Source: Thiohalomonadaceae bacterium
GTDB taxonomy: Bacteria; Pseudomonadota; Gammaproteobacteria; Thiohalomonadales; Thiohalomonadaceae
Assembly (NCBI GenBank): GCA_041562215.1
Contig: JBFEYJ010000001.1
Span: 747-64,746 of the forward strand
Direction of reading: 5' to 3'
Length of the DNA stretch: 64,000 nucleotides
Part shown: one piece after another, positions 1 to 64,000 of the stretch
Layout: every line of letters begins with the position of its first letter
Numbering within the stretch: the stretch's first letter is position 1
Program-made: the position numbers and the translations under genes
Notes under the pieces: model-generated
What the model was told of the DNA's origin: nothing
Databases searched by the model: none
Seen by the model: the letters and a program-made list of their open reading frames with translations, nothing else

Positions 1-1346
1 TTGTTGTTCTTGATCGTAATAGTCTCAAGATGCTCGTTACCGTCCACGGCTGCAACTTCCGTGTTCAACATCACCTTAATATTTTCAGTGCCGTCGATCT
101 GCTCGATGAGGTATTGGGACATAGTGTTCTGCAGTGTATCTCGACGGAATAATATACAGACCTCACTGGCGAAACGTGACAGATACATCGCCCCCTGCCC
201 TGCCGAATTAGCACCGCCAACGACGTAGACTCGTTTCCCCCTATAGTTTGTCGCTTCGGAAGCCGCCGCACCGTAGTACACCGAGCCACCGATAAAGGGC
301 TTGATTCCGGGTACATCGAGCTGACGGACCTCGACGCCGGTTGAGATCAGGAGCGCATGACAGCTCAACTCGCTGCCATCGCTTAGCGTCACATAGCGGT
401 AGGGATCTTCTCTACGCACCCCCGTCACTTGCCGGGCGGTCACCATCTCGGCGCCAAGACGCTGTGCCTGGCTCATTGCGCGTCGCGCCAGGTCAGCACC
501 GCTGATCCCCTGCGGGAAACCCAGATAGTTTTCGATGCGCGAGCTTGTTCCGGCCTGCCCTCCGGCAGCTTCCCGCTCGATCACGATGGTTCGCAGTCCC
601 TCGGAGGCGCCATACACGGCACCGGCCAGTCCGGCGGGGCCGGCGCCGATGATGATCAGATCATAAAACGGCTGCTTGGCCTGGGTCGACATACCCACCT
701 TGGCAGCCAGGGTGCTGATGTCCGGGGACACCAGGGTGCTGCCGTCAGGAAAGAACACTACCGGCAACTGGGGGCGCTCATTACCGGTCGATTCAACCAG
801 CTCTCTCGCCGCCTGGTCGCGCTCGATATCCAACCACTGATACGGGATCTGGCAACGAGCGAGGAACTCTTTCACATAGTGCGAACTCGCCGACCACAAG
901 GTACCGGCCACACGTATGCCGTCGTAGGGTGCCGGGACGCTGGCAAGCCAGTCACTCAACAGGTCGTCCAACACCGGATAGAGACGCTCCTCAGGCGGGT
1001 CCCAGGGCTTCATTAGGTAGTAGTCGAGATTGATTGCGTTGATGCTGGCAATCGCGGCATCCGTATCGGCGTAGGCGGTGAGCAGCACCTTTTTGGTTTC
1101 AGGATAGAGCTTGATGGCCTCTCCCAGAAACTCAACACCATTAATGCCGGGCATTCGCTGGTCCACCAGGAATAGCGCGATCGGATCGTTCCTGCGCTTG
1201 AACTCCTGCACTGTCTCCAGTGCATCCTCACCGGAACCCGCCTTAACGATCCGGTAGTCCTTCTGATAATTCGCCTGCAGGTCCCGTGCGATTGCGTTAA
1301 GCACATGCGGCTCGTCATCGATAGTCATAATGATTGGCTTAGCCAT
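1..1346 (-). CDS. fused response regulator / thioredoxin-disulfide reductase (C-terminal end runs off the left edge)
   Basis: Absent from the ORF track because it has no stop in the window. My translation from ATG 1346-1344 (AAGGAGA SD upstream) gives MAKPIIMTIDDDEPHVLNAIARDL...LFLVDQRMPGINGVEFL (CheY-like receiver). It continues with ...PFYDLIIIGAGPAGLAGAVYGASEGLRTIVIE (FAD GxGxxG) and ...RVYVVGGANSAGQGAMYL (NAD(P)H fold), and the frame stays open to base 3. Confidence 0.85.
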   Translation of the reverse strand, partial: MAKPIIMTIDDEPHVLNAIARDLQANYQKDYRIVKAGSGEDALETVQEFKRRNDPIALFLVDQRMPGINGVEFLGEAIKLYPETKKVLLTAYADTDAAIASINAINLDYYLMKPWDPPEERLYPVLDDLLSDWLASVPAPYDGIRVAGTLWSASSHYVKEFLARCQIPYQWLDIERDQAARELVESTGNERPQLPVVFFPDGSTLVSPDISTLAAKVGMSTQAKQPFYDLIIIGAGPAGLAGAVYGASEGLRTIVIEREAAGGQAGTSSRIENYLGFPQGISGADLARRAMSQAQRLGAEMVTARQVTGVRREDPYRYVTLSDGSELSCHALLISTGVEVRQLDVPGIKPFIGGSVYYGAAASEATNYRGKRVYVVGGANSAGQGAMYLSRFASEVCILFRRDTLQNTMSQYLIEQIDGTENIKVMLNTEVAAVDGNEHLETITIKNN

Positions 1347-1371
1347 TTTCCAATCTCCTTCGCATCATTGA

Positions 1372-3597
1372 TCATTCGGCAGGATTGAAATTCATCGGCA
1401 AGCGAACCGTAAAACTGGTGCTGCCCGGCTCTGACTTTACCGACATTTGCCCCAGGTGTTTCTGAACAATCAGGTTGCGACTGATATTAAGTCCCAGTCC
1501 TGTACCTTTGCCGGGACCCTTGGTGGTGAAAAAAGGATCGAATATCTTCGACAGGTTTTCCGCAGGTATTCCCGGACCATCGTCCTCGATTTCGACCACA
1601 ACCCAGCGATCCTCAGGGTGTGCCCGCACAACCAGCGTGCCTTCGCCATTCATCGCATCGATCGCGTTGTCGATGATGTTCGTCCAGACCTGGTTCAATT
1701 CTCCTGCGTAGGCCTGAATAACCGGTAAGTCATCGGCGTACTCACGGACCACGGTGACGCCCCGCTTCAATTTGTTGTGAAGGATGATCAGCGTGTTATC
1801 CAACCCCTCTCGCACATCGACAGATTGCACCGGCGCCTGATCCATGTAGGTGTAGGTCTTGAGCGCCTTGACCAGCTCAACAATACGCCCGGTGCCGATA
1901 CTGATCTCACGAACCAGACTGTGGATCGCGAACTTAAGGCTCAACCACTCGATGACCACAGGGAACTGTGGTTCAGTGAAGAATTTCGCCAGCTCATCCA
2001 GCTCCTTCTGGGCGTAGCCGAAGCTGACAAGCTCCGCCACCAGATCGCCGCTGGTATCAATGTTTCTCGATTGCAGCCACTGTTCCAGGGCGGCTTCACG
2101 ATCGCTGCGGGTGAGGGCATTTAACGCGGGAGGTTCCCGCGAGCGCCGCCTGGCGATCTCATCGAGCTCCAACAACTGCCCGGCCTGCTTCTCATCAAAG
2201 GAGACCTCACGCATTCTGACCTGAACGCTTTGCCACTTCGCGAACGTCTCCTGCAGCTGCGCGGCACTGCGTTGTGCCGCCGCGGCAGGGTTATTCAGTT
2301 CGTGCGCCATACCGGCGCTGAGCTTTCCCAATGAGGCCATCTTTTCCTGCATGATAAGCTGGCTATGCATCTGATTAAGCTTGTCCAGGGTCTCTTCCAG
2401 CTCATCGTTCTTTCGCTTCATCTCCTCCGTTTTTTCACGCAATGCCTGCTCGCTCTGCCGGAGCGCTTCTTCCGCCCGCTTGCGTTCACCGATGTCGCGG
2501 ATGATGCCGGTGTAATAGCGCTCGTCACGAACCGTCCAGGTCGAGAGTGAGAGCTCGATCGGCAACTCCTCGCCGTTTTTGGTCCGAGCCGCCAACTCGA
2601 CCGTTTTGCCGATCGCGTGAGCCTCACCGGTGTTCGTAAACCGCGCCATGCCGTTACGATGCGCCTCGTGATAACGCTCGGGAATAATGATCTCCAGACG
2701 TTGTCCAATCACCTCCTCTTCCGTGAAGCCAAGGATTCGGGTAGCCGCATTGTTCCAGCTGACAATCTCGCCGGTATGGTCAGCCGAAATGATGGCATCT
2801 ATAGCAGACTCAGTAACCGAGCGGAACTTCTGCTCCGCCTGTTTGCGCTCACTGATGTCACGGATAATGCCGGTGTAGTAACGAGCGTCATCAAGCAACC
2901 AGGTGGCCAACGACAGCTCGACAGGGAAATCGGTACCGTTCTTGCGCAACGCCGCAACCTCAACGGTCTTGCCGATGACGTTGCTCGGCCCACCCGAGCT
3001 GACCCGGTGGATACCATCCCTATGACGCTGGCGAAAACGCTCGGGAATAATGATTTCAATTGGCCGACCAAGCACCTCATCCTCGGTGTAACCGAACAAC
3101 GCTGTCGCTGCACTGTTCCAGGATCGGATGTTACCTTCAGCATCGCCGGAGATGATGGCGTCGATTGCCGATTCCATGACTGAACGGAACTTCGCTTCCG
3201 ATTCGCGTAGCGCCATGCGCACCTTGGAGACCGTCACCTGACGCTCTATCCTGGCCAGGACCTCACGCTCATCGAACGGCATAAGGATTAGGTCGTCGCC
3301 CGACAGGAGTCCCTTGACCCGGGTCTCGGCATCATCGGGCGTGGTCATGAAGATGACAGGAAGGTCCCGGGTCTGCCTGTTGGCTTTCAGCGTGTCGAGG
3401 AGCTTGAATGGATTGGTGCCCGAAAGATGGGCATTAAGCAGTACAAGGTTGGGATCGCATGCTGTAATGGATTCGGTCGCCGCTGTGTCGCCGGCCATAC
3501 TTTTAACCGTGTAACCATCGCCCCTCAGCAGCCTTTGCAGCGCATTGGCATTCGCTACGTCATCGTCAATAATGAAAACAAAGCCACGGTCGGACAA
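1372..3597 (-). CDS. PAS-PAS sensor histidine kinase with N-terminal receiver-like (pseudo-receiver) domain
   Basis: 741-aa ORF starting at a TTG. It has a receiver-like N-terminus (FVFIIDDD...) and two mutually similar PAS modules ([16 protein letters not shown]... / [16 protein letters not shown]...). A coiled coil follows, then the H-box MAHELNNP and ATPase boxes [21 protein letters not shown]. The stop lies 25 nt before the start of feature 1, consistent with one operon. Confidence 0.9.
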
Positions 3598-3644
3598 AGC
3601 TGCATCCCCAATTTCACTTATCTAGAATAGTTGAAATTTTCATT

Positions 3645-3670
3645 GAGTCCACAGTCTCTCATGTGGACTC
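3645..3670. promoter_or_regulatory. perfect 9-bp stem / 8-nt loop hairpin upstream of the kinase gene
   Basis: gagtccaca-gtctctca-tgtggactc read directly. It sits 48 nt upstream of the kinase start. No U-tract on either strand, so its function is unknown. Confidence 0.3.
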
Positions 3671-4152
3671 CCGCGAGATCTGAGCTTTCCGTGGCCGAGG
3701 GTCTCTAACCCTCAGCCCCCACAACACCCTGAATGCAACTCCGCACAGGGCGTTTCACTTAGCTCGACCTATCACGCTGTGATATTTCATCTTCCCCCCC
3801 CAGTTCCGATTTGTTAGCAAACTCTGCGGCCAAGGAGTGTCATCAAAAAACGTGATTAACCCGTTCAAAGACTTTGACAGATCGGCATCAACTGGATAGC
3901 GGCGAAGAATGAGACATTCATGTTCCTCGGTGATACAACCCACGGCCTCTACTATTTTTTTGAAAGGAGGTACTGAATTAATCGGCGACACCTGCAGTCC
4001 GCCGAGACACTGTTCGTAAATAAAATGATGAATTTATTTGACTCGCAGCTATTTTTCATGAATACGTTAAATAGTTCCTTCTTTTTATGGATTTTGGCAT
4101 AATTGCGGATTCGAATTGTAACAATGAAAGCCTCATAAAGGAGATAACAAGA

Positions 4153-4764
4153 ATGGCAAAGCTCAGTAAGGAAGACCTCAACGAGGATTACGAGTGGACT
4201 AACGTCAAACCCGATGATCCGAGAGTGAGCGGAGTTCCGGATGACACCCATTTCAACGCAAGTGAAGGCCACGAGGCTCTCTACCTCATCAATACTCTGA
4301 TGAGTGAGTGGGATTTGAGGAACAAAAAGTCAGGTCTCAAGATGGAACGGATGCTTCGGGATCTTCCTTCGGAGGTCCGTAGCCAGGCAGACATAAAAAT
4401 ATGGATTAAAGATAAATGGAAATCGTATAAGTTCAAGGCAGCGCGGCGTAAGGTCTTGCAACCACCTGCACACCCGGCAACGGAAACTACGCAAAAGATC
4501 AAAAAAGGAGGAAAAGACCACCATTTCTGCCCCAATTGCACACGTATCACTAAATGCAAAATCACCAAACTCACCACCAGCGATTCGACAGATACATCTC
4601 CTCAGCAGGAATTGTCGGGGATTCATTATTTCAAGCGATACCGAAAGTGTGCGAATTGCAATAGTGAATTCGAAACGGTAGAAATAGACTCAAGCATGCT
4701 CTACGAACTCATACGATTGAGATCCATTGTTGATAAAATCAAGAGCGAGCTGAATGCTTCCTGA
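4153..4764 (+). CDS. hypothetical Lys-rich protein with C-terminal zinc-ribbon (CPNC...CANC)
   Basis: AAGGAG SD about 8 nt before ATG 4153 (the ORF track starts at an upstream in-frame codon, 4087). Two CxxC pairs near the C-terminus. It lies in a visibly AT-richer patch on the opposite strand to all neighbours. No family recognised. Confidence 0.6.
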   Translation: MAKLSKEDLNEDYEWTNVKPDDPRVSGVPDDTHFNASEGHEALYLINTLMSEWDLRNKKSGLKMERMLRDLPSEVRSQADIKIWIKDKWKSYKFKAARRKVLQPPAHPATETTQKIKKGGKDHHFCPNCTRITKCKITKLTTSDSTDTSPQQELSGIHYFKRYRKCANCNSEFETVEIDSSMLYELIRLRSIVDKIKSELNAS

Positions 4765-4984
4765 GAGTAAAGGGAACGAAAATCGGGGATAAAATAAGGT
4801 GACACTGTATTTTTTCTGTCACCACCCGGCAAGTTTTAGGCCTTAAACTTGTCGGCTAAGATGACATCGACATTTGATGGGTAAGCTGTCCGATAAAGCC
4901 TGAATTCTCCACCTTGGGTAACAAGTAAGCATTGTTCTTTCCGCCCTTGCCGTCTTTTCGGTGAATTGGCTTTTTCTCTATCAA

Positions 4985-5020
4985 CAAAAAAGGGCGCCCG
5001 TATCAGGCGTCCTTTTTGTT
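4985..5020. terminator. bidirectional rho-independent terminator
   Basis: aaaaaa-GGGCGCC-cgtatca-GGCGTCC-tttttgtt: a GC stem (one G-U pair) flanked by an A-run and a T-run. It lies 20 nt downstream of the minus-strand PCu(A)C stop, so it closes the TonB/copper cluster. Confidence 0.6.
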
Positions 5021-5038
5021 ACGGCCAGTACAGGGTTA

Positions 5039-5539
5039 TCAGTGCTGCATGGCGCCGTGGTCCATCGTGCCGTGGTCCATGCCACCCTTGTTCATCCCTT
5101 CCATACCAGCACGTACTTCATGGGTCACCACCATGGTATTGCCATCCTTGAATTCCAGAGTGATATCGACCTTGTCACCGGCCTTGAGCTGCTGTTTAGG
5201 CTTCATCAACATCAGGTGATAGCCGTTCGGCTCAAAGGTGACACTGCCGCCGGCCGGAATTTCGATCTGCTTCTGGTGCACCATCTTCGCCATGCCATCA
5301 CCCATCACGGTACGATGCAGCATTACGTTGGTAAAGGCCGGGCTATTGGCGCCGATCAAAATGGCGGGTTTGTCACTCTTGTTCATCAGGGTCATGTAAC
5401 CGGCCATTGCGGCGGCTCCAGGTGGGGCCTCACGGATCCAGGTGTTATCGGCCATTACCTGGCCTTCTGCCTGTGCCATAGCGGCCCACAAACCCATGAC
5501 CAACACAACGCCCAAATGCTTAACGATTTTCATCTGCAT
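5039..5539 (-). CDS. periplasmic copper chaperone PCu(A)C (DUF461 family)
   Basis: Signal peptide (...AAMAQAEG). Met/His-containing core typical of PCu(A)C (GYMTLMNKS...MLHRTVM...MVHQ...GYHLMLM). C-terminal Met/His-rich tail MEGMNKGGMDHGTMDHGAMQH. Confidence 0.85.
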   Translation of the reverse strand: MQMKIVKHLGVVLVMGLWAAMAQAEGQVMADNTWIREAPPGAAAMAGYMTLMNKSDKPAILIGANSPAFTNVMLHRTVMGDGMAKMVHQKQIEIPAGGSVTFEPNGYHLMLMKPKQQLKAGDKVDITLEFKDGNTMVVTHEVRAGMEGMNKGGMDHGTMDHGAMQH

Positions 5540-5589
5540 ACTTCCTCATGGTGGCTAAAACATCATGTAAACAACATTAAACTGCAATC

Positions 5590-6294
5590 TCAATTGAGAC
5601 TAAAGCGCATCGTAAAGGCTACCGGCCAAGGCAGGCCCAGTGCCGATGGTGGTTCCGGCAGTGGCAGCGCCTCCTCCACCGCCCGCTTTGCCGCTCCGCT
5701 CAACACCGCTTGTGCGCCTTCCACGCTCAGGCCGGTAACCCTACCACCGGCCTGCAGGGTGAAGGTGACGATCACGTCACCCTCGATGTAACGGCGCCGC
5801 GCCGCCCGTGGGTAGTGCTTATGTTTCTCGATATGTGCCATCAGGCGACGCAGGTATTCCTGCTTCGCTTTCTCAATCAGCGCTGGATCCGCCACGGTGC
5901 CACTGACCGCCTCGCTGACCACGGGCACCTTATCCGCCGCCGCTGTGGTGGGTGCTGACGGTGCCGGCGGCTTCGGTAGAGGTAGTGGTTGAGGCGTAAC
6001 CTCCCTGGCTCGTTCAGCGCGTATGGCCTCCCTGGGAGGCGTCGGCCGAGGCTGCGGTTCTGTCGCCTCGGTCACCTCCGGTTCAGGCTTCTCCGGTGGT
6101 GTCTCCTCCGGAACCGCCTGAGGAGTGGTCAGGGGTGACGTTGCCGATCGAAAGCTCACCCGAGTCGTATGACGCTCCTGACGTTGCTGCTCCTGATTAC
6201 CGGCCAGTGAGCCGGTATTGAAGAACAACAGACCGTGTATCAGCAGAGACAGCGCTACAGCACCTGCCCAGAGCAGCGCGTCTTGTCGCATCAT
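5590..6294 (-). CDS. tonB: energy transducer TonB
   Basis: N-terminal TM anchor, Pro/Glu-rich spacer (PEETPPEKPEPEVTEATEPQPRPTPP...PLPLPKPPAPSAP) and a C-terminal TonB domain (YPRAARRRYIEGDVIVTFTL...). 4-nt overlap with exbD. Confidence 0.8.
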   Translation of the reverse strand: MMRQDALLWAGAVALSLLIHGLLFFNTGSLAGNQEQQRQERHTTRVSFRSATSPLTTPQAVPEETPPEKPEPEVTEATEPQPRPTPPREAIRAERAREVTPQPLPLPKPPAPSAPTTAAADKVPVVSEAVSGTVADPALIEKAKQEYLRRLMAHIEKHKHYPRAARRRYIEGDVIVTFTLQAGGRVTGLSVEGAQAVLSGAAKRAVEEALPLPEPPSALGLPWPVAFTMRFSLN

Positions 6295-6692
6295 CGTTGC
6301 TCGGTCACGATGTCCACCCCGCTCGCCCCTGCCTTGCGAGCGGCATCCAGCACCGTTACCGCCAGACCCAGAGGGGCGCCTCGATCGCCTCTCACCCGCA
6401 CCAGACGATCAGTGCGCCCGCTAAGCTGCTCGGCAAGCACGGCCTCAAGGTTCTCCGGCTCGACGAAGTGATCATCGATAAGGAAATGGCCTTCGGTATT
6501 GAGCACCACCTCCAGTTGATTGTCCTCGGTCATCACCTCACCGCTGTCTGCTACCGGCAAATCGATATTGAGCGCTTGCTCTTGCACAAAGTGTGAGGTC
6601 AGCATGAAGAACACCAACAGCAGGAAGACTATATCGATAAGCGGGGTCAGGTTCGGAACCTTGCTGCTGCGGCGACGCCCCTCAAACTGCAT
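6291..6692 (-). CDS. exbD: biopolymer transport protein ExbD/TolR
   Basis: ExbD signature NLTPLIDIVFLLLVFFM. The likely start is the ATG at 6692 (MQFEGRRR...) rather than the ORF-track start 6761, which lies inside exbB. Confidence 0.85.
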   Translation of the reverse strand: MQFEGRRRSSKVPNLTPLIDIVFLLLVFFMLTSHFVQEQALNIDLPVADSGEVMTEDNQLEVVLNTEGHFLIDDHFVEPENLEAVLAEQLSGRTDRLVRVRGDRGAPLGLAVTVLDAARKAGASGVDIVTEQR

Positions 6693-7341
6693 GCACACTG
6701 CCCTCGCGGTGGTGGACCGTCTCGCCCTCCTCACTATCCTTATTGTGCGGTAATTGCTCAAGTATCAGCGATGCGCAGGATCTCATGTTCTGGGCGCGGC
6801 GATCGGCCATCCCTTCGAGCATGTGCAGTAGCAACAGCACAGGGAGCGCGACCACCAGGCCAACGCCGGTGGTCAACATGGCCTCCCAGATCCCACCGGC
6901 CAGCGCCTGGGCATCGACCCTGCCTCCGGCCTGCTCGATCACCATGAAGGCCTTGATCATGCCAAGAATCGTGCCGAGTAGTCCCAGTAACGGTGCGGTA
7001 TTGCCGAGAAAGCCCAGAGTGCGAAAACCCCGCTCCATACGCTGCAACTCCGCTGAGCCGATCCGTGTTGCCACCCGTCCCAGATCGCGGATCCCTGAAG
7101 CGGCGGCGTCGAGCATGCCACGCATGATCGTTGCCTCCGGACCGTGCAGACGTTCCAGCAATGACTCGACCTCACCTTTGGGCAAAGCACCGGCGATCCT
7201 CTGCTCAAAATCTGTCGGCAACCTGCCCATCAGCAAAAACTGCATCAGCCGTTCAACAACAATCGCCAAGGCGAGAATCGAATAGCCCAGCAGCACCCAG
7301 ACGACGATGCCGCCTTTATCAAAAATATCTGTCAGCATCAT
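6682..7341 (-). CDS. exbB: MotA/TolQ/ExbB proton channel
   Basis: Three TM segments and the motif LGNTAPLLGLLGTILGMI. The likely start is MMLTDIFDKGG at 7341 (ATGA overlap with the upstream gene stop); the ORF-track start 7422 is an extension. Confidence 0.85.
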   Translation of the reverse strand: MMLTDIFDKGGIVVWVLLGYSILALAIVVERLMQFLLMGRLPTDFEQRIAGALPKGEVESLLERLHGPEATIMRGMLDAAASGIRDLGRVATRIGSAELQRMERGFRTLGFLGNTAPLLGLLGTILGMIKAFMVIEQAGGRVDAQALAGGIWEAMLTTGVGLVVALPVLLLLHMLEGMADRRAQNMRSCASLILEQLPHNKDSEEGETVHHREGSVHAV

Positions 7342-8024
7342 GGTTGAACCCACCCCAACGCGGTTACCGAACCCAATAGTATCAACATTCCCCCAGCCCC
7401 GGCCTCCAGCCTGCCGCGCCATTGCGCCAATCCTTCGCGCACCTGCGCCCCAAAATGGGCAACCAGAAAGCTGAAAACAATAGCAGGAACTACCACCGCT
7501 CCCAGACCGAAGGCCATGCCCAGTTCAGCGCCAATCAGCGGATCAGCTGACGCGGCGGCAACTGTCAGTACAGTGCCCAGCGGAACGCAAGGATTGAGCG
7601 CCATTCCCAAACCCAGGCCGAAGAGTCCAAGCGGCATCAGTTTGCGCGGCGCACGAGCGCCGGGAAGCGCAACCTTCTGCTCAGAAGTCATTTTTGCCGT
7701 ACAGATTTCACCCTTCCCGGCCCGGCGAAGGAGTATAACGCCAAGGAGTACGGTCGCCATGCCCAGCAGGATACCCGCAGGCCCTTCTTTAAACCAGTTG
7801 GTGGCGGTATAGCCGGCATACCCGGCCACGGTCCCTAGGGCGATATAACCACCAAGACGGCCTGCTGAAAACGGCAGGATAACGCCAACAGTGCGTCGCC
7901 AGCCTCCATCCTGCGTAAGAAACACCGGTCCAAGATAGGGCATGCAGGTCACGGTACAGGGACCGGCTCCGAACACCAGCCCCATCAGCGCCGCTGCACC
8001 GAAGCTGAGTGATAACACCTCCAT
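7338..8024 (-). CDS. DsbD_2/CcdA-like polytopic membrane protein (thiol-disulfide or metal transfer)
   Basis: 228 aa, about six hydrophobic segments. Has a Cys pair GPCTVTCMPYLGP in the first TM segment and a second motif ALNPCVPLG. The family call is by resemblance only. Confidence 0.5.
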   Translation of the reverse strand: MEVLSLSFGAAALMGLVFGAGPCTVTCMPYLGPVFLTQDGGWRRTVGVILPFSAGRLGGYIALGTVAGYAGYTATNWFKEGPAGILLGMATVLLGVILLRRAGKGEICTAKMTSEQKVALPGARAPRKLMPLGLFGLGLGMALNPCVPLGTVLTVAAASADPLIGAELGMAFGLGAVVVPAIVFSFLVAHFGAQVREGLAQWRGRLEAGAGGMLILLGSVTALGWVQP

Positions 8025-8027
8025 CCC

Positions 8028-9074
8028 CTACTCCTCCTGCGAGGCCGAGCGCTTTCGCCACCAGCCGAGAAACGTTCGCTTTTCCCAATTTCCCTGCGCC
8101 TTTTTGCGCCTTTTGAAGTAGGCTGGATCAGCCTTGAGCAGTGGCGCCAAGGTGTACTGAAGCTTAAGCACGTCCTTGTCGGGACAGAATTCCACGCAAC
8201 GCCCACACAAAGTGCAGTCGGCCAACATCACATCCTTTTTTTGCATCTCGGTGTGGATCTCACGGATGTCCATCGGGCAGGCTTTGGCACAAAGTCCGCA
8301 TTTTTCACAGCGTGGCTTGGCATTTTTCACCAGTCGCAGCAGGCCTATCTTGCGAAACACCGCATGTAGAGCCAGCATCGGGCAGATACGGCAGAAGGGC
8401 TGGCGTATGAACAGCCCCCATACAAGGATCAGGCCGAACAGGAAATTCGCGGTCAGCGACAACAACAGATAGCCCCAACTGGAGGTATCGAGATAGACCT
8501 GGTCGGTGCTGCCGGTGGCAAGAGAGGTAAGGATACGGCTGGGGCAAATCTTGCAGAAGGGATCGCCGGCTTCATGCCCGGTGATCCCTAAGCCGGTCAA
8601 CAGGGGTAACCCAAACACCAGCACGACCAGTATCAGCCACTTCACCGGGCGGATGCGCTCCACCAGTTTCTGCGGCAACGACTCAATACGTTGCAGGCCC
8701 AACTTCTGACCGATAAGAGTAAGCACTTCCTGGAAGAAACCCAGTGGACAGATCCAGCCACAGAAGGCCTTGTTCAACACCACGAAGAGCACCAGGAACG
8801 TCCCGAGCGTAATGAGGGTCGGCATCAGCGCGGCCACCACTGTACCGCCTGCTGAAAGTACGCCGCCGACACGATGGTCCATCTGGTGTTGAAACGGGAT
8901 CAGGGTGCAGTAGTCGGCGCTCTGCATATCGTAAGCACAGCTCAGTGCCGGCAAGGAACCCGATAGCTTATCGGCAGTATAGAAACCGACGATAACCGAA
9001 CCGTAAACCAGAAAGAGGAAGGCACTGAGCTGTACCAGCTTTCGCAACAGGGAAAGATTCATTGCGTTCAACAT
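8028..9074 (-). CDS. membrane-bound 4Fe-4S ferredoxin (NapH/MauN/YccM-like)
   Basis: Multiple TM segments and CxxCP motifs (CKICP, CRICP). Two ferredoxin motifs: CEKCGLCAKACP and CTLCGRCVEFCP. The likely start is MLNAMN at 9074, directly after the upstream stop. Confidence 0.75.
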   Translation of the reverse strand: MLNAMNLSLLRKLVQLSAFLFLVYGSVIVGFYTADKLSGSLPALSCAYDMQSADYCTLIPFQHQMDHRVGGVLSAGGTVVAALMPTLITLGTFLVLFVVLNKAFCGWICPLGFFQEVLTLIGQKLGLQRIESLPQKLVERIRPVKWLILVVLVFGLPLLTGLGITGHEAGDPFCKICPSRILTSLATGSTDQVYLDTSSWGYLLLSLTANFLFGLILVWGLFIRQPFCRICPMLALHAVFRKIGLLRLVKNAKPRCEKCGLCAKACPMDIREIHTEMQKKDVMLADCTLCGRCVEFCPDKDVLKLQYTLAPLLKADPAYFKRRKKAQGNWEKRTFLGWWRKRSASQEE

Positions 9075-9075
9075 A

Positions 9076-9921
9076 TCAGGACTCCCCTGCTTTTTTTTCA
9101 CTGCCGGTTTTACGACTACGCTGCAATACCACCAGTCCGCCAATCATCCCGGCAAACATTGCCAGTAGGCCGCCCGTGAATGACTGCCAGTGAGAGGGAC
9201 TGACATAATACGGAGCACTTACCGTGGTGTGATAACGGCGACTGTCTACTTGCAGCTCGGTGGACACCGTAAAGTCTGCCGGTCGGTTGTTACTACGACC
9301 GGCCTGTACGTCGTGAAAATCATCAGGTAACTCAATGCTGACATGCCCATGCATGTCACTCACCGTTTTGATTTCGGAACCATTTGTCGTGGTGAGCGAT
9401 ACTGGCTGTCGCGCCAGCGGCTCGCCATTATAACGGATAAGAAAGTTCACCGGCTTCATGCTTTGATAACGCTGATGTTCGCGTGTCAGCGGCGCCGGCG
9501 TAATATCCAGCATCGCTTTCGGTGCATCGACCAACTCGGACGGACTCACCTTGGCAGGCCTGCCACGCAAAGCGAGATAACGCATCGCCACCTCTTCACT
9601 CGCTCCATGCCGCTTTTTGGCAAACAGCATGTGGTAGCTATCGAGCCCGGTCTTTTTTACGGATACTTTCCCGCTAGCATCCAGGGACAGGGGACGACGC
9701 ACACGTGTCGGTAACCACAACTCGGCCTCGACATGCGCGTTATCACTAACACCGTCGATAAGTACGAATGTCTTGCCGCCGCCATGACCACCATGGCCGG
9801 CCTGTGAACCTTCAGTTACCTGAGGTGTTTTTCCAGGCGGTTCAGGCTGCCATACCAGAGCGGCCTGTGCGCTACAGGCAAACAACGCCAGCAACGGCAA
9901 GTACACAATATTGTTGTTCAT
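9076..9921 (-). CDS. exported hypothetical protein with His/Gly-rich motif and C-terminal TM anchor
   Basis: The likely start is MNNNIVYLPLLALFACSAQAA (signal peptide) at 9921. It carries the motif SQAGHGGHGGGK, and a C-terminal hydrophobic segment GGLLAMFAGMIGGLVVL followed by basic residues. Any resemblance to DUF4198-type periplasmic metal-uptake proteins is a guess. Confidence 0.55.
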   Translation of the reverse strand: MNNNIVYLPLLALFACSAQAALVWQPEPPGKTPQVTEGSQAGHGGHGGGKTFVLIDGVSDNAHVEAELWLPTRVRRPLSLDASGKVSVKKTGLDSYHMLFAKKRHGASEEVAMRYLALRGRPAKVSPSELVDAPKAMLDITPAPLTREHQRYQSMKPVNFLIRYNGEPLARQPVSLTTTNGSEIKTVSDMHGHVSIELPDDFHDVQAGRSNNRPADFTVSTELQVDSRRYHTTVSAPYYVSPSHWQSFTGGLLAMFAGMIGGLVVLQRSRKTGSEKKAGES

Positions 9922-9986
9922 TCTTTCCCAACCCCATGAGGCAAAAGAGTGCCGTCCCTGGCCGTGAGATTTCATCATGAAATAAC

Positions 9987-12218
9987 TCAAAAATGTACGG
10001 AGAGACCCGCGGTATAGGTGCGTCCCTGGTTGACGACGATTGAGAGGTCCTCCTGGTCATATACCCCATCATCATTGCCATCGCCGTGACCACGCACTGT
10101 GTTGTAATAATTACGATCAAAGAGATTGTCGACGCGGGCAAAGAGCCCCCAATCGCCACTATCCGACGGACGGTCATAGTTGAGGAGCAGGTTGAAGGTG
10201 GTATAGCCGCCGATCTTCTCCTGGTTGATCTCATCCGCATAATAGGAAGACGTTGCATCCATCTCGAGACTCACCAGCCAGTTTGTCTTCGGCATCACAT
10301 GCGCCGTGACATTGAGATGGTGGTGCGGCACCCGCGGTACCTCATTGTCGGTGTTATCGTATAAGGTCGAGATATACTTCGGCGCACACGGCACAGGCGA
10401 GCTATAAGGGCTACAGGTCGAATCATAGGCCGGATTGTAAGTTTGCAGATAGAAGCTGTCGTACTTTGTGTACTCGGAGAGCATGTAGGTATAAGCCACA
10501 TCAAAGGAAAGCTTGCGCTGCGGATCCGTGCTCAGCGCCAACTCCAGACCACGGCTACGCATGTCACCGGTGTTGTCGTAAATGTTCCCACTTGCCGTGG
10601 TGTACTGGCCAGCGGTCGATTGAATGTGATCCTTGCGGTCAATCTGGAACAACGCCAGGTCAATATCCATCGATACACCAAACAGGCTGCCGCGACTCCG
10701 CATCCCCAGTTCGGTATTCAACGCATATTCCGGTTCCAGATCCGGATTGCCCTCAGTGCGCATTGTCGGGCTAGCGCTACCGACAAAGAGCTGTTCCACT
10801 GTCGGTGCGCGGAAACCGGTTGAAGCGTTGGCGTAGAAATCAAAATTAGTATTCAGCGCATAATTGCCGCCAAGGCGCCAGGAGGCGACCTTGAACTGTT
10901 TGCTGTCATCAAGAGTGCTGTCCAGGTTATCGGCATAGTCTAGATCGAGGACATCGTATCGACCGTTCAGGGTCATCACCAGCTTATCAGCAGGACGGAA
11001 CTTCACCTCGCCATAGATGGCACTCACCTTCTCATCCGTAGTGTTGTCATCATAAAGACCACCGACACTACAAGCTCCGTAGGCCTCAGAGCAGTCCAGG
11101 AAGGTGACCTCATTATCGTAACGGTTGTCCCGCAGGTCGGTTGCCAGCATCCAGGCCAGAGATTCTCCGCCGCTACGATATTCCGCCTTCACTCCTCGCT
11201 GCACCTGGTAATAATCGTTATCGTAAGTATAAGAAGAAGGATCAGCGTCAAGCGGTTTGGAGAGGAACCGGGTTTGGTCGGTAAACTGGTAGGTGTTGAC
11301 CATCAGATTGCTGTGATTGTCGATATCACTGGCGTAAGTCAGGAACAGCTTGTCAAGCACCACATCAAAACGGTTCGCATAATCATTATAGGCCGGGTCC
11401 TCGCTTCTCGGGTCCAGCTCGGCGGCAGTGACACCGAGCACACTGCCGTGACTGTTCTTTTCCCGATCGGAATGTTCGAAGCCGAAGGTCAGATCGCTGG
11501 CTTCATCCAGATAGTACTGCAGCTTGCCGTTAACATAATCAGCCTTGGAGGCCGAGTCGTCGTAATAGCCGTCAAGCTCACGACGCGATACCTGCACGTG
11601 GCCGTTGAAACTCTCCCCAGCGGTGCCCACTCGGGCCAGCCCTTTTTTGTAACCGAAACTGCCCGCCTCGGCACTGAGCCTGATTCCGGCATTGGCCGCA
11701 CCGCGCTTGGTGGTGATGATGACGGCGCCGGCCAGGGCATCATCGCCAAATAGATAGGAAGCACCGCCTTTGACCACCTTGATTGATTCGATGTTATCGA
11801 GATCGATATTCACCCGCCCGGTGCGCTCAAACACAGGCACCCCATCGATAACCACAGCAACTCCAGGGCGCTCCCCCATATAGACCTGGTTCTCGACACC
11901 GCGAATATGGATCTTGATCGAATCGCCACTCTGTACCTCGGTGGTAATCCCGGGCACACTCTGCAACAACTGTTGGATATTCTGTGTGTGCGCGACATCA
12001 ACCTCTTCAGCGCTGATCACACCGATATTCGAAGGCTCATCACGCTTATTCTCGAAACGGTCGTCGATGGTGGTCGATTCGACCTGAATAATTCCCAGTT
12101 CTTCAGCCACGGCAGTGCTGATTGGTGCCAAAAGGGATACCCCGGTCATCAAAACAGCGGTATGCAACCCAAAATGCGGAGCAAAAAAACTTTTCACACG
12201 ACTCTCCCAAATAACCAA
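9987..12218 (-). CDS. TonB-dependent outer-membrane receptor
   Basis: Plug domain (...IHIRGVENQ...VVIDGVPV...IESIKVVKGGASYLFGDDALAGAVIITTKRG), a long beta-barrel and the terminal ...TYTAGLSVHF. The probable true start is GTG 12197 (GGGAGAG upstream), giving the signal peptide VKSFFAPHFGLHTAVLMTGVSLLAPISTAVA. Confidence 0.9.
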   Translation of the reverse strand: MVIWESRVKSFFAPHFGLHTAVLMTGVSLLAPISTAVAEELGIIQVESTTIDDRFENKRDEPSNIGVISAEEVDVAHTQNIQQLLQSVPGITTEVQSGDSIKIHIRGVENQVYMGERPGVAVVIDGVPVFERTGRVNIDLDNIESIKVVKGGASYLFGDDALAGAVIITTKRGAANAGIRLSAEAGSFGYKKGLARVGTAGESFNGHVQVSRRELDGYYDDSASKADYVNGKLQYYLDEASDLTFGFEHSDREKNSHGSVLGVTAAELDPRSEDPAYNDYANRFDVVLDKLFLTYASDIDNHSNLMVNTYQFTDQTRFLSKPLDADPSSYTYDNDYYQVQRGVKAEYRSGGESLAWMLATDLRDNRYDNEVTFLDCSEAYGACSVGGLYDDNTTDEKVSAIYGEVKFRPADKLVMTLNGRYDVLDLDYADNLDSTLDDSKQFKVASWRLGGNYALNTNFDFYANASTGFRAPTVEQLFVGSASPTMRTEGNPDLEPEYALNTELGMRSRGSLFGVSMDIDLALFQIDRKDHIQSTAGQYTTASGNIYDNTGDMRSRGLELALSTDPQRKLSFDVAYTYMLSEYTKYDSFYLQTYNPAYDSTCSPYSSPVPCAPKYISTLYDNTDNEVPRVPHHHLNVTAHVMPKTNWLVSLEMDATSSYYADEINQEKIGGYTTFNLLLNYDRPSDSGDWGLFARVDNLFDRNYYNTVRGHGDGNDDGVYDQEDLSIVVNQGRTYTAGLSVHF

Positions 12219-12461
12219 GCTAACAACAAAACTATTTATATGTTTATAAAGCGTTTATTTGCTTGCATTTCATGTGCCATCTATAAGGGATTGTTTTTAT
12301 TGAAAACTACGGAAAGTTAAAGAAGTAAACAGGGGTTATGACACTACTGATGCGGCATATCACACACCTGAGCTGGTGATGCGAAAAAATGACTCCAACG
12401 CAAAGAGCGCAGAAGTCATGCGAATCCTTTCCCCGGTGATGACTGTTGGTCAGGAGGTAGC

Positions 12462-12926
12462 ATGAAAGGAATGAATGGATTAAATGAAATTAACAGGCCC
12501 ACGCATATTCCCTCTGCGCTGAATAAATACGTCAGGCAGAACATCAAGTCTATGATGCAGGGTGAATTTAATCGGTATGTTGCCGGATTTCAGGATTTGT
12601 TGATGGTCAGTTCACCCCTGGCAGGGCGCTTCCAAAGACACATCGCACGCAAAGAAAATACAAGCTCTTCTCGCCCATTGACTGGAGACTACGCATTCCC
12701 TGCTGTGCATGGCGGCTGCGAAAGCAATCATCATCCACAGATAGTTATGAATAGCGTGGAGCAGATATTTTGTTACTTCACCGTACTCTGCTCCCGCCCC
12801 TCGATACCGGTGATGCCGAGTGTGCCGGGATTACCGCCAACTGGTTTTACCGTGAGCAGCCAGGTACCGCGCGAGGCGTTCCAGTACATTGGACCGTGTC
12901 CATCGAGCTGGAGCTGTGCGCTATAA
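12462..12926 (+). CDS. questionable small ORF (hypothetical)
   Basis: A strong AGGAGG SD lies 5 nt before ATG 12462, in the 550-bp AT-rich gap. However, the last ~150 nt run antisense through the 3' end of the subtilase gene, and no family is recognisable. Confidence 0.25.
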   Translation: MKGMNGLNEINRPTHIPSALNKYVRQNIKSMMQGEFNRYVAGFQDLLMVSSPLAGRFQRHIARKENTSSSRPLTGDYAFPAVHGGCESNHHPQIVMNSVEQIFCYFTVLCSRPSIPVMPSVPGLPPTGFTVSSQVPREAFQYIGPCPSSWSCAL

Positions 12927-14836
12927 CCCAAGGCGCTGGTGGCCTCAGCGATCAGTTTGTCCCCCCAGGGTTTGTACTCGGCACGGATAATATCGATGGT
13001 CAGATCATAACCATTGCAGTCCTGATCGATGCTGTCGTGCTTGATCTCGGTCGCTGCAGGATGGATTGCAGGGTCGGCATCGTTGCAGTCAATATCGGCG
13101 CTGTAGCCGTCAGCGTCGGCATCAGGCGGCGAAAGCGATTCGTCATCGACGAGCGTCAACACCGCCGACGTCGGCCAGCCCAGTGTTGCACCACCACTTC
13201 CCCCCAGGTGCAGGCTGAGTGTTTCGTCACCTTCGATCATCTCATCATCGAGCACGTTGACACTAAAACTTCTGCTCATCTCACCGTTGGCGAAATCAAG
13301 CGTGCCTATCACGGGTGTGTAATCAATCCCCTCCAGTGCCGTGCCACTGGCCGAATAGTAATCGACGCTCACAGCCCCGTAGTTGCCACCAAGACGGTTA
13401 ACAGTGATCTCTACCTTAAGTCCATTTTCGAGAACACTGTAATTGCCGGCGCTGAACTGCAAGTTGCCCGGTTGAGCCTGCTTCTGCAATTGATCGAGAG
13501 AGGCGACCAGATCGACCAGCCCCTGCCCCGTGTTGTTATCAGCGCCGATCGAATCGATATCGATGCTACTGCTGATCACCACCCCTTCGATCGCCGAGGC
13601 GGATGCTTGCGCCACAGCACTTTTAAGCAGGGCCATGCCGCCTGCAATTTGTGCAACGGAGAATGATGTCCCGCTGACATTGACATAGGCATCGGGGATC
13701 AGCCCACCGAAGGTAAGATCCGCGGTGCGGACATTGACCCCCGGTGCGACAACGGCCGGGAAGAGTGTCCCGTCACAGGCCGAAGGACCGCGACTGCTAA
13801 AATTTGCAACAGCACTTAATTCATCGACAGCGCCTACCGAAAGCACCTGGGCGTAATTTGCCGGGCTGAGGCTGCTGCCTGAGGCAGGCCCGGCGTTTCC
13901 AGCGGAGACCGCGACAGCGATGCCCGCTGCGCGCAGCACCTCGAGATCAGTCTGGAACTCGAACTCACAGACACCGACCGCATCGGAGAGACCCCAGGCA
14001 TTGCTCACCACGTCGGGGGCGTCATCCACATCAGGATTGCCGTCCGGATCGAGCAACCACTGAAAGGCGAGATGAATGTTGCTGTAGCTCGCGCTGCCGC
14101 TGTTGTCGAAAATCCTGGCAGCGATCCACTGCGCCCCAGGCGCAACCCCGATGGCGGTCCCGCCGTTGTCTCCACCGACGATGAGACCCATGGTCTGCGT
14201 ACCGTGACCGTTGGTGTCATGGGGCGAGGTATACTCACCACTGGGGTCAAACCAACTGTTGGCGCCACCACGCCACTTTGGCCCGATATCGGGGTGATGG
14301 GTATCGACCCCGGTGTCCAGCGACGCCACCACTACTCCCTGACCGGCAATCCCCTGTTGCCACAACAGCGGCGCTCCGAGCATCGAAAGATTCCACTCTG
14401 GCGTCACTGTACTGGCTCCCTCAGGTACCGGTACCGAGAGCGTGAGATCAAGAGAAATACTCTCTACCTCCGGGAACCGACGCAACTCCTCGACCAGCCG
14501 ACCGGGAACCTTTACTGCGAGACCATTAATCAACCACAGGCTTTTGATCTGACGAGCAGGCCTTCCCTTGAGAAAATTCAACAAAGGCTTTTCAGAGCGG
14601 GCGGACTCTGCCTGCAAGATTCGGATGATCCGAGCCCTTCTCTGAGATAGCCCGGACTCATTGAGTGGACGCAGATCGGGCCGCCCTGCAAAGCGAATAA
14701 TAAGCGCGATCTCCTTGTCGGGACTCAGTGTCTGCAAACGCTGCTCCAGTCCTGGAGTGATCCTTGCCGGCGCTGCAGCGTTGACTGCCCCGGCAGCCAA
14801 TACCGTCGCCAATATCGCGAACAGTGTGCGTGTCAT
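12773..14836 (-). CDS. secreted S8 subtilisin-like serine protease with Calx-beta-like and Cys-rich C-terminal modules
   Basis: AGGAGGG SD and signal peptide (...AAGAVNAAAP), followed by a propeptide-like N-terminus. Catalytic motifs are VVASLDTGVD (Asp), HGTQTMG (His) and SGTSFSVAQIAG (Ser). A Calx-beta-like block follows (VSVDYYSASGTALEGIDYTPVIGTLDFANGEMSRSFSVNVLDDEMIEGDETL), then the Cys-rich motif DADGYSADIDCNDADPAIHPAATEIKHDSIDQDCNG. Confidence 0.9.
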   Translation of the reverse strand: MTRTLFAILATVLAAGAVNAAAPARITPGLEQRLQTLSPDKEIALIIRFAGRPDLRPLNESGLSQRRARIIRILQAESARSEKPLLNFLKGRPARQIKSLWLINGLAVKVPGRLVEELRRFPEVESISLDLTLSVPVPEGASTVTPEWNLSMLGAPLLWQQGIAGQGVVVASLDTGVDTHHPDIGPKWRGGANSWFDPSGEYTSPHDTNGHGTQTMGLIVGGDNGGTAIGVAPGAQWIAARIFDNSGSASYSNIHLAFQWLLDPDGNPDVDDAPDVVSNAWGLSDAVGVCEFEFQTDLEVLRAAGIAVAVSAGNAGPASGSSLSPANYAQVLSVGAVDELSAVANFSSRGPSACDGTLFPAVVAPGVNVRTADLTFGGLIPDAYVNVSGTSFSVAQIAGGMALLKSAVAQASASAIEGVVISSSIDIDSIGADNNTGQGLVDLVASLDQLQKQAQPGNLQFSAGNYSVLENGLKVEITVNRLGGNYGAVSVDYYSASGTALEGIDYTPVIGTLDFANGEMSRSFSVNVLDDEMIEGDETLSLHLGGSGGATLGWPTSAVLTLVDDESLSPPDADADGYSADIDCNDADPAIHPAATEIKHDSIDQDCNGYDLTIDIIRAEYKPWGDKLIAEATSALGYSAQLQLDGHGPMYWNASRGTWLLTVKPVGGNPGTLGITGIEGREQSTVK

Positions 14837-15062
14837 GGTGCCACCCTCCTGTTTTCGCTCAACACCGACATCATCTCAACGTCTATGGGGAGAGATGATT
14901 CGTGACGAATGGAGTAGTTTCGTGCTTTCGACAATAGGTTCTGTGAATTTAGATAGCCTCTATATTCATGTATACGGCAGCAACATTTTCGCTACCTTCA
15001 CAAGCGCCGACGTTTATGCCGAAGCTCATGAACTTGGGAGTTTGCCGTGCCAATCCGTTTGA

Positions 15063-15569
15063 TTACAAAACACTCAGATTCTCCACCACGAAATCGCCGA
15101 TCACGACCGATACCTTGTCACCGGACTTGACGTGCCGGGCCGGATTACTGAAGAGAATGAAGTAGTTGCGATTGGCTTGCACATGCTTCGTCGTCTGGCG
15201 CAAGGCGCCCAGTTTGTTGGTGACCGGTACTTCCAATCGTGCATCGTCCTTCTCCACGATGAGGTAGGGCTTAATACGACGGTCAAGCAGTGGTGCGGCC
15301 TTTTCCGCATCAACCACCCGATAGCGAAAATCCAGCATATAACCGGTGGCGGTGGCTTGAATACCCAGTACTTCAACGCCCCACTTTTGCCGGAGGGCGC
15401 CAACATGTTCCGGATCGGAATCGACACCGACACCGCCGTCTTCTCCATACGCCGGTTCCTTCTCCATTGGCTCACTTGAAGTGTTCGTGCAGCCTGCCAG
15501 AAACAATGCCCCCAGCAGCACAGTTATGCACAAACCTTCCACTCTCTTTTCCTGCTTGGTCTTCATCAC
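15063..15569 (-). CDS. hypothetical lipoprotein
   Basis: Lipobox LFLAGC after a basic/hydrophobic leader. 168 aa, co-oriented and tightly spaced within the oxidase operon. No family recognised. Confidence 0.7.
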   Translation of the reverse strand: MMKTKQEKRVEGLCITVLLGALFLAGCTNTSSEPMEKEPAYGEDGGVGVDSDPEHVGALRQKWGVEVLGIQATATGYMLDFRYRVVDAEKAAPLLDRRIKPYLIVEKDDARLEVPVTNKLGALRQTTKHVQANRNYFILFSNPARHVKSGDKVSVVIGDFVVENLSVL

Positions 15570-15636
15570 CCTTTACCTCTCTCGCGAGGAACAGACTCTG
15601 CCGTGTCAACCGGTAGCACCCGCACCCGGCGCTGTA

Positions 15637-17517
15637 TTAAGGACCAACCGTTACCGTAACCGTGGCGACATTGGATAGCGCCCCCAGGTTATCCCGAATC
15701 GTATAGGTCACTGTCTCGACGCCAGTGAAACCACCGCCCGGGGTGAAGAAGATCGCATTACCCTTGGCATTCACTATGGCGGTGTTCAGCGGATTGGTGG
15801 GGCCATCGACAATGGCCAGCGAGCCCCAGTCAAGGGAACCGTCAGGATCCGAGTCATTGGCCATAACAGTAAGTTTAATGAAAGTGTCGACAGGTGTTGC
15901 GAAGGCATCATCCACAGCGACAGGCGGTTGATTTGCCGCCGGCGCGACCGTCAATGTTACTTGCACGGAATTGCCGCTCGCCGTGCCATCAAAGCTGTGG
16001 TAGGTGAAGCTGTCGGCACCGGCGAAGCCGGGATTAGGGATATAACGGAATGCCCCGCCCTTCCATAGGGTAACAGTACCGTTGGTTGTGGCGTTATCGA
16101 GAACAGCTGTAAGGGTGTCGCCATCCACATCGGTATCATTAACCAATACACCGGGGGGCGGCACGTTGAGAGTGGTATCGACACCACCCGCATAGCTGTC
16201 GGCAACCGTTAGCGGGATGTCGTTAACCGGCGTAACCGCCACACTCACGTTGGCGATATTGCTCGTCATCAGCCCGTCGCTAGCGGTATAGGAAAAGGTT
16301 GCCGTACCGTTGAAATCCGCTGGCGGGGTATAGTCGAAAGAGCCGTCCCCATTGAATATCAGCGACCCCTGATTGGCGACAGCCTGCAATGTTGCCGTCA
16401 AAGCGGTCCCGTTGTCATTTCCGAGCACACCTGGAGCGGTGATGGTGAGCGTTGACTCTTCCGCCGTAGTGAAAAGATCGTCCGCGGCGAGCGGGCGGTC
16501 TGCCCCGCCAGGCCCTACAGCCAGATAGCTGTAAATCCCCCCGGGACCTGCACCGGCATTGGTCAGGCTGAGACGATGGTCAAACAGCGGATAGTTTCCC
16601 TCGGCATTGGCCAGCAGGATCGCATCACGCGTCTTGCCGGCCGCCATCATCACCGAATACTGCTTGCGCGGATACGGGTAAGCACTGCCATCCTCGGCAA
16701 TGATCTGCAGAGGCTCCCCCAACACGCTCGGCACCAGCGTGCGCAACGACATGTTGACCATGCGAAGCAGGGTACGTGTGCCCGCCGCTCCTGCTGGAAG
16801 GGGCGTGGTGGCGGCACTGTACGGGGCGCCATTGACCAGAAAATATTTTGGCTTGTAATCGAAAGTGCTGGTCGGCCCTGTGCTGCCGTATGTGCCACCG
16901 GCAATCGCCGCATGCATTGCCGGATCGAGTTCGCTATAGAACAGCATCAGTTCCTGATCGTAGGTGATGCCGGGATAGGCCTCGCCCACTGCAGCATCCT
17001 TGCTGGCTGTGCCATAAAGTCCCATCTGTACCTGCACCGCCACATGGCTGCCGCTCTGGTAGGCATAGGTTCCAGGCTGGAAATCATTCCAGGTATAGAT
17101 CCCGGTGGCGCCCGGTGCGGTTTCGTGGGTAAAAGAGCGCACACGTGAACGCCCTTGGCCATCGGTAAAGAATACCGGTGTCATGGACGTCGACTGACCG
17201 CTAATCACCAGTGATGTTTCCACAGGCAGTTCATTCAGCAGGTTGATAGTGAGGCTTGTGTCGGCACTTGGCACGCTTATCGCCGGGCCTGGTAGTTGCA
17301 CAGGGTTGCCGCAACCATCACCAAGATTGGCATTGTCGTCTTCCGCATATCCCCACACAGCGATAATATTGCCATCGGGCATAGTCAGGTTCGTGCTCCC
17401 GGCACAGAGAAAGACCTCTGCCGCTTGCACCAATCCACCGGCCAGCCCCAGCCCCAACGCCAGTCCGGAGAGCAGGCTGGTCTTTCTCACGGTTCTGTTC
17501 ACAATCGTCTCCTCCAC
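15637..17517 (-). CDS. secreted cupredoxin/multicopper-oxidase-fold protein without copper ligands, C-terminal Ig/cadherin-like repeats
   Basis: Signal peptide present. The N-terminal ~330 aa parallel the neighbouring MCO (IAVWGYAE...LPGPAISV; YAYQSGSHVAVQVQMGLYG versus YYHSGSRPDLQIEMGLVG), but there is no HxH motif anywhere. The C-terminus has three ~95-aa repeats (PGVLGNDNG...FDYTPPADFNGTATFSYTASDG; PGVLVNDTDVDGDTL...FRYIPNPGFAGADSFTYHSFDG; VMANDSDPDGSL...FTPGGGFTGVETVTYTIRDN). Confidence 0.75.
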   Translation of the reverse strand: MEETIVNRTVRKTSLLSGLALGLGLAGGLVQAAEVFLCAGSTNLTMPDGNIIAVWGYAEDDNANLGDGCGNPVQLPGPAISVPSADTSLTINLLNELPVETSLVISGQSTSMTPVFFTDGQGRSRVRSFTHETAPGATGIYTWNDFQPGTYAYQSGSHVAVQVQMGLYGTASKDAAVGEAYPGITYDQELMLFYSELDPAMHAAIAGGTYGSTGPTSTFDYKPKYFLVNGAPYSAATTPLPAGAAGTRTLLRMVNMSLRTLVPSVLGEPLQIIAEDGSAYPYPRKQYSVMMAAGKTRDAILLANAEGNYPLFDHRLSLTNAGAGPGGIYSYLAVGPGGADRPLAADDLFTTAEESTLTITAPGVLGNDNGTALTATLQAVANQGSLIFNGDGSFDYTPPADFNGTATFSYTASDGLMTSNIANVSVAVTPVNDIPLTVADSYAGGVDTTLNVPPPGVLVNDTDVDGDTLTAVLDNATTNGTVTLWKGGAFRYIPNPGFAGADSFTYHSFDGTASGNSVQVTLTVAPAANQPPVAVDDAFATPVDTFIKLTVMANDSDPDGSLDWGSLAIVDGPTNPLNTAIVNAKGNAIFFTPGGGFTGVETVTYTIRDNLGALSNVATVTVTVGP

Positions 17518-17530
17518 AGTTATGGGGCCA

Positions 17531-18787
17531 TCACTCGATGGGTGTACCAGGCGGTTCGATAATCATCATGGTCATCATGCCGCCCGGAAATATGTCGTTA
17601 TTAACCAGTTCTCTCTCCGTGTGCGAGTGCCACATGAAGAACATGCCCCCATTTGCGTTCAGTCCGCCCTCGCCTGGAGGAAGAGTGCCGAAGGCACCGA
17701 GGAAGGGACTGCCGCTCCAGAAACCACCGAAAGTGAGGTCCTGATTCTCAGGCAGCACAACCGGGATAGGCTTGCCGTGGTCGGCCGGATCCTCGAACGG
17801 CGCCAACGGATCGCCGGGAGCATGGCCATAAAAGTCCCAGCCCATGCCTTTGCCCGTCCAGCTGAAAAGCGCATCGTAAGTGGCGCCGGGAACGACCTTA
17901 ACGGTGAAATCGGTGATGCCCAGGTCCGGGCCTGCTCCCGGACTGCTTTCCAGCAGATAACCGTCACGGGCAACCTGGAGGATGTGATTACCGTGGGTAT
18001 GGAAGGGATGGAGATCACGACTCGCCCCAATCAGCCGTGTCAGCACCCTATCGCCCGGGTGCATACGCGGCACGATGTTGTAAGGCTGATGTGGCAGCAA
18101 GGGGCTGTTGGCAGGCGCCAGTGTGTCAGGTCCGTTTCGTCCGTTGATGAACCACAGCACCGGGTGGTAGACGGTGGTGTCGATCTCCGCATACAGACCG
18201 CGATCGACCTGGTAATGGATCTCCGGATCCATCTCCGTCAGCAGGAACAGGTACTCATAATCAAAGGCTGTGTCAGCGTGATTGTATGCCTGTTTCGGTG
18301 CACCGCTCGGGCGGACGATCAGTGCACCGACCAGTCCCATCTCTATCTGCAGATCGGGCCGGGAACCACTGTGATAATAGAATGTGCCCGGACGGCCGGC
18401 AGTGAAGGTGTAGCTCACCGGATCGGCAGGTCCACTACTCTCCTGGGTCAACATCCCTGCCGTGCCGCCTGAAGCCGCCACATTAGGCAATCCCGGGAAA
18501 ACGATAGAGACCGGCTGCGGCAGGCTATTGCTGAGGTTGATCGTGACGGTGTCCCCCTGGTTAACGATAAGGGTTGGTCCCGGATACTGCATCTGACCGC
18601 CGTCCACGCCATAACCCCAGATCAACAGGCTGTCTCCATCAGGTGTATTGATGTAACCGGACGATGCGGTCAGATTGAAGGTCGTCCCGGTAATGCCGTC
18701 GATGGCGGCCTGGGCCTGCATGCTGCCAAGCAGCATGCCCAGCAACACCGCCGCCAGCCACCCTCTTGTACGTTGTTGAATTTTCAT
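17531..18787 (-). CDS. multicopper-oxidase-family protein, trinuclear-site His pairs kept but type-1 Cu site lost
   Basis: AGGAGA SD plus ATG 18787 (the ORF-track start 18823 is an upstream extension). Signal peptide ...GSMQAQAA. The first domain has degenerate motifs (VSIVFPG, YYHSGS). The last domain keeps HPFHTHGNH and FMWHSHTERE, i.e. two HxH pairs, but Ser replaces the canonical Cys of HCH and the following His is absent. Confidence 0.8.
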   Translation of the reverse strand: MKIQQRTRGWLAAVLLGMLLGSMQAQAAIDGITGTTFNLTASSGYINTPDGDSLLIWGYGVDGGQMQYPGPTLIVNQGDTVTINLSNSLPQPVSIVFPGLPNVAASGGTAGMLTQESSGPADPVSYTFTAGRPGTFYYHSGSRPDLQIEMGLVGALIVRPSGAPKQAYNHADTAFDYEYLFLLTEMDPEIHYQVDRGLYAEIDTTVYHPVLWFINGRNGPDTLAPANSPLLPHQPYNIVPRMHPGDRVLTRLIGASRDLHPFHTHGNHILQVARDGYLLESSPGAGPDLGITDFTVKVVPGATYDALFSWTGKGMGWDFYGHAPGDPLAPFEDPADHGKPIPVVLPENQDLTFGGFWSGSPFLGAFGTLPPGEGGLNANGGMFFMWHSHTERELVNNDIFPGGMMTMMIIEPPGTPIE

Positions 18788-18819
18788 GGATCGTCTCCTG
18801 AGCTCGAGTCGGGTGGCCG

Positions 18820-20049
18820 TCAATTGATACGGATCTCGGTCATCATGCCGCCAAAGTCCTCGGTACCATTGCTGAGGAAATTGAGATTCGTGGTGTAGAG
18901 AAAGTAGGTGCCGGGAGCAACCGATGCGGTATCAATGATCACATCCACAGATTCACCACCGCCCAGAGTGACCGAGTTAGTCTCATAGACGGTTTCGATC
19001 CCCTGCACCGGGCCCTCGCCGTCCGGGTCAGGGCCGCGTAAAAGCCGGGCTCCGGTACCGACCACACGCATCTTCAGTCCCATGCTCTGCAAGGTGTAGA
19101 AATTGGTCACATTCAGGTTGGAGATACGCAGCAGAATTTTCTCGCCACTTGTCGCCGTCACCAGAGAGCTGACGGCTTGTGAGACCTTTCCGCCATTCTC
19201 AACCGGTGGAGTGAGTGGTGCGGGATTTACTGTATCCGGATAGCCACGGCCGTTGAGCATGGCGTAGTTGTCTTTCATGTTGGCAAATGGCAGTGGCTGC
19301 ACATTCAGGCTCGCATCGTGGAACTCGGCATCGAACGAACCGATCTGCAGCGGATATTCGACATCGTAAAAGGTGGAACCATCACCGTCGTTGTATACAT
19401 ACTTGAAGCCACTCTGGTGAGTGAATCCATTAAGCTGTGCACCCGCCGGGAGATCGTTCTGAATCGGTTGCACGTAGAGGTTGCCGAGCATGCCCATTTG
19501 CATATGCTCGGTCGCCTCCACATGGCAGTGATACATATAGGTACCGGGTTCAATCAGGTTGTAATAGTAGGTCATGCTCGATCCCATATTGATGGAGACC
19601 GAGGCATCGGGCACCCCATCGAACACCGTCGAGGCATTGGGAAAACCATGGAAATGAACGGTATGCGGATCGAACAGATCCGGCCGCATCATCATCCCGA
19701 CATTGGTCAGGGTCAGGAAAAACTCCTGCCCCTGCTTCAACGTTATGGTCGGTGCCGGAAAGGCGGCGGCAAGGTTACCGGAGGTCATCGCCTGAGCTTC
19801 AGTAATACCGGTCAGGTCGGAAAATCCGAACATGTACTGCAGACGTCCGTCTGCCATGTTGATGAAGCCGTCACCGGCTCCCAGGTGCATGCACTTGAGC
19901 TGGTTCGGGTCATAGGGTCCATCCGGCACGGCATCGCCGTTGTTGTCTCCCGGGCATTGCACATAGACCGCTGCTTGCGCCGGCAAACCGATGCCCGCCA
20001 AAACCAGTGCTGTGGCAGCCGAGAGAGCCCTTAGCCTGAACTTGTTCAT
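18820..20049 (-). CDS. two-domain multicopper oxidase with complete type-1 Cu site in its N-terminal domain
   Basis: GGAGGAG SD and signal peptide ...GLPAQAA. Domain 1 carries HTVHFHG and YMYHCHVEATEHMQMGM, i.e. two HxH pairs plus His/Cys/His/Met type-1 ligands. Domain 2 carries no His ligands. 4-nt overlap with the downstream gene frame. Confidence 0.85.
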   Translation of the reverse strand: MNKFRLRALSAATALVLAGIGLPAQAAVYVQCPGDNNGDAVPDGPYDPNQLKCMHLGAGDGFINMADGRLQYMFGFSDLTGITEAQAMTSGNLAAAFPAPTITLKQGQEFFLTLTNVGMMMRPDLFDPHTVHFHGFPNASTVFDGVPDASVSINMGSSMTYYYNLIEPGTYMYHCHVEATEHMQMGMLGNLYVQPIQNDLPAGAQLNGFTHQSGFKYVYNDGDGSTFYDVEYPLQIGSFDAEFHDASLNVQPLPFANMKDNYAMLNGRGYPDTVNPAPLTPPVENGGKVSQAVSSLVTATSGEKILLRISNLNVTNFYTLQSMGLKMRVVGTGARLLRGPDPDGEGPVQGIETVYETNSVTLGGGESVDVIIDTASVAPGTYFLYTTNLNFLSNGTEDFGGMMTEIRIN

Positions 20050-20111
20050 GAGCGAACTCCTCCTCTTCAGACCCTGGCCGCCTGATGCGGCCAGGGCTTG
20101 GTTTTAATGGG

Positions 20112-23100
20112 TTACGGTTGCGCCACTTCGTCAGCGCCAATGTCCGTGCCCGCTCCGGCGGGGCGCGTTTGCGCATCATAATCAACAGCCAAGTCAGTGA
20201 AATCCGCCGGCACAGCCCCATCACCTGCATCGATCGCAGGCGAGCCTGCCGAGAGGTGGTAATCACCAGTGAGGCTCAGCGGTCCGAAGCTGACATCGAT
20301 GAAGTTGCCACCCTCGTCAAAGGCAGGAGCCGCAGCCAGTGAAGTGGTCAATTCAGGTATCAGAATGGTCTGGCCGCGATCACCATTGAAGTAGCTAGCG
20401 ACGAATGCCGGGTCGACCGGGATATTGCTGGGGTCGTAGCCGGTAACATCGGTCAGGATGCTGTTCAGCGGGTTCAGGCTGCCGGTAACACCGAGTACTG
20501 CCAGGTCATCATAAACAGCCGGGTCTCCCGCTCCTACATTGGGCACAAAACCGAAGATGGACTGTGCGGGATTGGCCTGATCCGGCTGAATCGCCCAGTA
20601 GAAGGAGCGGTTCTGCCAAATGATGTTATTCACCAGGGTCGGATTGGAGAACGCCCGATACTGATCCAGCGCCGTGGACGGATAGATGAGGCTACTCAGT
20701 GCGAGACTGTTGGCCCTGGAGACAATGCCTGCTGGTTGCGCAGTACTCTGGTTGGGGCTGCCGGGCAAGAAGGCCTCACCCGCGGTCGCCGTGCTGTCAT
20801 TGTGAGCGATGGTGTTGTTGATGATCTTCACCATCAGCGAGTCCTGCAGCGAGATACCGCCACCGGCAAGTCCGGCCACGTTATTGGTCATGATGTTGTT
20901 CATCACATTAACGCGATACCAGCGGTTGATACCGGCCGGGTGACGCGCTATATCCTCGCCATTAACCCGCTCGGTGCGGATGCCACCACCGTCGCCGGCA
21001 CCGGCCTGGTTGCCCTGGATCAGGTTCCCGTCGATGGTAACGTGGCCGGAACCGGGGCTCACCGCGCCTGCCAGACCGACCTGTCCGCCGATATAGATCC
21101 CGCCACCGGAGACCGACACACCCTGATTGAAGGACTGATTGAACAGGATCTTGTTGTCGGCGATGCGGCCAAGCCAGCTCAGACCGAGATGACCGATACC
21201 ACCACCATGACCCTGGCTGAAGTTGCCGCAGATGAAGTTGGAGGTCACGCTGTAGCCGCTGGCGCCGGTATAGAGTGCGATTCCGCCACCGGCGCCGGCG
21301 AGACTTCCGTTCTGCACCACCTGGTTATTGTGGATATTGATGCGTTTATTACCTGCGTCGGTGTAGATCTCGCCAAGGGTCGGATCCTGACTGACCAGAT
21401 CGGCATGGCCGATGCGAATACCGCCGCCGAACAGTCCCTGGTTGGCGACCAGGCGGTTATTGCTGATCTCCAGGTAACTTGCATAGCCGTTGACGAAGAT
21501 CGCTCCACCATGGTCTCCACCGGTAATGGTCACGCCATCAATGCGGGCATGATGCTCGCCGCCACGGAATTGCAGACGCTTACGCACGGTGGTACTACCC
21601 AGCACCGTAATGCCCGCTCCCTCACCATCGAACAGCAGCACAGGCTCGTTATCGGTGGGAACAAACCCGGCTCCCTGGCCGGGCAACAGTTCGAAGGCCC
21701 CGGCGGTGAGAAGCGAGGCCACCTTGTTACGCCACTGCTGCAGTTTCTCGGCAGGTGCCTTGCGAGCATTGAGCACCGTGGCATAAGGACCCCAGCCCTG
21801 CAGGCGCACCGGCTTGTACATCAGCACCATTTCGTTGTAGGTACCGGGTGCGAGCATGATGATGTCCTGTGGGCGGGCGATGTCGATGGCATCCTGGATC
21901 GGCGTTGCCGCGGGATCGGCACTGGGCAGGACCGGGATAACCGACATACGATTCGGCAACGGGCCGACCGTGACGGTCACACCGCCGGGTGCACTCTCAC
22001 CACCCGCCGTGGTGACCATCAACTGGCCGGTAGTGGCCCCGGCCGGAACGGTACCGGTGATAATACCGTCGCTCCAGCTCACACCACTCAGCGGCACACC
22101 ACCCACGGTCACCTCACCGGCAGCATTGCCGAAACCATAATGACGCGAGATCATCCGTGTGGTCGCCGCCGTGCCGTCATAGGCAGGATTAGGCACATCC
22201 ATATCACCCACCGCGACAATGGTCAGTGTCTGACCCGGCTCCACGTAAGGACCACTACCAGCCGGTCCGGATACGGTGTAAATGAGTGGTGTACCGGCAG
22301 GCTGCTCACAGTCCAGCGGGCTGCCCGGACCGGCAAAAGCGGCAATCGGCAGCACCGGCGTATCCAGGTAGGTAGTACCACCGGGCATGTATTGGAAGGT
22401 GTAGCAGAACTGGCTGTAACGCCGATCGTAATGCGGATCGACAATTATCTCAGGTACAGTGGGGTTGCTCACCGGATCGTAGGCCGGATTGGGGATCGGT
22501 CCCGCGTCGTTCATGCACGCGGAGATCATGTTGGGCGAGACGCCGGAGGCCATTGGCAGGTTCACAGAATAGCTCGATGGCAGCATGGCATTGAACTTTC
22601 CCCACTCATCGGAGTAGGTGCGCACGATTTCACGACCGGTCCAGTCACGGAACGATACCGGCAACCACGGCGGCGCAAACTTCTCACCGAAGGTCGGTGC
22701 ATTGGGATCGAACTCGTTGGCCAGATCGTTGAGGATCCCACCGACTACCATGGCTGCCTTGGGCGTTTCGGTAAAGAGGAAGAAATCGGCCGCCGAGTTC
22801 TGGCCCTGGGTCAGGTGCACCTTTTTTCGGTCGCACAACGGACGGTCTGTACCGGCATAAGGTGCAGCGATCAGATCGGCCGGTGCGATCCCCGGATAGG
22901 GGGTACCTGAAGCGTCGGTCTGCATCGTCAGGTACGGCGGCACAGTGTGCAGCGTGCCGACACAAACGTTAGGCAACAGCAACGGTGAGGGGGTGTAGGC
23001 GTCACCGAAATCGACGTTTTTATCCTCCTCCTTCAGCAGCTCGTAGCCTGGCGGTACCTTCACTTCAACAACATAGTCTCCCGGAACCAGCGGAGGATTG

Positions 23101-25334
23101 GCCGGGTCAGCCGGGTCGCCGGGACCGAAGGCATAGCCGCCGTCGAACACACCGGGACGGACCTGGTTAAAGTTGCGCAAGCCGTCGTAGCAATCGGTGG
23201 GAACACCGTCGACGCTGAAAACAGCACCCTGGCAACCGGTGGGCACGCTGTCGTCCCAACTGTCGGTATGGGTTACACGCAGTGCATCGCCGTTGTCGAA
23301 TACGCCATTGGCGTTGTGATCGGTGTCCTCGATACCGGGGAAATTGCCGAGCGGGTAGTTGTCCACGTCAGGTGCGGTAATAATGCCGTCACCGTCCTGA
23401 TCGAGGATATTACCGTCGATATCGGCCTGATAGAGGTTGACCTGTATCCGCGGGATACCGGGCTCCCACTCCTCACCAACCGCATAACGCGGGTCGTTCT
23501 CAGCGCGGGTAATGGCATAGAAAACGATACCGGAGATCCCGCCGTTCTCAGCGGCATCATAGGGTGCCTTGCCCCACTCGAAGCGGTTTGTCTGGCCAAG
23601 GAAACCCTGGAATGCCTGGGTCAATACCGGACCGGTCTCGGTACGAGAGAGATTGTCAGCGGTATTGGGGTTAATCAGTGGCTGTCCCAATTCGGCGGTC
23701 GTGCAGAATCCCGCCTCCACATCACCCTGGGTACAATTTTGCGGCTGTGGGGTGAGCACCTCACCGGCGGCAACCGGTCCACCATTGTCCACCGACACCG
23801 TCAGGCCGGTCGCCTTCAGGCGGGCGAAATCCACCTCAGCAACCAGCCAGTGGAAGAAGGGGAAGACCTCATCGAAGGGGGCTTCTCCATTGTTGTCCAC
23901 CGGCATCGCCTGATAGATACGACCATCACGGAAGCGCAGGTTAACAGCTGCCTGATCGGCGCCCAAGGGGGCGTCATCCAGCGTTGGGTCATTGCATTCG
24001 GCCGTCACGCAGTCGCGGAAACCGTTTTTGTTGCGATCGAAAAAGACAGTGTGCTCGCTGCGATGGAACCAGTTGAATACCGGCACATCACCCAACGCGA
24101 TGCTTCCCCCACCAACGGGGACCGTCACCGGCAGTGTCGAGATAATGACATCCAGGGGTTTGTCCCAGACAACCAGCTCATAATCGCCGGGGGGAACGTT
24201 ATTGATCTGGAAGCTACTGTCGGCATTACACGGCTGGGCATAGACCCCTTGTCCGGTACCGACAGGCGCATCGTTCAGGCCGACCCAACAGCCGGGGATC
24301 GGATGGCCGCTGTAAAAAGTAAAATCGGGCGGTCGTGAATTATGCAGATTAGTGACGGTGCCACTGATGCTGGAGCTGCCCGGCGGCTGCGCCGTGTCGC
24401 AATAGCCGACCGGATTGGTTGCGGCAGCATTGTAGCAGTCGAAAGTTTTAATGAAGCCGATGAAGACATGATGTCCCGGCGGTCCGAACTCGGTGAAAAA
24501 GCGTGGCTCGTTGGCCTTCACCCAAGCGTCAATCGTCTTACTGCCCTCGATGGTATGAGTCTGATGCCAGTCCTGCCCTGCCGGCGGGACCAGCTGAACA
24601 CCGTACTTGCCAGGCGACAGATTCTTGACCAGCGCAACACCGTCTACGTCGGTGAGGATTACCCCATCCCCCAATACATTGACCGTGCCGTCTGCGTTAT
24701 AGCTGGTTCCGAGCGGATTGCCGAAGGCATCCTGAAGAATTTGGCCACCGGCAGCACCATACTGTCCTGCGGCATCGAACAGCAACACGCTGAAACCCGG
24801 CAAACCGACCTCCTGCGGCAGGTCGGGAGCGTTATTGATCGGGGACTTATCCTCGAAGGCAAAGATCGATATTTGCGCTGTCGGTAACGGATGCGGCGCA
24901 ACCACAAGAGTCACATCCGCCGTCGCCGTAACCTGATCGAAACTCACCTCCCCACCAACATTGCTATAACCGGCAAAGGGCAGTACCGAAACGAAATAGC
25001 GTTTGTCCGTATCGACCCCCGTGATGGTCGCCGTGGTGCCCGCCGTCTCACCCTGCTGCAGCACCGGCGAGTGGCTGGTATGGAATTTCAGCGAGGGGGT
25101 ATCCAGAGTATGCACACCCGGAATAACCGCCGTGGTGTGATCTTCTTCCAGTAACCAGCGAAAACCGGAAACCGGGTTGGCGCTGCCATCCTGCACCTGT
25201 AGATTGATACTACCAGGCACCGCGTGTGCCGGTGACATGATCAGCAGGCAACAAACCAGAGTTGCTACCCATAAGGCGTGAATGGCCGACCACTCATCCG
25301 TGCTCCAAGACACCTGTCGACTGTTCATGTTCAT
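20112..25334 (-). CDS. giant secreted protein: beta-sandwich repeats + IPT/TIG-like module + long parallel beta-helix (PbH1) region
   Basis: GGGAGAG SD plus ATG 25334 (ORF-track start 25385) and signal peptide ...LLIMSPAHAVPG. An IPT/TIG-like block is present (GEVTVGGVPLSGVSWSDGIITGTVPAGATTGQLMVTTAGG). Many beta-helix turns follow: ISNNRLVANQGLFGGGIRIGH, IHNNQVVQNGSLAGAGGGIALY, VTSNFICGNFSQGHGGGIGH, IDGNLIQGNQAGAGDGGGIR, MNNIMTNNVAGLAGGGISL, IINNTIAHNDS. No CxxCH or HxH metal motifs were seen. Confidence 0.85.
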   Translation of the reverse strand: MNMNSRQVSWSTDEWSAIHALWVATLVCCLLIMSPAHAVPGSINLQVQDGSANPVSGFRWLLEEDHTTAVIPGVHTLDTPSLKFHTSHSPVLQQGETAGTTATITGVDTDKRYFVSVLPFAGYSNVGGEVSFDQVTATADVTLVVAPHPLPTAQISIFAFEDKSPINNAPDLPQEVGLPGFSVLLFDAAGQYGAAGGQILQDAFGNPLGTSYNADGTVNVLGDGVILTDVDGVALVKNLSPGKYGVQLVPPAGQDWHQTHTIEGSKTIDAWVKANEPRFFTEFGPPGHHVFIGFIKTFDCYNAAATNPVGYCDTAQPPGSSSISGTVTNLHNSRPPDFTFYSGHPIPGCWVGLNDAPVGTGQGVYAQPCNADSSFQINNVPPGDYELVVWDKPLDVIISTLPVTVPVGGGSIALGDVPVFNWFHRSEHTVFFDRNKNGFRDCVTAECNDPTLDDAPLGADQAAVNLRFRDGRIYQAMPVDNNGEAPFDEVFPFFHWLVAEVDFARLKATGLTVSVDNGGPVAAGEVLTPQPQNCTQGDVEAGFCTTAELGQPLINPNTADNLSRTETGPVLTQAFQGFLGQTNRFEWGKAPYDAAENGGISGIVFYAITRAENDPRYAVGEEWEPGIPRIQVNLYQADIDGNILDQDGDGIITAPDVDNYPLGNFPGIEDTDHNANGVFDNGDALRVTHTDSWDDSVPTGCQGAVFSVDGVPTDCYDGLRNFNQVRPGVFDGGYAFGPGDPADPANPPLVPGDYVVEVKVPPGYELLKEEDKNVDFGDAYTPSPLLLPNVCVGTLHTVPPYLTMQTDASGTPYPGIAPADLIAAPYAGTDRPLCDRKKVHLTQGQNSAADFFLFTETPKAAMVVGGILNDLANEFDPNAPTFGEKFAPPWLPVSFRDWTGREIVRTYSDEWGKFNAMLPSSYSVNLPMASGVSPNMISACMNDAGPIPNPAYDPVSNPTVPEIIVDPHYDRRYSQFCYTFQYMPGGTTYLDTPVLPIAAFAGPGSPLDCEQPAGTPLIYTVSGPAGSGPYVEPGQTLTIVAVGDMDVPNPAYDGTAATTRMISRHYGFGNAAGEVTVGGVPLSGVSWSDGIITGTVPAGATTGQLMVTTAGGESAPGGVTVTVGPLPNRMSVIPVLPSADPAATPIQDAIDIARPQDIIMLAPGTYNEMVLMYKPVRLQGWGPYATVLNARKAPAEKLQQWRNKVASLLTAGAFELLPGQGAGFVPTDNEPVLLFDGEGAGITVLGSTTVRKRLQFRGGEHHARIDGVTITGGDHGGAIFVNGYASYLEISNNRLVANQGLFGGGIRIGHADLVSQDPTLGEIYTDAGNKRINIHNNQVVQNGSLAGAGGGIALYTGASGYSVTSNFICGNFSQGHGGGIGHLGLSWLGRIADNKILFNQSFNQGVSVSGGGIYIGGQVGLAGAVSPGSGHVTIDGNLIQGNQAGAGDGGGIRTERVNGEDIARHPAGINRWYRVNVMNNIMTNNVAGLAGGGISLQDSLMVKIINNTIAHNDSTATAGEAFLPGSPNQSTAQPAGIVSRANSLALSSLIYPSTALDQYRAFSNPTLVNNIIWQNRSFYWAIQPDQANPAQSIFGFVPNVGAGDPAVYDDLAVLGVTGSLNPLNSILTDVTGYDPSNIPVDPAFVASYFNGDRGQTILIPELTTSLAAAPAFDEGGNFIDVSFGPLSLTGDYHLSAGSPAIDAGDGAVPADFTDLAVDYDAQTRPAGAGTDIGADEVAQP

Positions 25335-25642
25335 TTCGGCTCTCCCACTCACTGATTCAGTAGCACTGAACAGACGACGACCCATCGCCTGCCTTTACAC
25401 CGTGTCGCCGGAATACCGTTAACCTCAACAATACCGGTCGTCACGCATAACAACAGCCATCGAAAAACAGCCTAGTGATTAGCTAAAGTTTTACCGGTCG
25501 GTGCAGCCCCTATTTCCATGGGGGGACGACCCTATGAGCAAGGTAGTTGTGCACCTGACTGACAAGGACGAAAAGCAGCCTGCGGCAAATGCGGGATTCA
25601 TTGAAACTTCAGGAGATGACATTAGGAAGATAACGGAGAGTA

Positions 25643-26020
25643 TTACGAGGATTTCGCGGCAAGGTGATGTTGTACCAGTGAAAGGATATCGCCGGGAGAA
25701 GTCGTTTCCTTGCACAGAAAATCACTGGCGCCATTGGCAAATGCCGCCTCGCGATATTCAGGCAGATCATAACTGGTCAGAATAATGACATTGGTCGTCG
25801 CATCGGCATCCTTGAAAATGCGGGTCAGTGCGAGGCCGTTTTCACCTGGAATATTGATGTCCATCAACACCAGATCAGGACGCAATGACGCCGTCACAGC
25901 AATAGCTTCCTCGCCAGTACCGACATCAAGGATTTCTATTGCGGGAAAATGCTCTTGCAACAATAAGCGCAGGGTTGTGCGAAAACCAAGATTGTCTTCC
26001 ACAAGCAGTGTGCGAAACAT
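25643..26020 (-). CDS. single-domain CheY-like response regulator
   Basis: GGAGG SD plus ATG 26020 (MFRTLLVEDN...). Receiver motifs are DLVLMDINIPGENG, IILTS and LCKE. There is no output domain. Confidence 0.85.
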   Translation of the reverse strand: MFRTLLVEDNLGFRTTLRLLLQEHFPAIEILDVGTGEEAIAVTASLRPDLVLMDINIPGENGLALTRIFKDADATTNVIILTSYDLPEYREAAFANGASDFLCKETTSPGDILSLVQHHLAAKSS

Positions 26021-26399
26021 TTTCACGGCCTCCACTGCAGGGTCCACCTGCACCATATCCAGTTCACCAGGAATCTGTATCGCAACACACTCTCATGGCG
26101 GAGTAATTCCTACGAAAAGCAGATTAGTGAATAGCCGTGCTGATGTATCCCCGGTTGACACCCCAGTCCTGCCAGTGCATTACCCTATATTTTTTTCGGT
26201 TTTTCTCCGCACAGGAATTATGACAATGTTCATCTATACTGCTGAAACAATAGAGGAGCCCTCCGCGGCCGGGTAGTAGCTGCCCGTGCGTTCAGTGAAA
26301 CTGCGGATCGCATCAGGCAAAAACAAGCTCTGTCACTTGCAACAATTGAGTGACAACTACCATAATTTCTGAACAGCACTCACTTGTAGGGGAAAAAGC

Positions 26400-27059
26400 A
26401 TGGCAAAGCAGGTGTACCGGGTTCTGCTCGCAGACGATCACACCATCCTGCGCGAAGGCTTACGCGCCCTCCTGGATGCATCACCGGATATCATGATTGT
26501 CGGCGAGGCCGCAGACGGTCATGAGGCAGTGCAAATGGCCAACCAAACCACACCGGATGTCATCCTTATCGACCTGTCGATGCCGAGAATGAACGGTACC
26601 GAAGCAATCGAATTAATACGCAGGAGAAATTCAAAACTAAAAATCATCGCACTAACCGTTCATCGCACCGAGGAATACGTCCGTGCAACACTCGATGCCG
26701 GTGCTAACGGCTACGTACTCAAAGACGACACACGCAACGAACTGATTTCATCGATTAATGCAGTGATGCAGGGCAAGACCTACCTTAGCCCATCGATCTG
26801 TGCCCAACTGGTCAACGGCTATCTGGAACCCCATGGCCCCAACAGCACCTGCTCATCATGGGATACACTCACCCTTCGCGAACGTGAGGTCATCAAGCTT
26901 ATCGCAGAGGGAAATACCAACAAAGTGATCGCTCGCCTACTTTCCATCAGCGTAAAAACTGTAGAGAAACACCGTGGCAACCTGATGAAGAAACTTGGCC
27001 TACACAGCGCCTCAAAGATCACTGCCTACGCCATTGAGCACAGACTGATCGAACTGTGA
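26400..27059 (+). CDS. NarL/FixJ (LuxR-type) response regulator
   Basis: Receiver (VLLADDHTILREGL...DVILIDLSMPRMNG) plus a LuxR HTH (LTLREREVIKLIAEGNTNKVIARLLSISVKTVEKHRGNLMKKLG). Confidence 0.9.
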   Translation: MAKQVYRVLLADDHTILREGLRALLDASPDIMIVGEAADGHEAVQMANQTTPDVILIDLSMPRMNGTEAIELIRRRNSKLKIIALTVHRTEEYVRATLDAGANGYVLKDDTRNELISSINAVMQGKTYLSPSICAQLVNGYLEPHGPNSTCSSWDTLTLREREVIKLIAEGNTNKVIARLLSISVKTVEKHRGNLMKKLGLHSASKITAYAIEHRLIEL

Positions 27060-29069
27060 CAAAGCGACTTTGACAGGCCAGAAGGCGCTGATCCTGGTCC
27101 CTTCACCACACACAGATTGAATATCGAAGGACCCGCCCATCAACTCGGCGCGTTCGCGCATACTTTTAAGTCCCAGACTGGGACCATTGACCACATCCGC
27201 ATCCATAACAAAGCCACAACCGTTATCATTAATATTCAGCGCCAACCTGTCATCCTGCACTTGCAGGGAGAGTTCGACCCGGTTAGCTGACGCGTGTTTG
27301 CTGATGTTATGAAAAGCCTCCTGCGTAATGCGGAAAATCACGACCTTGAGCTCTTCGCGTAACGCCGTTTCCTGAACCGTTACACTCTTTACCACTGCGA
27401 TCCAGGGGAACATGGTGCCGAACTCACGGCAAAACCAGTTGATGGTTGCCACTAAGCCAAGGTCATCAAGAATTGAGGGACGCAAATCCATCGAGGTACG
27501 GCGGACCTCCTCAATGGAGTCACGGATCTTGCCAACCACATCGTGCAGACGTTCCAGCGACTGTGCACTCGCTGACTCCTCTGCACAACGCAACACATCC
27601 TCGACCGAGAACTTGATTGCGCTCAGTCGCTGCCCGATACCATCATGCAGCTCATTAGCGATACGTTTCCGTTCGTTTTCCTGCGCCGTTATGAGCAGCG
27701 AGGAGAGTTGATGCATGGCCTGTTCTGAATGGCGCAATTCCTCATGGATACGCACCTGCTCTGAAACATCGATGACGTTTCCGAGCACAAACACCCCCTC
27801 ATCGTTTTCCAATCGGGCGTGGCTCATCTTCATCCAGATACTTCCCCCGTCACGTCGCCGCCCCTCCACGACGTTGGCGCGACTCATTGTTGCATTGGTG
27901 TTCTGGTCCATATCAGGTAACGACCCTAGGTCATCAACATCATCGAGCAATCGGTGTAATTCCATGCCTGCAATCTCATCACGGGTATAGCCGAAGATTT
28001 CCGCGAACCGTTCATTGCAAAACACCACCCGGTTTTCCTGCTGGAGGTAAATCCCTGTCAAGGTATTCTCAACCAGAGAGGTATAACGTCTCCCAAGGGC
28101 CTCAAGCGACAGACGATCACGCTCATTTTCATCGACTTGCTGTTTCAGCATATCGATCACCATGGTCAACTGCCCGGTCTTTCTTGCCACCTCGTGTTCA
28201 AGCTTTTTGCTGTATTCAATCGCGATCTCATCCTCACGACGTCGCTCACTGACATCTCGTATAATCGACACCAGTTCGCCCTTCCCGGCCGCATTCACAA
28301 TGGCATGAGTCCGCGCCTCTACCCAGCACCAGTCACCGGAAGCGTTTTTCAGGCGGAATGTATTGCTCTCGACGAATTCACCTGCAGGTATCTGGCTCAC
28401 TCTGTCAGCAACAGGGCCACGATCTTCCTCGTGGATCTGGGCAAACAGGCTAACGCCGAGCAACGCCTGCGGCTTGCGCCCCAGCAGTGCACTGCTTGCC
28501 GACGAGAGATAATGGATTGTGCCATCAGAACTGTGCTGGACAATAAGGTCGGAGACCGATTCGACCAGCAACTGCAACTTTTCCTCGCTGGCGGATGCCT
28601 TACGATCCATCCCTACCCGGCGGGAAACATCCTCAGCAACGAACAGGGAAAAACGGTTCTCATTGCCAAGTTTCACCTCGGTCTGATGCAGTGAGGAGAG
28701 ATGGATCTTCAGATAACGTGAAAGCTGTTCATCGTAAACGCGCAAACCGTTTGCAGGTGTCGCGAAACCAGCCATTCCAGCCAAAGCGACATGCTGCCTG
28801 AGGTAGCAGTCGGGTTCGGTGCAGTGAGGATGCAGTCGCTGGTGAAGACCGCCACCGGCGGCGCTTTGTACATCACCCAGCCCCCAGCGCTCTAAGGTTC
28901 GATTAGTGCGGACGATCCGACCGTCCGCATCAACCAGACAGATAAGCTGCGGCAGTGTATCGACGACCGCTTCCCAATGGCGCTTCGCCGTACCGATGGG
29001 ACCTTCAGTCGAGCCGTGTTCCACCGATGCGATACGCTTTAATCCAGACATGCTGAAATTATTATCCAT
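27012..29069 (-). CDS. multi-PAS sensor histidine kinase, HisKA_3 (NarX/DegS-like) type
   Basis: 685 aa with no obvious TM segment and PAS-like blocks. H-box IANELHDGIGQRLSAIKF; ATPase boxes NINDNGCGF and GLKSMRERAELMGG. The start ATG overlaps the gspM stop by 8 nt, and the 3' end overlaps the convergent LuxR-type gene by 48 nt. Confidence 0.9.
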   Translation of the reverse strand: MDNNFSMSGLKRIASVEHGSTEGPIGTAKRHWEAVVDTLPQLICLVDADGRIVRTNRTLERWGLGDVQSAAGGGLHQRLHPHCTEPDCYLRQHVALAGMAGFATPANGLRVYDEQLSRYLKIHLSSLHQTEVKLGNENRFSLFVAEDVSRRVGMDRKASASEEKLQLLVESVSDLIVQHSSDGTIHYLSSASSALLGRKPQALLGVSLFAQIHEEDRGPVADRVSQIPAGEFVESNTFRLKNASGDWCWVEARTHAIVNAAGKGELVSIIRDVSERRREDEIAIEYSKKLEHEVARKTGQLTMVIDMLKQQVDENERDRLSLEALGRRYTSLVENTLTGIYLQQENRVVFCNERFAEIFGYTRDEIAGMELHRLLDDVDDLGSLPDMDQNTNATMSRANVVEGRRRDGGSIWMKMSHARLENDEGVFVLGNVIDVSEQVRIHEELRHSEQAMHQLSSLLITAQENERKRIANELHDGIGQRLSAIKFSVEDVLRCAEESASAQSLERLHDVVGKIRDSIEEVRRTSMDLRPSILDDLGLVATINWFCREFGTMFPWIAVVKSVTVQETALREELKVVIFRITQEAFHNISKHASANRVELSLQVQDDRLALNINDNGCGFVMDADVVNGPSLGLKSMRERAELMGGSFDIQSVCGEGTRISAFWPVKVALSQFDQSVLNGVGSDL

Positions 29070-29661
29070 TATCTTTCACCTGTTTTCGATAACCCATGAG
29101 ATCCAGGCTGACATCCAGAACCTGCTGATCGCCACTACCACGCCATCTTGCTGTAGAACCTGATGGACGGGCTGAAATGGTCACGTTATTCAATTGCAAA
29201 ACCGGTGGTTGTGTTTCCAGCTCATAGAGAATTTTTTCCAACGTCGGCAAATCCATCCGCAAATTCACCCTGAGCACCACCCTATGCAGGCCGTTCTGTT
29301 CTTGCTCACCCAGGATCTGACTACTGACAATACTTCCTCCCTGTTTCTCAACAGACTGTTTCACCCGACGCTGCAATTCCGCAGCGGCAAGTGTCGGACG
29401 GTTGTTTTCAAGATAGTAGCCATGGCGCTTCTCCACCAATGCCAGGCGATTCAACTGTTCCCTCGCCGCCTTGCCCTCTTCAAGGATTGTCTGCGAACCG
29501 GCAATACGCTGGTTTAACCGCTGTAATTTTTGCTCATAACCGACCGCCACCCCTCGCAGTGGCATCACCAGTAGCACCCAGACAACGGAAATCATCACGA
29601 CGAGGATCGTCAGCGCGAGGATCCGCCGCTGCATTGATGTAAATTGTTCAAGGTGTATCAC
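29062..29661 (-). CDS. gspM: type II secretion system protein M
   Basis: 199 aa with a single N-terminal TM segment (ILALTILVVMISVVWVLLVMP). It follows gspL immediately with a 14-nt overlap. Size and topology fit GspM. Confidence 0.65.
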   Translation of the reverse strand: MIHLEQFTSMQRRILALTILVVMISVVWVLLVMPLRGVAVGYEQKLQRLNQRIAGSQTILEEGKAAREQLNRLALVEKRHGYYLENNRPTLAAAELQRRVKQSVEKQGGSIVSSQILGEQEQNGLHRVVLRVNLRMDLPTLEKILYELETQPPVLQLNNVTISARPSGSTARWRGSGDQQVLDVSLDLMGYRKQVKDNG

Positions 29662-30820
29662 TATTGCCCCTTATCGCCAGCGAAATGACATAACGCTCAT
29701 TCCCGGTTTTCGGGTTTTGCGTTAATGGCGCTTCAAAGCGAGGGTCGGAAAAGATCGAGGATTTGCTGAGCTGTGCCAACAACTCGGAAGCGGCACTCGC
29801 CTCACCGCTTAGCCTGACACGCCCGGATGTTATCGTAACCTGTCCTGCCCACGACTCATCTGACATCAGATGTGTAAGCTCCAATAACACATCTAGCACG
29901 GAGGGCATTGCGCTTGTCTGCTGCTGTATCAGGGTCATCCGTTCTATACGGTCAAGGAGATCCTCCCGATCGCTTTCTGCCTGATGCAGCTGTGCACGCA
30001 ACCCCGAGAGCTCACTTTCGAGTTGGGAGGTCGCCTGCTGACGCTGAATAAATGGCATGACAGCAACGACCAGCAGCAGCGCCAAAGCCGACAGAGCCAA
30101 CACCCGGTCAAATCGATTCATGCCGGCCGTTGCCGAACGCCACTCTGGAGGACAGAGATCGATACCCTCCCTTCCATTAGCCGATGCACTGGCAACGTCC
30201 ACTGTTGCTATTTCGATATTCATGTCGGCAAGCGCATGAATGGCCGGCTCCACCCCTTCAGTCGGTGCCACGTAAAGTATGATTGCAATTTTTTTGTTCA
30301 CCAAATCACGACGAACAATCCTGTAATCGAAGACCACGTCGCTCTCAGCGAAGGGGGTATAGTGGTCCATGGAAAACGACAATACCCGACGCAAGGTACT
30401 CTCCGCCTCAAGTGGCAACTCCAGTTCACGCACCAACACGAGAGCCTCATCGAGCAGAAGGTCACAACGCTGTTTCAGCAGATACGGAGGTAAGCTGCCG
30501 CTGGTGCTGCTCCCAGACTCAAGCGCATGACAGATTTCCTCACCTGTCGGGCTGTTCGGATCGACAAAACACAACTTCTCGTGTGATATCGTGACCAGCA
30601 GGCGTTGCTCAGAGAAGAGTCGACGCAGCGAGGGCGGCAGAAGCAAACCGATCTCCCCCAGCCACCAGTGAACCATTGGCATCACCGACGAAAAATGCGA
30701 TTTCAGTTTCGCTCCATCCACTCCTGAGCCACTAACCTCCTTATGTCCTCTGGGTTTATCAAGGGGATCCCCGCTCCCCGCCTCAGAAGCTGTTCTATTT
30801 TCATCATCAATAGCATTCAT
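29648..30820 (-). CDS. gspL: type II secretion system protein L
   Basis: 390 aa with a cytoplasmic N-domain, one TM segment near residue 250 (VLALSALALLLVVAVMPFI) and a periplasmic C-domain. Paired with gspM. Confidence 0.7.
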   Translation of the reverse strand: MNAIDDENRTASEAGSGDPLDKPRGHKEVSGSGVDGAKLKSHFSSVMPMVHWWLGEIGLLLPPSLRRLFSEQRLLVTISHEKLCFVDPNSPTGEEICHALESGSSTSGSLPPYLLKQRCDLLLDEALVLVRELELPLEAESTLRRVLSFSMDHYTPFAESDVVFDYRIVRRDLVNKKIAIILYVAPTEGVEPAIHALADMNIEIATVDVASASANGREGIDLCPPEWRSATAGMNRFDRVLALSALALLLVVAVMPFIQRQQATSQLESELSGLRAQLHQAESDREDLLDRIERMTLIQQQTSAMPSVLDVLLELTHLMSDESWAGQVTITSGRVRLSGEASAASELLAQLSKSSIFSDPRFEAPLTQNPKTGNERYVISLAIRGNSDTP

Positions 30821-31057
30821 TGTTGTGTATCAATTGGACATCGTCTTCAAAACTATAGTCCAGCCACTTCTCATCCGCCGTAGGTGCCCGCAGTAGGACA
30901 ACACCTTAGCTGTGTGTAGGTAGTACCCCATCCCCTATGAATCAGCCATTGATGGATTACATTTAATGACGTCACCATGACAACTAGAGGCCGCGCCTGC
31001 CTGCCAGAGGCACACCAAGGCCACGTTAATCACAGTAAATCTCCGTGGGAGAAACCA

Positions 31058-31768
31058 ATGAAGTCCACACTATTATCTGTCCGGAAGAAGATGCCGTCTT
31101 TCGTCAGCCTGATCACCATTACGGCTGCTGCGATAGCCGCCCAAGCGGGCGCCGCAGAGGAAATGAATCACCACCATCATGCCGGTCATGCACCGATGCA
31201 GATTCAGGAGACCACGGCGGTAAATACCATGGAAGATCACTCCCAGCATATGCAGGCTATCCAGTCGATGAAAAATCACGATTACCGGCGCCATGTCGAT
31301 AACTACACGCTGCCGTCGCTGGAATTGGTCGATATGCACGGCAAAACGCTCCGCATGGATGAGGTGCTGAATACCGATCAGCCACTGATGGTGAATTTCA
31401 TCTACACCTCCTGCACAACCATCTGTCCGATCCTCAGCGCCACATTTTCATCAGCACAACAGCAGATGGGAGAGGAGGCTGAACCTGTTAAATGGGTTTC
31501 GATCTCTATCGATCCGGAATACGACACACCGGAACGCCTGCGAGAATATGCCCAACGTTTTGACGCCGGTGCCAACTGGCAATTCATCACCGGCGAGGTC
31601 GAACAGATCATCGAACTGCAAAAGGCCTTTAATGTCTATTTCGGCAGTAAGGCCAACCACAAGCCGGTCACCCTGATGCGAGCAGGACGCGATCAGTCAT
31701 GGGTACGGATCGAGGGTCTCACCAGCGGAGCCGAACTGGTCGCAGAGTACCGACAGATCGCACGGTAG
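31058..31768 (+). CDS. SCO1/SenC copper chaperone (thioredoxin fold) with His-rich N-terminal extension
   Basis: GGGAGA SD plus ATG 31058 and a signal/anchor (SFVSLITITAAAIAAQAGAA). His/Met-rich stretch EEMNHHHHAGHAPMQ...MEDHSQHMQAIQSMKNH. CxxxCP motif FIYTSCTTICP, plus a downstream conserved His region (KANHKP). Confidence 0.85.
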   Translation: MKSTLLSVRKKMPSFVSLITITAAAIAAQAGAAEEMNHHHHAGHAPMQIQETTAVNTMEDHSQHMQAIQSMKNHDYRRHVDNYTLPSLELVDMHGKTLRMDEVLNTDQPLMVNFIYTSCTTICPILSATFSSAQQQMGEEAEPVKWVSISIDPEYDTPERLREYAQRFDAGANWQFITGEVEQIIELQKAFNVYFGSKANHKPVTLMRAGRDQSWVRIEGLTSGAELVAEYRQIAR

Positions 31769-31770
31769 TG

Positions 31771-33432
31771 ATGAAATTATCGCGACAACTGGTACTCCTG
31801 CTGTTATTTTCTTCGAACGGGCTTGCTGTCACTGTACAGGAGAGTCTGCCTGCGCATAGCGGCAAGCAATCACAACAAGAACGACTCGAGGCCGGGAAGC
31901 AGATCTACCTTTACGGCAAACTTGCCGACGGCGAACCCATCACCGCCAGGGTCCGCGGCGATGTCACGCTGCGAGGCGCCGGATACGCTTGCGTCAATTG
32001 CCACCGGCGTAGCGGTATCGGATCGAGCGAAGGAGGTGATCCGGTCCCGCCATTGATCGGCAACGCGCTTTTTTCACCGCGCGTCGTCGCTTTGCACGAT
32101 AATTACCCTAGCGGCGCCTTACACAATGAAACCCGTCCTGCCTATACGACTGATAGCCTGAAGCGGGCACTCAGGCAAGGGGTCGATCCGACCGGACGGG
32201 AACTGTCACCACTGATGCCTCGCTTTTCGCTCACGGACAACGAGGTGCTTGCAATCTCCAGTTACCTTGCCAGCCTGAGCGTCGCCATACCGCCGGGAAT
32301 CGATGACCAGGAAATGCATTTCGCCACCATCACGACACCCGGCAACGATGCCGCACGTCAAGCCATGCTCGATGTCTTCACCACCTTTTTCCGCGACAAG
32401 AATGCCGGCACCCGCAGCGAAACCCGACGGGCGCAAAATTCGCCCTACCACAAGGACTGGGTCTACGGGGCGTATCGGCGCTGGCGACTGCATGAGTGGA
32501 TGTTGCATGGAGCACCGGAAGAATGGCAGGTGCAACTGCAGGCTTTCTATACCAAGCAGCCGGTGTTTGCCATCCTCGGTGGTGTGGGGAGCGACGACTG
32601 GCTGCCCGTTCACCGCTTCTGCGAGGAACAACAACTCCCCTGCCTGATGCCGCATATCCCTTTGCCGCCGACACATGCCGACGACGACTTCTACTCAGTC
32701 TATTTCTCCCGTGGGGTCGAATTGGAGGCCCAAACGCTGGCCAAGCACCTCAGCGACACCACCCGGCAGTCACAGCAGGTGATTCAGGTACGAATTGAGC
32801 AGGGCGTTGCGCAAGCGGCGACAGATGCCTTGCATCAGGCATTAGCAGGCAGGGAGACACTTACGCTAACGGAAATCATCCTGGCGTCAGACCAGGTACC
32901 CGCCCTCGATTTCTGGACAGAGCTTGCCGCAAAGTATGGTGAGGCGGTGTGGGTCCTGTGGCTCGACGAAGAGCACCTGAAGGGGCTCACTTCACTTGCC
33001 GAAGCGGGTTCCACATCACCTGCGGCAATTTATCTTTCAGCGTCACTTCAGCGAAACATCTCTGCCCTGCAGCATCATCCACTGCATTCACGCTTCACCC
33101 TGCTCACTCCCTACCGGGCAACCGACAATGAAAATAACACCCTTCGTTTTCGCACCTGGGCACGCCTGCGTCAGCTGCCGATCAGCAACCTGCACCTTCA
33201 GTCTTCCAGTTTTCTCGCTGCCACCCTGCTGGGCGAAACCCTGATGCACCTGCGCGGCAATCTCTCACGAGAGTATTTTATCGAGCGCATCGAACATATT
33301 ATCGACAACATGATCAACCCCTCGCTTTATCCTCGTATCAGCCTCGCTCCGGGTCAACGCTTCGCCGCTAAGGGGTGTTATGTGTGGGAAATGGGAAAGG
33401 ACTTCGAAACCGCCGAATGGATCGTTCCGTAA
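31771..33432 (+). CDS. c-type cytochrome fused to a type-I periplasmic-binding-protein-like domain
   Basis: ATG 31771 lies 2 nt after the SCO1 stop. Signal peptide MKLSRQLVLLLLFSSNGLAV and a single heme motif ACVNCHRRSG. About 400 further aa resemble LivK-type binding proteins (FATITTPGNDAA...FAILGGVGSDDW...); the second-domain call is by resemblance only. Confidence 0.65.
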   Translation: MKLSRQLVLLLLFSSNGLAVTVQESLPAHSGKQSQQERLEAGKQIYLYGKLADGEPITARVRGDVTLRGAGYACVNCHRRSGIGSSEGGDPVPPLIGNALFSPRVVALHDNYPSGALHNETRPAYTTDSLKRALRQGVDPTGRELSPLMPRFSLTDNEVLAISSYLASLSVAIPPGIDDQEMHFATITTPGNDAARQAMLDVFTTFFRDKNAGTRSETRRAQNSPYHKDWVYGAYRRWRLHEWMLHGAPEEWQVQLQAFYTKQPVFAILGGVGSDDWLPVHRFCEEQQLPCLMPHIPLPPTHADDDFYSVYFSRGVELEAQTLAKHLSDTTRQSQQVIQVRIEQGVAQAATDALHQALAGRETLTLTEIILASDQVPALDFWTELAAKYGEAVWVLWLDEEHLKGLTSLAEAGSTSPAAIYLSASLQRNISALQHHPLHSRFTLLTPYRATDNENNTLRFRTWARLRQLPISNLHLQSSSFLAATLLGETLMHLRGNLSREYFIERIEHIIDNMINPSLYPRISLAPGQRFAAKGCYVWEMGKDFETAEWIVP

Positions 33433-33450
33433 GGTTCAAAGTTCAAAAGG

Positions 33451-33518
33451 TAGGAGCGGCGTGCCCTGTCGCCATATGCTAAAGATGCCACCGCTGTCGT
33501 GGAAAGATGCCGCTCCTA
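33451..33518. repeat. REP-like inverted repeat between convergent genes
   Basis: taggagcggc ... gccgctccta: perfect 10-bp arms separated by 48 nt, in the gap between the cytochrome gene and gspB. Confidence 0.4.
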
Positions 33519-33581
33519 AGGCAAAAGCTAGCGGCAGGGTTTAAGAACAGTGTCCAACCTAGAATACTGAACTTAAAATTT

Positions 33582-34523
33582 TCAGCGTTGAAGGCGAAAC
33601 ACCTGCCCCTGATAACTCAACACCAAATCCTTCCGGCCGATCTCCTCCACCTCAATCCCTGCCTCTGTACGATCCCCTTCGCGGTACTTTTTCATATTAA
33701 TGATGACAAATCGAGCCTCTGCTTCATCGGCATATGCCTGGGCATTGATCACGATCTTCGGCAGCGTGCTTTGGAAACGGTACGGCAGGGTGCGCAACAA
33801 CGGGGGAAGCGGTTCGTCCGGCATCACATCATCGTGCGCGGAGAGATCGACCTCAGTGGTACCGATTTGCGGAACAAAGTCTGACGCCGGCGTATCAAGA
33901 TCGGGCAACGGCCAGCCATGCTTCACTTCACCAGAGACCATGTCCACCACCTCATCGCTGTGATCCTCCACACGAGAAGTTAGTGATGATCCGGTGCTCT
34001 CTTGCCGTTTCTCCTCAGCCATACTCTCTTCCACACTGCGAGTGGTATGCCTTGTCTCAGGCCGGGATACTGTGGCAGGAAGTTCCCTTATCGCTATATC
34101 CACTGTCTTGGGCGCCGGGGAATCATCGGCGATGAGCATCGATGACGATGCCTTTGTGGCGTCGACGGTAGGCGTGGAAAGCGCTACAGGTTGGGGTTCG
34201 GCTAATACAGGGGATCGGGCAGACGGCATTCGCTGTGGCGTTTTGGTATTGCTGCTATCAGCGATTCCGGCATGCATTTGCTCGATAACTTCGGCATCAA
34301 CATCATCAGCGGCAGAGGCTACTGCCTCTGCTGTGACGTCATCACTGGCCCACCACCAGGTTAGCGCCATGGCGCAGGCCGTCACAACAGCAACATAGAT
34401 GAGGCGTCTTGCCTGTCCATGCCTGGCGACAATGTCATACTGACGCGGTGCGGCGATAGTGGAGTTACGAGTTAAGTCTCGCTCCGTCTCCGCCTTGCGC
34501 AATGCATCGAGTATGTAAGACAT
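33582..34523 (-). CDS. gspB: general secretion pathway protein B (GspB/ExeB-like)
   Basis: Characteristic N-terminus MSYILDALRKAETER, one TM segment and a low-complexity periplasmic region. Lies immediately downstream of gspA. Confidence 0.6.
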   Translation of the reverse strand: MSYILDALRKAETERDLTRNSTIAAPRQYDIVARHGQARRLIYVAVVTACAMALTWWWASDDVTAEAVASAADDVDAEVIEQMHAGIADSSNTKTPQRMPSARSPVLAEPQPVALSTPTVDATKASSSMLIADDSPAPKTVDIAIRELPATVSRPETRHTTRSVEESMAEEKRQESTGSSLTSRVEDHSDEVVDMVSGEVKHGWPLPDLDTPASDFVPQIGTTEVDLSAHDDVMPDEPLPPLLRTLPYRFQSTLPKIVINAQAYADEAEARFVIINMKKYREGDRTEAGIEVEEIGRKDLVLSYQGQVFRLQR

Positions 34524-34530
34524 GGCGGTT

Positions 34531-36330
34531 CTAGTCGTTCCTGTTTGTTGCCACCAGCAGGGGAACCTGCGGTTGCTCCAGTAGGTTGTTCAAATGAATG
34601 AGCGTGCGTGGACCGGCGATGCCGTCCGCCGCCAGACCACGCGAGTGCTGGAAGGCGCGAAGCCGCTGTTGCAGATCCCGATCGAACTCCCTTGCTGAGG
34701 TCACCACACCGTCTCCACGCTGGAGCGCCCCCTGCAACCATTGAACCGCCTGCTCATTGGCACCGGCGGCGATCATCGAGACCCTTCCGAGTGGCGGTCG
34801 CCAGAGCAACATGAATTCCCCTGTCCAATACGCCTCCAACTCCCGTAAAGCCACCGGGAACACACCCTCGGCTGTCGCCACCAGCGCGCGCTTTCTATCC
34901 AGGCCAACCAGGGCCAGATAGGCCTCATTTCCGTGCTGCCGATGCAAAGTGAGCAGAGCCGGACGGTTGTAGCCACGGAGCTCATCCCAACGGCCAAAGT
35001 CTTCCATGCAACTCAGACCATGACGATTGGCCCGGCGGCACAAAGAGAGGCGATCGACCGCATTACCGTCTATTCCCCAGCGATCAGACAGGGCGTGCAG
35101 CGCTACCGGAATCCCCCTCTGTACCACATGATCCGCCGACAGGAATTCGCCGGTGGCGGGAGTCTCTTTCCCGGGAGACTCTTCTCTAGCCGCAACAATC
35201 GCCGGCACCCTGCCCGATAACGACCCCAGTCTTGGCTGCGCAGGGATGGTGGCTGACAGGGGGCGTCCGGAGGAGACCGGCGAAGCGGTGGCAGAGTCAC
35301 CTCCTGCTACCGCGTTATGTGGATCAGGCCCAGGCACCGTTGGCAACAAGTCACTCCGCGTGAACCAATCACCGGTAATCCCCGTACTAACCATGTCGGT
35401 CATGTCTTCCACTGAAGAGACATTACCGTTAACGGCCAACCCGGCCAGTGTAAGAACGAGTAAACCCGCTACCATCGCGGCCGCCGGGAGAGCAAAGCCT
35501 CGCCGGGCACCGCCCTCCTCACCTCGCCACTCCCTGGCGGCATGGCGCACAATAGTGGCCTTGACCGAGAGAGATTCGGTGGCATACGCGCCGATCAGCG
35601 CCCGATCACACAGAATATTGATCACCCTGGGGATCCCCTGGGAGTGACGGTAGATCTGTCTAAACGCCGCACCGCTGAACAGCCTTTGCCCGCAACCGGC
35701 CACCGCCAGCCGGTGCTGAATATAGCCCTGCGTCTCGGACAGGGAGAGTGGTTCAAGGTGATAACGCGCCGTGACCCGCTGTGCCACTTGGCGCAAGGCG
35801 GGGTGTTGCAGTTTCTGCCGCAACTCCGGCTGCCCGATCAGGAACACCTGTAACAATTTGTGGGTCGCTGTTTCAAGGTTGGTCAACAACCTAACCTGCT
35901 CCAGCACCTCAGGGAGGATATTTTGCGCCTCATCGATAATCACCACAGTGCGCCGTCCCGCGGCGTGTGTTGCCAGCAATCGCTGGTTGAGCAAGGCTAC
36001 CAGTTCACCGGTAGGTGTAACGCGCCTGGGCACACGTAGTTGCAACTCTGCGGCAATGGCCAGCAGCAGTTCCCGAGCGTTATCGGGCGGACTTAACAAA
36101 AGCGCCACATCGACGCTCTCCGGCAACTGTTCGAGAAAGGCCCGGCAAATGGTGGTCTTGCCGGTGCCTACCTCACCGGTTAGCTGGACGAATCCCCCCC
36201 CCTCCTCAGTACCGAACAACAGGTGAGCCATCGCCTCCCGGTGACGCTCGCTCAGAAACAGGTAGCGTGGATCCGGGGTAATGGCGAAAGCATTCTCCCT
36301 GATCCCGAAATAGTCGCTGTAGATGCGCAT
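34531..36330 (-). CDS. gspA: ExeA/GspA AAA ATPase with C-terminal peptidoglycan-binding domain
   Basis: Walker A GEVGTGKTT, Walker B VVIIDEAQ, a central TM segment and a C-terminal PG_binding_1-like motif (LRAFQHSRGLAADGIAGPRTLIHLN). Confidence 0.85.
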   Translation of the reverse strand: MRIYSDYFGIRENAFAITPDPRYLFLSERHREAMAHLLFGTEEGGGFVQLTGEVGTGKTTICRAFLEQLPESVDVALLLSPPDNARELLLAIAAELQLRVPRRVTPTGELVALLNQRLLATHAAGRRTVVIIDEAQNILPEVLEQVRLLTNLETATHKLLQVFLIGQPELRQKLQHPALRQVAQRVTARYHLEPLSLSETQGYIQHRLAVAGCGQRLFSGAAFRQIYRHSQGIPRVINILCDRALIGAYATESLSVKATIVRHAAREWRGEEGGARRGFALPAAAMVAGLLVLTLAGLAVNGNVSSVEDMTDMVSTGITGDWFTRSDLLPTVPGPDPHNAVAGGDSATASPVSSGRPLSATIPAQPRLGSLSGRVPAIVAAREESPGKETPATGEFLSADHVVQRGIPVALHALSDRWGIDGNAVDRLSLCRRANRHGLSCMEDFGRWDELRGYNRPALLTLHRQHGNEAYLALVGLDRKRALVATAEGVFPVALRELEAYWTGEFMLLWRPPLGRVSMIAAGANEQAVQWLQGALQRGDGVVTSAREFDRDLQQRLRAFQHSRGLAADGIAGPRTLIHLNNLLEQPQVPLLVATNRND

Positions 36331-36353
36331 GTTTTTTGCCGTGCCTGTATCGG

Positions 36354-38483
36354 CTATCGCTTAGGCATCGCCAGGGTCTGCTCTGCCCGTTGACGCATAT
36401 TGTTCATGCGCATGCGGTACTCTTCAGTCAATAGCTGAGCATCATTGGAATTTTTCACGACCCGCGGAGTGATCAGCACAACCAGTTCGGTGCGTCGGCT
36501 TGACTCGGAAGTTTTACCGAACAGTGCCCCAAGGAGGGGAATATCGCGCAGTCCCGGAACGCCGGACTCGGCATTAGTGTTATTTTCCGTGATCAGGCCG
36601 CCGAGCATAATGGTGTCGGCATTCTGTATTGAAATCGTGCTCTGGATATTGCGCTGGCGAAAACTGCGCTGACCGGTTGCATCTTCCACCGCACCGACAT
36701 CAGTCACGTCCTGTCGGATCTCCATAGTGATGAGTCCCCCGCTATTGATCCGCGGTGTCACCTCAAGTTGCACGCCCGTATCCTTGAACTGGATAGATTC
36801 GATGATCACACCTCCCTCGGTGGTGGCGGTTTGGGATTTCACCGGAACCTGATCGCCGACCGTGATTCGTGCCGTACGATTGTCCAGCACCATCAATGAG
36901 GGGCTGGAGATCACGTTGAGTTTCGAGTCGCGAGCCAGAGCATTGAGCACTGCACTTATCACACCGCGTCCGCTGACAGTGTAGGAAAAGCCGGGGATCG
37001 CGGCGCCGATGCCGGATGAGTTATCCAGATCCAGCAACCCCTCACCAATCTTGCCTTCGTAGACGTTGTTGTTCTTGAAATACCACTCCAGGCCATAGCT
37101 GAGCTCATCGGTCAGGGTCACCTCAAGGATTGACGCCTCGATCAACACCTGCATCTCCTGCACATCGAGACGCTTGAGCGCCGACTCGATCACCAAAAAG
37201 TCCCTCGCTGAAGCCATCACCAGAATGCTGTTGTTTGACTCATCGGCAACGATACGGACCTGGCCGCCGGCAGGCAGGACCAGACTCTGGGTCGCCCCGC
37301 CGGCTGTCGGAGGCTTCTGAGCCCCCTCACTCACCGAGCTAAGTTTGACCGGGGTCATGCCCGGCGCCAGCCCCGCCGGACTCCCTCCACCACCAGAGCC
37401 TTCACTACCAAACACACTGGTCAGCACGGATGCCAGTTCGGAGGCTTTCCTGTTTTTCACCTCATAGGTATAAAGACGAATTCCCGGCTCGTCACCGACC
37501 CGGTCGAGCCGTTCGATCCAGACCCGCATCCGCTCCAGATAGCGCTGTTGGGGAGTAAGCACCAGTAGCGCATTTAGCCGATCGAGCGGCTCGATTTTGA
37601 CCATCCCAGCCGAATCGGCATTCATGTGTTCGCCAAGGATCCGCTTCAGCTCCTCGCCAATGCTCTTGGCATCGGCATACTGCAAGGGGAATACACCGAC
37701 AGAATAGCCCGCCATCCAGTCCACATCGAAGATCTCGACAGTATCGCGCCAGCCTTCAAGCTCCTGGCTGGTGCCACCGAGCACCAGCAGATTGCGGTGC
37801 TCATCGACCAGCAACAGATTTTCCTTCGGCACCATCGCTTCAAGGATCTTGAGCATCTCCTTGGCGGAAATGTAACGCAGTGGAAAAATCTGCGCACCGT
37901 AACCAGGCATCAGCGGTGCACCACGTTGGGCAATACGCGGGCTGATGCCACCGCGCATCGCGCTGGCCAGCGGAGCGACACGGTACATCGAGCCATCCCA
38001 GCTCATCGCCGCGCCGTTCATTTTCAGCAGCTCCTCCAAAATCGGCAGCAGGGCATCACGTTTTACCGGCTGGCTGGTTTTGAGACTGACGCTCCCCTTG
38101 ATGACGGGGTCGATAACGTAGTTCTCACCAAGAATATCGCCCAGAACAATCTTGACCACTTCGTTAATGGCGGTATTGTCGAAATTGAGTGTGACATCAC
38201 CCTTCACCAGCTGGGGAGCACGTCGCTCTGCGGCTTTTCGATTGATAAAACCACCACTGCCGAGGCTGATCTCCGGTTCCCGGGGCGGCACCACCTCCGC
38301 TGATTCCGGCTCCGTCTCCTGAACCTCACCGGGAGGAGTCTCGGTACGGCGAGCCTCCTCCGCGGACGAGGCAGGCATAACAGCACCTTTTGCCTCTTCA
38401 CGCGGCGGCGTGCCCGAACAGCCGGCCACCGCCAGTGACAACACCAGCCCCTGCAGGGTTAAACGGCTAACCACTCTCTCCAC
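36354..38483 (-). CDS. gspD: type II secretion secretin GspD, probably lipidated (liposecretin)
   Basis: AAGGAGA SD 5 nt before GTG 38483, giving VERVVSRLTLQGLVLSLAVAGCSG, a lipoprotein signal with lipobox. N-domains and a secretin core are present (...VISSPSLMVLDNRTARITVGDQVPV...; GVPGLRDIPLLGALFG). The ORF-track start 38549 is an extension. Confidence 0.9.
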   Translation of the reverse strand: MERVVSRLTLQGLVLSLAVAGCSGTPPREEAKGAVMPASSAEEARRTETPPGEVQETEPESAEVVPPREPEISLGSGGFINRKAAERRAPQLVKGDVTLNFDNTAINEVVKIVLGDILGENYVIDPVIKGSVSLKTSQPVKRDALLPILEELLKMNGAAMSWDGSMYRVAPLASAMRGGISPRIAQRGAPLMPGYGAQIFPLRYISAKEMLKILEAMVPKENLLLVDEHRNLLVLGGTSQELEGWRDTVEIFDVDWMAGYSVGVFPLQYADAKSIGEELKRILGEHMNADSAGMVKIEPLDRLNALLVLTPQQRYLERMRVWIERLDRVGDEPGIRLYTYEVKNRKASELASVLTSVFGSEGSGGGGSPAGLAPGMTPVKLSSVSEGAQKPPTAGGATQSLVLPAGGQVRIVADESNNSILVMASARDFLVIESALKRLDVQEMQVLIEASILEVTLTDELSYGLEWYFKNNNVYEGKIGEGLLDLDNSSGIGAAIPGFSYTVSGRGVISAVLNALARDSKLNVISSPSLMVLDNRTARITVGDQVPVKSQTATTEGGVIIESIQFKDTGVQLEVTPRINSGGLITMEIRQDVTDVGAVEDATGQRSFRQRNIQSTISIQNADTIMLGGLITENNTNAESGVPGLRDIPLLGALFGKTSESSRRTELVVLITPRVVKNSNDAQLLTEEYRMRMNNMRQRAEQTLAMPKR

Positions 38484-38589
38484 ACTGTTCTCCTTGTTAT
38501 TACCGGCACCCGCAGATCGGACCAGCCTTCGGGCCTCACACTCCCACATCTTTTGTCAGTCAGACTGGCAGGATTACAGTGAGCACAAC

Positions 38590-39129
38590 TCAGTGCTGCT
38601 TACCCCGCTCTTCATCCAGCATGATTCGCTGTTTTTCTCCGCTCTTATTAAGGCTCACGCTAACGGCCGTCATCGATTCAATCTCCCAACCTTCCACCAC
38701 ATCGCCCGGCTGCGCCTTGATAACTTCAGTGCCGCCTGGCTTGCCGAGAAGGGCATAACTTGATTGCGGTGACGTCACGACACCAATCAACACAAACGCC
38801 AACGGCTGATGGGGCGTCAACGCCTCTACCGGCGAGGCAGTCGCTAGCACACGCCTCTCGCTCCAAAACAGCGGTCGTGCCAGAAGCTCCTGATAATGAT
38901 CGAGAGAGAGGGTGCGCAGAGGGCTCCCAGGTAACTGTACGGATGGTGTTTGTATATCCGGCGCCTCATGCATGGAGACCACTTGAGGCGCGTTTTTCCA
39001 TAACCACACCATCATGATCAACAACACCAGATTTAGCAGCAGCAAGAATGAACGCATCAGTCTGCCCGTACTCGTCACCGGCACCCTGCCCGGCCAATAC
39101 ATAGGCATGACCTCCATATGGCTCCCCAC
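38590..39129 (-). CDS. small GspC/XpsN-like T2SS inner-membrane component (no PDZ)
   Basis: One N-terminal TM segment (FLLLLNLVLLIMMVWLW) and a short periplasmic beta-rich domain. It sits directly upstream of gspD, as gspC/xpsN do. The name is inferred from position and topology only. Confidence 0.5.
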   Translation of the reverse strand: MGSHMEVMPMYWPGRVPVTSTGRLMRSFLLLLNLVLLIMMVWLWKNAPQVVSMHEAPDIQTPSVQLPGSPLRTLSLDHYQELLARPLFWSERRVLATASPVEALTPHQPLAFVLIGVVTSPQSSYALLGKPGGTEVIKAQPGDVVEGWEIESMTAVSVSLNKSGEKQRIMLDEERGKQH

Positions 39130-39317
39130 ATTTTTATCTGTTAGCTATAGCTATAGTCAGAGGCAGGAAAGGTGACAAGCAGGTAAACACCCTAGTTGAT
39201 AACTGGCCGCTAGGGGCGTGTAGATTTGCCTTTTGTCGCAGGAGGGCAATCCAGCCGTGACAAAGGTGGCACCTTAAGCAAATGCGGCAGGGATACCGCT
39301 CATATATTCGGAACCTT

Positions 39318-40208
39318 TCACCGCCCCTCTCGCCAGCGAAGAAATTCATATCGCAAGGGGGCATTGGCACGAGTGGGCATAAAGCGCACCACCGCATCCA
39401 CCTGCTCGCGGACACCGTTATCGAGCCGTGCTTCAACAGCAATGCTGAAGACAGCTCCTGTGCTCCTCATTCCGCGCGCCGTTAAAACAACATACGAGTC
39501 GGCCTCAGCCCCGCCTTCACCGAGATGGTCATCATTGACCAGGCTATCACCGTCGTCTCTCAGCGCTTGTCGAAGTCGAGGCGTCGCCACCTGCATATTA
39601 ATGGCGGCATCTCCGGCATAGATCGTAAGGTTCTCGATAAGAGCGTGGTATAGCGAAGCATCGACACCGATAACCAGAGCCAATTCCTCCAGGCTCTGAA
39701 ACGGGCCATTGCGTGGACCATAATCCAGCCCGGCAACGCGGTATTCCTCCTCCTCGGCGCCGTTGAGACGACGCAGGCTGTCCCGGTCGCGCCAGTCGAG
39801 AATAGCGTCAACCAGTGCCTCGCGCCGTTCCTGTATCACACCGCTTGCCGCGAACAGCTTACCTAGCACAGTTGCCGATGCGACGTTGATGTCTACCTTG
39901 CCGCTCTCGTCAGTGATCGCAACAGAAAGATTCGCCTGATCAAAGCGCAGGGTATTAATGCTGCTATCACGGCTCATCTCGCGCGCCGGAATCGGCTTTG
40001 CCAGATCGGCGATCGCCAGTTGCAGCCCTGCCCAGGCGGCTGCCCGGGCATTGGCCGATTCAACCAGGTTACCGACGACCAGAGTCTCGGTACGCACCGT
40101 AGCACTCTGGCTCACGGCCATCAGCGCCAGCAGCGCCACCAACCACAGCACCACCACCAACGCGATGCCACCCTGATGCACTGAAGTCGATTCACGCCCC
40201 GCCCTCAT
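39318..40208 (-). CDS. gspK: type II secretion minor pseudopilin GspK
   Basis: ATG 40208 overlaps the gspJ stop (ATGA). N-terminus ...HQGGIALVVVLWLVALLALMAV, about 300 aa, in the typical GspK position after gspJ. Confidence 0.8.
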   Translation of the reverse strand: MRAGRESTSVHQGGIALVVVLWLVALLALMAVSQSATVRTETLVVGNLVESANARAAAWAGLQLAIADLAKPIPAREMSRDSSINTLRFDQANLSVAITDESGKVDINVASATVLGKLFAASGVIQERREALVDAILDWRDRDSLRRLNGAEEEEYRVAGLDYGPRNGPFQSLEELALVIGVDASLYHALIENLTIYAGDAAINMQVATPRLRQALRDDGDSLVNDDHLGEGGAEADSYVVLTARGMRSTGAVFSIAVEARLDNGVREQVDAVVRFMPTRANAPLRYEFLRWREGR

Positions 40209-40852
40209 CGCGTGGCCCCTGTTACCGGCAACACCACCACCAGCGCCGGCCAGGGTGCGCTTTGCGCCTGCAGGTGCAACGTCATGCGCACCCTTGCCGG
40301 GAGACGCTCCGGCTTGTCCCATATAGCCTGCCAGTGGGGTCCATCCGGCAAAGGTGTATCCGCAAAATAGGCGAACTCACCATTGTCCAACCCACTCACC
40401 AGCAAGGCGCTTTCCGTCATCCCCTGCCACCCGGGATCCTCACCGGGAAGCCAGGGACGATAATCAAGCCACAACGTCTTTCCCCGCTCATCAGCAACAA
40501 AACGCAAACGGTAGCGATACAACGCAACAAGACGACCGTCCTGAACCGGCGCCGGAGCAACGAATTCCAACAACTGGGGAGCGCCGGAAAACAGCAACTT
40601 TCGACTGGCCTCAAGAGGTCTTATCGCCACCACCTGATTAAGCTGCCGACGCACCACACTAGCGGCGATACGCAGTTGATCGAGTTCGCTCCCCAGCAGG
40701 TCAGTACGCTCCCAACTGCGTGAAGCAAAACGCAAAGAGGAAAAGGCGATGGTCAGCGCCATCCCCACCAGCGCCATGGCGATCATCATCTCCATCAGGG
40801 TGAAGCCACGACCGTGACGCCTGGCAGCAGAAATAGACACACAATCGATCAT
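40205..40852 (-). CDS. gspJ: type II secretion minor pseudopilin GspJ
   Basis: Prepilin cleavage/methylation motif GRGFTLMEMMIAMALVG. 4-nt overlaps on both sides. Confidence 0.8.
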   Translation of the reverse strand: MIDCVSISAARRHGRGFTLMEMMIAMALVGMALTIAFSSLRFASRSWERTDLLGSELDQLRIAASVVRRQLNQVVAIRPLEASRKLLFSGAPQLLEFVAPAPVQDGRLVALYRYRLRFVADERGKTLWLDYRPWLPGEDPGWQGMTESALLVSGLDNGEFAYFADTPLPDGPHWQAIWDKPERLPARVRMTLHLQAQSAPWPALVVVLPVTGATR

Positions 40853-41256
40853 TTCGCCTGCCCGAGAGTAAGCGTGGACAACTGCACGGAGCGCCGGCGA
40901 TTACCCTCACCCCAGTCGACCTGGACATCGATGCGATAGAGACGGGTGCGACCGGCATCCAAGCCCCCCTCCTCGTAGGGAGAGACCCGACTCTGCCAGC
41001 TAAATCCCTCAGAGATACCCTCACTGATCCCGCTTTCCAGTTGCGTCGCGTTACTGCTCCCCTGAAAGGCGGCCAGGTGCGACTCGGCCAAAGTGAGCGC
41101 TCGGGCATACTCAGCGGCAACCGCAGTGTTACGCAGTCCGCTGGCGAATAGTGAGAGAATAGTCGCCACCGCCAGCGCCAGAATGGCAAAAGCGACCAGA
41201 ACCTCCAGCAGCGAAAAGCCTTGCTGAACCTTGGCAGTGTGGCGGAAGTCATTCAT
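40849..41256 (-). CDS. gspI: type II secretion minor pseudopilin GspI
   Basis: Prepilin motif QQGFSLLEVLVAFAILA. 135 aa. Confidence 0.8.
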   Translation of the reverse strand: MNDFRHTAKVQQGFSLLEVLVAFAILALAVATILSLFASGLRNTAVAAEYARALTLAESHLAAFQGSSNATQLESGISEGISEGFSWQSRVSPYEEGGLDAGRTRLYRIDVQVDWGEGNRRRSVQLSTLTLGQAK

Positions 41257-41770
41257 GCAGAGATACCCGCCCGCTCAGCCAGTCCACATCCAGCCGGAGC
41301 TGCCGCACCTCTGCGACCAGTGTCACGCTACCGCCAGTGGCGCTGCCGTCAGCGAAGAAGGTGATCGATCCGGCGCCCCCGCCGCGCAGCTCGCTCTCGC
41401 CGGTCACCAGTTCCAACTGAAGGTCTTCCGGCAGAGCTACTGAAGGCCTGCCGTCGACACGAAACGATTGTTGCTCAAGATCCAGGGTAAAGGCGACAGG
41501 CTTTCGCCGACTCACCGCCGTACTGCGTGCATAACGCAAGGCGGCCAGCATCTCTCGCGCCACTGTGTTCAACCCGGTTGTGGAGAGGCCGCGATCAAAC
41601 AGCGGCGGCACCAGTGCTAAGAGTGCACTCATCAGCACCAACACTACCAGCAGCTCCATCAAGGTAACGCCGCGACAGCGCCATGGTTCACTCCCAGGCC
41701 AGGATGTCCGCATCTTCACCACTGCCGCCTTGTGCATTGTCCGCCCCCAGTGAAAAGAGGTCATAGACAC
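41249..41770 (-). CDS. gspH: type II secretion minor pseudopilin GspH
   Basis: Prepilin motif CRGVTLMELLVVLVLMSALL. The true start is probably one of the internal ATGs (41737 or 41713), because the listed start overlaps the gspG 3' end. Confidence 0.75.
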   Translation of the reverse strand: MSMTSFHWGRTMHKAAVVKMRTSWPGSEPWRCRGVTLMELLVVLVLMSALLALVPPLFDRGLSTTGLNTVAREMLAALRYARSTAVSRRKPVAFTLDLEQQSFRVDGRPSVALPEDLQLELVTGESELRGGGAGSITFFADGSATGGSVTLVAEVRQLRLDVDWLSGRVSLHE

Positions 41771-42128
41771 CCTCTTCTCCCGGAAAGCGGTAGTGGAAAG
41801 TGTATCCCCAAGGATCCTTAGGCACCGTACGTTTTTTCAGATAGGGACCGTTCCAGCGCGTATCGGTACCCTGCGGGGCTTCCACCAGCGCATTCAAGCC
41901 CTGCTCGACTGAGGGGTATCGCCCCACTTCCAGGCGGTACAGATCGAGCGCCCCCCCCAACTCCTGGAGCTGCAGGTAAGCGGTTTTGGTCTTGGAGGTC
42001 CCGAGATATTTCATCACCTGCGGCCCCACCAGGCCCGCCAGCAGACCGAGGATCACCAGCACCACCAGCAGCTCAATGAGAGTAAAACCATTCAACTTTT
42101 CAGTTTGTTGCCACTTTCTATTCATCAT
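41688..42128 (-). CDS. gspG: type II secretion major pseudopilin GspG
   Basis: GGGAG SD plus ATGATG at 42128, giving MMNRKWQQTEKLNGFTLIELLVVLVILGLLAGLVGP and then the conserved ...DPWGYTFHY... The ORF-track start (GTG 42239) is an extension into the repeat region. Confidence 0.9.
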   Translation of the reverse strand: MMNRKWQQTEKLNGFTLIELLVVLVILGLLAGLVGPQVMKYLGTSKTKTAYLQLQELGGALDLYRLEVGRYPSVEQGLNALVEAPQGTDTRWNGPYLKKRTVPKDPWGYTFHYRFPGEEGVYDLFSLGADNAQGGSGEDADILAWE

Positions 42129-42542
42129 CACTCCCAGATATAAATCCGTTGCGAGTGCGTCATACGCCGCCTTCGCCTGTTGTGCTGAATGTGTGTTCCT
42201 TTCTGCAGTGAAAAAACTGCGTTTATAAATGTCTGTCACTGCGAGAAACTGAGCCTGTAAGTGTCGGCCACTGCAAGAAACTGAACCTGTAAATATCTGT
42301 CATTGCGAGGAACGATAGTGACGATGCAATCTGTCTCCAACGGCCGCTTTCTATTCATCATCACTCCCAGGTATAAAATCCGTTGCAATTAGGTCATACG
42401 TCGCCATCGCAGGTTAGACTGAATGTCTGTTCCTTTCTGCAGTGCTAGAAACTGCGTCTATTAAGTATCTGTCACTGCGAGAAACTGAGCCTGTAAATAT
42501 CTGTCATTGCGAGGAGCGGTAGTGACGAAGCAATCTGTCCCC
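42114..42542. repeat. imperfect tandem duplication (~200-230 bp unit) of the gspG start codon/SD/leader region with nested ~32-nt sub-repeats
   Basis: Copy A (42114-42338) and copy B (42347-42542) both begin ctttctattcatcatcactcccag (reverse complement = SD + ATGATGAATAGAAAG). Both continue through ...ttcctttctgcagtg...ctgtcactgcgagaaactgagcctgtaa...atatctgtcattgcgagga.cg.tagtgacga.gcaatctgtc. Copy A has an extra unit, gtgtcggccactgcaagaaactgaacctgtaa. Confidence 0.85.
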
Positions 42543-42598
42543 GACAGTGACCGACATGAAATCGTTTCGCTGCCTCTTCTGGTTTCTCGCGGCTACAC

Positions 42599-43810
42599 CT
42601 ACAGCGTCAAGTCATTAATGCTCAGGATCGCCACCAGGATCGACATGATGATCCCCCCGACGATGATCCCCAGTCCAATGATCAGCATCGGCTCAAGCAA
42701 GGCCAGCATTCTCTGTACAGAGGCCCTCACCTCACGGTCATAGATATCGGCGAGACGCAGTAACATCGCGTCAAGGCTGCCGGTCTCCTCGCCTACCCGC
42801 ACCAAATGAACAGCAAGCGATGGAAAGCTTCCGCTCTCCGTCAGTCCGGCGGCCAGGGTCGTTCCGCCCTTGACTCCCTCGACAACGCTTGCAATGCGAC
42901 TCTGCAACACCTGATTGGTCAGTGTTTCACGCACGATCTGCAGTGATGCGAGCAAGGGCACGCCGTTGTGGAGCAACGTTGAGAGAGTACGCGAGAAGAT
43001 CGCCATCTGTATCTTGATCATCAATTCTCCCAGCAGCGGCCATCCCATCAGACGGATCTCCCAGCGATAGCGACTCTCTGCCTGGCCCCACTGTGCCTGC
43101 ATGAACTTTGCTCCAAGGAGCATCAGCGCAACTCCCGCCCACCAATAATCATGCAGCATCTCGGCGGCGCCACTAACGATACGCGTTGCCAGCGGCAACT
43201 CACGCCCCATATCCTCAAACAGCACCGTAAACTGAGGCACCACAACCACCATCAGCACAAGCAGTGACAGCACCGTGATTACCACCAGCAGCGCCGGATA
43301 GATAAGCGCCGTTCGCACACTCTCCTTGACCGAGTCCAGCTCCTCAGTGGATTCGGCCAGTCGCAGCAGCACGGCGCCGAGCATGCCGGATGCCTCCCCG
43401 GCACGCACCATATTGATATGAAATCGGCTGAATACGCCCTGCTCCGCTTCCATCACCTCAGAGAGGGAGCGTCCGCTACGCACCCCATCGAGCATCTGTG
43501 CCGCCACCCTGGCCTGACCCAGACCCGTAGCGATATCGCTAAACATGGAAAGAGCGCGGTCCAGCGGGATCCCCGCCTCAAGCAAGGTGCCCATGTCACG
43601 GGCAAATGCCGCCACATTGAAACCACCCCGCCGAGGCAAAGGGAGAGATAAAAAGCGCTCACGCCAGCTGCCGCCAACCGGTTCCGCGCTGATCGGCGCA
43701 TATCCCTGCTCCTTGAGCCGCTGGAGGGCATCGTTTTCGGTAAGCGCCTCGATTTCACCTTCCAGCAGGCCGCCTGCCGCGTCCACGACCTTATAGCGAA
43801 ACCGGCTCAT
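42599..43810 (-). CDS. gspF: type II secretion inner-membrane platform protein GspF
   Basis: 403 aa with duplicated GspF domains and three TM segments. Ends ...GGIIMSILVAILSINDLTL. Sits 1 nt after the gspE stop. Confidence 0.9.
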   Translation of the reverse strand: MSRFRYKVVDAAGGLLEGEIEALTENDALQRLKEQGYAPISAEPVGGSWRERFLSLPLPRRGGFNVAAFARDMGTLLEAGIPLDRALSMFSDIATGLGQARVAAQMLDGVRSGRSLSEVMEAEQGVFSRFHINMVRAGEASGMLGAVLLRLAESTEELDSVKESVRTALIYPALLVVITVLSLLVLMVVVVPQFTVLFEDMGRELPLATRIVSGAAEMLHDYWWAGVALMLLGAKFMQAQWGQAESRYRWEIRLMGWPLLGELMIKIQMAIFSRTLSTLLHNGVPLLASLQIVRETLTNQVLQSRIASVVEGVKGGTTLAAGLTESGSFPSLAVHLVRVGEETGSLDAMLLRLADIYDREVRASVQRMLALLEPMLIIGLGIIVGGIIMSILVAILSINDLTL

Positions 43811-43811
43811 A

Positions 43812-45491
43812 TCAGATCGCCCGCGTCACGCGCAACACCTCTTCCAGGCTGGTCACACCGGCCAAGGCCTTATCCAGGCCATCCTCATACATTGTGCGCA
43901 TGCCGCTTGCCCTGGCTGCCTGCTGGAACTCATGCGCTCCAGCCTGCCGGAGCACCAGCGAGCGGATCTCATCAGTCATCGGCAACAGTTCCAGTATCGC
44001 CGTGCGCCCCTTATAGCCGCTGCCCTTGCACTGCTCGCATCCGGCCGCACGATACAGCTTCACCGGCTCACCATTTTCCGGCTCAGGAAGCTGAAGCTCA
44101 CTTGCAAGGTCCGCCAACACCTCGGTACTCTCCCGACAATGAGGACAGAGCCGGCGAACCAGGCGCTGCGCCACAATGCCGATCACCGTCGAGGTCACCA
44201 GATAGCCCTCCACCCCCATGTCCAGCAGACGATTGACACTGCTCAACGCATCGTTTGTATGCAAGGTAGAGAGCACCAGGTGACCGGTCATCGCCGACTG
44301 CACTGCAATCCGCGCCGTCTCCAGATCGCGCATCTCGCCGATCATGATGACATCCGGGTCCTGGCGCACCAGCGCGCGCAGCGCACGTGCGAAGTCGAGT
44401 CCGATCTGCGGCTTGACCTGCAGTTGGTTGACCCCTTCCAACTCGTATTCGACCGGATCCTCCACGGTAAGGATCTTGCGTGTCGGCTGGTTGAGGTGGT
44501 GCAGTGCAGCATAAAGAGTGGTGGTCTTGCCACTACCGGTGGGACCGGTAACCAGAAGGATCCCGTTAGGCTGGTGCACCATCCCCATAAAGCGCTCCAA
44601 GAGCGCATCGGTAAAACCGAGCTGATGGAAATCCGGCACAGCGCCATCCTTGCGCAGCAATCTGATCACGACACTTTCCCCATGCATCGTCGGCACGGTG
44701 GAGAGGCGCAGATCGATCTCGCGACCCTGGCTGCGCAGTTGGATCCGTCCATCCTGCGGTAGGCGTCTCTCGGCAATATCCAGTTTGGCCATGATCTTGA
44801 AACGGGAGATGATCGCCGCACTCATCCGCGATGGCGGTGCCTCCATCTCCTGTAACATGCCATCGATTCGATAACGCACCTTGAGGCGGTTATCGAACGG
44901 CTCGATATGGATATCCGAGGCGCCGGCATCAATCGCCCGCTCGATCAACAGATTAACCAGGCGGATCACCGGCGCCTCACTGGCCAGGTCCTTCAGGTGT
45001 TCGATATCATCCGCTTCGCTCCGGCTCTCGGGCTGGCTGACATCGGCAACGATCTGATCCATCACAGAGCGACCACTACCGTAAAGGCGCTCAATAGCCG
45101 CCCCCAGCTCACTCGGCTGCGCCAGGCGCGGTTTGACCCGCATACCGGTTGTCATCTCCATCGCGCTGATCACATATCGGTCCAAAGGATTGGCCATTGC
45201 CAACTCCAGCTCGCCTTCACGCACGCCCAGCGGCACAGCCTTGTGGTATTTCAGAAAATTGACGGAAAAGTGATCCGGCTGCACCGGCTCAAAGGGATAC
45301 TCCTCCTGGCGCACCACAGCCATGTCCAACTGCCTGGAGACCATATCGACCACATCACTCTCAGCAACCAGGCCAAGGCGCACCAGGATCGAACCAATAG
45401 GTTCTGAACGCCCCTTCTTGAGTTCGAGTGCACGTTCAAGATCAGCCACATCGACCTTGCCGGCCGCAACGAGCGTATCGCCGATTCTCAT
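43812..45491 (-). CDS. gspE: type II secretion ATPase GspE
   Basis: Walker A GPTGSGKTTT, Asp box, Walker B (DPDVIMIGEMRD), His box (TGHLVLSTLHTN) and the tetracysteine motif CPHC...CEQC. Confidence 0.95.
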   Translation of the reverse strand: MRIGDTLVAAGKVDVADLERALELKKGRSEPIGSILVRLGLVAESDVVDMVSRQLDMAVVRQEEYPFEPVQPDHFSVNFLKYHKAVPLGVREGELELAMANPLDRYVISAMEMTTGMRVKPRLAQPSELGAAIERLYGSGRSVMDQIVADVSQPESRSEADDIEHLKDLASEAPVIRLVNLLIERAIDAGASDIHIEPFDNRLKVRYRIDGMLQEMEAPPSRMSAAIISRFKIMAKLDIAERRLPQDGRIQLRSQGREIDLRLSTVPTMHGESVVIRLLRKDGAVPDFHQLGFTDALLERFMGMVHQPNGILLVTGPTGSGKTTTLYAALHHLNQPTRKILTVEDPVEYELEGVNQLQVKPQIGLDFARALRALVRQDPDVIMIGEMRDLETARIAVQSAMTGHLVLSTLHTNDALSSVNRLLDMGVEGYLVTSTVIGIVAQRLVRRLCPHCRESTEVLADLASELQLPEPENGEPVKLYRAAGCEQCKGSGYKGRTAILELLPMTDEIRSLVLRQAGAHEFQQAARASGMRTMYEDGLDKALAGVTSLEEVLRVTRAI

Positions 45492-45834
45492 CTTCGCCCA
45501 ATCTCTGCCCGGTAGAATAAAAGACCATATTAATTATGGGTATTACTAGGCTACAGGTCACGATAGCCGTTACCTGCAAGCAGTATAGACCACCGTGCAA
45601 GTGCCATCAGGCAAGGCAGGAGAGCAAGGAAAGAGTGGGATAGACGTTACGAAACCCGCTACGGTTGGCGTGACATTCGGGTATCAAACGGACGTCGGGC
45701 AACCGGAGAGGTAATGACAACGTGTCTTTAACATGCTTGTCCGAAAGGGAGATCGTGACAGAAAAAGACAGCGTTAGGAGTCAATAGAAAATAGCATGCG
45801 GGATCAAACCAACTTGCACCCTGGGCGGGCGTTA

Positions 45835-46914
45835 TCAAGCACGATCCTCGGGATCACAGTAGCGAGCCCGTATCGCATGGATCTCCGCAAGTGACGCTTC
45901 AAATTGTGTCACGACCGCCGGCTCAAAATGGGTACCGGCATGCTCACGGATATAACTCACTGCTTCATCCACCGGCCAGGGCCGCTTGTAAGGACGGCTG
46001 GAGGTGAGTGCATCAAAAACATCCGCTACCGCCACAATGCGACCGGATTGAGGGATATCTTCGCCCGTCAGACCGGCGGGGTAACCGCTACCATCCCATC
46101 TTTCATGGTGAGTTAAGGCAATGGTTCGCGCCAGCTTCAGTAACGCGGAGTCATCGCCTTCAAGCAATTCAGCACCAATGACGGTATGAGTCTTCATGAT
46201 TTCCCACTGCGCCGCATCCAGTTTACCTGGCTTGAGCAGAATATCATCCGCAATGCCGATCTTGCCGATATCATGCATCGGGCTGGCATTCAGCATCAGC
46301 TCACACTCCGCGTCACTCCAGCCCAGTTTGCGTGCTAAAAGCTCCGAGATCTGGCTCATACGCATAATGTGATAACCGGTTTCATTATCACGGTATTCCG
46401 CCGCCCGTCCCAGACGATGCACGATCTGAAGTCGAGTCTGCCGCAACTCATCGGTACGCTGACGCACCAGTTCATCCAGCACATCTTTCTGCTCATGTAC
46501 CATGAGATGTGCCATATGGGCATCGAGCAGGTTGCGCACGCGGGCCAGCAGCTCCAGGCGGTCAAAAGGCTTGCCGATAAAGTCCCGCGCCCCGGCGTTG
46601 AGTGCGCGCAGAAGATAGTCGCGTCCGTGTTGCGCTGTTAGCACCACCACCGGAGGAAGCAGCGGATCATTGAGCTCCCGCAATGCATCCAGCACGGCGA
46701 AACCGTCCATGTGCGGCATGTTGATATCGAGCAAAATGAGATCGGGACGCCGCTTGTGGTAATGCTCCAGCACCAACCGCGGATCCTGTACCAGCACCAG
46801 ATTGGTGTATCCCTGCGCGCCAAGCATCTTGTCCATAAGCTTAAGGTTGAACGGCTCATCATCGACGATGAGAATGTCAGCCTCTTCAGGATTAAGTCTC
46901 CACTGCTCACTCAT
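45835..46914 (-). CDS. response regulator with HD-GYP domain (RpfG-like c-di-GMP phosphodiesterase)
   Basis: Receiver (ILIVDDEPFNLKL...DLILLDINMPHMDG...GKPF) plus HD-GYP (HDIGKIGI...HHERWDGSGYP). Confidence 0.9.
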   Translation of the reverse strand: MSEQWRLNPEEADILIVDDEPFNLKLMDKMLGAQGYTNLVLVQDPRLVLEHYHKRRPDLILLDINMPHMDGFAVLDALRELNDPLLPPVVVLTAQHGRDYLLRALNAGARDFIGKPFDRLELLARVRNLLDAHMAHLMVHEQKDVLDELVRQRTDELRQTRLQIVHRLGRAAEYRDNETGYHIMRMSQISELLARKLGWSDAECELMLNASPMHDIGKIGIADDILLKPGKLDAAQWEIMKTHTVIGAELLEGDDSALLKLARTIALTHHERWDGSGYPAGLTGEDIPQSGRIVAVADVFDALTSSRPYKRPWPVDEAVSYIREHAGTHFEPAVVTQFEASLAEIHAIRARYCDPEDRA

Positions 46915-46942
46915 ACGCTAACCACCCGAATCATGAAAATTG

Positions 46943-49900
46943 TTACCCTTGTTCAAGCAACCCATCAAGCACAGAGAGAAAATCCGTCACATCCAGGGGC
47001 TTGGTCAGGTAATCGGTGAATCCCGCCGCCTTGCCGCGTTCGATATCCCTTGGCATGGCATTGGCGGTGATTGCAACAACAGGAATAGTCTTTAGCCGCT
47101 CATCCGAACTCATAATGTTTAGGATCTGATATCCATCCATACGCGGCATATTGATATCCAGCAAAATGAGATCAGGACGGTGAGCTGCAGCCATCTCCAG
47201 GCCGAGTTCAGGTTCATGAGCGGTGACCAAATTAACATACTTTCTTTTGGCCAAAATCTGGCTAACCAGTTTGAGATTAGCCGGGTTGTCCTCAATGTAC
47301 AATACCGTATGCGTCTTGCCGGAACCACTCTCGTCGTGATGATGAAGGGCACTGCTCTCCTCATCGTGGGCGCCGTTGAAAGCGATGGTTCCTCGGGGTA
47401 ATATCACCTGAAACCGGCTCCCCACACCGGGCTCACTCTCGATACCGATGGTACCGCCCATCATCTCCACCAGATTACGTGTGATGGAGAGCCCGATGCC
47501 GGTGCCTTCGATTTCGCTCCCTTCCGCATCGAGTCGATTGAACGGTTCAAACAGCTGTTCCTGCCGGTCTTCCGCAACCCCCCTGCCGGTATCCATGACC
47601 GTAAGTCGCAGTTCATCCTCATTGACCGCATCCACTTCCAGAATAACTTTGCCATTCTCACGGTTATATTTGATGGCATTCGAAAGCAAGTTAAGCAGTA
47701 CCTGTTTAAGGCGAGTCCGGTCGGCACGGACAATGTAGCCCGCAATATCCCCCTGGATTAACTGAACTCCATATTGCTGGGCAACGGGCTCAATCAGGGA
47801 AAAACACTCAGTAAACACCTGAGTAACATCGACAGGTTCAAGAGACAGGTCGATACGCCCCGACTCGATCTTGGCCAGATCCAGCACCTCGTTAATCAGA
47901 TCAAGCAAGTGGCGACCGGCCTTGATGATCTCCTGCACACTGTCCAGCTGATCCTCATCCAATGCCTCATCGAATTCAAGAATTTGTGCAAATCCAAGGA
48001 TCGCATTCATTGGTGTTCGTAGTTCATGACTCATGCTGGAGAGAAATGTCGACTTGGCCTGGCTGGCCCGCTCGGCGTCCTCCTTTGCCGCGGCCAGTTG
48101 CTGCTGGCGATGTTGCTCCTCTGTATGGTCGCTCATGATGTTGAACAGGTATTGCGGTGAGCCGTCGTCACCGGCGACGAAACCGACATTGGCATTAGTC
48201 ATCAGCTGTGTGCCGTCAGGCTTCAACACCGGCAAAAGGCCTTTCCATCCCTTGCCCTGGTTGATAGCGCCCATGATTTCATCCACCGCCCACGCCAGCG
48301 ACTCCTGCGGAAAAAACATAGTGAAGTGCTTGCCGACAATCTCCTCATGGCTATAGCCGTGAATAATGTCATGGGCCTTGTTGGAATAGAGCAGATGTCC
48401 TGTCGCATCGGTAACTCCGATCCCTTGCTCGGAACTCTCGAAGATCCGACGAAACAAGATCAAATCCTGTTCCGCCTGCTTAAGTTCAGTGATGTCCTGC
48501 ACGGTTCCGACAAGGCCGATCATCCTGCCGGTTTCATCATACTTGCTCGTGGCAAGTTCATGCACGTAACGCAGGGTGCCATCCGGCCGCACGATACGAT
48601 GCATCACATCCAGCCTTCCACTTTCCTCCGCCTGCTTCCGACTCTCCTCTACAAGCCCTAGGTCTGCCGGATGAATCGCCTGCCAAAACAACGCCACAGA
48701 GGGTTCAACGCTCGCCTTGTCCAGGCCGAAAATGTCGTAAATGATATCGGACCACTGCACCTCGCCGCTCACCAGATCCGCTTCCCAGTTGCCGATATGC
48801 GCCAGTTGCTGCGCCTCGAGCAATCGTCGGCGGCTATCCTCCAAGGCATTTTCCGACCTTTTCCGCTCGCTAATGTCCTGTACGATGGACCATATCCGCT
48901 TATTGCCAAACGGGTCCTCTACCAGGGAGCCGCTGAGCAGCACCGGCACCCGATGACCATCCTTGTGGATATACTCCTTCTCATAGGGGCCATAGCGTCC
49001 TGTGCTTGCCAATTTCGCCAGTTGCTCCTGCTCATTGGCGAAATATTTGTCCGGGGTCAGTTGCCAATAAGAGAGGAGACGATATTCCTCCTCGGAGTAA
49101 CCAATAGCGTCCAACAGCGCCTGATTCGCCTCGAGGAAGTTCCCCTCCATGTCGTTAAGCGCGATCCCCACCGGTGATAACTCGAAGAGATTTCGGAATT
49201 TCTGTTCGCTCTCGTGGCGGGAATCCTCGGCCATTCTGCGATCATGGATGTCCATGACCACGCCCAACATGTGCAGCGGATTACCCGCCGCATCACGCAC
49301 AACATCGCCTTTCTCCTGCACCCAGCGAACCTGGCCATCGGGCCAGACAATCCGATGCTCGATGTTGTACTCATCGCCTTTCTCAATACAATTGCCGACC
49401 GCCTTCACCACCAGGTTGCGGTCCTGGGGATGAACTGCATTGAGGAAATTCTCGTAAGTCGTTTCCAGATCCCCCGCCAGGTAACCGAACAGTGGTGCGA
49501 TGCGCTCGGACCAGAAGAGATCACCGGTCTGGATATTCCAGTCCCAGGTACCGATGTTGGCGAAAATCTGGCTGCGTCGCAGACGCTCGGCTGAGATATT
49601 CGCCTCCTGCTCCAACCGCTTAACATGGGTAATGTCAGTGCGGATGGAAACATACTGATAGGGTTTTCCAGCGGCATCCTTGAACGGTACGATGGTCGAC
49701 TCTACCCAGTAATTTTCGCCGCACTTGCTGCGATTACAGACATCCCCCCGCCAGACATTTCCATCGCTGATGGTCCGCCACATTACTTGATAAAATTCCG
49801 GGGAATGCGCGCCCGATTTAATGATACGATGGTTCTGACCAAGAAGCTCTTCCCGCCGATAACCACTGATGGCGCAAAACAGATCATTCACATAGATGAT

Positions 49901-51154
49901 TTTTCCCGTGACATCGGCAATGCTGACAATTGCGTGATGATCCAGCGCCAGATGCTCGCGTTCCTTCTCGTACAGGGCGCGATTGAGCGACAGCCTTGTC
50001 CGGCTCGCCTCACGCGATCGTCGGGCACGTGACAGCACGGCGCTGCAAAATTGCAGCGGCTCGACCGGTTGCACCAGCAAACCATCCCAGTCGGGGTTGT
50101 AGGCAAACAGCTCGTGCAAAGATTCGCTCCTGTCCGAGAGAAACAGGATGGGTAACGAGGCGTTCTCCTCATCTTCATGCAGCAGTGAGGCCAGCTCGGC
50201 GCCACCGACCTCCTGCATCGCCACCTCCAGCACCACCACTTCAGGCTGGAACTGACGCAGCGTATCAAGGACGGCAAGCGGGCTGGATTCGGTGCACACC
50301 TCCATCCCGGCGTTCTGCAACAACTCGGTATGGAAGGATAACCTGTTCAGGTCGTCATCGATCAACAGCACCCGATAAGACACCGGCTCCTCACGGACCG
50401 TGACCTGCTCAATAACCCGCAGCAGCCTGTCAGGGCTGACAGGTTTGACCAGACAGCGGCTGGCCCCGGCACGGTAAGCCGCAAGGCGCTTGCGGATATC
50501 ATCGTCCAGGGTAAGCAGCACCAATGGCGTATTACCGGAGGCTCCACTTCGCAAGGTTTCGATGGCCTCCATCATCACCGTATTGCCCTGAGCGAAGTGC
50601 ATATCCAGGATCACCACGGCAGGCGCCTGATCATTCGACATGACCCTCGTGACTGTTTCCGGCTCGGAAAAACGCTGCACGCTATAACCTGCCGCCTGCA
50701 GCAGCTCCATCAGCGGGTATGCCTGCTCCGGGTCATCCTCGATCAGGTAGACCAGCGAAGCCTGGCTTGGCGGAAAATATCCCACAGGTGGCATCAGCGT
50801 CGGTGCGGTGGTTGTCAGTGCCGATCGCACGGCCGCATCAAGCCTCACAAGCCCCTCCTCCAGCGCCTGAAGATCCACCTTTCCAGGCGGCAGGGCCTGT
50901 CTGTCGTCCATGGTGATGAAAGACAACGCCAGTGAACGCGCCGCCTCAGCGACCCCCGACAGGTCGAAGATCGCCGCGGAACCGACGATGCCATCCAGCA
51001 TGCGGTCGAGCTTTTCTCCCTCTTTCCCTAGCCTGCGGGACAAATCGGGATCGAGCAACAGATGCCTGAGCTCATCCAGCCTCATCGGCAGGTGGGCGAC
51101 AAATTCAGCACGCAAGCGCGCCAGTTCACTACTAATACACTCTTCCATCACCAT
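46943..51154 (-). CDS. 1403-aa cytoplasmic hybrid sensor kinase (HPt-like, 2 receiver-like, multiple PAS, HisKA-HATPase, receiver)
   Basis: H-box SHELRTPMNAILGF and ATPase boxes NLLSNAIKY, DTGRGV, GTGIGLSI. The C-terminal receiver has DLILLDINMPRMDG...TKP. At least four PAS/PAC blocks are present (e.g. ...WDWNIQTGDLFWSE..., ...IVQDISERKRSE...). No TM segment seen. Confidence 0.9.
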   Translation of the reverse strand: MVMEECISSELARLRAEFVAHLPMRLDELRHLLLDPDLSRRLGKEGEKLDRMLDGIVGSAAIFDLSGVAEAARSLALSFITMDDRQALPPGKVDLQALEEGLVRLDAAVRSALTTTAPTLMPPVGYFPPSQASLVYLIEDDPEQAYPLMELLQAAGYSVQRFSEPETVTRVMSNDQAPAVVILDMHFAQGNTVMMEAIETLRSGASGNTPLVLLTLDDDIRKRLAAYRAGASRCLVKPVSPDRLLRVIEQVTVREEPVSYRVLLIDDDLNRLSFHTELLQNAGMEVCTESSPLAVLDTLRQFQPEVVVLEVAMQEVGGAELASLLHEDEENASLPILFLSDRSESLHELFAYNPDWDGLLVQPVEPLQFCSAVLSRARRSREASRTRLSLNRALYEKEREHLALDHHAIVSIADVTGKIIYVNDLFCAISGYRREELLGQNHRIIKSGAHSPEFYQVMWRTISDGNVWRGDVCNRSKCGENYWVESTIVPFKDAAGKPYQYVSIRTDITHVKRLEQEANISAERLRRSQIFANIGTWDWNIQTGDLFWSERIAPLFGYLAGDLETTYENFLNAVHPQDRNLVVKAVGNCIEKGDEYNIEHRIVWPDGQVRWVQEKGDVVRDAAGNPLHMLGVVMDIHDRRMAEDSRHESEQKFRNLFELSPVGIALNDMEGNFLEANQALLDAIGYSEEEYRLLSYWQLTPDKYFANEQEQLAKLASTGRYGPYEKEYIHKDGHRVPVLLSGSLVEDPFGNKRIWSIVQDISERKRSENALEDSRRRLLEAQQLAHIGNWEADLVSGEVQWSDIIYDIFGLDKASVEPSVALFWQAIHPADLGLVEESRKQAEESGRLDVMHRIVRPDGTLRYVHELATSKYDETGRMIGLVGTVQDITELKQAEQDLILFRRIFESSEQGIGVTDATGHLLYSNKAHDIIHGYSHEEIVGKHFTMFFPQESLAWAVDEIMGAINQGKGWKGLLPVLKPDGTQLMTNANVGFVAGDDGSPQYLFNIMSDHTEEQHRQQQLAAAKEDAERASQAKSTFLSSMSHELRTPMNAILGFAQILEFDEALDEDQLDSVQEIIKAGRHLLDLINEVLDLAKIESGRIDLSLEPVDVTQVFTECFSLIEPVAQQYGVQLIQGDIAGYIVRADRTRLKQVLLNLLSNAIKYNRENGKVILEVDAVNEDELRLTVMDTGRGVAEDRQEQLFEPFNRLDAEGSEIEGTGIGLSITRNLVEMMGGTIGIESEPGVGSRFQVILPRGTIAFNGAHDEESSALHHHDESGSGKTHTVLYIEDNPANLKLVSQILAKRKYVNLVTAHEPELGLEMAAAHRPDLILLDINMPRMDGYQILNIMSSDERLKTIPVVAITANAMPRDIERGKAAGFTDYLTKPLDVTDFLSVLDGLLEQG

Positions 51155-51264
51155 TGATACATATTACCACCGCACACCGACAGCCGGGCGACAACAATCC
51201 GGCACCAACATCACGCACTCAGCCTCTCATACCTGCGGCCTCTGCTCCAGCCCTCCAAAGGCCT

Positions 51265-52455
51265 TTAGCGCACCAAGACACACCCTTCCGACTCAACCTC
51301 AATCTCAGGGAGGGAGAACCGCTGCAACTCAGCGGCATCGTGAAACAAAACCCAGCGCTCATCGGGCACATTCTCAAAGGCGTGTACCATCCGCGCGCTC
51401 CCCCTGGGCTCATCCGTAACATTCCGGATCATGATCGCCGTGATCTGATCGGGATGACGCCTTGCCATTTCACCATACACTTCCGGATCTTTCTCCCCGC
51501 TGTCACCGATCAATACAAACCGCCGTTGAGGCCAAGAGTTAAGGATCTCCTCAATAGCTGGGATCTTGAATACCTCGGCGGAGGCGAACAGGTTGAGGAA
51601 ACTGGAATCCTTGAGGCGAAAAGCGCGGAGATGAAAACTCCCCTTCGGAAAGCCGCTCTGGGAGAGAAAGGCCGACAGCGGCGGATAAAGCTGCCATGGG
51701 GAACCGGAGACATAGTGAAAAGCTATGCCCTGCTCGCGCCACTTTTGGTAGATCGGCGCCATACCGGGGACGGGCTGGAACTCGCGCAGGAAGGTATTGG
51801 CGAGCAACGCCTTTTTATCCAGCACGTTGCTGATCTTGATAGTGTCATCAAGATCGGAGATCACGGACAAACCATGTGGGCACAGCAACTGCGCCTCCCC
51901 CTGGAAACGGCGCGCATCGCCCGATGGCATCACTATTTCCAGAGGCAGCCAGGTTAACGACCGCTCACGCCCAAGCACCTCCTCAGCGACAGTCAACATC
52001 CCTGTAAAATGACCATTCGCCCCCGAGGCCTCTAACGTAACCGCCTCCGCTCCCGGATAAAGGACAGTGAGCGCCTTGTTGCGCTCATTATCGACCAAAA
52101 AAGGCCAAACGCGTTTCTTGAAGCTCCCCTCATCATCAACCACCTCATCGATATCCAGCATGGCAGCCGCGCCGGCCACGGTGAAAAGCCGCCACAGTGA
52201 ATCCGTCTCAGGCTCAAACACCCATCCATGCACCGGGATCCGCCATACCTCGTCACGGCTGTCCCACCAGCCGTTTTGCGGAAACAGGATCACCTCCTCA
52301 TCGGACTTCAAGGGCGAGCCGAAAAGCACAGACGACGGGACCATCAACAACACCGCCAGACCTACGGATAGCAGCCCCTGTCCATTCCACTGTTTACTGC
52401 GCCGCAAGCGCCACATGGTCTTTATACCCACACTGACTCCCTCTGGAAAACCCAC
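51265..52455 (-). CDS. App1-family (DUF2183) phosphatidate-phosphatase-like protein
   Basis: Signal/anchor at the N-terminus. DxDxT motif ISDLDDTIKISNV and GDSGEKDPE, typical of App1/DUF2183. Confidence 0.7.
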   Translation of the reverse strand: MGFPEGVSVGIKTMWRLRRSKQWNGQGLLSVGLAVLLMVPSSVLFGSPLKSDEEVILFPQNGWWDSRDEVWRIPVHGWVFEPETDSLWRLFTVAGAAAMLDIDEVVDDEGSFKKRVWPFLVDNERNKALTVLYPGAEAVTLEASGANGHFTGMLTVAEEVLGRERSLTWLPLEIVMPSGDARRFQGEAQLLCPHGLSVISDLDDTIKISNVLDKKALLANTFLREFQPVPGMAPIYQKWREQGIAFHYVSGSPWQLYPPLSAFLSQSGFPKGSFHLRAFRLKDSSFLNLFASAEVFKIPAIEEILNSWPQRRFVLIGDSGEKDPEVYGEMARRHPDQITAIMIRNVTDEPRGSARMVHAFENVPDERWVLFHDAAELQRFSLPEIEVESEGCVLVR

Positions 52456-52489
52456 CCACTACACTGCCCTGATATCAAGGCTCAGCCAC

Positions 52490-52939
52490 TCAAGCGCGCT
52501 CCCGTCGCGCATGCAACCGCTCCTTGATAACCGCAAAGTGCCTCATGTTATCAAACGCGTAAAGCAGGATATCCCCGTTATCGTCAACAAGACAGGTAGT
52601 GGTCGCAAAGGCGTACTCCTTCATCCGCCCGAACCTCTCCCATGGAACAAAACGCACACAATGGCTGGAATGGATCTCGAGTCCATCCTGCAAAACGAAT
52701 ATCGACGCCCCCATATACCTCAGCACCAAAAACCCAATTGCGCACTGGTAGAGCAGAGCCCCTCCCATTGCTGCATTGACAAGAATTTGCGATTCGCTCA
52801 AGCCTTCCTCCCAAAGAGCCCGCCTAATCAACCACAGGGCAACCATTAACAGCACCGGCACCCCCAGCCATGAAATAACCTTCATCCAGACCGGGTAATA
52901 GACAGGAATCGGCTCATCATCACGCATCGGCAGCAACAC
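52490..52939 (-). CDS. hypothetical membrane protein
   Basis: 149 aa with two hydrophobic segments (VISWLGVPVLLMVALWLI; AAMGGALLYQCAIGFLVL) and a soluble C-terminal half. No family recognised. Confidence 0.55.
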   Translation of the reverse strand: MLLPMRDDEPIPVYYPVWMKVISWLGVPVLLMVALWLIRRALWEEGLSESQILVNAAMGGALLYQCAIGFLVLRYMGASIFVLQDGLEIHSSHCVRFVPWERFGRMKEYAFATTTCLVDDNGDILLYAFDNMRHFAVIKERLHARRERA

Positions 52940-52986
52940 TCATCGCTGAAGCAATCAACTTGGGGCGCGGAAAGACAAACACAACC

Positions 52987-53373
52987 TCAGCGCCCCTCTG
53001 ATGACTTATTGTTAACTGATGGAATTAGGTAAGGCTTAAACAAGTGGCGGTGGTTATGACATTGGATTTGCAGTAATTTCCAGCTTTTCGATGGACCTGA
53101 TAGGTTTCTTACCGTCTCTTTGTATTTGAAGATAGCCGGAGCGAGATCCAGTAACGGCACGATATGATCCATCAGCTTCTTACATGTCGACTCCATCAGT
53201 TCATCCACTCTGGTGCCCAACGATTTATCTTTACCGCAACTGATGCCAAGTTTCGAGTCACCTTTCTGCAAGGCATTGATCACCCTGGCGAAAAGGGGAG
53301 GGATTCTTCCGTTCCGGTCAATACTGGTAATCTCCAGATCCGCCCCTGGGGGGTGGCGCTGCAATAACATCAT
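52987..53373 (-). CDS. hypothetical protein (possibly a gene remnant) at the island boundary
   Basis: 128-aa ORF in the GC transition zone. No recognisable motif or convincing SD. Confidence 0.3.
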   Translation of the reverse strand: MMLLQRHPPGADLEITSIDRNGRIPPLFARVINALQKGDSKLGISCGKDKSLGTRVDELMESTCKKLMDHIVPLLDLAPAIFKYKETVRNLSGPSKSWKLLQIQCHNHRHLFKPYLIPSVNNKSSEGR

Positions 53374-55371
53374 CTACCTCGTCATGACAGGCACTAGCTC
53401 AGTATCACCACTCATCCCGTCAATGGCGAAGCAAGCAAAGCACCTCGTTCTGATGGCTCTGTTTTCATCACCTCGGAAATGGTGCTGATCTGAGGTGGAC
53501 CGCATCAAGCCTTTCCCGAGAGATTTGTTCACCCGAGACCATGCACCTAAGTGACATTAAGCCACTCGAACTTCATGCCTATGAATTAACGTCATTGCCG
53601 GTCCCTTGGTCAGTGTGTTCTCTGTATATCATGCAATCAAAGAGCTGTCCCTTGGTACGATGCACCATGGAGATGTTTGAGATCATGAAGTGCATGTTAC
53701 TGGAGCTTACCTGAAGAAAGTTTTTCCGAAGTCCCATGGCCAGCATCGCTGTATAGCTTAGGGAAGTATCGAATTGTTTGCCTCCACATAAGCAGGCACG
53801 AGAACAAGGAGATACCCAAGAGTAAGGTTTGTTTTTCTATCAGCCTTATGCCCTACAAACTTTAATAAGGGCAGTTCAATAGATTCAGCTTCACATGTCT
53901 CCTACAGAAATCCTTTATCCTTGGTATCCGTGAAAACGCTGTTGCCGTGGAAATACGGTGTCATTATAATATTTTGTCAAATACAAAACATTTCCTCCCA
54001 TGGACTCGCCGTGCTTAACGACTTTCCTGTAAGAACACAGGGCACAGGATTCAAGTCAAAGCAGTGGATATTGGTAGCCAGAGCCGGCACATAGAACACT
54101 TTGAAAACAAAGGGAATTTATAAACATTCATCTTATATATCTTTTCAAACAACCAAGAACCGCTTCCGAGATACCGGCTGAAAAGGAAATACGTTAGATT
54201 GTAGGCAAGAGCTTAAAGATTTTATTCTGAAGAGACACTCAATGCATTGGGTAAGGCGGTAATGTTCTCTACTTTCAATCATGACACAGTACTACCATCC
54301 CTGGCTGTAGTTTTTATGAAGGTATTACCTGTTTTCGTCCAGAGTACATACCCTGAGTTTATTATTACTTTAAAGCCCCGATTAAACTCAGTGTGAAATA
54401 CAAGACTAAAAAATGAATTTAGCGAAGGCGTTCTTCTCAGTTATTTTAGCTGCTTGGTCGCGAAAATCTTCGACCATCCCACCTATCCTTCCCTGTCTAT
54501 CGGGTAGCACCCACACACAGAGTTGAGTGCATAATCATGCAAGAAGAACCTCCTTCTGTATATTACCAGTTGGACAAGAAACCAACCAACTCACTTGCGC
54601 ACCACAACTACCGTCAATGGAGTTACTTATTCTATTTTCTTACCTATGTCATTAATCGATTATTCATGGTAACAAGGTACCGTAACCGAGAAGCAAACAC
54701 GATAAGCGGCACAACTATAGTGACCCATGATAATTTTAACAAAACCATAAAGACCGAAAATACTTTATGGGTGTTTCGTCATAAAAAGAAAGCCAATCAT
54801 AAACCTGACACACTATGCCCAATAACAATTAGAAAAAACAATGATAATGGCAGGCACCAAAACACTCGGTTCTATAAAGAAAACCCTACCCAAAGACAAT
54901 CACTCTTCCCGACATTTAGTGCCTCCTCAAAAGCACCCCTTTCGATTGGACATTAGTGAGCTTGAAACCAAACCTTTAACGTGGCTCACACCACTTTTCA
55001 AAGAAGACATTTAGTAACACCGGCTTCAGTGAGACCTACTGGCCTTAATAAATCATAGCCCGACGTTAAAGGTGCGGCCACACGCAGGCACTAACGACTT
55101 AAAAAATCATAAAAAAACACACCATCATCATGGACGAGATGGGATTCATCCGACCACAACCATGACATTCAATCCAAAACCTGACAAACAAACCCACTCA
55201 CAACCACTGAACTTTCGGCGGTCATACATCTGAGCGACACCTGAAAGGCAAGAAACGCATTAATAAAATGCACCACACAAATCAATCAACACACTCTGTC
55301 AAACCCGGCCCCTCCCACCTGCATCCTTTTAATCGAAAGGCCGGAGAGGCCTACAACTGGAGCAACATAAA

Positions 55372-58300
55372 ATGAAAAAAAAATACACCAAAAAAGACAA
55401 AGAACCGTTACCTTTATTTGCCTCTAAAGAATACCGGTTGATGGAAAAAATCGGTGAGGGTGGTTTTGGACAAGTATACCGAGCAATTCACCTCAACACC
55501 AAACAACAGGTCGCTATAAAAATATTAAAGATCCCACCTAAACTGGATAGTAACAAAAAGCGTCGCTATATTGATCGATTCGAGCGAGAATCCCTATTAG
55601 TTAGTCGCTTACAGCATCCGAATATCGTTCGTTTACTCGACAAAGGTCAGCTTGAGAGCGGACTGATTTACACTGTATTTGAATTTATTGACGGAGAATC
55701 GTTAAAGGACAGATTGTTGAAGTCAGGCGCACAAAGCCCACTTGCTACCAAAGAGATTATGGCACAGGTACTTGACGGGCTTTCCTATGCACATGAGAAA
55801 GGCGTCATCCACAGGGACATTAAGCCGGCTAACATCATGCTGGTAACAACACAAAACAAAACTTACGTAAAGATACTCGACTTCGGAATAGGCGCATTGA
55901 TCAATGAGACATATCATCCAGACTATAAAAGCATCACACTCACCCAGGAGACCCTTGGCACACCATCCTACTGCTCTCCTGAGCAATTACGCGGGGAGCC
56001 CCCGACTCCGAAATCCGATCTGTATGTGTGGGGGCTGTTATTTATCGAATGCATAACAGGTAGCCCTGCCATCTATGGCTCCAATCTTGCATCTGTATTT
56101 CATAAACAGCTCAACCAGGAAAACGTCCCGATACCTGCGTTAATTGCAGGCCATCCTATTACCGGACTACTTAGGCGCGTTTTAGAAAAAAAGAGTACTG
56201 AACGTGCTGGGTGTGCTTCAAGCATTTACAAGGAACTTATTCAACTTAACTTTTCAGCTGTGGCACCCATACCGGCATCACCTTTATCAGAAAAGGACAA
56301 TTGGCCATCAAGCTCCAATGAATGCATGACTCAAACACTCCTGAACGATCACGACGTTACCTCCAAAGGTGTAACAGAGCGTAAACAGCTATCAGTTTTA
56401 TGCGTACGTGTAAATGTAAAGTCAACAGCAGAGACTTTTGATCATGAAATTATAGAGGCACTACATCGAGATCAAAAATCCCAATGTTGCGATATTGCCA
56501 TTGAATATAGCGCCATCCATGTTGGCAGCTTGGGTGATTCATTGTTGTTTTATTTCGGGTACCCACTAGTAAGCGATAGTGACGCCAGGCTTTGCGCTAG
56601 AACTGCCCTTGATATTCTAAGCAGGATAAAGAAACGTAACTCACTACTGAACAATACACAAGGTCTCGTGATCGAAGTATGCAGCGGTATACATACGGGC
56701 ATTATGACCTGCTATAGCGATATTATTCCAGATGGTGAAACAGCCAACATTGCCATAGAGCTTGCACGTAGCGCGCTGCCAAGTCAGATATTGTGCTCTG
56801 AAGCAAGCAAACTGATTCTTGATACTTACATATCATTCGAGTACTCAGAGTCTCGGCAAATCGGAATTGACTCGCGCGAGACAATAGTATATTTGCTTAC
56901 AGGTGAACGCCATGTGGAGGCATTTGGTTTCTTGAGAGCGAATCGGCACCATGACTGCTTTATCGGTCGAAAGGATGAGCTCGAACGCTTAACCAGTTTA
57001 TTGAAACAAAAAAGAATTAAGAGAGTTGTACGCAAACGCCAAAACTGCAGATTTTTCCATGTACATGGTGAGGCAGGAATAGGTAAGTCACGTCTGGTTT
57101 TTGAACTAAGAGACCGAGCAAAGAATTATAAACATATCGTTATTCAATGCCTCCCCGAGCATAAGCATCACGCACTATTCCCAATCTTAAACATTATCAG
57201 ATACCAATACTCACTTGATGCACATTCACCGGCTACCGCAGTGTCTCAACTTCGCAATGCTCTGGTGACTGGGGGGAACACCAGAGAACAGGATGCAATT
57301 GCTCTACTGTGTCTATGGCTTAATTTACCCATCCCGGATAATGTTCCACCTATAGCGATCTCACCTGACAAACAGAAAGAACGGCTACATGAAGCATTAG
57401 GCACGCTATTAACAAGAGTCGAGAATTCTTCGCCTGAATTTATCACTCTCTATATTTTTGAAGATATGCACTGGGCTGACCCTGCCAGCATAGAATTTAT
57501 CGCCTACCTATTATCAAACAGGCGCTTCCAGGAAGAAGGTCACATATTTATCAGCACATCAAGACAACGTCTGCCGGCAACACTGAACACTCTTGATATA
57601 GATAGCATTGTATTGCACAAACTCAACCCTGATATGGTAAAGGAATTCATTATCACCATGTTTGATAATGAGGTGCTTGAGGAAAGAGTTATTTCACTGA
57701 TCACTGAACGTACAGACGGCATCCCTCTATTCATCGAAGAATTTATCGCCATGCTAAAGCAGAAGCAAATTGTTCAACGCTTAAACGGAATCATCGACTT
57801 CTCAAAGCCTGAAAAAATCAATGAACTACCCAACAACCTTAGAGACTCTTTGCAGCAGAACCTGGATGAATTAGTGTATGCGAAAGAAACCGCTCAAATG
57901 GCGGCGACCATAGGACGAGAGTTTACCTACGACTTACTTGTCGCCTGCAGTCATCGCAGTGAAGAACAGGTGCAATCTGACTTGAATGAACTTCTTGAAT
58001 CGGAGTTGATATATATTCAGCGCAAGGTGGATTCTGATAGTTACATTTACAAGCACGCATTGATTAGGGATGCTGCTTACGAGAGCATGCCGCTATTGAG
58101 AAGAAAAGATGCACACAGACAAATCGCCGTAGCATTGGAGAGTGGGCATGTGGCGAACATGTCCCATAACCCAGCCGTAATGGCAATGCATTGGAGCAAA
58201 GCTGGTGACTGTGAAAAGGCTGTCGAGTATGGTATCAAAGCGGCCAATATGGCACTCAGACGTTCATCGGCCGGTGAAGCTATTAAGCATGGACTTGAGG

Positions 58301-59361
58301 CACAGTCTTGGATTGAAAAAATTGAAGAAAAAAAACAGCTGAACAACAGACTCGAGATATATGGTGTATTGACATCGGCCTATATGGAAACCAAAGGCTG
58401 GGGATCTAAAGAGGTGCTTTTTTACTCTGAAGAGTCACTTAAGTTGTTAAAATCAGAAAAACGACATGATGCTCTTGTTTCACACCTTTGGTGGAAAGTG
58501 CTTAACGGGATCGTAGGTGGCAGGCGTGAAGACCTGGCGAATATTTCCGCACAAATGAATACACTACTTGCTCATGTCAACAAAATAAATAAGTCCGCCA
58601 TTAAGTGTGCAGAAGGTTTTTATCACTTTACCGAAGGTGACCGGATAGCCTGTATCGAAGCGTTAAGTTCATCAATTAATTACTATGATCCTAAGGCAGA
58701 AATAACTCATCAGCAACTTTACGGGTTTGATGTCGGCGTCTTTGCAAAAGCGACTATAGCACGCGCATACGCTGACACCAACCAAATAGAAAAAGCGGTT
58801 AAATATGCGGAGGACGCTGTCACAGAAGCAAAGATTCACGAACACATTCCATCTATCGGTATATCGTTAATGTATTACGGTTTAGTACATCAACAGTACC
58901 AGAACAGGAAACTGGTAAAAGAATCATCACAAGAGCTTCTTGATATTTCAGAGAAGCATAACCTACCAATATACAAGGGATTTGCGCAAATGCTTTATGG
59001 ATGGGCTACCAGAGACATCACACAAGCCGAGATAGTACTCAGTAATTTGACGACAGCCGGATCACTACACGGACTGGGACAGTTTCAATCATTTTACGCT
59101 GAACTCTACGCAGAGAATGGCGACTACCAGGAGGCTGCAAGAAAGATCGATGAATGCTTAGCCTTAGATCAGGCTATCAATGAACCGAATTACCGAGCCT
59201 ACCTATTATTTAAAAGAGCTCAATATTTACTTTGTAGTGGTTACTACAATCGGAAAGCCGGATTAAAAGACCTCGATGACGCATATGCGTTAGCCAAACT
59301 TCAGGGAGTGAGTTACATTATGCAAAAGATAAAAGAGCTGAGAAAGAACCTCAAAAACTAA
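55372..59361 (+). CDS. Ser/Thr protein kinase fused to degenerate class III cyclase-like module, AAA/STAND NTPase and TPR-like repeats
   Basis: Kinase motifs: GEGGFGQVYRA, VAIK, HRDIKPANIM, DFG, GTPSYCSPEQ. The cyclase-homology-like block (SVLCVRVNV...GDSLLFYFGYP...SGIHTGIM) lacks the first metal Asp. Walker A HGEAGIGKS and Walker B-like LYIFEDMHWAD are present, followed by about 550 aa of helical repeats. Confidence 0.85.
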   Translation: MKKKYTKKDKEPLPLFASKEYRLMEKIGEGGFGQVYRAIHLNTKQQVAIKILKIPPKLDSNKKRRYIDRFERESLLVSRLQHPNIVRLLDKGQLESGLIYTVFEFIDGESLKDRLLKSGAQSPLATKEIMAQVLDGLSYAHEKGVIHRDIKPANIMLVTTQNKTYVKILDFGIGALINETYHPDYKSITLTQETLGTPSYCSPEQLRGEPPTPKSDLYVWGLLFIECITGSPAIYGSNLASVFHKQLNQENVPIPALIAGHPITGLLRRVLEKKSTERAGCASSIYKELIQLNFSAVAPIPASPLSEKDNWPSSSNECMTQTLLNDHDVTSKGVTERKQLSVLCVRVNVKSTAETFDHEIIEALHRDQKSQCCDIAIEYSAIHVGSLGDSLLFYFGYPLVSDSDARLCARTALDILSRIKKRNSLLNNTQGLVIEVCSGIHTGIMTCYSDIIPDGETANIAIELARSALPSQILCSEASKLILDTYISFEYSESRQIGIDSRETIVYLLTGERHVEAFGFLRANRHHDCFIGRKDELERLTSLLKQKRIKRVVRKRQNCRFFHVHGEAGIGKSRLVFELRDRAKNYKHIVIQCLPEHKHHALFPILNIIRYQYSLDAHSPATAVSQLRNALVTGGNTREQDAIALLCLWLNLPIPDNVPPIAISPDKQKERLHEALGTLLTRVENSSPEFITLYIFEDMHWADPASIEFIAYLLSNRRFQEEGHIFISTSRQRLPATLNTLDIDSIVLHKLNPDMVKEFIITMFDNEVLEERVISLITERTDGIPLFIEEFIAMLKQKQIVQRLNGIIDFSKPEKINELPNNLRDSLQQNLDELVYAKETAQMAATIGREFTYDLLVACSHRSEEQVQSDLNELLESELIYIQRKVDSDSYIYKHALIRDAAYESMPLLRRKDAHRQIAVALESGHVANMSHNPAVMAMHWSKAGDCEKAVEYGIKAANMALRRSSAGEAIKHGLEAQSWIEKIEEKKQLNNRLEIYGVLTSAYMETKGWGSKEVLFYSEESLKLLKSEKRHDALVSHLWWKVLNGIVGGRREDLANISAQMNTLLAHVNKINKSAIKCAEGFYHFTEGDRIACIEALSSSINYYDPKAEITHQQLYGFDVGVFAKATIARAYADTNQIEKAVKYAEDAVTEAKIHEHIPSIGISLMYYGLVHQQYQNRKLVKESSQELLDISEKHNLPIYKGFAQMLYGWATRDITQAEIVLSNLTTAGSLHGLGQFQSFYAELYAENGDYQEAARKIDECLALDQAINEPNYRAYLLFKRAQYLLCSGYYNRKAGLKDLDDAYALAKLQGVSYIMQKIKELRKNLKN

Positions 59362-59387
59362 AAGCAACTTATATGGAGATAAAAAAA

Positions 59388-60293
59388 ATGAATAACACTC
59401 TGGTAAGTAGTGGTAACACGTTAATGGACCTTAGGTTAATGATTCTAAGGACAATTTCACAAGTTTGGCAAAAACCGGACTTGAGGGAAGTAATTGAATC
59501 AAAAACACCGATCCAACTCTATCAATATTTTGCACAAGAATTTAATTACCATGCAGCATTTGAAAACTTTGGTATAAAATTCATGAAACCCACTGCAGAA
59601 TGGAACTTTTATGGCGACAATCAGTGGACAAAGCCGGAAGATGAAACCATCACAATCACCCTCCCACGCAACGAACAAAGCAGCACTTTTAACGCAACTG
59701 ACAAATTATTTGAATATTATAGCTACTTCCCGACTTTCTTCGGCTTAATGAGAAAGACTGGCGGACGAATCGAAACACATGACAGTGCGATTAAATCGTC
59801 TTCTGCAAGTCTGGTTCAAGGAACAAGCTCGATGTCCGGCACTGACTTCCATGGAAATGATTATGATCTTGGCGTGTCTGAGGATCCTTTCCTTGGATTT
59901 GGTGGAGTCTTACTAAAGATAATTGCCGCTTCATGGGAAAACCCTGAACTGACAAAAATGATTGACTATAATTACCAAAAAAATAATAACCATTCATCCA
60001 ATGAAACCTATTACGCAAATATAAAATCAATGCTCAATAAGTACTATGATTTTGAATTCCCTTGGGCATTTAACCTAAAATTTGTTTTTCCCTCCGATGA
60101 GGAATCATTCTGGTTCGAGAAAGATGGTGAATGGACTTGGAGAAAAGCCGATAACAATGGTGGACAATTAATCAGAAACACCGTATCGCTAGAGATCCCA
60201 AATGCACCGACAACAGGCGAGACGAGCGAAACAGCCATGGCATTGGCAAGATATAACATGATAGGTCCAGCATACCCATTTACCTGTTCATAG
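59388..60293 (+). CDS. tandem NHLP-like (nitrile-hydratase-leader-like) protein with single penultimate Cys; putative YcaO substrate
   Basis: GGAGAT SD precedes ATG 59388 (ORF-track start 59373). It has two internally similar halves: ILRTISQVWQKPDLREVI...ETITITLPRN and LLKIIAASWENPELTKMI...NTVSLEIPNAP. These echo the NHLP pattern (KAWxDPxF...vLP.kP). The only Cys in the protein is in the C-terminal ...GPAYPFTCS. Confidence 0.6.
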   Translation: MNNTLVSSGNTLMDLRLMILRTISQVWQKPDLREVIESKTPIQLYQYFAQEFNYHAAFENFGIKFMKPTAEWNFYGDNQWTKPEDETITITLPRNEQSSTFNATDKLFEYYSYFPTFFGLMRKTGGRIETHDSAIKSSSASLVQGTSSMSGTDFHGNDYDLGVSEDPFLGFGGVLLKIIAASWENPELTKMIDYNYQKNNNHSSNETYYANIKSMLNKYYDFEFPWAFNLKFVFPSDEESFWFEKDGEWTWRKADNNGGQLIRNTVSLEIPNAPTTGETSETAMALARYNMIGPAYPFTCS

Positions 60294-60300
60294 CAGTTTT

Positions 60301-62484
60301 ATGAAGGCGATTAATTTCTCGCTACAGTGGAACCCCCGCTTTTCAATATACAATCTTGATTGCGGAGGCGCCATTTTATTGGGCGATAGTGAACAGTTCC
60401 AATTAACCAAAAAAGACTTTTATGAAGTTAATGCTGTAATCACCAGAAAGGGAAATCTGTATGATTATGTCTTTGAGACAGAAGACCTATCAGAGCAAGT
60501 TTCGCGAATTGAGCGAATTGATACATTGGTATCAACCAACATTATCACTCGCAATCAAGAGGATGATCTAACTTATTTAATCCCGGACTTTTTATCTCAA
60601 ATTGAGGAAATTTGTTGCGGATCGATAAATATATATTTTCTAAGCACCTTAGTAGATAAGTCATTTATTACAGAGTGGCTATTGGGCATTGACTCACTTG
60701 ACGACATGACAATCGTCATTGTCGATGATTATTTAGACCCAAGGTTACTGAGAATAAGCGCCTATCTGGCAAAGAAAAAGACAAACTGGATACTCATCAA
60801 ACCAGTCGGCTTGACGGCTATGGTGGGACCCTACTTCAACAGTAATCGCCCTGACGCACCATGTTACCACTGCCTCCATACAAGGCTAGTCCAAAACAAC
60901 CCCGTTAGGGAGTGGTGTCGAAGACACACTAAGAGTGATAGCCAGTTGGCAGTACCTGTTATGGTTAGTCATGTGTCCATTAGACACGCACTTGAAAATT
61001 TTACAAGGTGTTATCTTCAACATTTACATGATAGACCCGATAGAGACAACATCATATACACCATTAATCCTGATGTCGCAGATACACAAGTGGGTAAATT
61101 TCACAATGTTATAAAAAGACCACAGTGCTCCGGCTGTGGTGATTCTGATTTATTTAAAAAAATGAATGATATCCCGATACATTTACTTGATTGTATAATA
61201 CATGATGACACAGATGGTGGTTATCGGAACATTGCCAGAGAGGTAACCTTAGACAACAATGACAAACTGATCAGTCCTGTTAGTGGAATCATTAGCGAAC
61301 TTAAGAACATTACTGATGATGAAAATCCGGACGAAATGGCAATCTACCAAGCAGCTTATTATCAAACCACCTACAATGAAAAAACAATTACGGCCGATAC
61401 CTTCGTCCAACTATCACTTGGAAAGGGGATATCAAAAAAGCAGGCCATGTCCAGCGCTATTTGCGAGGCGATTGAGCGGCAGGCAGCACAGTTTAACGGC
61501 GAGGAATCATTTATACTTTCCACTCCTAAAAAGCTAGATAATAGAGCATTCCAGCCTCAGTCACTTGCACAGTTCAGTCAAGCACAGTACAAAACATTCG
61601 CTCATTTCGAAGCGACAAGCCTGGATAATCCTCAGTGGGTTTGCGAATACAGTGAAAATACACCTATTCACTGGGTGCGAGGGTGGTCGTTAACTAAGCA
61701 GGAACATGTTTACTTTCCTGCTGCTTTCTGTTTCGCCAACACACCTTTTACTGATCACAAATACTCCCTCTATACACACAATGGCAATGCTGCAGGCAAT
61801 ACACAAGAAGAAGCGATTCTTCAGGGAGCCCTTGAAGTTATCGAAAGGGATGCGGTTGCAATATGGTGGTACAACCAAATCCCGCGACCCGAGATAGCAC
61901 TGGATGTGGTACCACAAGATACACTTAAAATAATATCTAAAACCCTGTCCGCAGATTGGGATTACTGGTTGCTGGATATATCACACGATATTAGTGTGGT
62001 CAGCTGCGTTGCAGTAGGTCGCCATAAAGAATCTGAGAAGTTTGTTTTAGGCTTTGGCAGCCACATGGAGGTATTGATTGCCTGTCAACGGGCACTAACA
62101 GAGATGTTTCAACTAATCACTATCAAAGATAAAGTTACTGGCCCCTTTGACTTCAATAATATCCCGCCCCATCCGTTCATGTTCCCGCGACGACATTCAG
62201 CTACAAAAAAAGCTACTGACTTCAATACAATTGAGACAAACAACATTCGCGAGGGCATTCTATACCTAATGAAAACATTAACAAATTGTGGCCTCGAACT
62301 TTGTGTCGTAAGTTATTCCAGAGCGGATATTTCCCTAAAGACGCTAAAAGTCATCATTCCTGGTTTATCCCACTTCTGGCCTCAGCTGGCGAACGAGAGA
62401 CTATATGATGTCCCGGTCCGTTTAGGATGGCTAAGCCAGCGATTAAAAGAAGAAGAGCTCAATCCCTTAGAGCTGTATTTATAA
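60301..62484 (+). CDS. fused E1-like docking / YcaO cyclodehydratase (TOMM-type)
   Basis: The N-terminal half has the cyclodehydratase-docking pattern (IVIVDDYLDPRLL...WILIKPVGLTAMVGPYFNSNRPDAPCYHCLHTRL...CSGCGD). The C-terminal half has YcaO signatures (LSLGKGISKKQAMSSAICEAIERQAAQF; HNGNAAGNTQEEAILQGALEVIERDAVAIWWYNQ). The ATG lies 7 nt after the upstream stop. Confidence 0.85.
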   Translation: MKAINFSLQWNPRFSIYNLDCGGAILLGDSEQFQLTKKDFYEVNAVITRKGNLYDYVFETEDLSEQVSRIERIDTLVSTNIITRNQEDDLTYLIPDFLSQIEEICCGSINIYFLSTLVDKSFITEWLLGIDSLDDMTIVIVDDYLDPRLLRISAYLAKKKTNWILIKPVGLTAMVGPYFNSNRPDAPCYHCLHTRLVQNNPVREWCRRHTKSDSQLAVPVMVSHVSIRHALENFTRCYLQHLHDRPDRDNIIYTINPDVADTQVGKFHNVIKRPQCSGCGDSDLFKKMNDIPIHLLDCIIHDDTDGGYRNIAREVTLDNNDKLISPVSGIISELKNITDDENPDEMAIYQAAYYQTTYNEKTITADTFVQLSLGKGISKKQAMSSAICEAIERQAAQFNGEESFILSTPKKLDNRAFQPQSLAQFSQAQYKTFAHFEATSLDNPQWVCEYSENTPIHWVRGWSLTKQEHVYFPAAFCFANTPFTDHKYSLYTHNGNAAGNTQEEAILQGALEVIERDAVAIWWYNQIPRPEIALDVVPQDTLKIISKTLSADWDYWLLDISHDISVVSCVAVGRHKESEKFVLGFGSHMEVLIACQRALTEMFQLITIKDKVTGPFDFNNIPPHPFMFPRRHSATKKATDFNTIETNNIREGILYLMKTLTNCGLELCVVSYSRADISLKTLKVIIPGLSHFWPQLANERLYDVPVRLGWLSQRLKEEELNPLELYL

Positions 62485-62521
62485 CACTTTCTCCACCAAA
62501 GGTGGATCAAAGGTTTACGTA

Positions 62522-63556
62522 GTGAATAAAAACGAAAAAAAACAAGTGCTTGTCTGTGGCACACAGTATGGTCAAGTCTATCTTCGTGCTATCGATGAAC
62601 TCCAGGACTTTGAAGTATCCGCATTACTTGCACGAGGGAGTGAGCGATCTATTAGGTTATCCGAGCAACGTGCCATCAGCTTATATAAAAATGTTGATCA
62701 GATCGATGAGCATGTTGATCTTGCTTGTGTTGCGATTGGTGGGGATGCCGGTACAGATGTTGCGGCTTCCTTATTGAAACGAGGAGTGCCGGTATTGCTG
62801 GAGCATCCTGTTTCAATTGACAAAGTGAGCCAACTTTTACATTTGGCGAATAAGCACGAAACTTTCTGCCATGTCAACAGCCACTTCCCGGAAATCAAAC
62901 CAATCAATTCTTTTATAGAACTCTGTAAAAAACTTAATAGCCGAAGCAAACCCCGAGTTATTAATGCTGCATGTAACAGCAGGACACTCTATTCCATGTT
63001 GGATATTTTACAACGTAGCCTTGGCGATATAAACCTGGAACACTTTACATCATCCCCAATGGGAACGCATGATCTTTATAAAAATTGTACATTTTCAGTG
63101 AATGAAACTCCATGCGCCATGGTCTACCAAAGGTGGCTTGGCCGCATTGATGATAGCAAGGATTCACCTTTAGGGCATGAAATAACCGTCACCTATCCCG
63201 AGGGCGTGCTTCGTCTTGCTGGCACCTTTGGCCCCTGCCAGTGGTTCCCCTTAGTTGCCGGCGGACTTCCAATCCATGCCCCTATAGTCAGTGACTCTGC
63301 TGATGACAATGGGACCGTTACCAGTATGGATATTATTCAATGGCGGATAGCGGCAAACAAAGTCGCCATAAACAATCTTCATCAATCATACATAAACCGT
63401 GATCTATCTGACAGCTATCAAAGTTGCGATTGGTTAGAACATTTATGCAGGCTTTGGAGTCACCTCTACACTCGACTCGGTGTTGTGTCGATTGAAGCTA
63501 CTCAAGAAATGGTTTCGTCACCCTATATAAACATTGACGCCATCCGGAAGGGTTAA
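62522..63556 (+). CDS. thiazolinyl-imide-reductase-like (PchG/Irp3/YbtU-type, Gfo/Idh/MocA fold) oxidoreductase
   Basis: GTG start. The N-terminus, VLVCGTQYGQVYLRAI...ALLARGSERSIRLSEQ...DLACVAIGG...GTDVAASLLKRGVPVLLEHPV, matches what I recall of the PchG/YbtU family pattern (VCGT.fG..Yl...LaRGS.RS...aCV...G..LA..LL.rG..VL.EHP). Confidence 0.65.
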   Translation: MNKNEKKQVLVCGTQYGQVYLRAIDELQDFEVSALLARGSERSIRLSEQRAISLYKNVDQIDEHVDLACVAIGGDAGTDVAASLLKRGVPVLLEHPVSIDKVSQLLHLANKHETFCHVNSHFPEIKPINSFIELCKKLNSRSKPRVINAACNSRTLYSMLDILQRSLGDINLEHFTSSPMGTHDLYKNCTFSVNETPCAMVYQRWLGRIDDSKDSPLGHEITVTYPEGVLRLAGTFGPCQWFPLVAGGLPIHAPIVSDSADDNGTVTSMDIIQWRIAANKVAINNLHQSYINRDLSDSYQSCDWLEHLCRLWSHLYTRLGVVSIEATQEMVSSPYINIDAIRKG

Positions 63557-63593
63557 CAAACGATTAATACATCGACCAGCACATGGGGTAGCT

Positions 63594-64000
63594 ATGGCAA
63601 CCATCTATAACGTAAATACAGGGATACAAATAAACTTAACAGCACATCATAGTTTTGGCCGAAATCCTCATGGTAACAATACTATCCTGGATGATGCATA
63701 TGCCTCACGCATTCATGCGGTAGTATTTTGGGATGGTGGGAATTGGAAAATAATGAACAAGAGCATTAACGGAACCTATCTCAATGGCACCAAGATATCC
63801 GATTCGCAGAGCAGCCTATTAGCAAAAGATGACAAGCTACATTTCGGCAGTATGCAGAGTGACACTTGGTGCATAATGGAAATTGAGGCGCCTACAGCCA
63901 CACTCATTCCGGTAACGCCATCTCTTTCGGAGATCATACTCATTGATATGGTTGCGCTCCCCTCTGAGGAGTCACCGCAAGTAACATTATATCAATCAGG
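63594..64000 (+). CDS. FHA-domain protein (3' end runs off the right edge)
   Basis: Absent from the ORF track because it has no stop in the window. ATG 63594 opens MATIYNVNTGIQINLTAHHSFGRNPHGNNTILDDAYASRIHAVVFWDGGNWKIMNKSINGTYLNGTKI..., which carries the FHA signature G-R...S-R-x-H...N-G-T-x-x-N-G. The frame is open to base 64000. Confidence 0.75.
   Translation, partial: MATIYNVNTGIQINLTAHHSFGRNPHGNNTILDDAYASRIHAVVFWDGGNWKIMNKSINGTYLNGTKISDSQSSLLAKDDKLHFGSMQSDTWCIMEIEAPTATLIPVTPSLSEIILIDMVALPSEESPQVTLYQS

Follow-up and report, generated by a model that had tools for sequence, protein, structure and literature searches.

A five-gene NHLP-Burk cassette pairing a fused E1-like/YcaO cyclodehydratase with a thiazolinyl imine reductase homologue in a Thiohalomonadaceae bacterium

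What is made by a gene cassette in which a presumed ribosomal substrate and a YcaO cyclodehydratase are encoded beside a homologue of siderophore-type thiazoline reductases? The question is raised by a 64,000-nucleotide stretch of DNA from a Thiohalomonadaceae bacterium (the window). A preliminary description made from the letters alone had placed three tightly packed co-directional genes, with gaps of 7 and 37 nt, at 59373-63556. Those coordinates are right for genes A, B and C, whose open reading frames all lie on the + strand with A-B and B-C gaps of exactly these lengths, but the extent is not, as K, 11 nt upstream of A, and F, 37 nt downstream of C, were missed. The cassette is a self-contained five-gene island in the order K-A-B-C-F, and the three-gene reading was too small. 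The computational checks put forward in that description all turned out in its favour, and its interpretation is upheld in part. Its features are as follows:

53000..64000, no strand: low-GC segment (GC about 0.40-0.45, composition profile) that carries the cassette
55372..59361, + strand: K, 1329 aa, 'TOMM system kinase/cyclase fusion protein' (TIGR03903)
59373..60293, + strand: A, 306 aa, fused two-domain NHLP-Burk protein, presumed substrate (TIGR03795 / PF27793 RNP_Burkhold)
60240..60290, + strand: C-terminal block of A, residues 290-306, ALARYNMIGPAYPFTCS, presumed modification site
60285-60287, + strand: TGT codon of Cys305 of A
60301..62484, + strand: B, 727 aa, fused E1-like/YcaO cyclodehydratase (PF02624, TIGR03882)
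62522..63556, + strand: C, 344 aa, Irp3/PchG-like NAD(P)H thiazolinyl imine reductase homologue (TIGR01761)
63594..64000, + strand: F, opening ~135 codons of the gene for an FHA-domain protein of 315 aa; the window ends inside this gene

The DNA beside the low-GC segment has a GC content of about 0.55-0.61, and the junction between the two shows no tRNA and no Rfam match. Another 11 loci, from Gammaproteobacteria and Bacteroidota and thus from two phyla, keep the order K-A-B-C(-F), so the cassette is more than a chance arrangement; Pseudoalteromonas luteoviolacea and Thalassocella blandensis are among the carriers. A contig carrying the complete F gene (L001) encodes proteins 99.5-100% identical to those of the window over the four complete shared genes.

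Protein A had been taken for a tandem NHLP-like substrate, possibly of the BMA_0021-type family of Burkholderia, and the HMM search agrees on both points: A matches TIGR03795 over two stretches at 84.8 bits (cutoff 41 bits), which makes it a member of that family, and its N- and C-terminal halves align to each other in BLASTP (E = 2e-4). The AlphaFold2 model (pLDDT 79.6, pTM 0.78) confidently predicts a globular protein with two folded halves, a disordered, Ser/Thr-rich linker at residues 130-170 and a helix (284-296) followed by coil at residues 297-306; the predicted fold has no match in the PDB. The single Cys is indeed penultimate (residue 305 of 306, end GPAYPFTCS) and is invariant in 38/38 close homologues, all of which end ...PF[TS]CS. 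Mean column conservation reaches 0.93 in the C-terminal block, compared with 0.17-0.67 in the rest of the protein, and an alignment of 34 homologues shows residue 304 (T or S) as the sole other conserved hydroxyl residue outside the linker. Across the wider family, P[FYL][TS]C followed by 0-8 residues forms the C-terminal end in 163/170 representatives; the final Ser is thus variable across the family and not essential. Cys305 is carried by the C-terminal tryptic peptide YNMIGPAYPFTCS. In B. thailandensis, BTH_I0516, which belongs to the family, and the neighbouring BTH_I0515 have both been detected as proteins, and they increase in stationary phase.

Protein B is a fused E1-like/YcaO cyclodehydratase, as previously described, with scores of 248 bits for PF02624 and 68.3 bits for TIGR03882 (cutoff 36.9 bits). 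Its nearest solved structures are LynD (4v1t, E 2e-95), TruD and MusD. In the alignment with LynD, the E1-like domain retains its two CxxC pairs and the YcaO domain its CEAIER and EVIERD motifs. Two features would count against azoline formation as favoured below: the TIGR03604 score of 212.5 bits falls 7 bits short of the 219.25 cutoff, and the YcaO C-terminus reads LNPxxLYL instead of the PxPxP of azoline-forming YcaOs.

The likeness of protein C to thiazolinyl imide reductases is likewise upheld, by matches to TIGR01761 (192.8 bits), PF01408 and PF21390 (Irp3-like_C) and to the Irp3/YbtU structure 4gmf (E 1.3e-27, residues 4-242). Irp3 and 10 cassette reductases all share unchanged GxxYG, GSxxS and EHP motifs, and the best annotated relatives of C all lie within salicylate/NRPS thiazoline-siderophore clusters. 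The TIGR01761 score exceeds its 188.8-bit cutoff by 4 bits only, the alignment covers just residues 5-246 of 344, and all cassette reductases have Phe at the position of Irp3 Tyr128, a proposed proton donor (NSHF versus NTFY); these three points would argue against thiazoline reduction by C.

The distribution of C bears on its role. The reductase gene is confined to a single clade, found in marine Gammaproteobacteria and Bacteroidota, where all 11 of the 11 loci with coverage have it; it is absent from a distant locus ending ...FTCS and from the Burkholderia loci, so it is not a trait of the BMA_0021-type family as a whole. Across about 35 related loci and in all clades examined, the shared core consists of K, A, B and F, and the tailoring enzymes vary. 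Since most of the family works without a reductase, C is unneeded for the core function, a point against the reading preferred below. Among the sister clades, some encode an LCM-type carboxyl methyltransferase or an Amidohydro_2 protein in its stead, and a second YcaO also occurs. Each of these could plausibly act on a heterocycle derived from the C-terminal Cys, an indication that the tail is the working part of A.

The neighbourhoods bear on whether the tail is released. The earlier expectation that no SagB-type dehydrogenase, protease or exporter would lie past the window end holds on L001 and around 10 related loci. The 68 flanking ORFs of the 11 loci match 113 Pfam families, each found in at most two ORFs; they include no nitroreductase and no recurrent ABC/C39/HlyD exporter, and genes for proteases, exporters or immunity do not recur there. 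In a conventional RiPP pathway, the NHLP-like domains would merely be an extended leader of the proteusin kind, and an unlinked protease would free the modified tail peptide for housekeeping export as a bacteriocin, metallophore or diffusible signal. We regard this combination of cleavage and export as unlikely, though worth serious attention. It agrees with the definition of the family as putative TOMM precursors by Haft et al. 2010 (PMC2887384), although they likewise found no transporter for it. The NCBIfam name is 'TOMM bacteriocin', and leader-bearing peptides are processed by the nearest characterised relatives of B. The linker of A and its helix-tail junction could be protease sites in the model, unlinked proteases or exporters may serve the cassette, and two loci do have candidates nearby, with PatG-like subtilisin proteases 1.7 kb downstream in L014 and an S8 peptidase within a few kb in L013. 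Pyochelin and yersiniabactin, moreover, bind metal through a thiazoline-thiazolidine unit, and the constant-core RiPPs PQQ and mycofactocin are cleaved products. Besides the flanks, several features oppose the release of a tail peptide. The core does not vary between the two phyla, quite unlike the cores of antibiotic RiPPs, which are hypervariable; 33 positions invariant among the 34 aligned homologues are spread over the confidently folded body of A; and the sequence of A has no signal peptide.

The flanking genes K and F suggest, by conserved linkage, a signalling role in the cassette. K, a Ser/Thr kinase fusion, matches TIGR03903 at 975 bits (cutoff 705.75) and contains Pkinase (172.6 bits), AAA_16 (STAND NTPase, 63.2 bits) and TPR regions, along with a cyclase-homology domain that scores below cutoff (Guanylate_cyc, 19.2 bits); its VAIK, HRD, DFG and Walker A GEAGIGKS motifs are intact. 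Wherever a locus holds both genes, K immediately precedes A, L006 excepted; the gap between them is 11 nt long both in the window and on L001, and 3-28 nt in four other measured loci. The complete F protein has a bona fide FHA domain (PF00498, 52.8 bits) and a conserved C-terminal region of ~125 aa, and homologues occur in most related loci, including those of Burkholderia. From these data one may construct a phospho-signalling module in which K phosphorylates A, F reads the phosphothreonine, and B and C tune or lock the tail, so that the heterocycle is a regulatory switch and no warhead. The constant presence of K and F in the core, the position of Thr/Ser304 next to Cys305 and the TPR region of K, a domain type that commonly binds C-terminal peptides, all fit such a module. 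It is nevertheless rather improbable: A is no more than a candidate kinase substrate; FHA domains prefer pThr, and Ser replaces Thr in some members that keep F (the L013 tail ends ...PFSC); and no F gene lies near the Pseudoalteromonas loci. The putative recognition helix in the C-terminal region of F aligns weakly with PhoB, a point in favour of the module, but the winged-helix assignment is weak (hhalign probability 9.8%), and this region has no Pfam or PDB sequence match.

The same kinase might instead be the STAND sensor of an anti-phage or stress defence island with A, B and C as effectors, a proposal to which we give very little credence. The low-GC segment in a high-GC genome, the STAND-like AAA_16 and TPR architecture of K, the matches of its kinase domain to the PD-T4-6 and mad6 models and a phage-tail-collar-domain gene downstream of the cassette in L001 would all suit it. 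PADLOC, on the other hand, matches only the generic kinase domain and nothing in A, B, C or F, and the flanks are ordinary housekeeping DNA (for example, the LPS core genes in L002) with no recurrent defence genes.

The reading we prefer, with about an even chance of being correct as a whole, is that of an acquired NHLP-Burk module with a recruited reductase, thiazoline-to-thiazolidine chemistry at Cys305, an intracellular product and signalling by K and F. The five genes, a self-contained unit within the NHLP-Burk ('two-chain TOMM', TIGR03795) family, would have been acquired horizontally, and their branch of the family would have recruited a thiazoline reductase of the NRPS type. A is predicted to fold as a compact two-domain body from which a flexible tail of ~9 residues (...PAYPFTCS) protrudes. 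The LynD-like B would dock onto the NHLP-like body and, with ATP, cyclodehydrate Cys305 onto the Thr304 carbonyl to give a thiazoline, as homology and the invariant T/S-C pair suggest; Thr304 may also become a methyloxazoline. With NADPH, the Irp3-like C would then reduce the C=N bond to a thiazolidine, with no SagB-type dehydrogenase at hand for thiazole formation. Such chemistry on a protein-sized substrate is suggested by homology. The cassette has no linked genes for proteolysis, export or immunity, and the tail sequence does not change from one phylum to the other. The product is therefore most likely intracellular, either the modified protein or a constant small moiety, and not a variable secreted bacteriocin. 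K, of the STAND type, and F would be a co-inherited phospho-signalling pair that, judging from linkage, either senses or controls modified A. A literature search returned no experimental characterisation of this family and no report of a YcaO coupled to a thiazolinyl imide reductase; in line with the preliminary description, it also yielded no account of a ribosomal thiazolidine.

Several known systems share parts of this scheme. In bottromycin biosynthesis, a Cys close to the C-terminal end is turned into a thiazoline by a stand-alone YcaO, an amidohydrolase removes the follower residues, and carboxyl and O-methylation chemistry comes after. The sister clades offer a parallel in their accessory enzymes, Amidohydro_2 and the LCM methyltransferase. 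The bottromycin precursor is short, its thiazoline undergoes oxidative decarboxylation to a thiazole, and the pathway yields an antibiotic that is exported; we know of no kinase, FHA protein or reductase in that pathway. The PQQ and mycofactocin cores and the YcaO targets McrA (thioglycine) and ribosomal protein S12 have an invariant modified motif like the tail of A, in place of a variable antibiotic core, and YcaO acts on or with full-size proteins in the last two. Their chemistry is radical SAM or thioamidation, PQQ and mycofactocin have dedicated peptidases, and none of the four systems is, to our knowledge, linked to a kinase/FHA pair.

The cyanobactin heterocyclases LynD, TruD, PatD and MusD, which make thiazolines from Cys in ribosomal peptides, align with B over the E1-like and YcaO domains (E 2e-95 to 2e-88) and share its Zn-Cys4 and ATP/Mg motifs. 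B differs from LynD in an unaligned N-terminal region of ~130 residues and in its LNPxxLYL end. The substrate in the window is a predicted folded protein of ~300 aa and two domains with a single target at the extreme C-terminus, and PatA/PatG proteases are missing from loci of this type, except near L014. Irp3/YbtU (yersiniabactin) and PchG (pyochelin), which reduce the thiazoline C=N to a thiazolidine, resemble C in their domains (Rossmann and Irp3-like C) and in the conserved NADPH motifs and EHP His. They act on carrier-protein-tethered NRPS intermediates, whereas the partner of C is a ribosomal YcaO system; the annotated relatives found are all in NRPS clusters. Identity is only about 30%, and an invariant His precedes the Phe that aligns with Irp3 Tyr128.

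The closest known system is NHLP-Burk, or 'two-chain TOMM', of Burkholderia, Delftia and Acidovorax, which has the same precursor family, fused cyclodehydratase and giant kinase, and the window scores above the curated cutoffs of TIGR03795, TIGR03882 and TIGR03903. The family was predicted in 2010 and defined bioinformatically; for it, Haft, Basu & Mitchell 2010 (PMC2887384) describe a C-terminal Cys, precursors that are fused in some genomes and no dedicated transporter; their text mentions no reductase, and the sections consulted no FHA protein. The literature holds no product of any NHLP-Burk member, and the reductase-bearing branch appears undescribed. The Burkholderia loci also have the FHA gene and differ in encoding two small precursors (...LFTCC) and no reductase, whereas the clade of the window, in marine Gammaproteobacteria and Bacteroidota, combines a fused precursor ending ...YPFTCS with an Irp3-like reductase in every case.

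The preliminary description had read three genes from the sequence, encoding a presumed substrate, an E1-like/YcaO fusion and a thiazolinyl-imide-reductase-like enzyme. All three lie on the plus strand where it had placed them, with gaps of 7 nt (A-B) and 37 nt (B-C), and each matches the protein family predicted for it (TIGR03795 for A, YcaO and TIGR03882 for B, TIGR01761 for C). The three identities stand, but the cassette does not end with these genes: a kinase gene immediately upstream and an FHA-protein gene immediately downstream had been overlooked.

Genes of the cassette, in window coordinates
55372-59361, ending 11 nt upstream of A: K, 1329 aa, TOMM kinase/cyclase, TIGR03903 match
59373-60293, plus strand: A, 306 aa, presumed substrate (precursor), TIGR03795 match
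60301-62484, plus strand: B, 727 aa, E1-like/YcaO fusion, PF02624 and TIGR03882 matches
62522-63556, plus strand: C, 344 aa, Irp3-like reductase, TIGR01761, PF01408 and PF21390 matches
From 63594, 37 nt downstream of C, past the window end: F, FHA-domain protein, complete at 315 aa on contig L001

The near-identical contig L001, which reaches past the window end, shares 99.5-100% protein identity with the window over the four complete cassette proteins. Beyond F it carries opposite-strand genes of other kinds, and no SagB-type dehydrogenase, protease or exporter was found there, as the three-gene reading had anticipated. Directly 3' of the FHA gene, L001 (12904-14651) carries on the opposite strand a small lipoprotein-like ORF and the genes of a protein with a phage-tail-collar domain and of a RhiA-family protein.

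Protein A belongs to the BMA_0021-type family that had previously been named as a candidate. It matches TIGR03795 ('BMA_0021/BMA_0022 family TOMM bacteriocin', NHLP-Burk) in two stretches (84.8 bits; cutoff 41), and its homologues carry a precomputed PF27793 RNP_Burkhold domain. A is the fused form of two family domains, and its halves align with each other (E = 2e-4). The first half ends in the Cys-free motif FPTFFG, and the sole Cys is residue 305 of 306 in the terminal sequence GPAYPFTCS, within the C-terminal tryptic peptide YNMIGPAYPFTCS. A search for other PFTC-type ORFs across the window returned A alone. Other arrangements of the precursor occur among the related loci: two full-length fused paralogues stand in tandem in L004 (9872-12082), L011 (8031-11104) and L028 (8874-10843), and the halves are separate genes in L019-L021, L024, L026 and Burkholderia. 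In all these arrangements only the second half bears the PFTC tail.

The penultimate Cys, whose conservation had been proposed as a check, is kept in every close homologue compared. All 38 precursor homologues, with identities down to 26%, end in ALA[RKN]YNxxGPx[YF]PF[TS]CS, and mean column conservation is 0.93 in the last 17 residues of A versus 0.17-0.67 over the remainder. Unlike a Cys/Ser/Thr-rich hypervariable core with a cleavage site, A has a single Cys, no Gly-Gly motif and an invariant tail. The body of A is predicted to be globular: its AlphaFold2 model, a confident one (pLDDT 79.6, pTM 0.78), has two folded halves joined by a predicted disordered Ser/Thr-rich linker (residues 130-170), with the tail (297-306) modelled as coil behind the final helix. 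A Foldseek search of the model against the PDB gave no match below E = 2.7 and reached nitrile hydratase alpha only at E = 7, so the 'NHase-like' label rests on sequence motif 1 only.

Protein B matches the general YcaO model PF02624 at 248 bits and TIGR03882 at 68.3 bits (cutoff 36.9), and its score against the SagD-type YcaO model TIGR03604 (212.5 bits) falls about 7 bits under the 219.25 cutoff. It aligns with LynD, TruD and MusD at E values of 2e-95 to 2e-88, and it retains the two CxxC pairs of the E1-like domain as well as the YcaO-domain motifs CEAIER and EVIERD. The C-terminus of B (window 62461-62481) and of its homologues P0039-P0073 reads LN[P/x]xxLYL across the reductase clade, that is, the loci of marine Gammaproteobacteria and Bacteroidota that carry C; more distant YcaO relatives have an NPIPxF[FL]-like C-terminus. 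Judged from these sequences, the clade-specific terminus may be linked to the unusual substrate.

Protein C narrowly passes the thiazolinyl imide reductase model TIGR01761 (192.8 bits versus a cutoff of 188.8) and contains PF01408 and Irp3-like PF21390 domains, the latter at 44.5 bits (cutoff 27). Its residues 4-242 align with Irp3/YbtU (E 1.3e-27), and the motifs GxxYG, GSxxS and EHP (His101) are common to 10 cassette reductases and Irp3. His101 and Tyr128 are the proposed proton donors of Irp3. Where Irp3 reads NTFY, 10/10 cassette reductases read NSHF (residues ~119-123 of C), with Phe at the Tyr128 position and an invariant His before it, which looks like a shift of the putative proton donor to the neighbouring residue. 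According to a review, Irp3 transfers the hydride first, and protonation by a general acid follows. No annotated relative of C in the plasmid collection exceeds 34% identity with it, and the two that were inspected both lie within salicylate-synthase/NRPS siderophore clusters. NRPS genes are present in 0/12 reductase-clade loci.

Protein K matches TIGR03903 ('TOMM system kinase/cyclase fusion protein') at 975.4 bits against a cutoff of 705.75 and brings together a Ser/Thr kinase, an AAA_16 STAND NTPase, TPR repeats and a cyclase-homology domain that matches weakly. Its residues ~337-355 (window 56380-56440), where the first metal-binding Asp of class III cyclases would be expected, read LSVLCVRVNVKS. 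The sequence of the cyclase domain suggests a catalytically dead pseudo-cyclase. The C-terminal ~125 residues of F are well conserved (HHYLLLxLARQRL...HINIQIxRFRKQ...IERRxGELRF; L001 12400-12713). By eye this segment looks like an OmpR-type winged helix. Searches of F against Pfam (E <= 10) and, with a profile, against the PDB matched the FHA domain only and nothing in this C-terminal domain, and hhalign against approximate PhoB/OmpR sequences aligned 17 columns (P = 0.003, probability 9.8%). This match falls at the PhoB recognition helix and gives a weak lead to an OmpR-type, possibly new, DNA-binding winged helix. Membership of the cassette in a known anti-phage defence system was also considered. 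The sole match in PADLOC-DB v2 is the generic kinase domain of K, with A, B, C and F unmatched, and the flanks hold housekeeping genes; this explanation was rejected.

A scan of 185,579 species genomes, limited to pattern matches, recovered nine loci: Cellvibrio, Teredinibacter, two Pseudoalteromonas, and MAGs of Cellvibrionaceae, Pseudomonadota, Roseivirga, Roseivirgaceae and Flavobacteriaceae. The order K-A-B-C is kept in every locus that covers it (these nine plus L001, L002 and L014), and the reductase gene is present in all 11 reductase-clade loci with coverage. F lies after C in most loci and ahead of K in two loci of the Roseivirga group (L007, L011); none was seen near either Pseudoalteromonas cassette. 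A census of Pfam families in the flanks covers 68 ORFs from 11 loci and 113 families; no family occurs in more than two ORFs, and the five genes thus form a self-contained, horizontally mobile unit. The same census contains no nitroreductase/SagB and no recurrent ABC, C39 or HlyD gene, and a nitroreductase-fold gene is likewise absent from the window, L001 and L002. In L014, 1.7 kb downstream of the cassette (16396-20168), stand three PatG-like genes (Peptidase_S8 + PatG_D + PatG_C) followed by RebB (R-body) genes; the PatG-like genes could be a linked protease/macrocyclase or a coincidence. The Pseudoalteromonas luteoviolacea locus L006 has an additional YcaO-like ORF between kinase and precursor (6703-8790), no FHA gene nearby and a precursor ending ...YPFSCS, with Ser for Thr ahead of the Cys.

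The composition profile of the window gives the cassette segment a GC content of ~40-45% versus ~55-61% in the adjoining host DNA. The drop from 0.55-0.61 to 0.40-0.45 lies at about 53 kb (window 52500-55372), and the stretch from 53.4 to 55.37 kb is nearly free of ORFs, holding a single 139-aa ORF without a family match (54537-54956). No tRNA, integrase or Rfam feature was detected at the island junction, and promoter and terminator scans were uninformative, with fewer predicted sites than in shuffled controls. Read from their translations, the host-side genes at 43812-51154 encode a secretion ATPase of the GspE/PilB type, a response regulator whose output domain is HD-GYP-like and a hybrid histidine kinase of 1403 aa that is rich in PAS domains.

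Only 278 members of the TIGR03795 family emerged when 1.84 billion representative proteins were searched exhaustively with a profile. Among the 170 family representatives examined, 163 carry P[FYL][TS]C and then 0-8 variable residues at the C-terminus, most commonly S (61), G (13), P (12), none (7) or CA (7). Because these residues vary, the family invariant is ...YNxxGPxYPF(T/S)C, which leaves out the final Ser. The query for the metagenome scan was a narrower alignment (A3). Loci outside the reductase clade have the following contents.

Gene content of loci from other clades
Burkholderia L033, L035: F-K-A1-A2(...LFTCC)-B, no further enzyme
Variovorax L034 and several metagenomic loci: K-A(...YPFTC)-LCM-type carboxyl methyltransferase-B-F
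L012, L028/29, L030/31: Amidohydro_2 gene present
L012: additionally PhyH and a methyltransferase
L013: second YcaO and asparagine synthase
L032: 420-aa gene without assignment

An Irp3-like reductase is found in none of these loci (L012, L013, L028-L035 and the metagenomic methyltransferase loci). The family-wide core is K + A + B + F, and the clades differ in the putative finishing enzyme. A tie between the reductase and the terminal Ser was entertained, as all 11 reductase loci have precursors ending ...CS; yet precursor P0156 also ends ...YPFTCS, and in its locus (L028/L029) the reductase is missing and an amidohydrolase is present. The idea was rejected; the reductase is thus an accessory confined to one clade.

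The computed results comprise the gene identities, the five-gene linkage, the invariant tail, the globular body predicted for A and the absence of a linked dehydrogenase, protease or exporter; beside them, the following scheme is proposed. B would bind the NHLP-like body of A and cyclodehydrate Cys305 onto the carbonyl of Thr304, giving a thiazoline. Residue 304 may also cyclize to a (methyl)oxazoline, giving a tandem bis-heterocycle of the kind on which Irp3 and PchG act in siderophores; if so, the strict T/S at this position would be explained. Using NADPH, C would then reduce the thiazoline C=N bond to a thiazolidine, as its sequence relationships suggest. In the sister clades, the methyltransferase and the amidohydrolase would work on the carboxylate or the follower residues of the same C-terminal heterocycle. 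Comparable action on the carboxylate or follower residues of a C-terminal heterocycle occurs in bottromycin maturation. K and F would form a phospho-signalling pair that senses or controls modified A. The scheme overall has about an even chance of being correct; it is weakest on what becomes of A and on what K and F do.

With an invariant tail and no linked genes for cleavage or export, an intracellular modified protein or constant moiety is favoured over a secreted bacteriocin as the product of A. Two outcomes are speculative: a metal-binding unit, by analogy with that of pyochelin, or a masked peptide aldehyde, given that the ring of a 2-substituted thiazolidine can open. In a joint reading, which is improbable as a whole, A would be a folded intracellular protein and not a bacteriocin precursor. 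YcaO would rebuild its PF(T/S)C tail, and a recruited NRPS-type reductase would convert it to an (oxazolinyl-)thiazolidine that acts as a pyochelin-like metal-binding unit or a ring-opening masked aldehyde. The co-inherited STAND kinase, by way of its TPR domain, and the FHA protein would read or set this state, making the whole a signalling or cofactor system of a kind not recognized before, based on RiPP chemistry. If true, it would provide the first example of a ribosomal thiazolidine and also of azoline reduction on a protein.

The cassette belongs to a family that is known but uncharacterized. NHLP-Burk was defined by Haft, Basu & Mitchell 2010 (PMC2887384), whose text describes precursors that are tandem or fused, one or two Cys at the C-terminus, a large kinase and no transporter, and mentions no reductase; Cox et al. 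2015 merely repeats that description. This 'two-chain TOMM' family has been an orphan since the 2010 prediction, without known product, chemistry or function, and public annotation still calls it bacteriocin. The B. thailandensis member BTH_I0516 was detected at the protein level, together with its neighbour BTH_I0515, in a 2025 proteome study, and both were up-regulated in stationary phase. A literature search, with most subscription journals outside its scope, found nothing on YcaO together with thiazolinyl imide/imine reductase, Irp3 or PchG. Within the same scope it found nothing on thiazolidine with RiPP or cyclodehydratase, on the TIGR accessions, or on YcaO with FHA and kinase; 2022 reviews give azoline reduction for NRPS pathways only. 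Neither the clade that bears the reductase and ends in ...FTCS nor the kinase/FHA core of the whole family appears to have been described so far.

These results recast the family as a core of kinase, FHA protein, precursor and YcaO, with an invariant C-terminal ...YPF(T/S)C tail on a protein predicted to be folded, and with a putative heterocycle-finishing enzyme that varies by clade between reductase, carboxyl methyltransferase and amidohydrolase. If confirmed, the reductase clade would add the reduction of azoline to thiazolidine to ribosomal post-translational chemistry and would clearly exemplify the recruitment of an NRPS tailoring enzyme into ribosomal biosynthesis. The substrate contains a single Cys, and the proposed chemistry should need no more than three genes.

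Compared with canonical TOMM systems, the cassette lacks a SagD-type TIGR03604 score above the cutoff, a SagB dehydrogenase, a hypervariable core and dedicated export. The known Irp3 and PchG act on a carrier-tethered bis-heterocycle as partners of an NRPS assembly line, whereas the loci of C are without NRPS. With the NHLP-Burk family the cassette shares two family domains, of which only the second has a Cys near its C-terminus, and the adjacent TIGR03882 (7 nt) and TIGR03903 (11 nt) genes.
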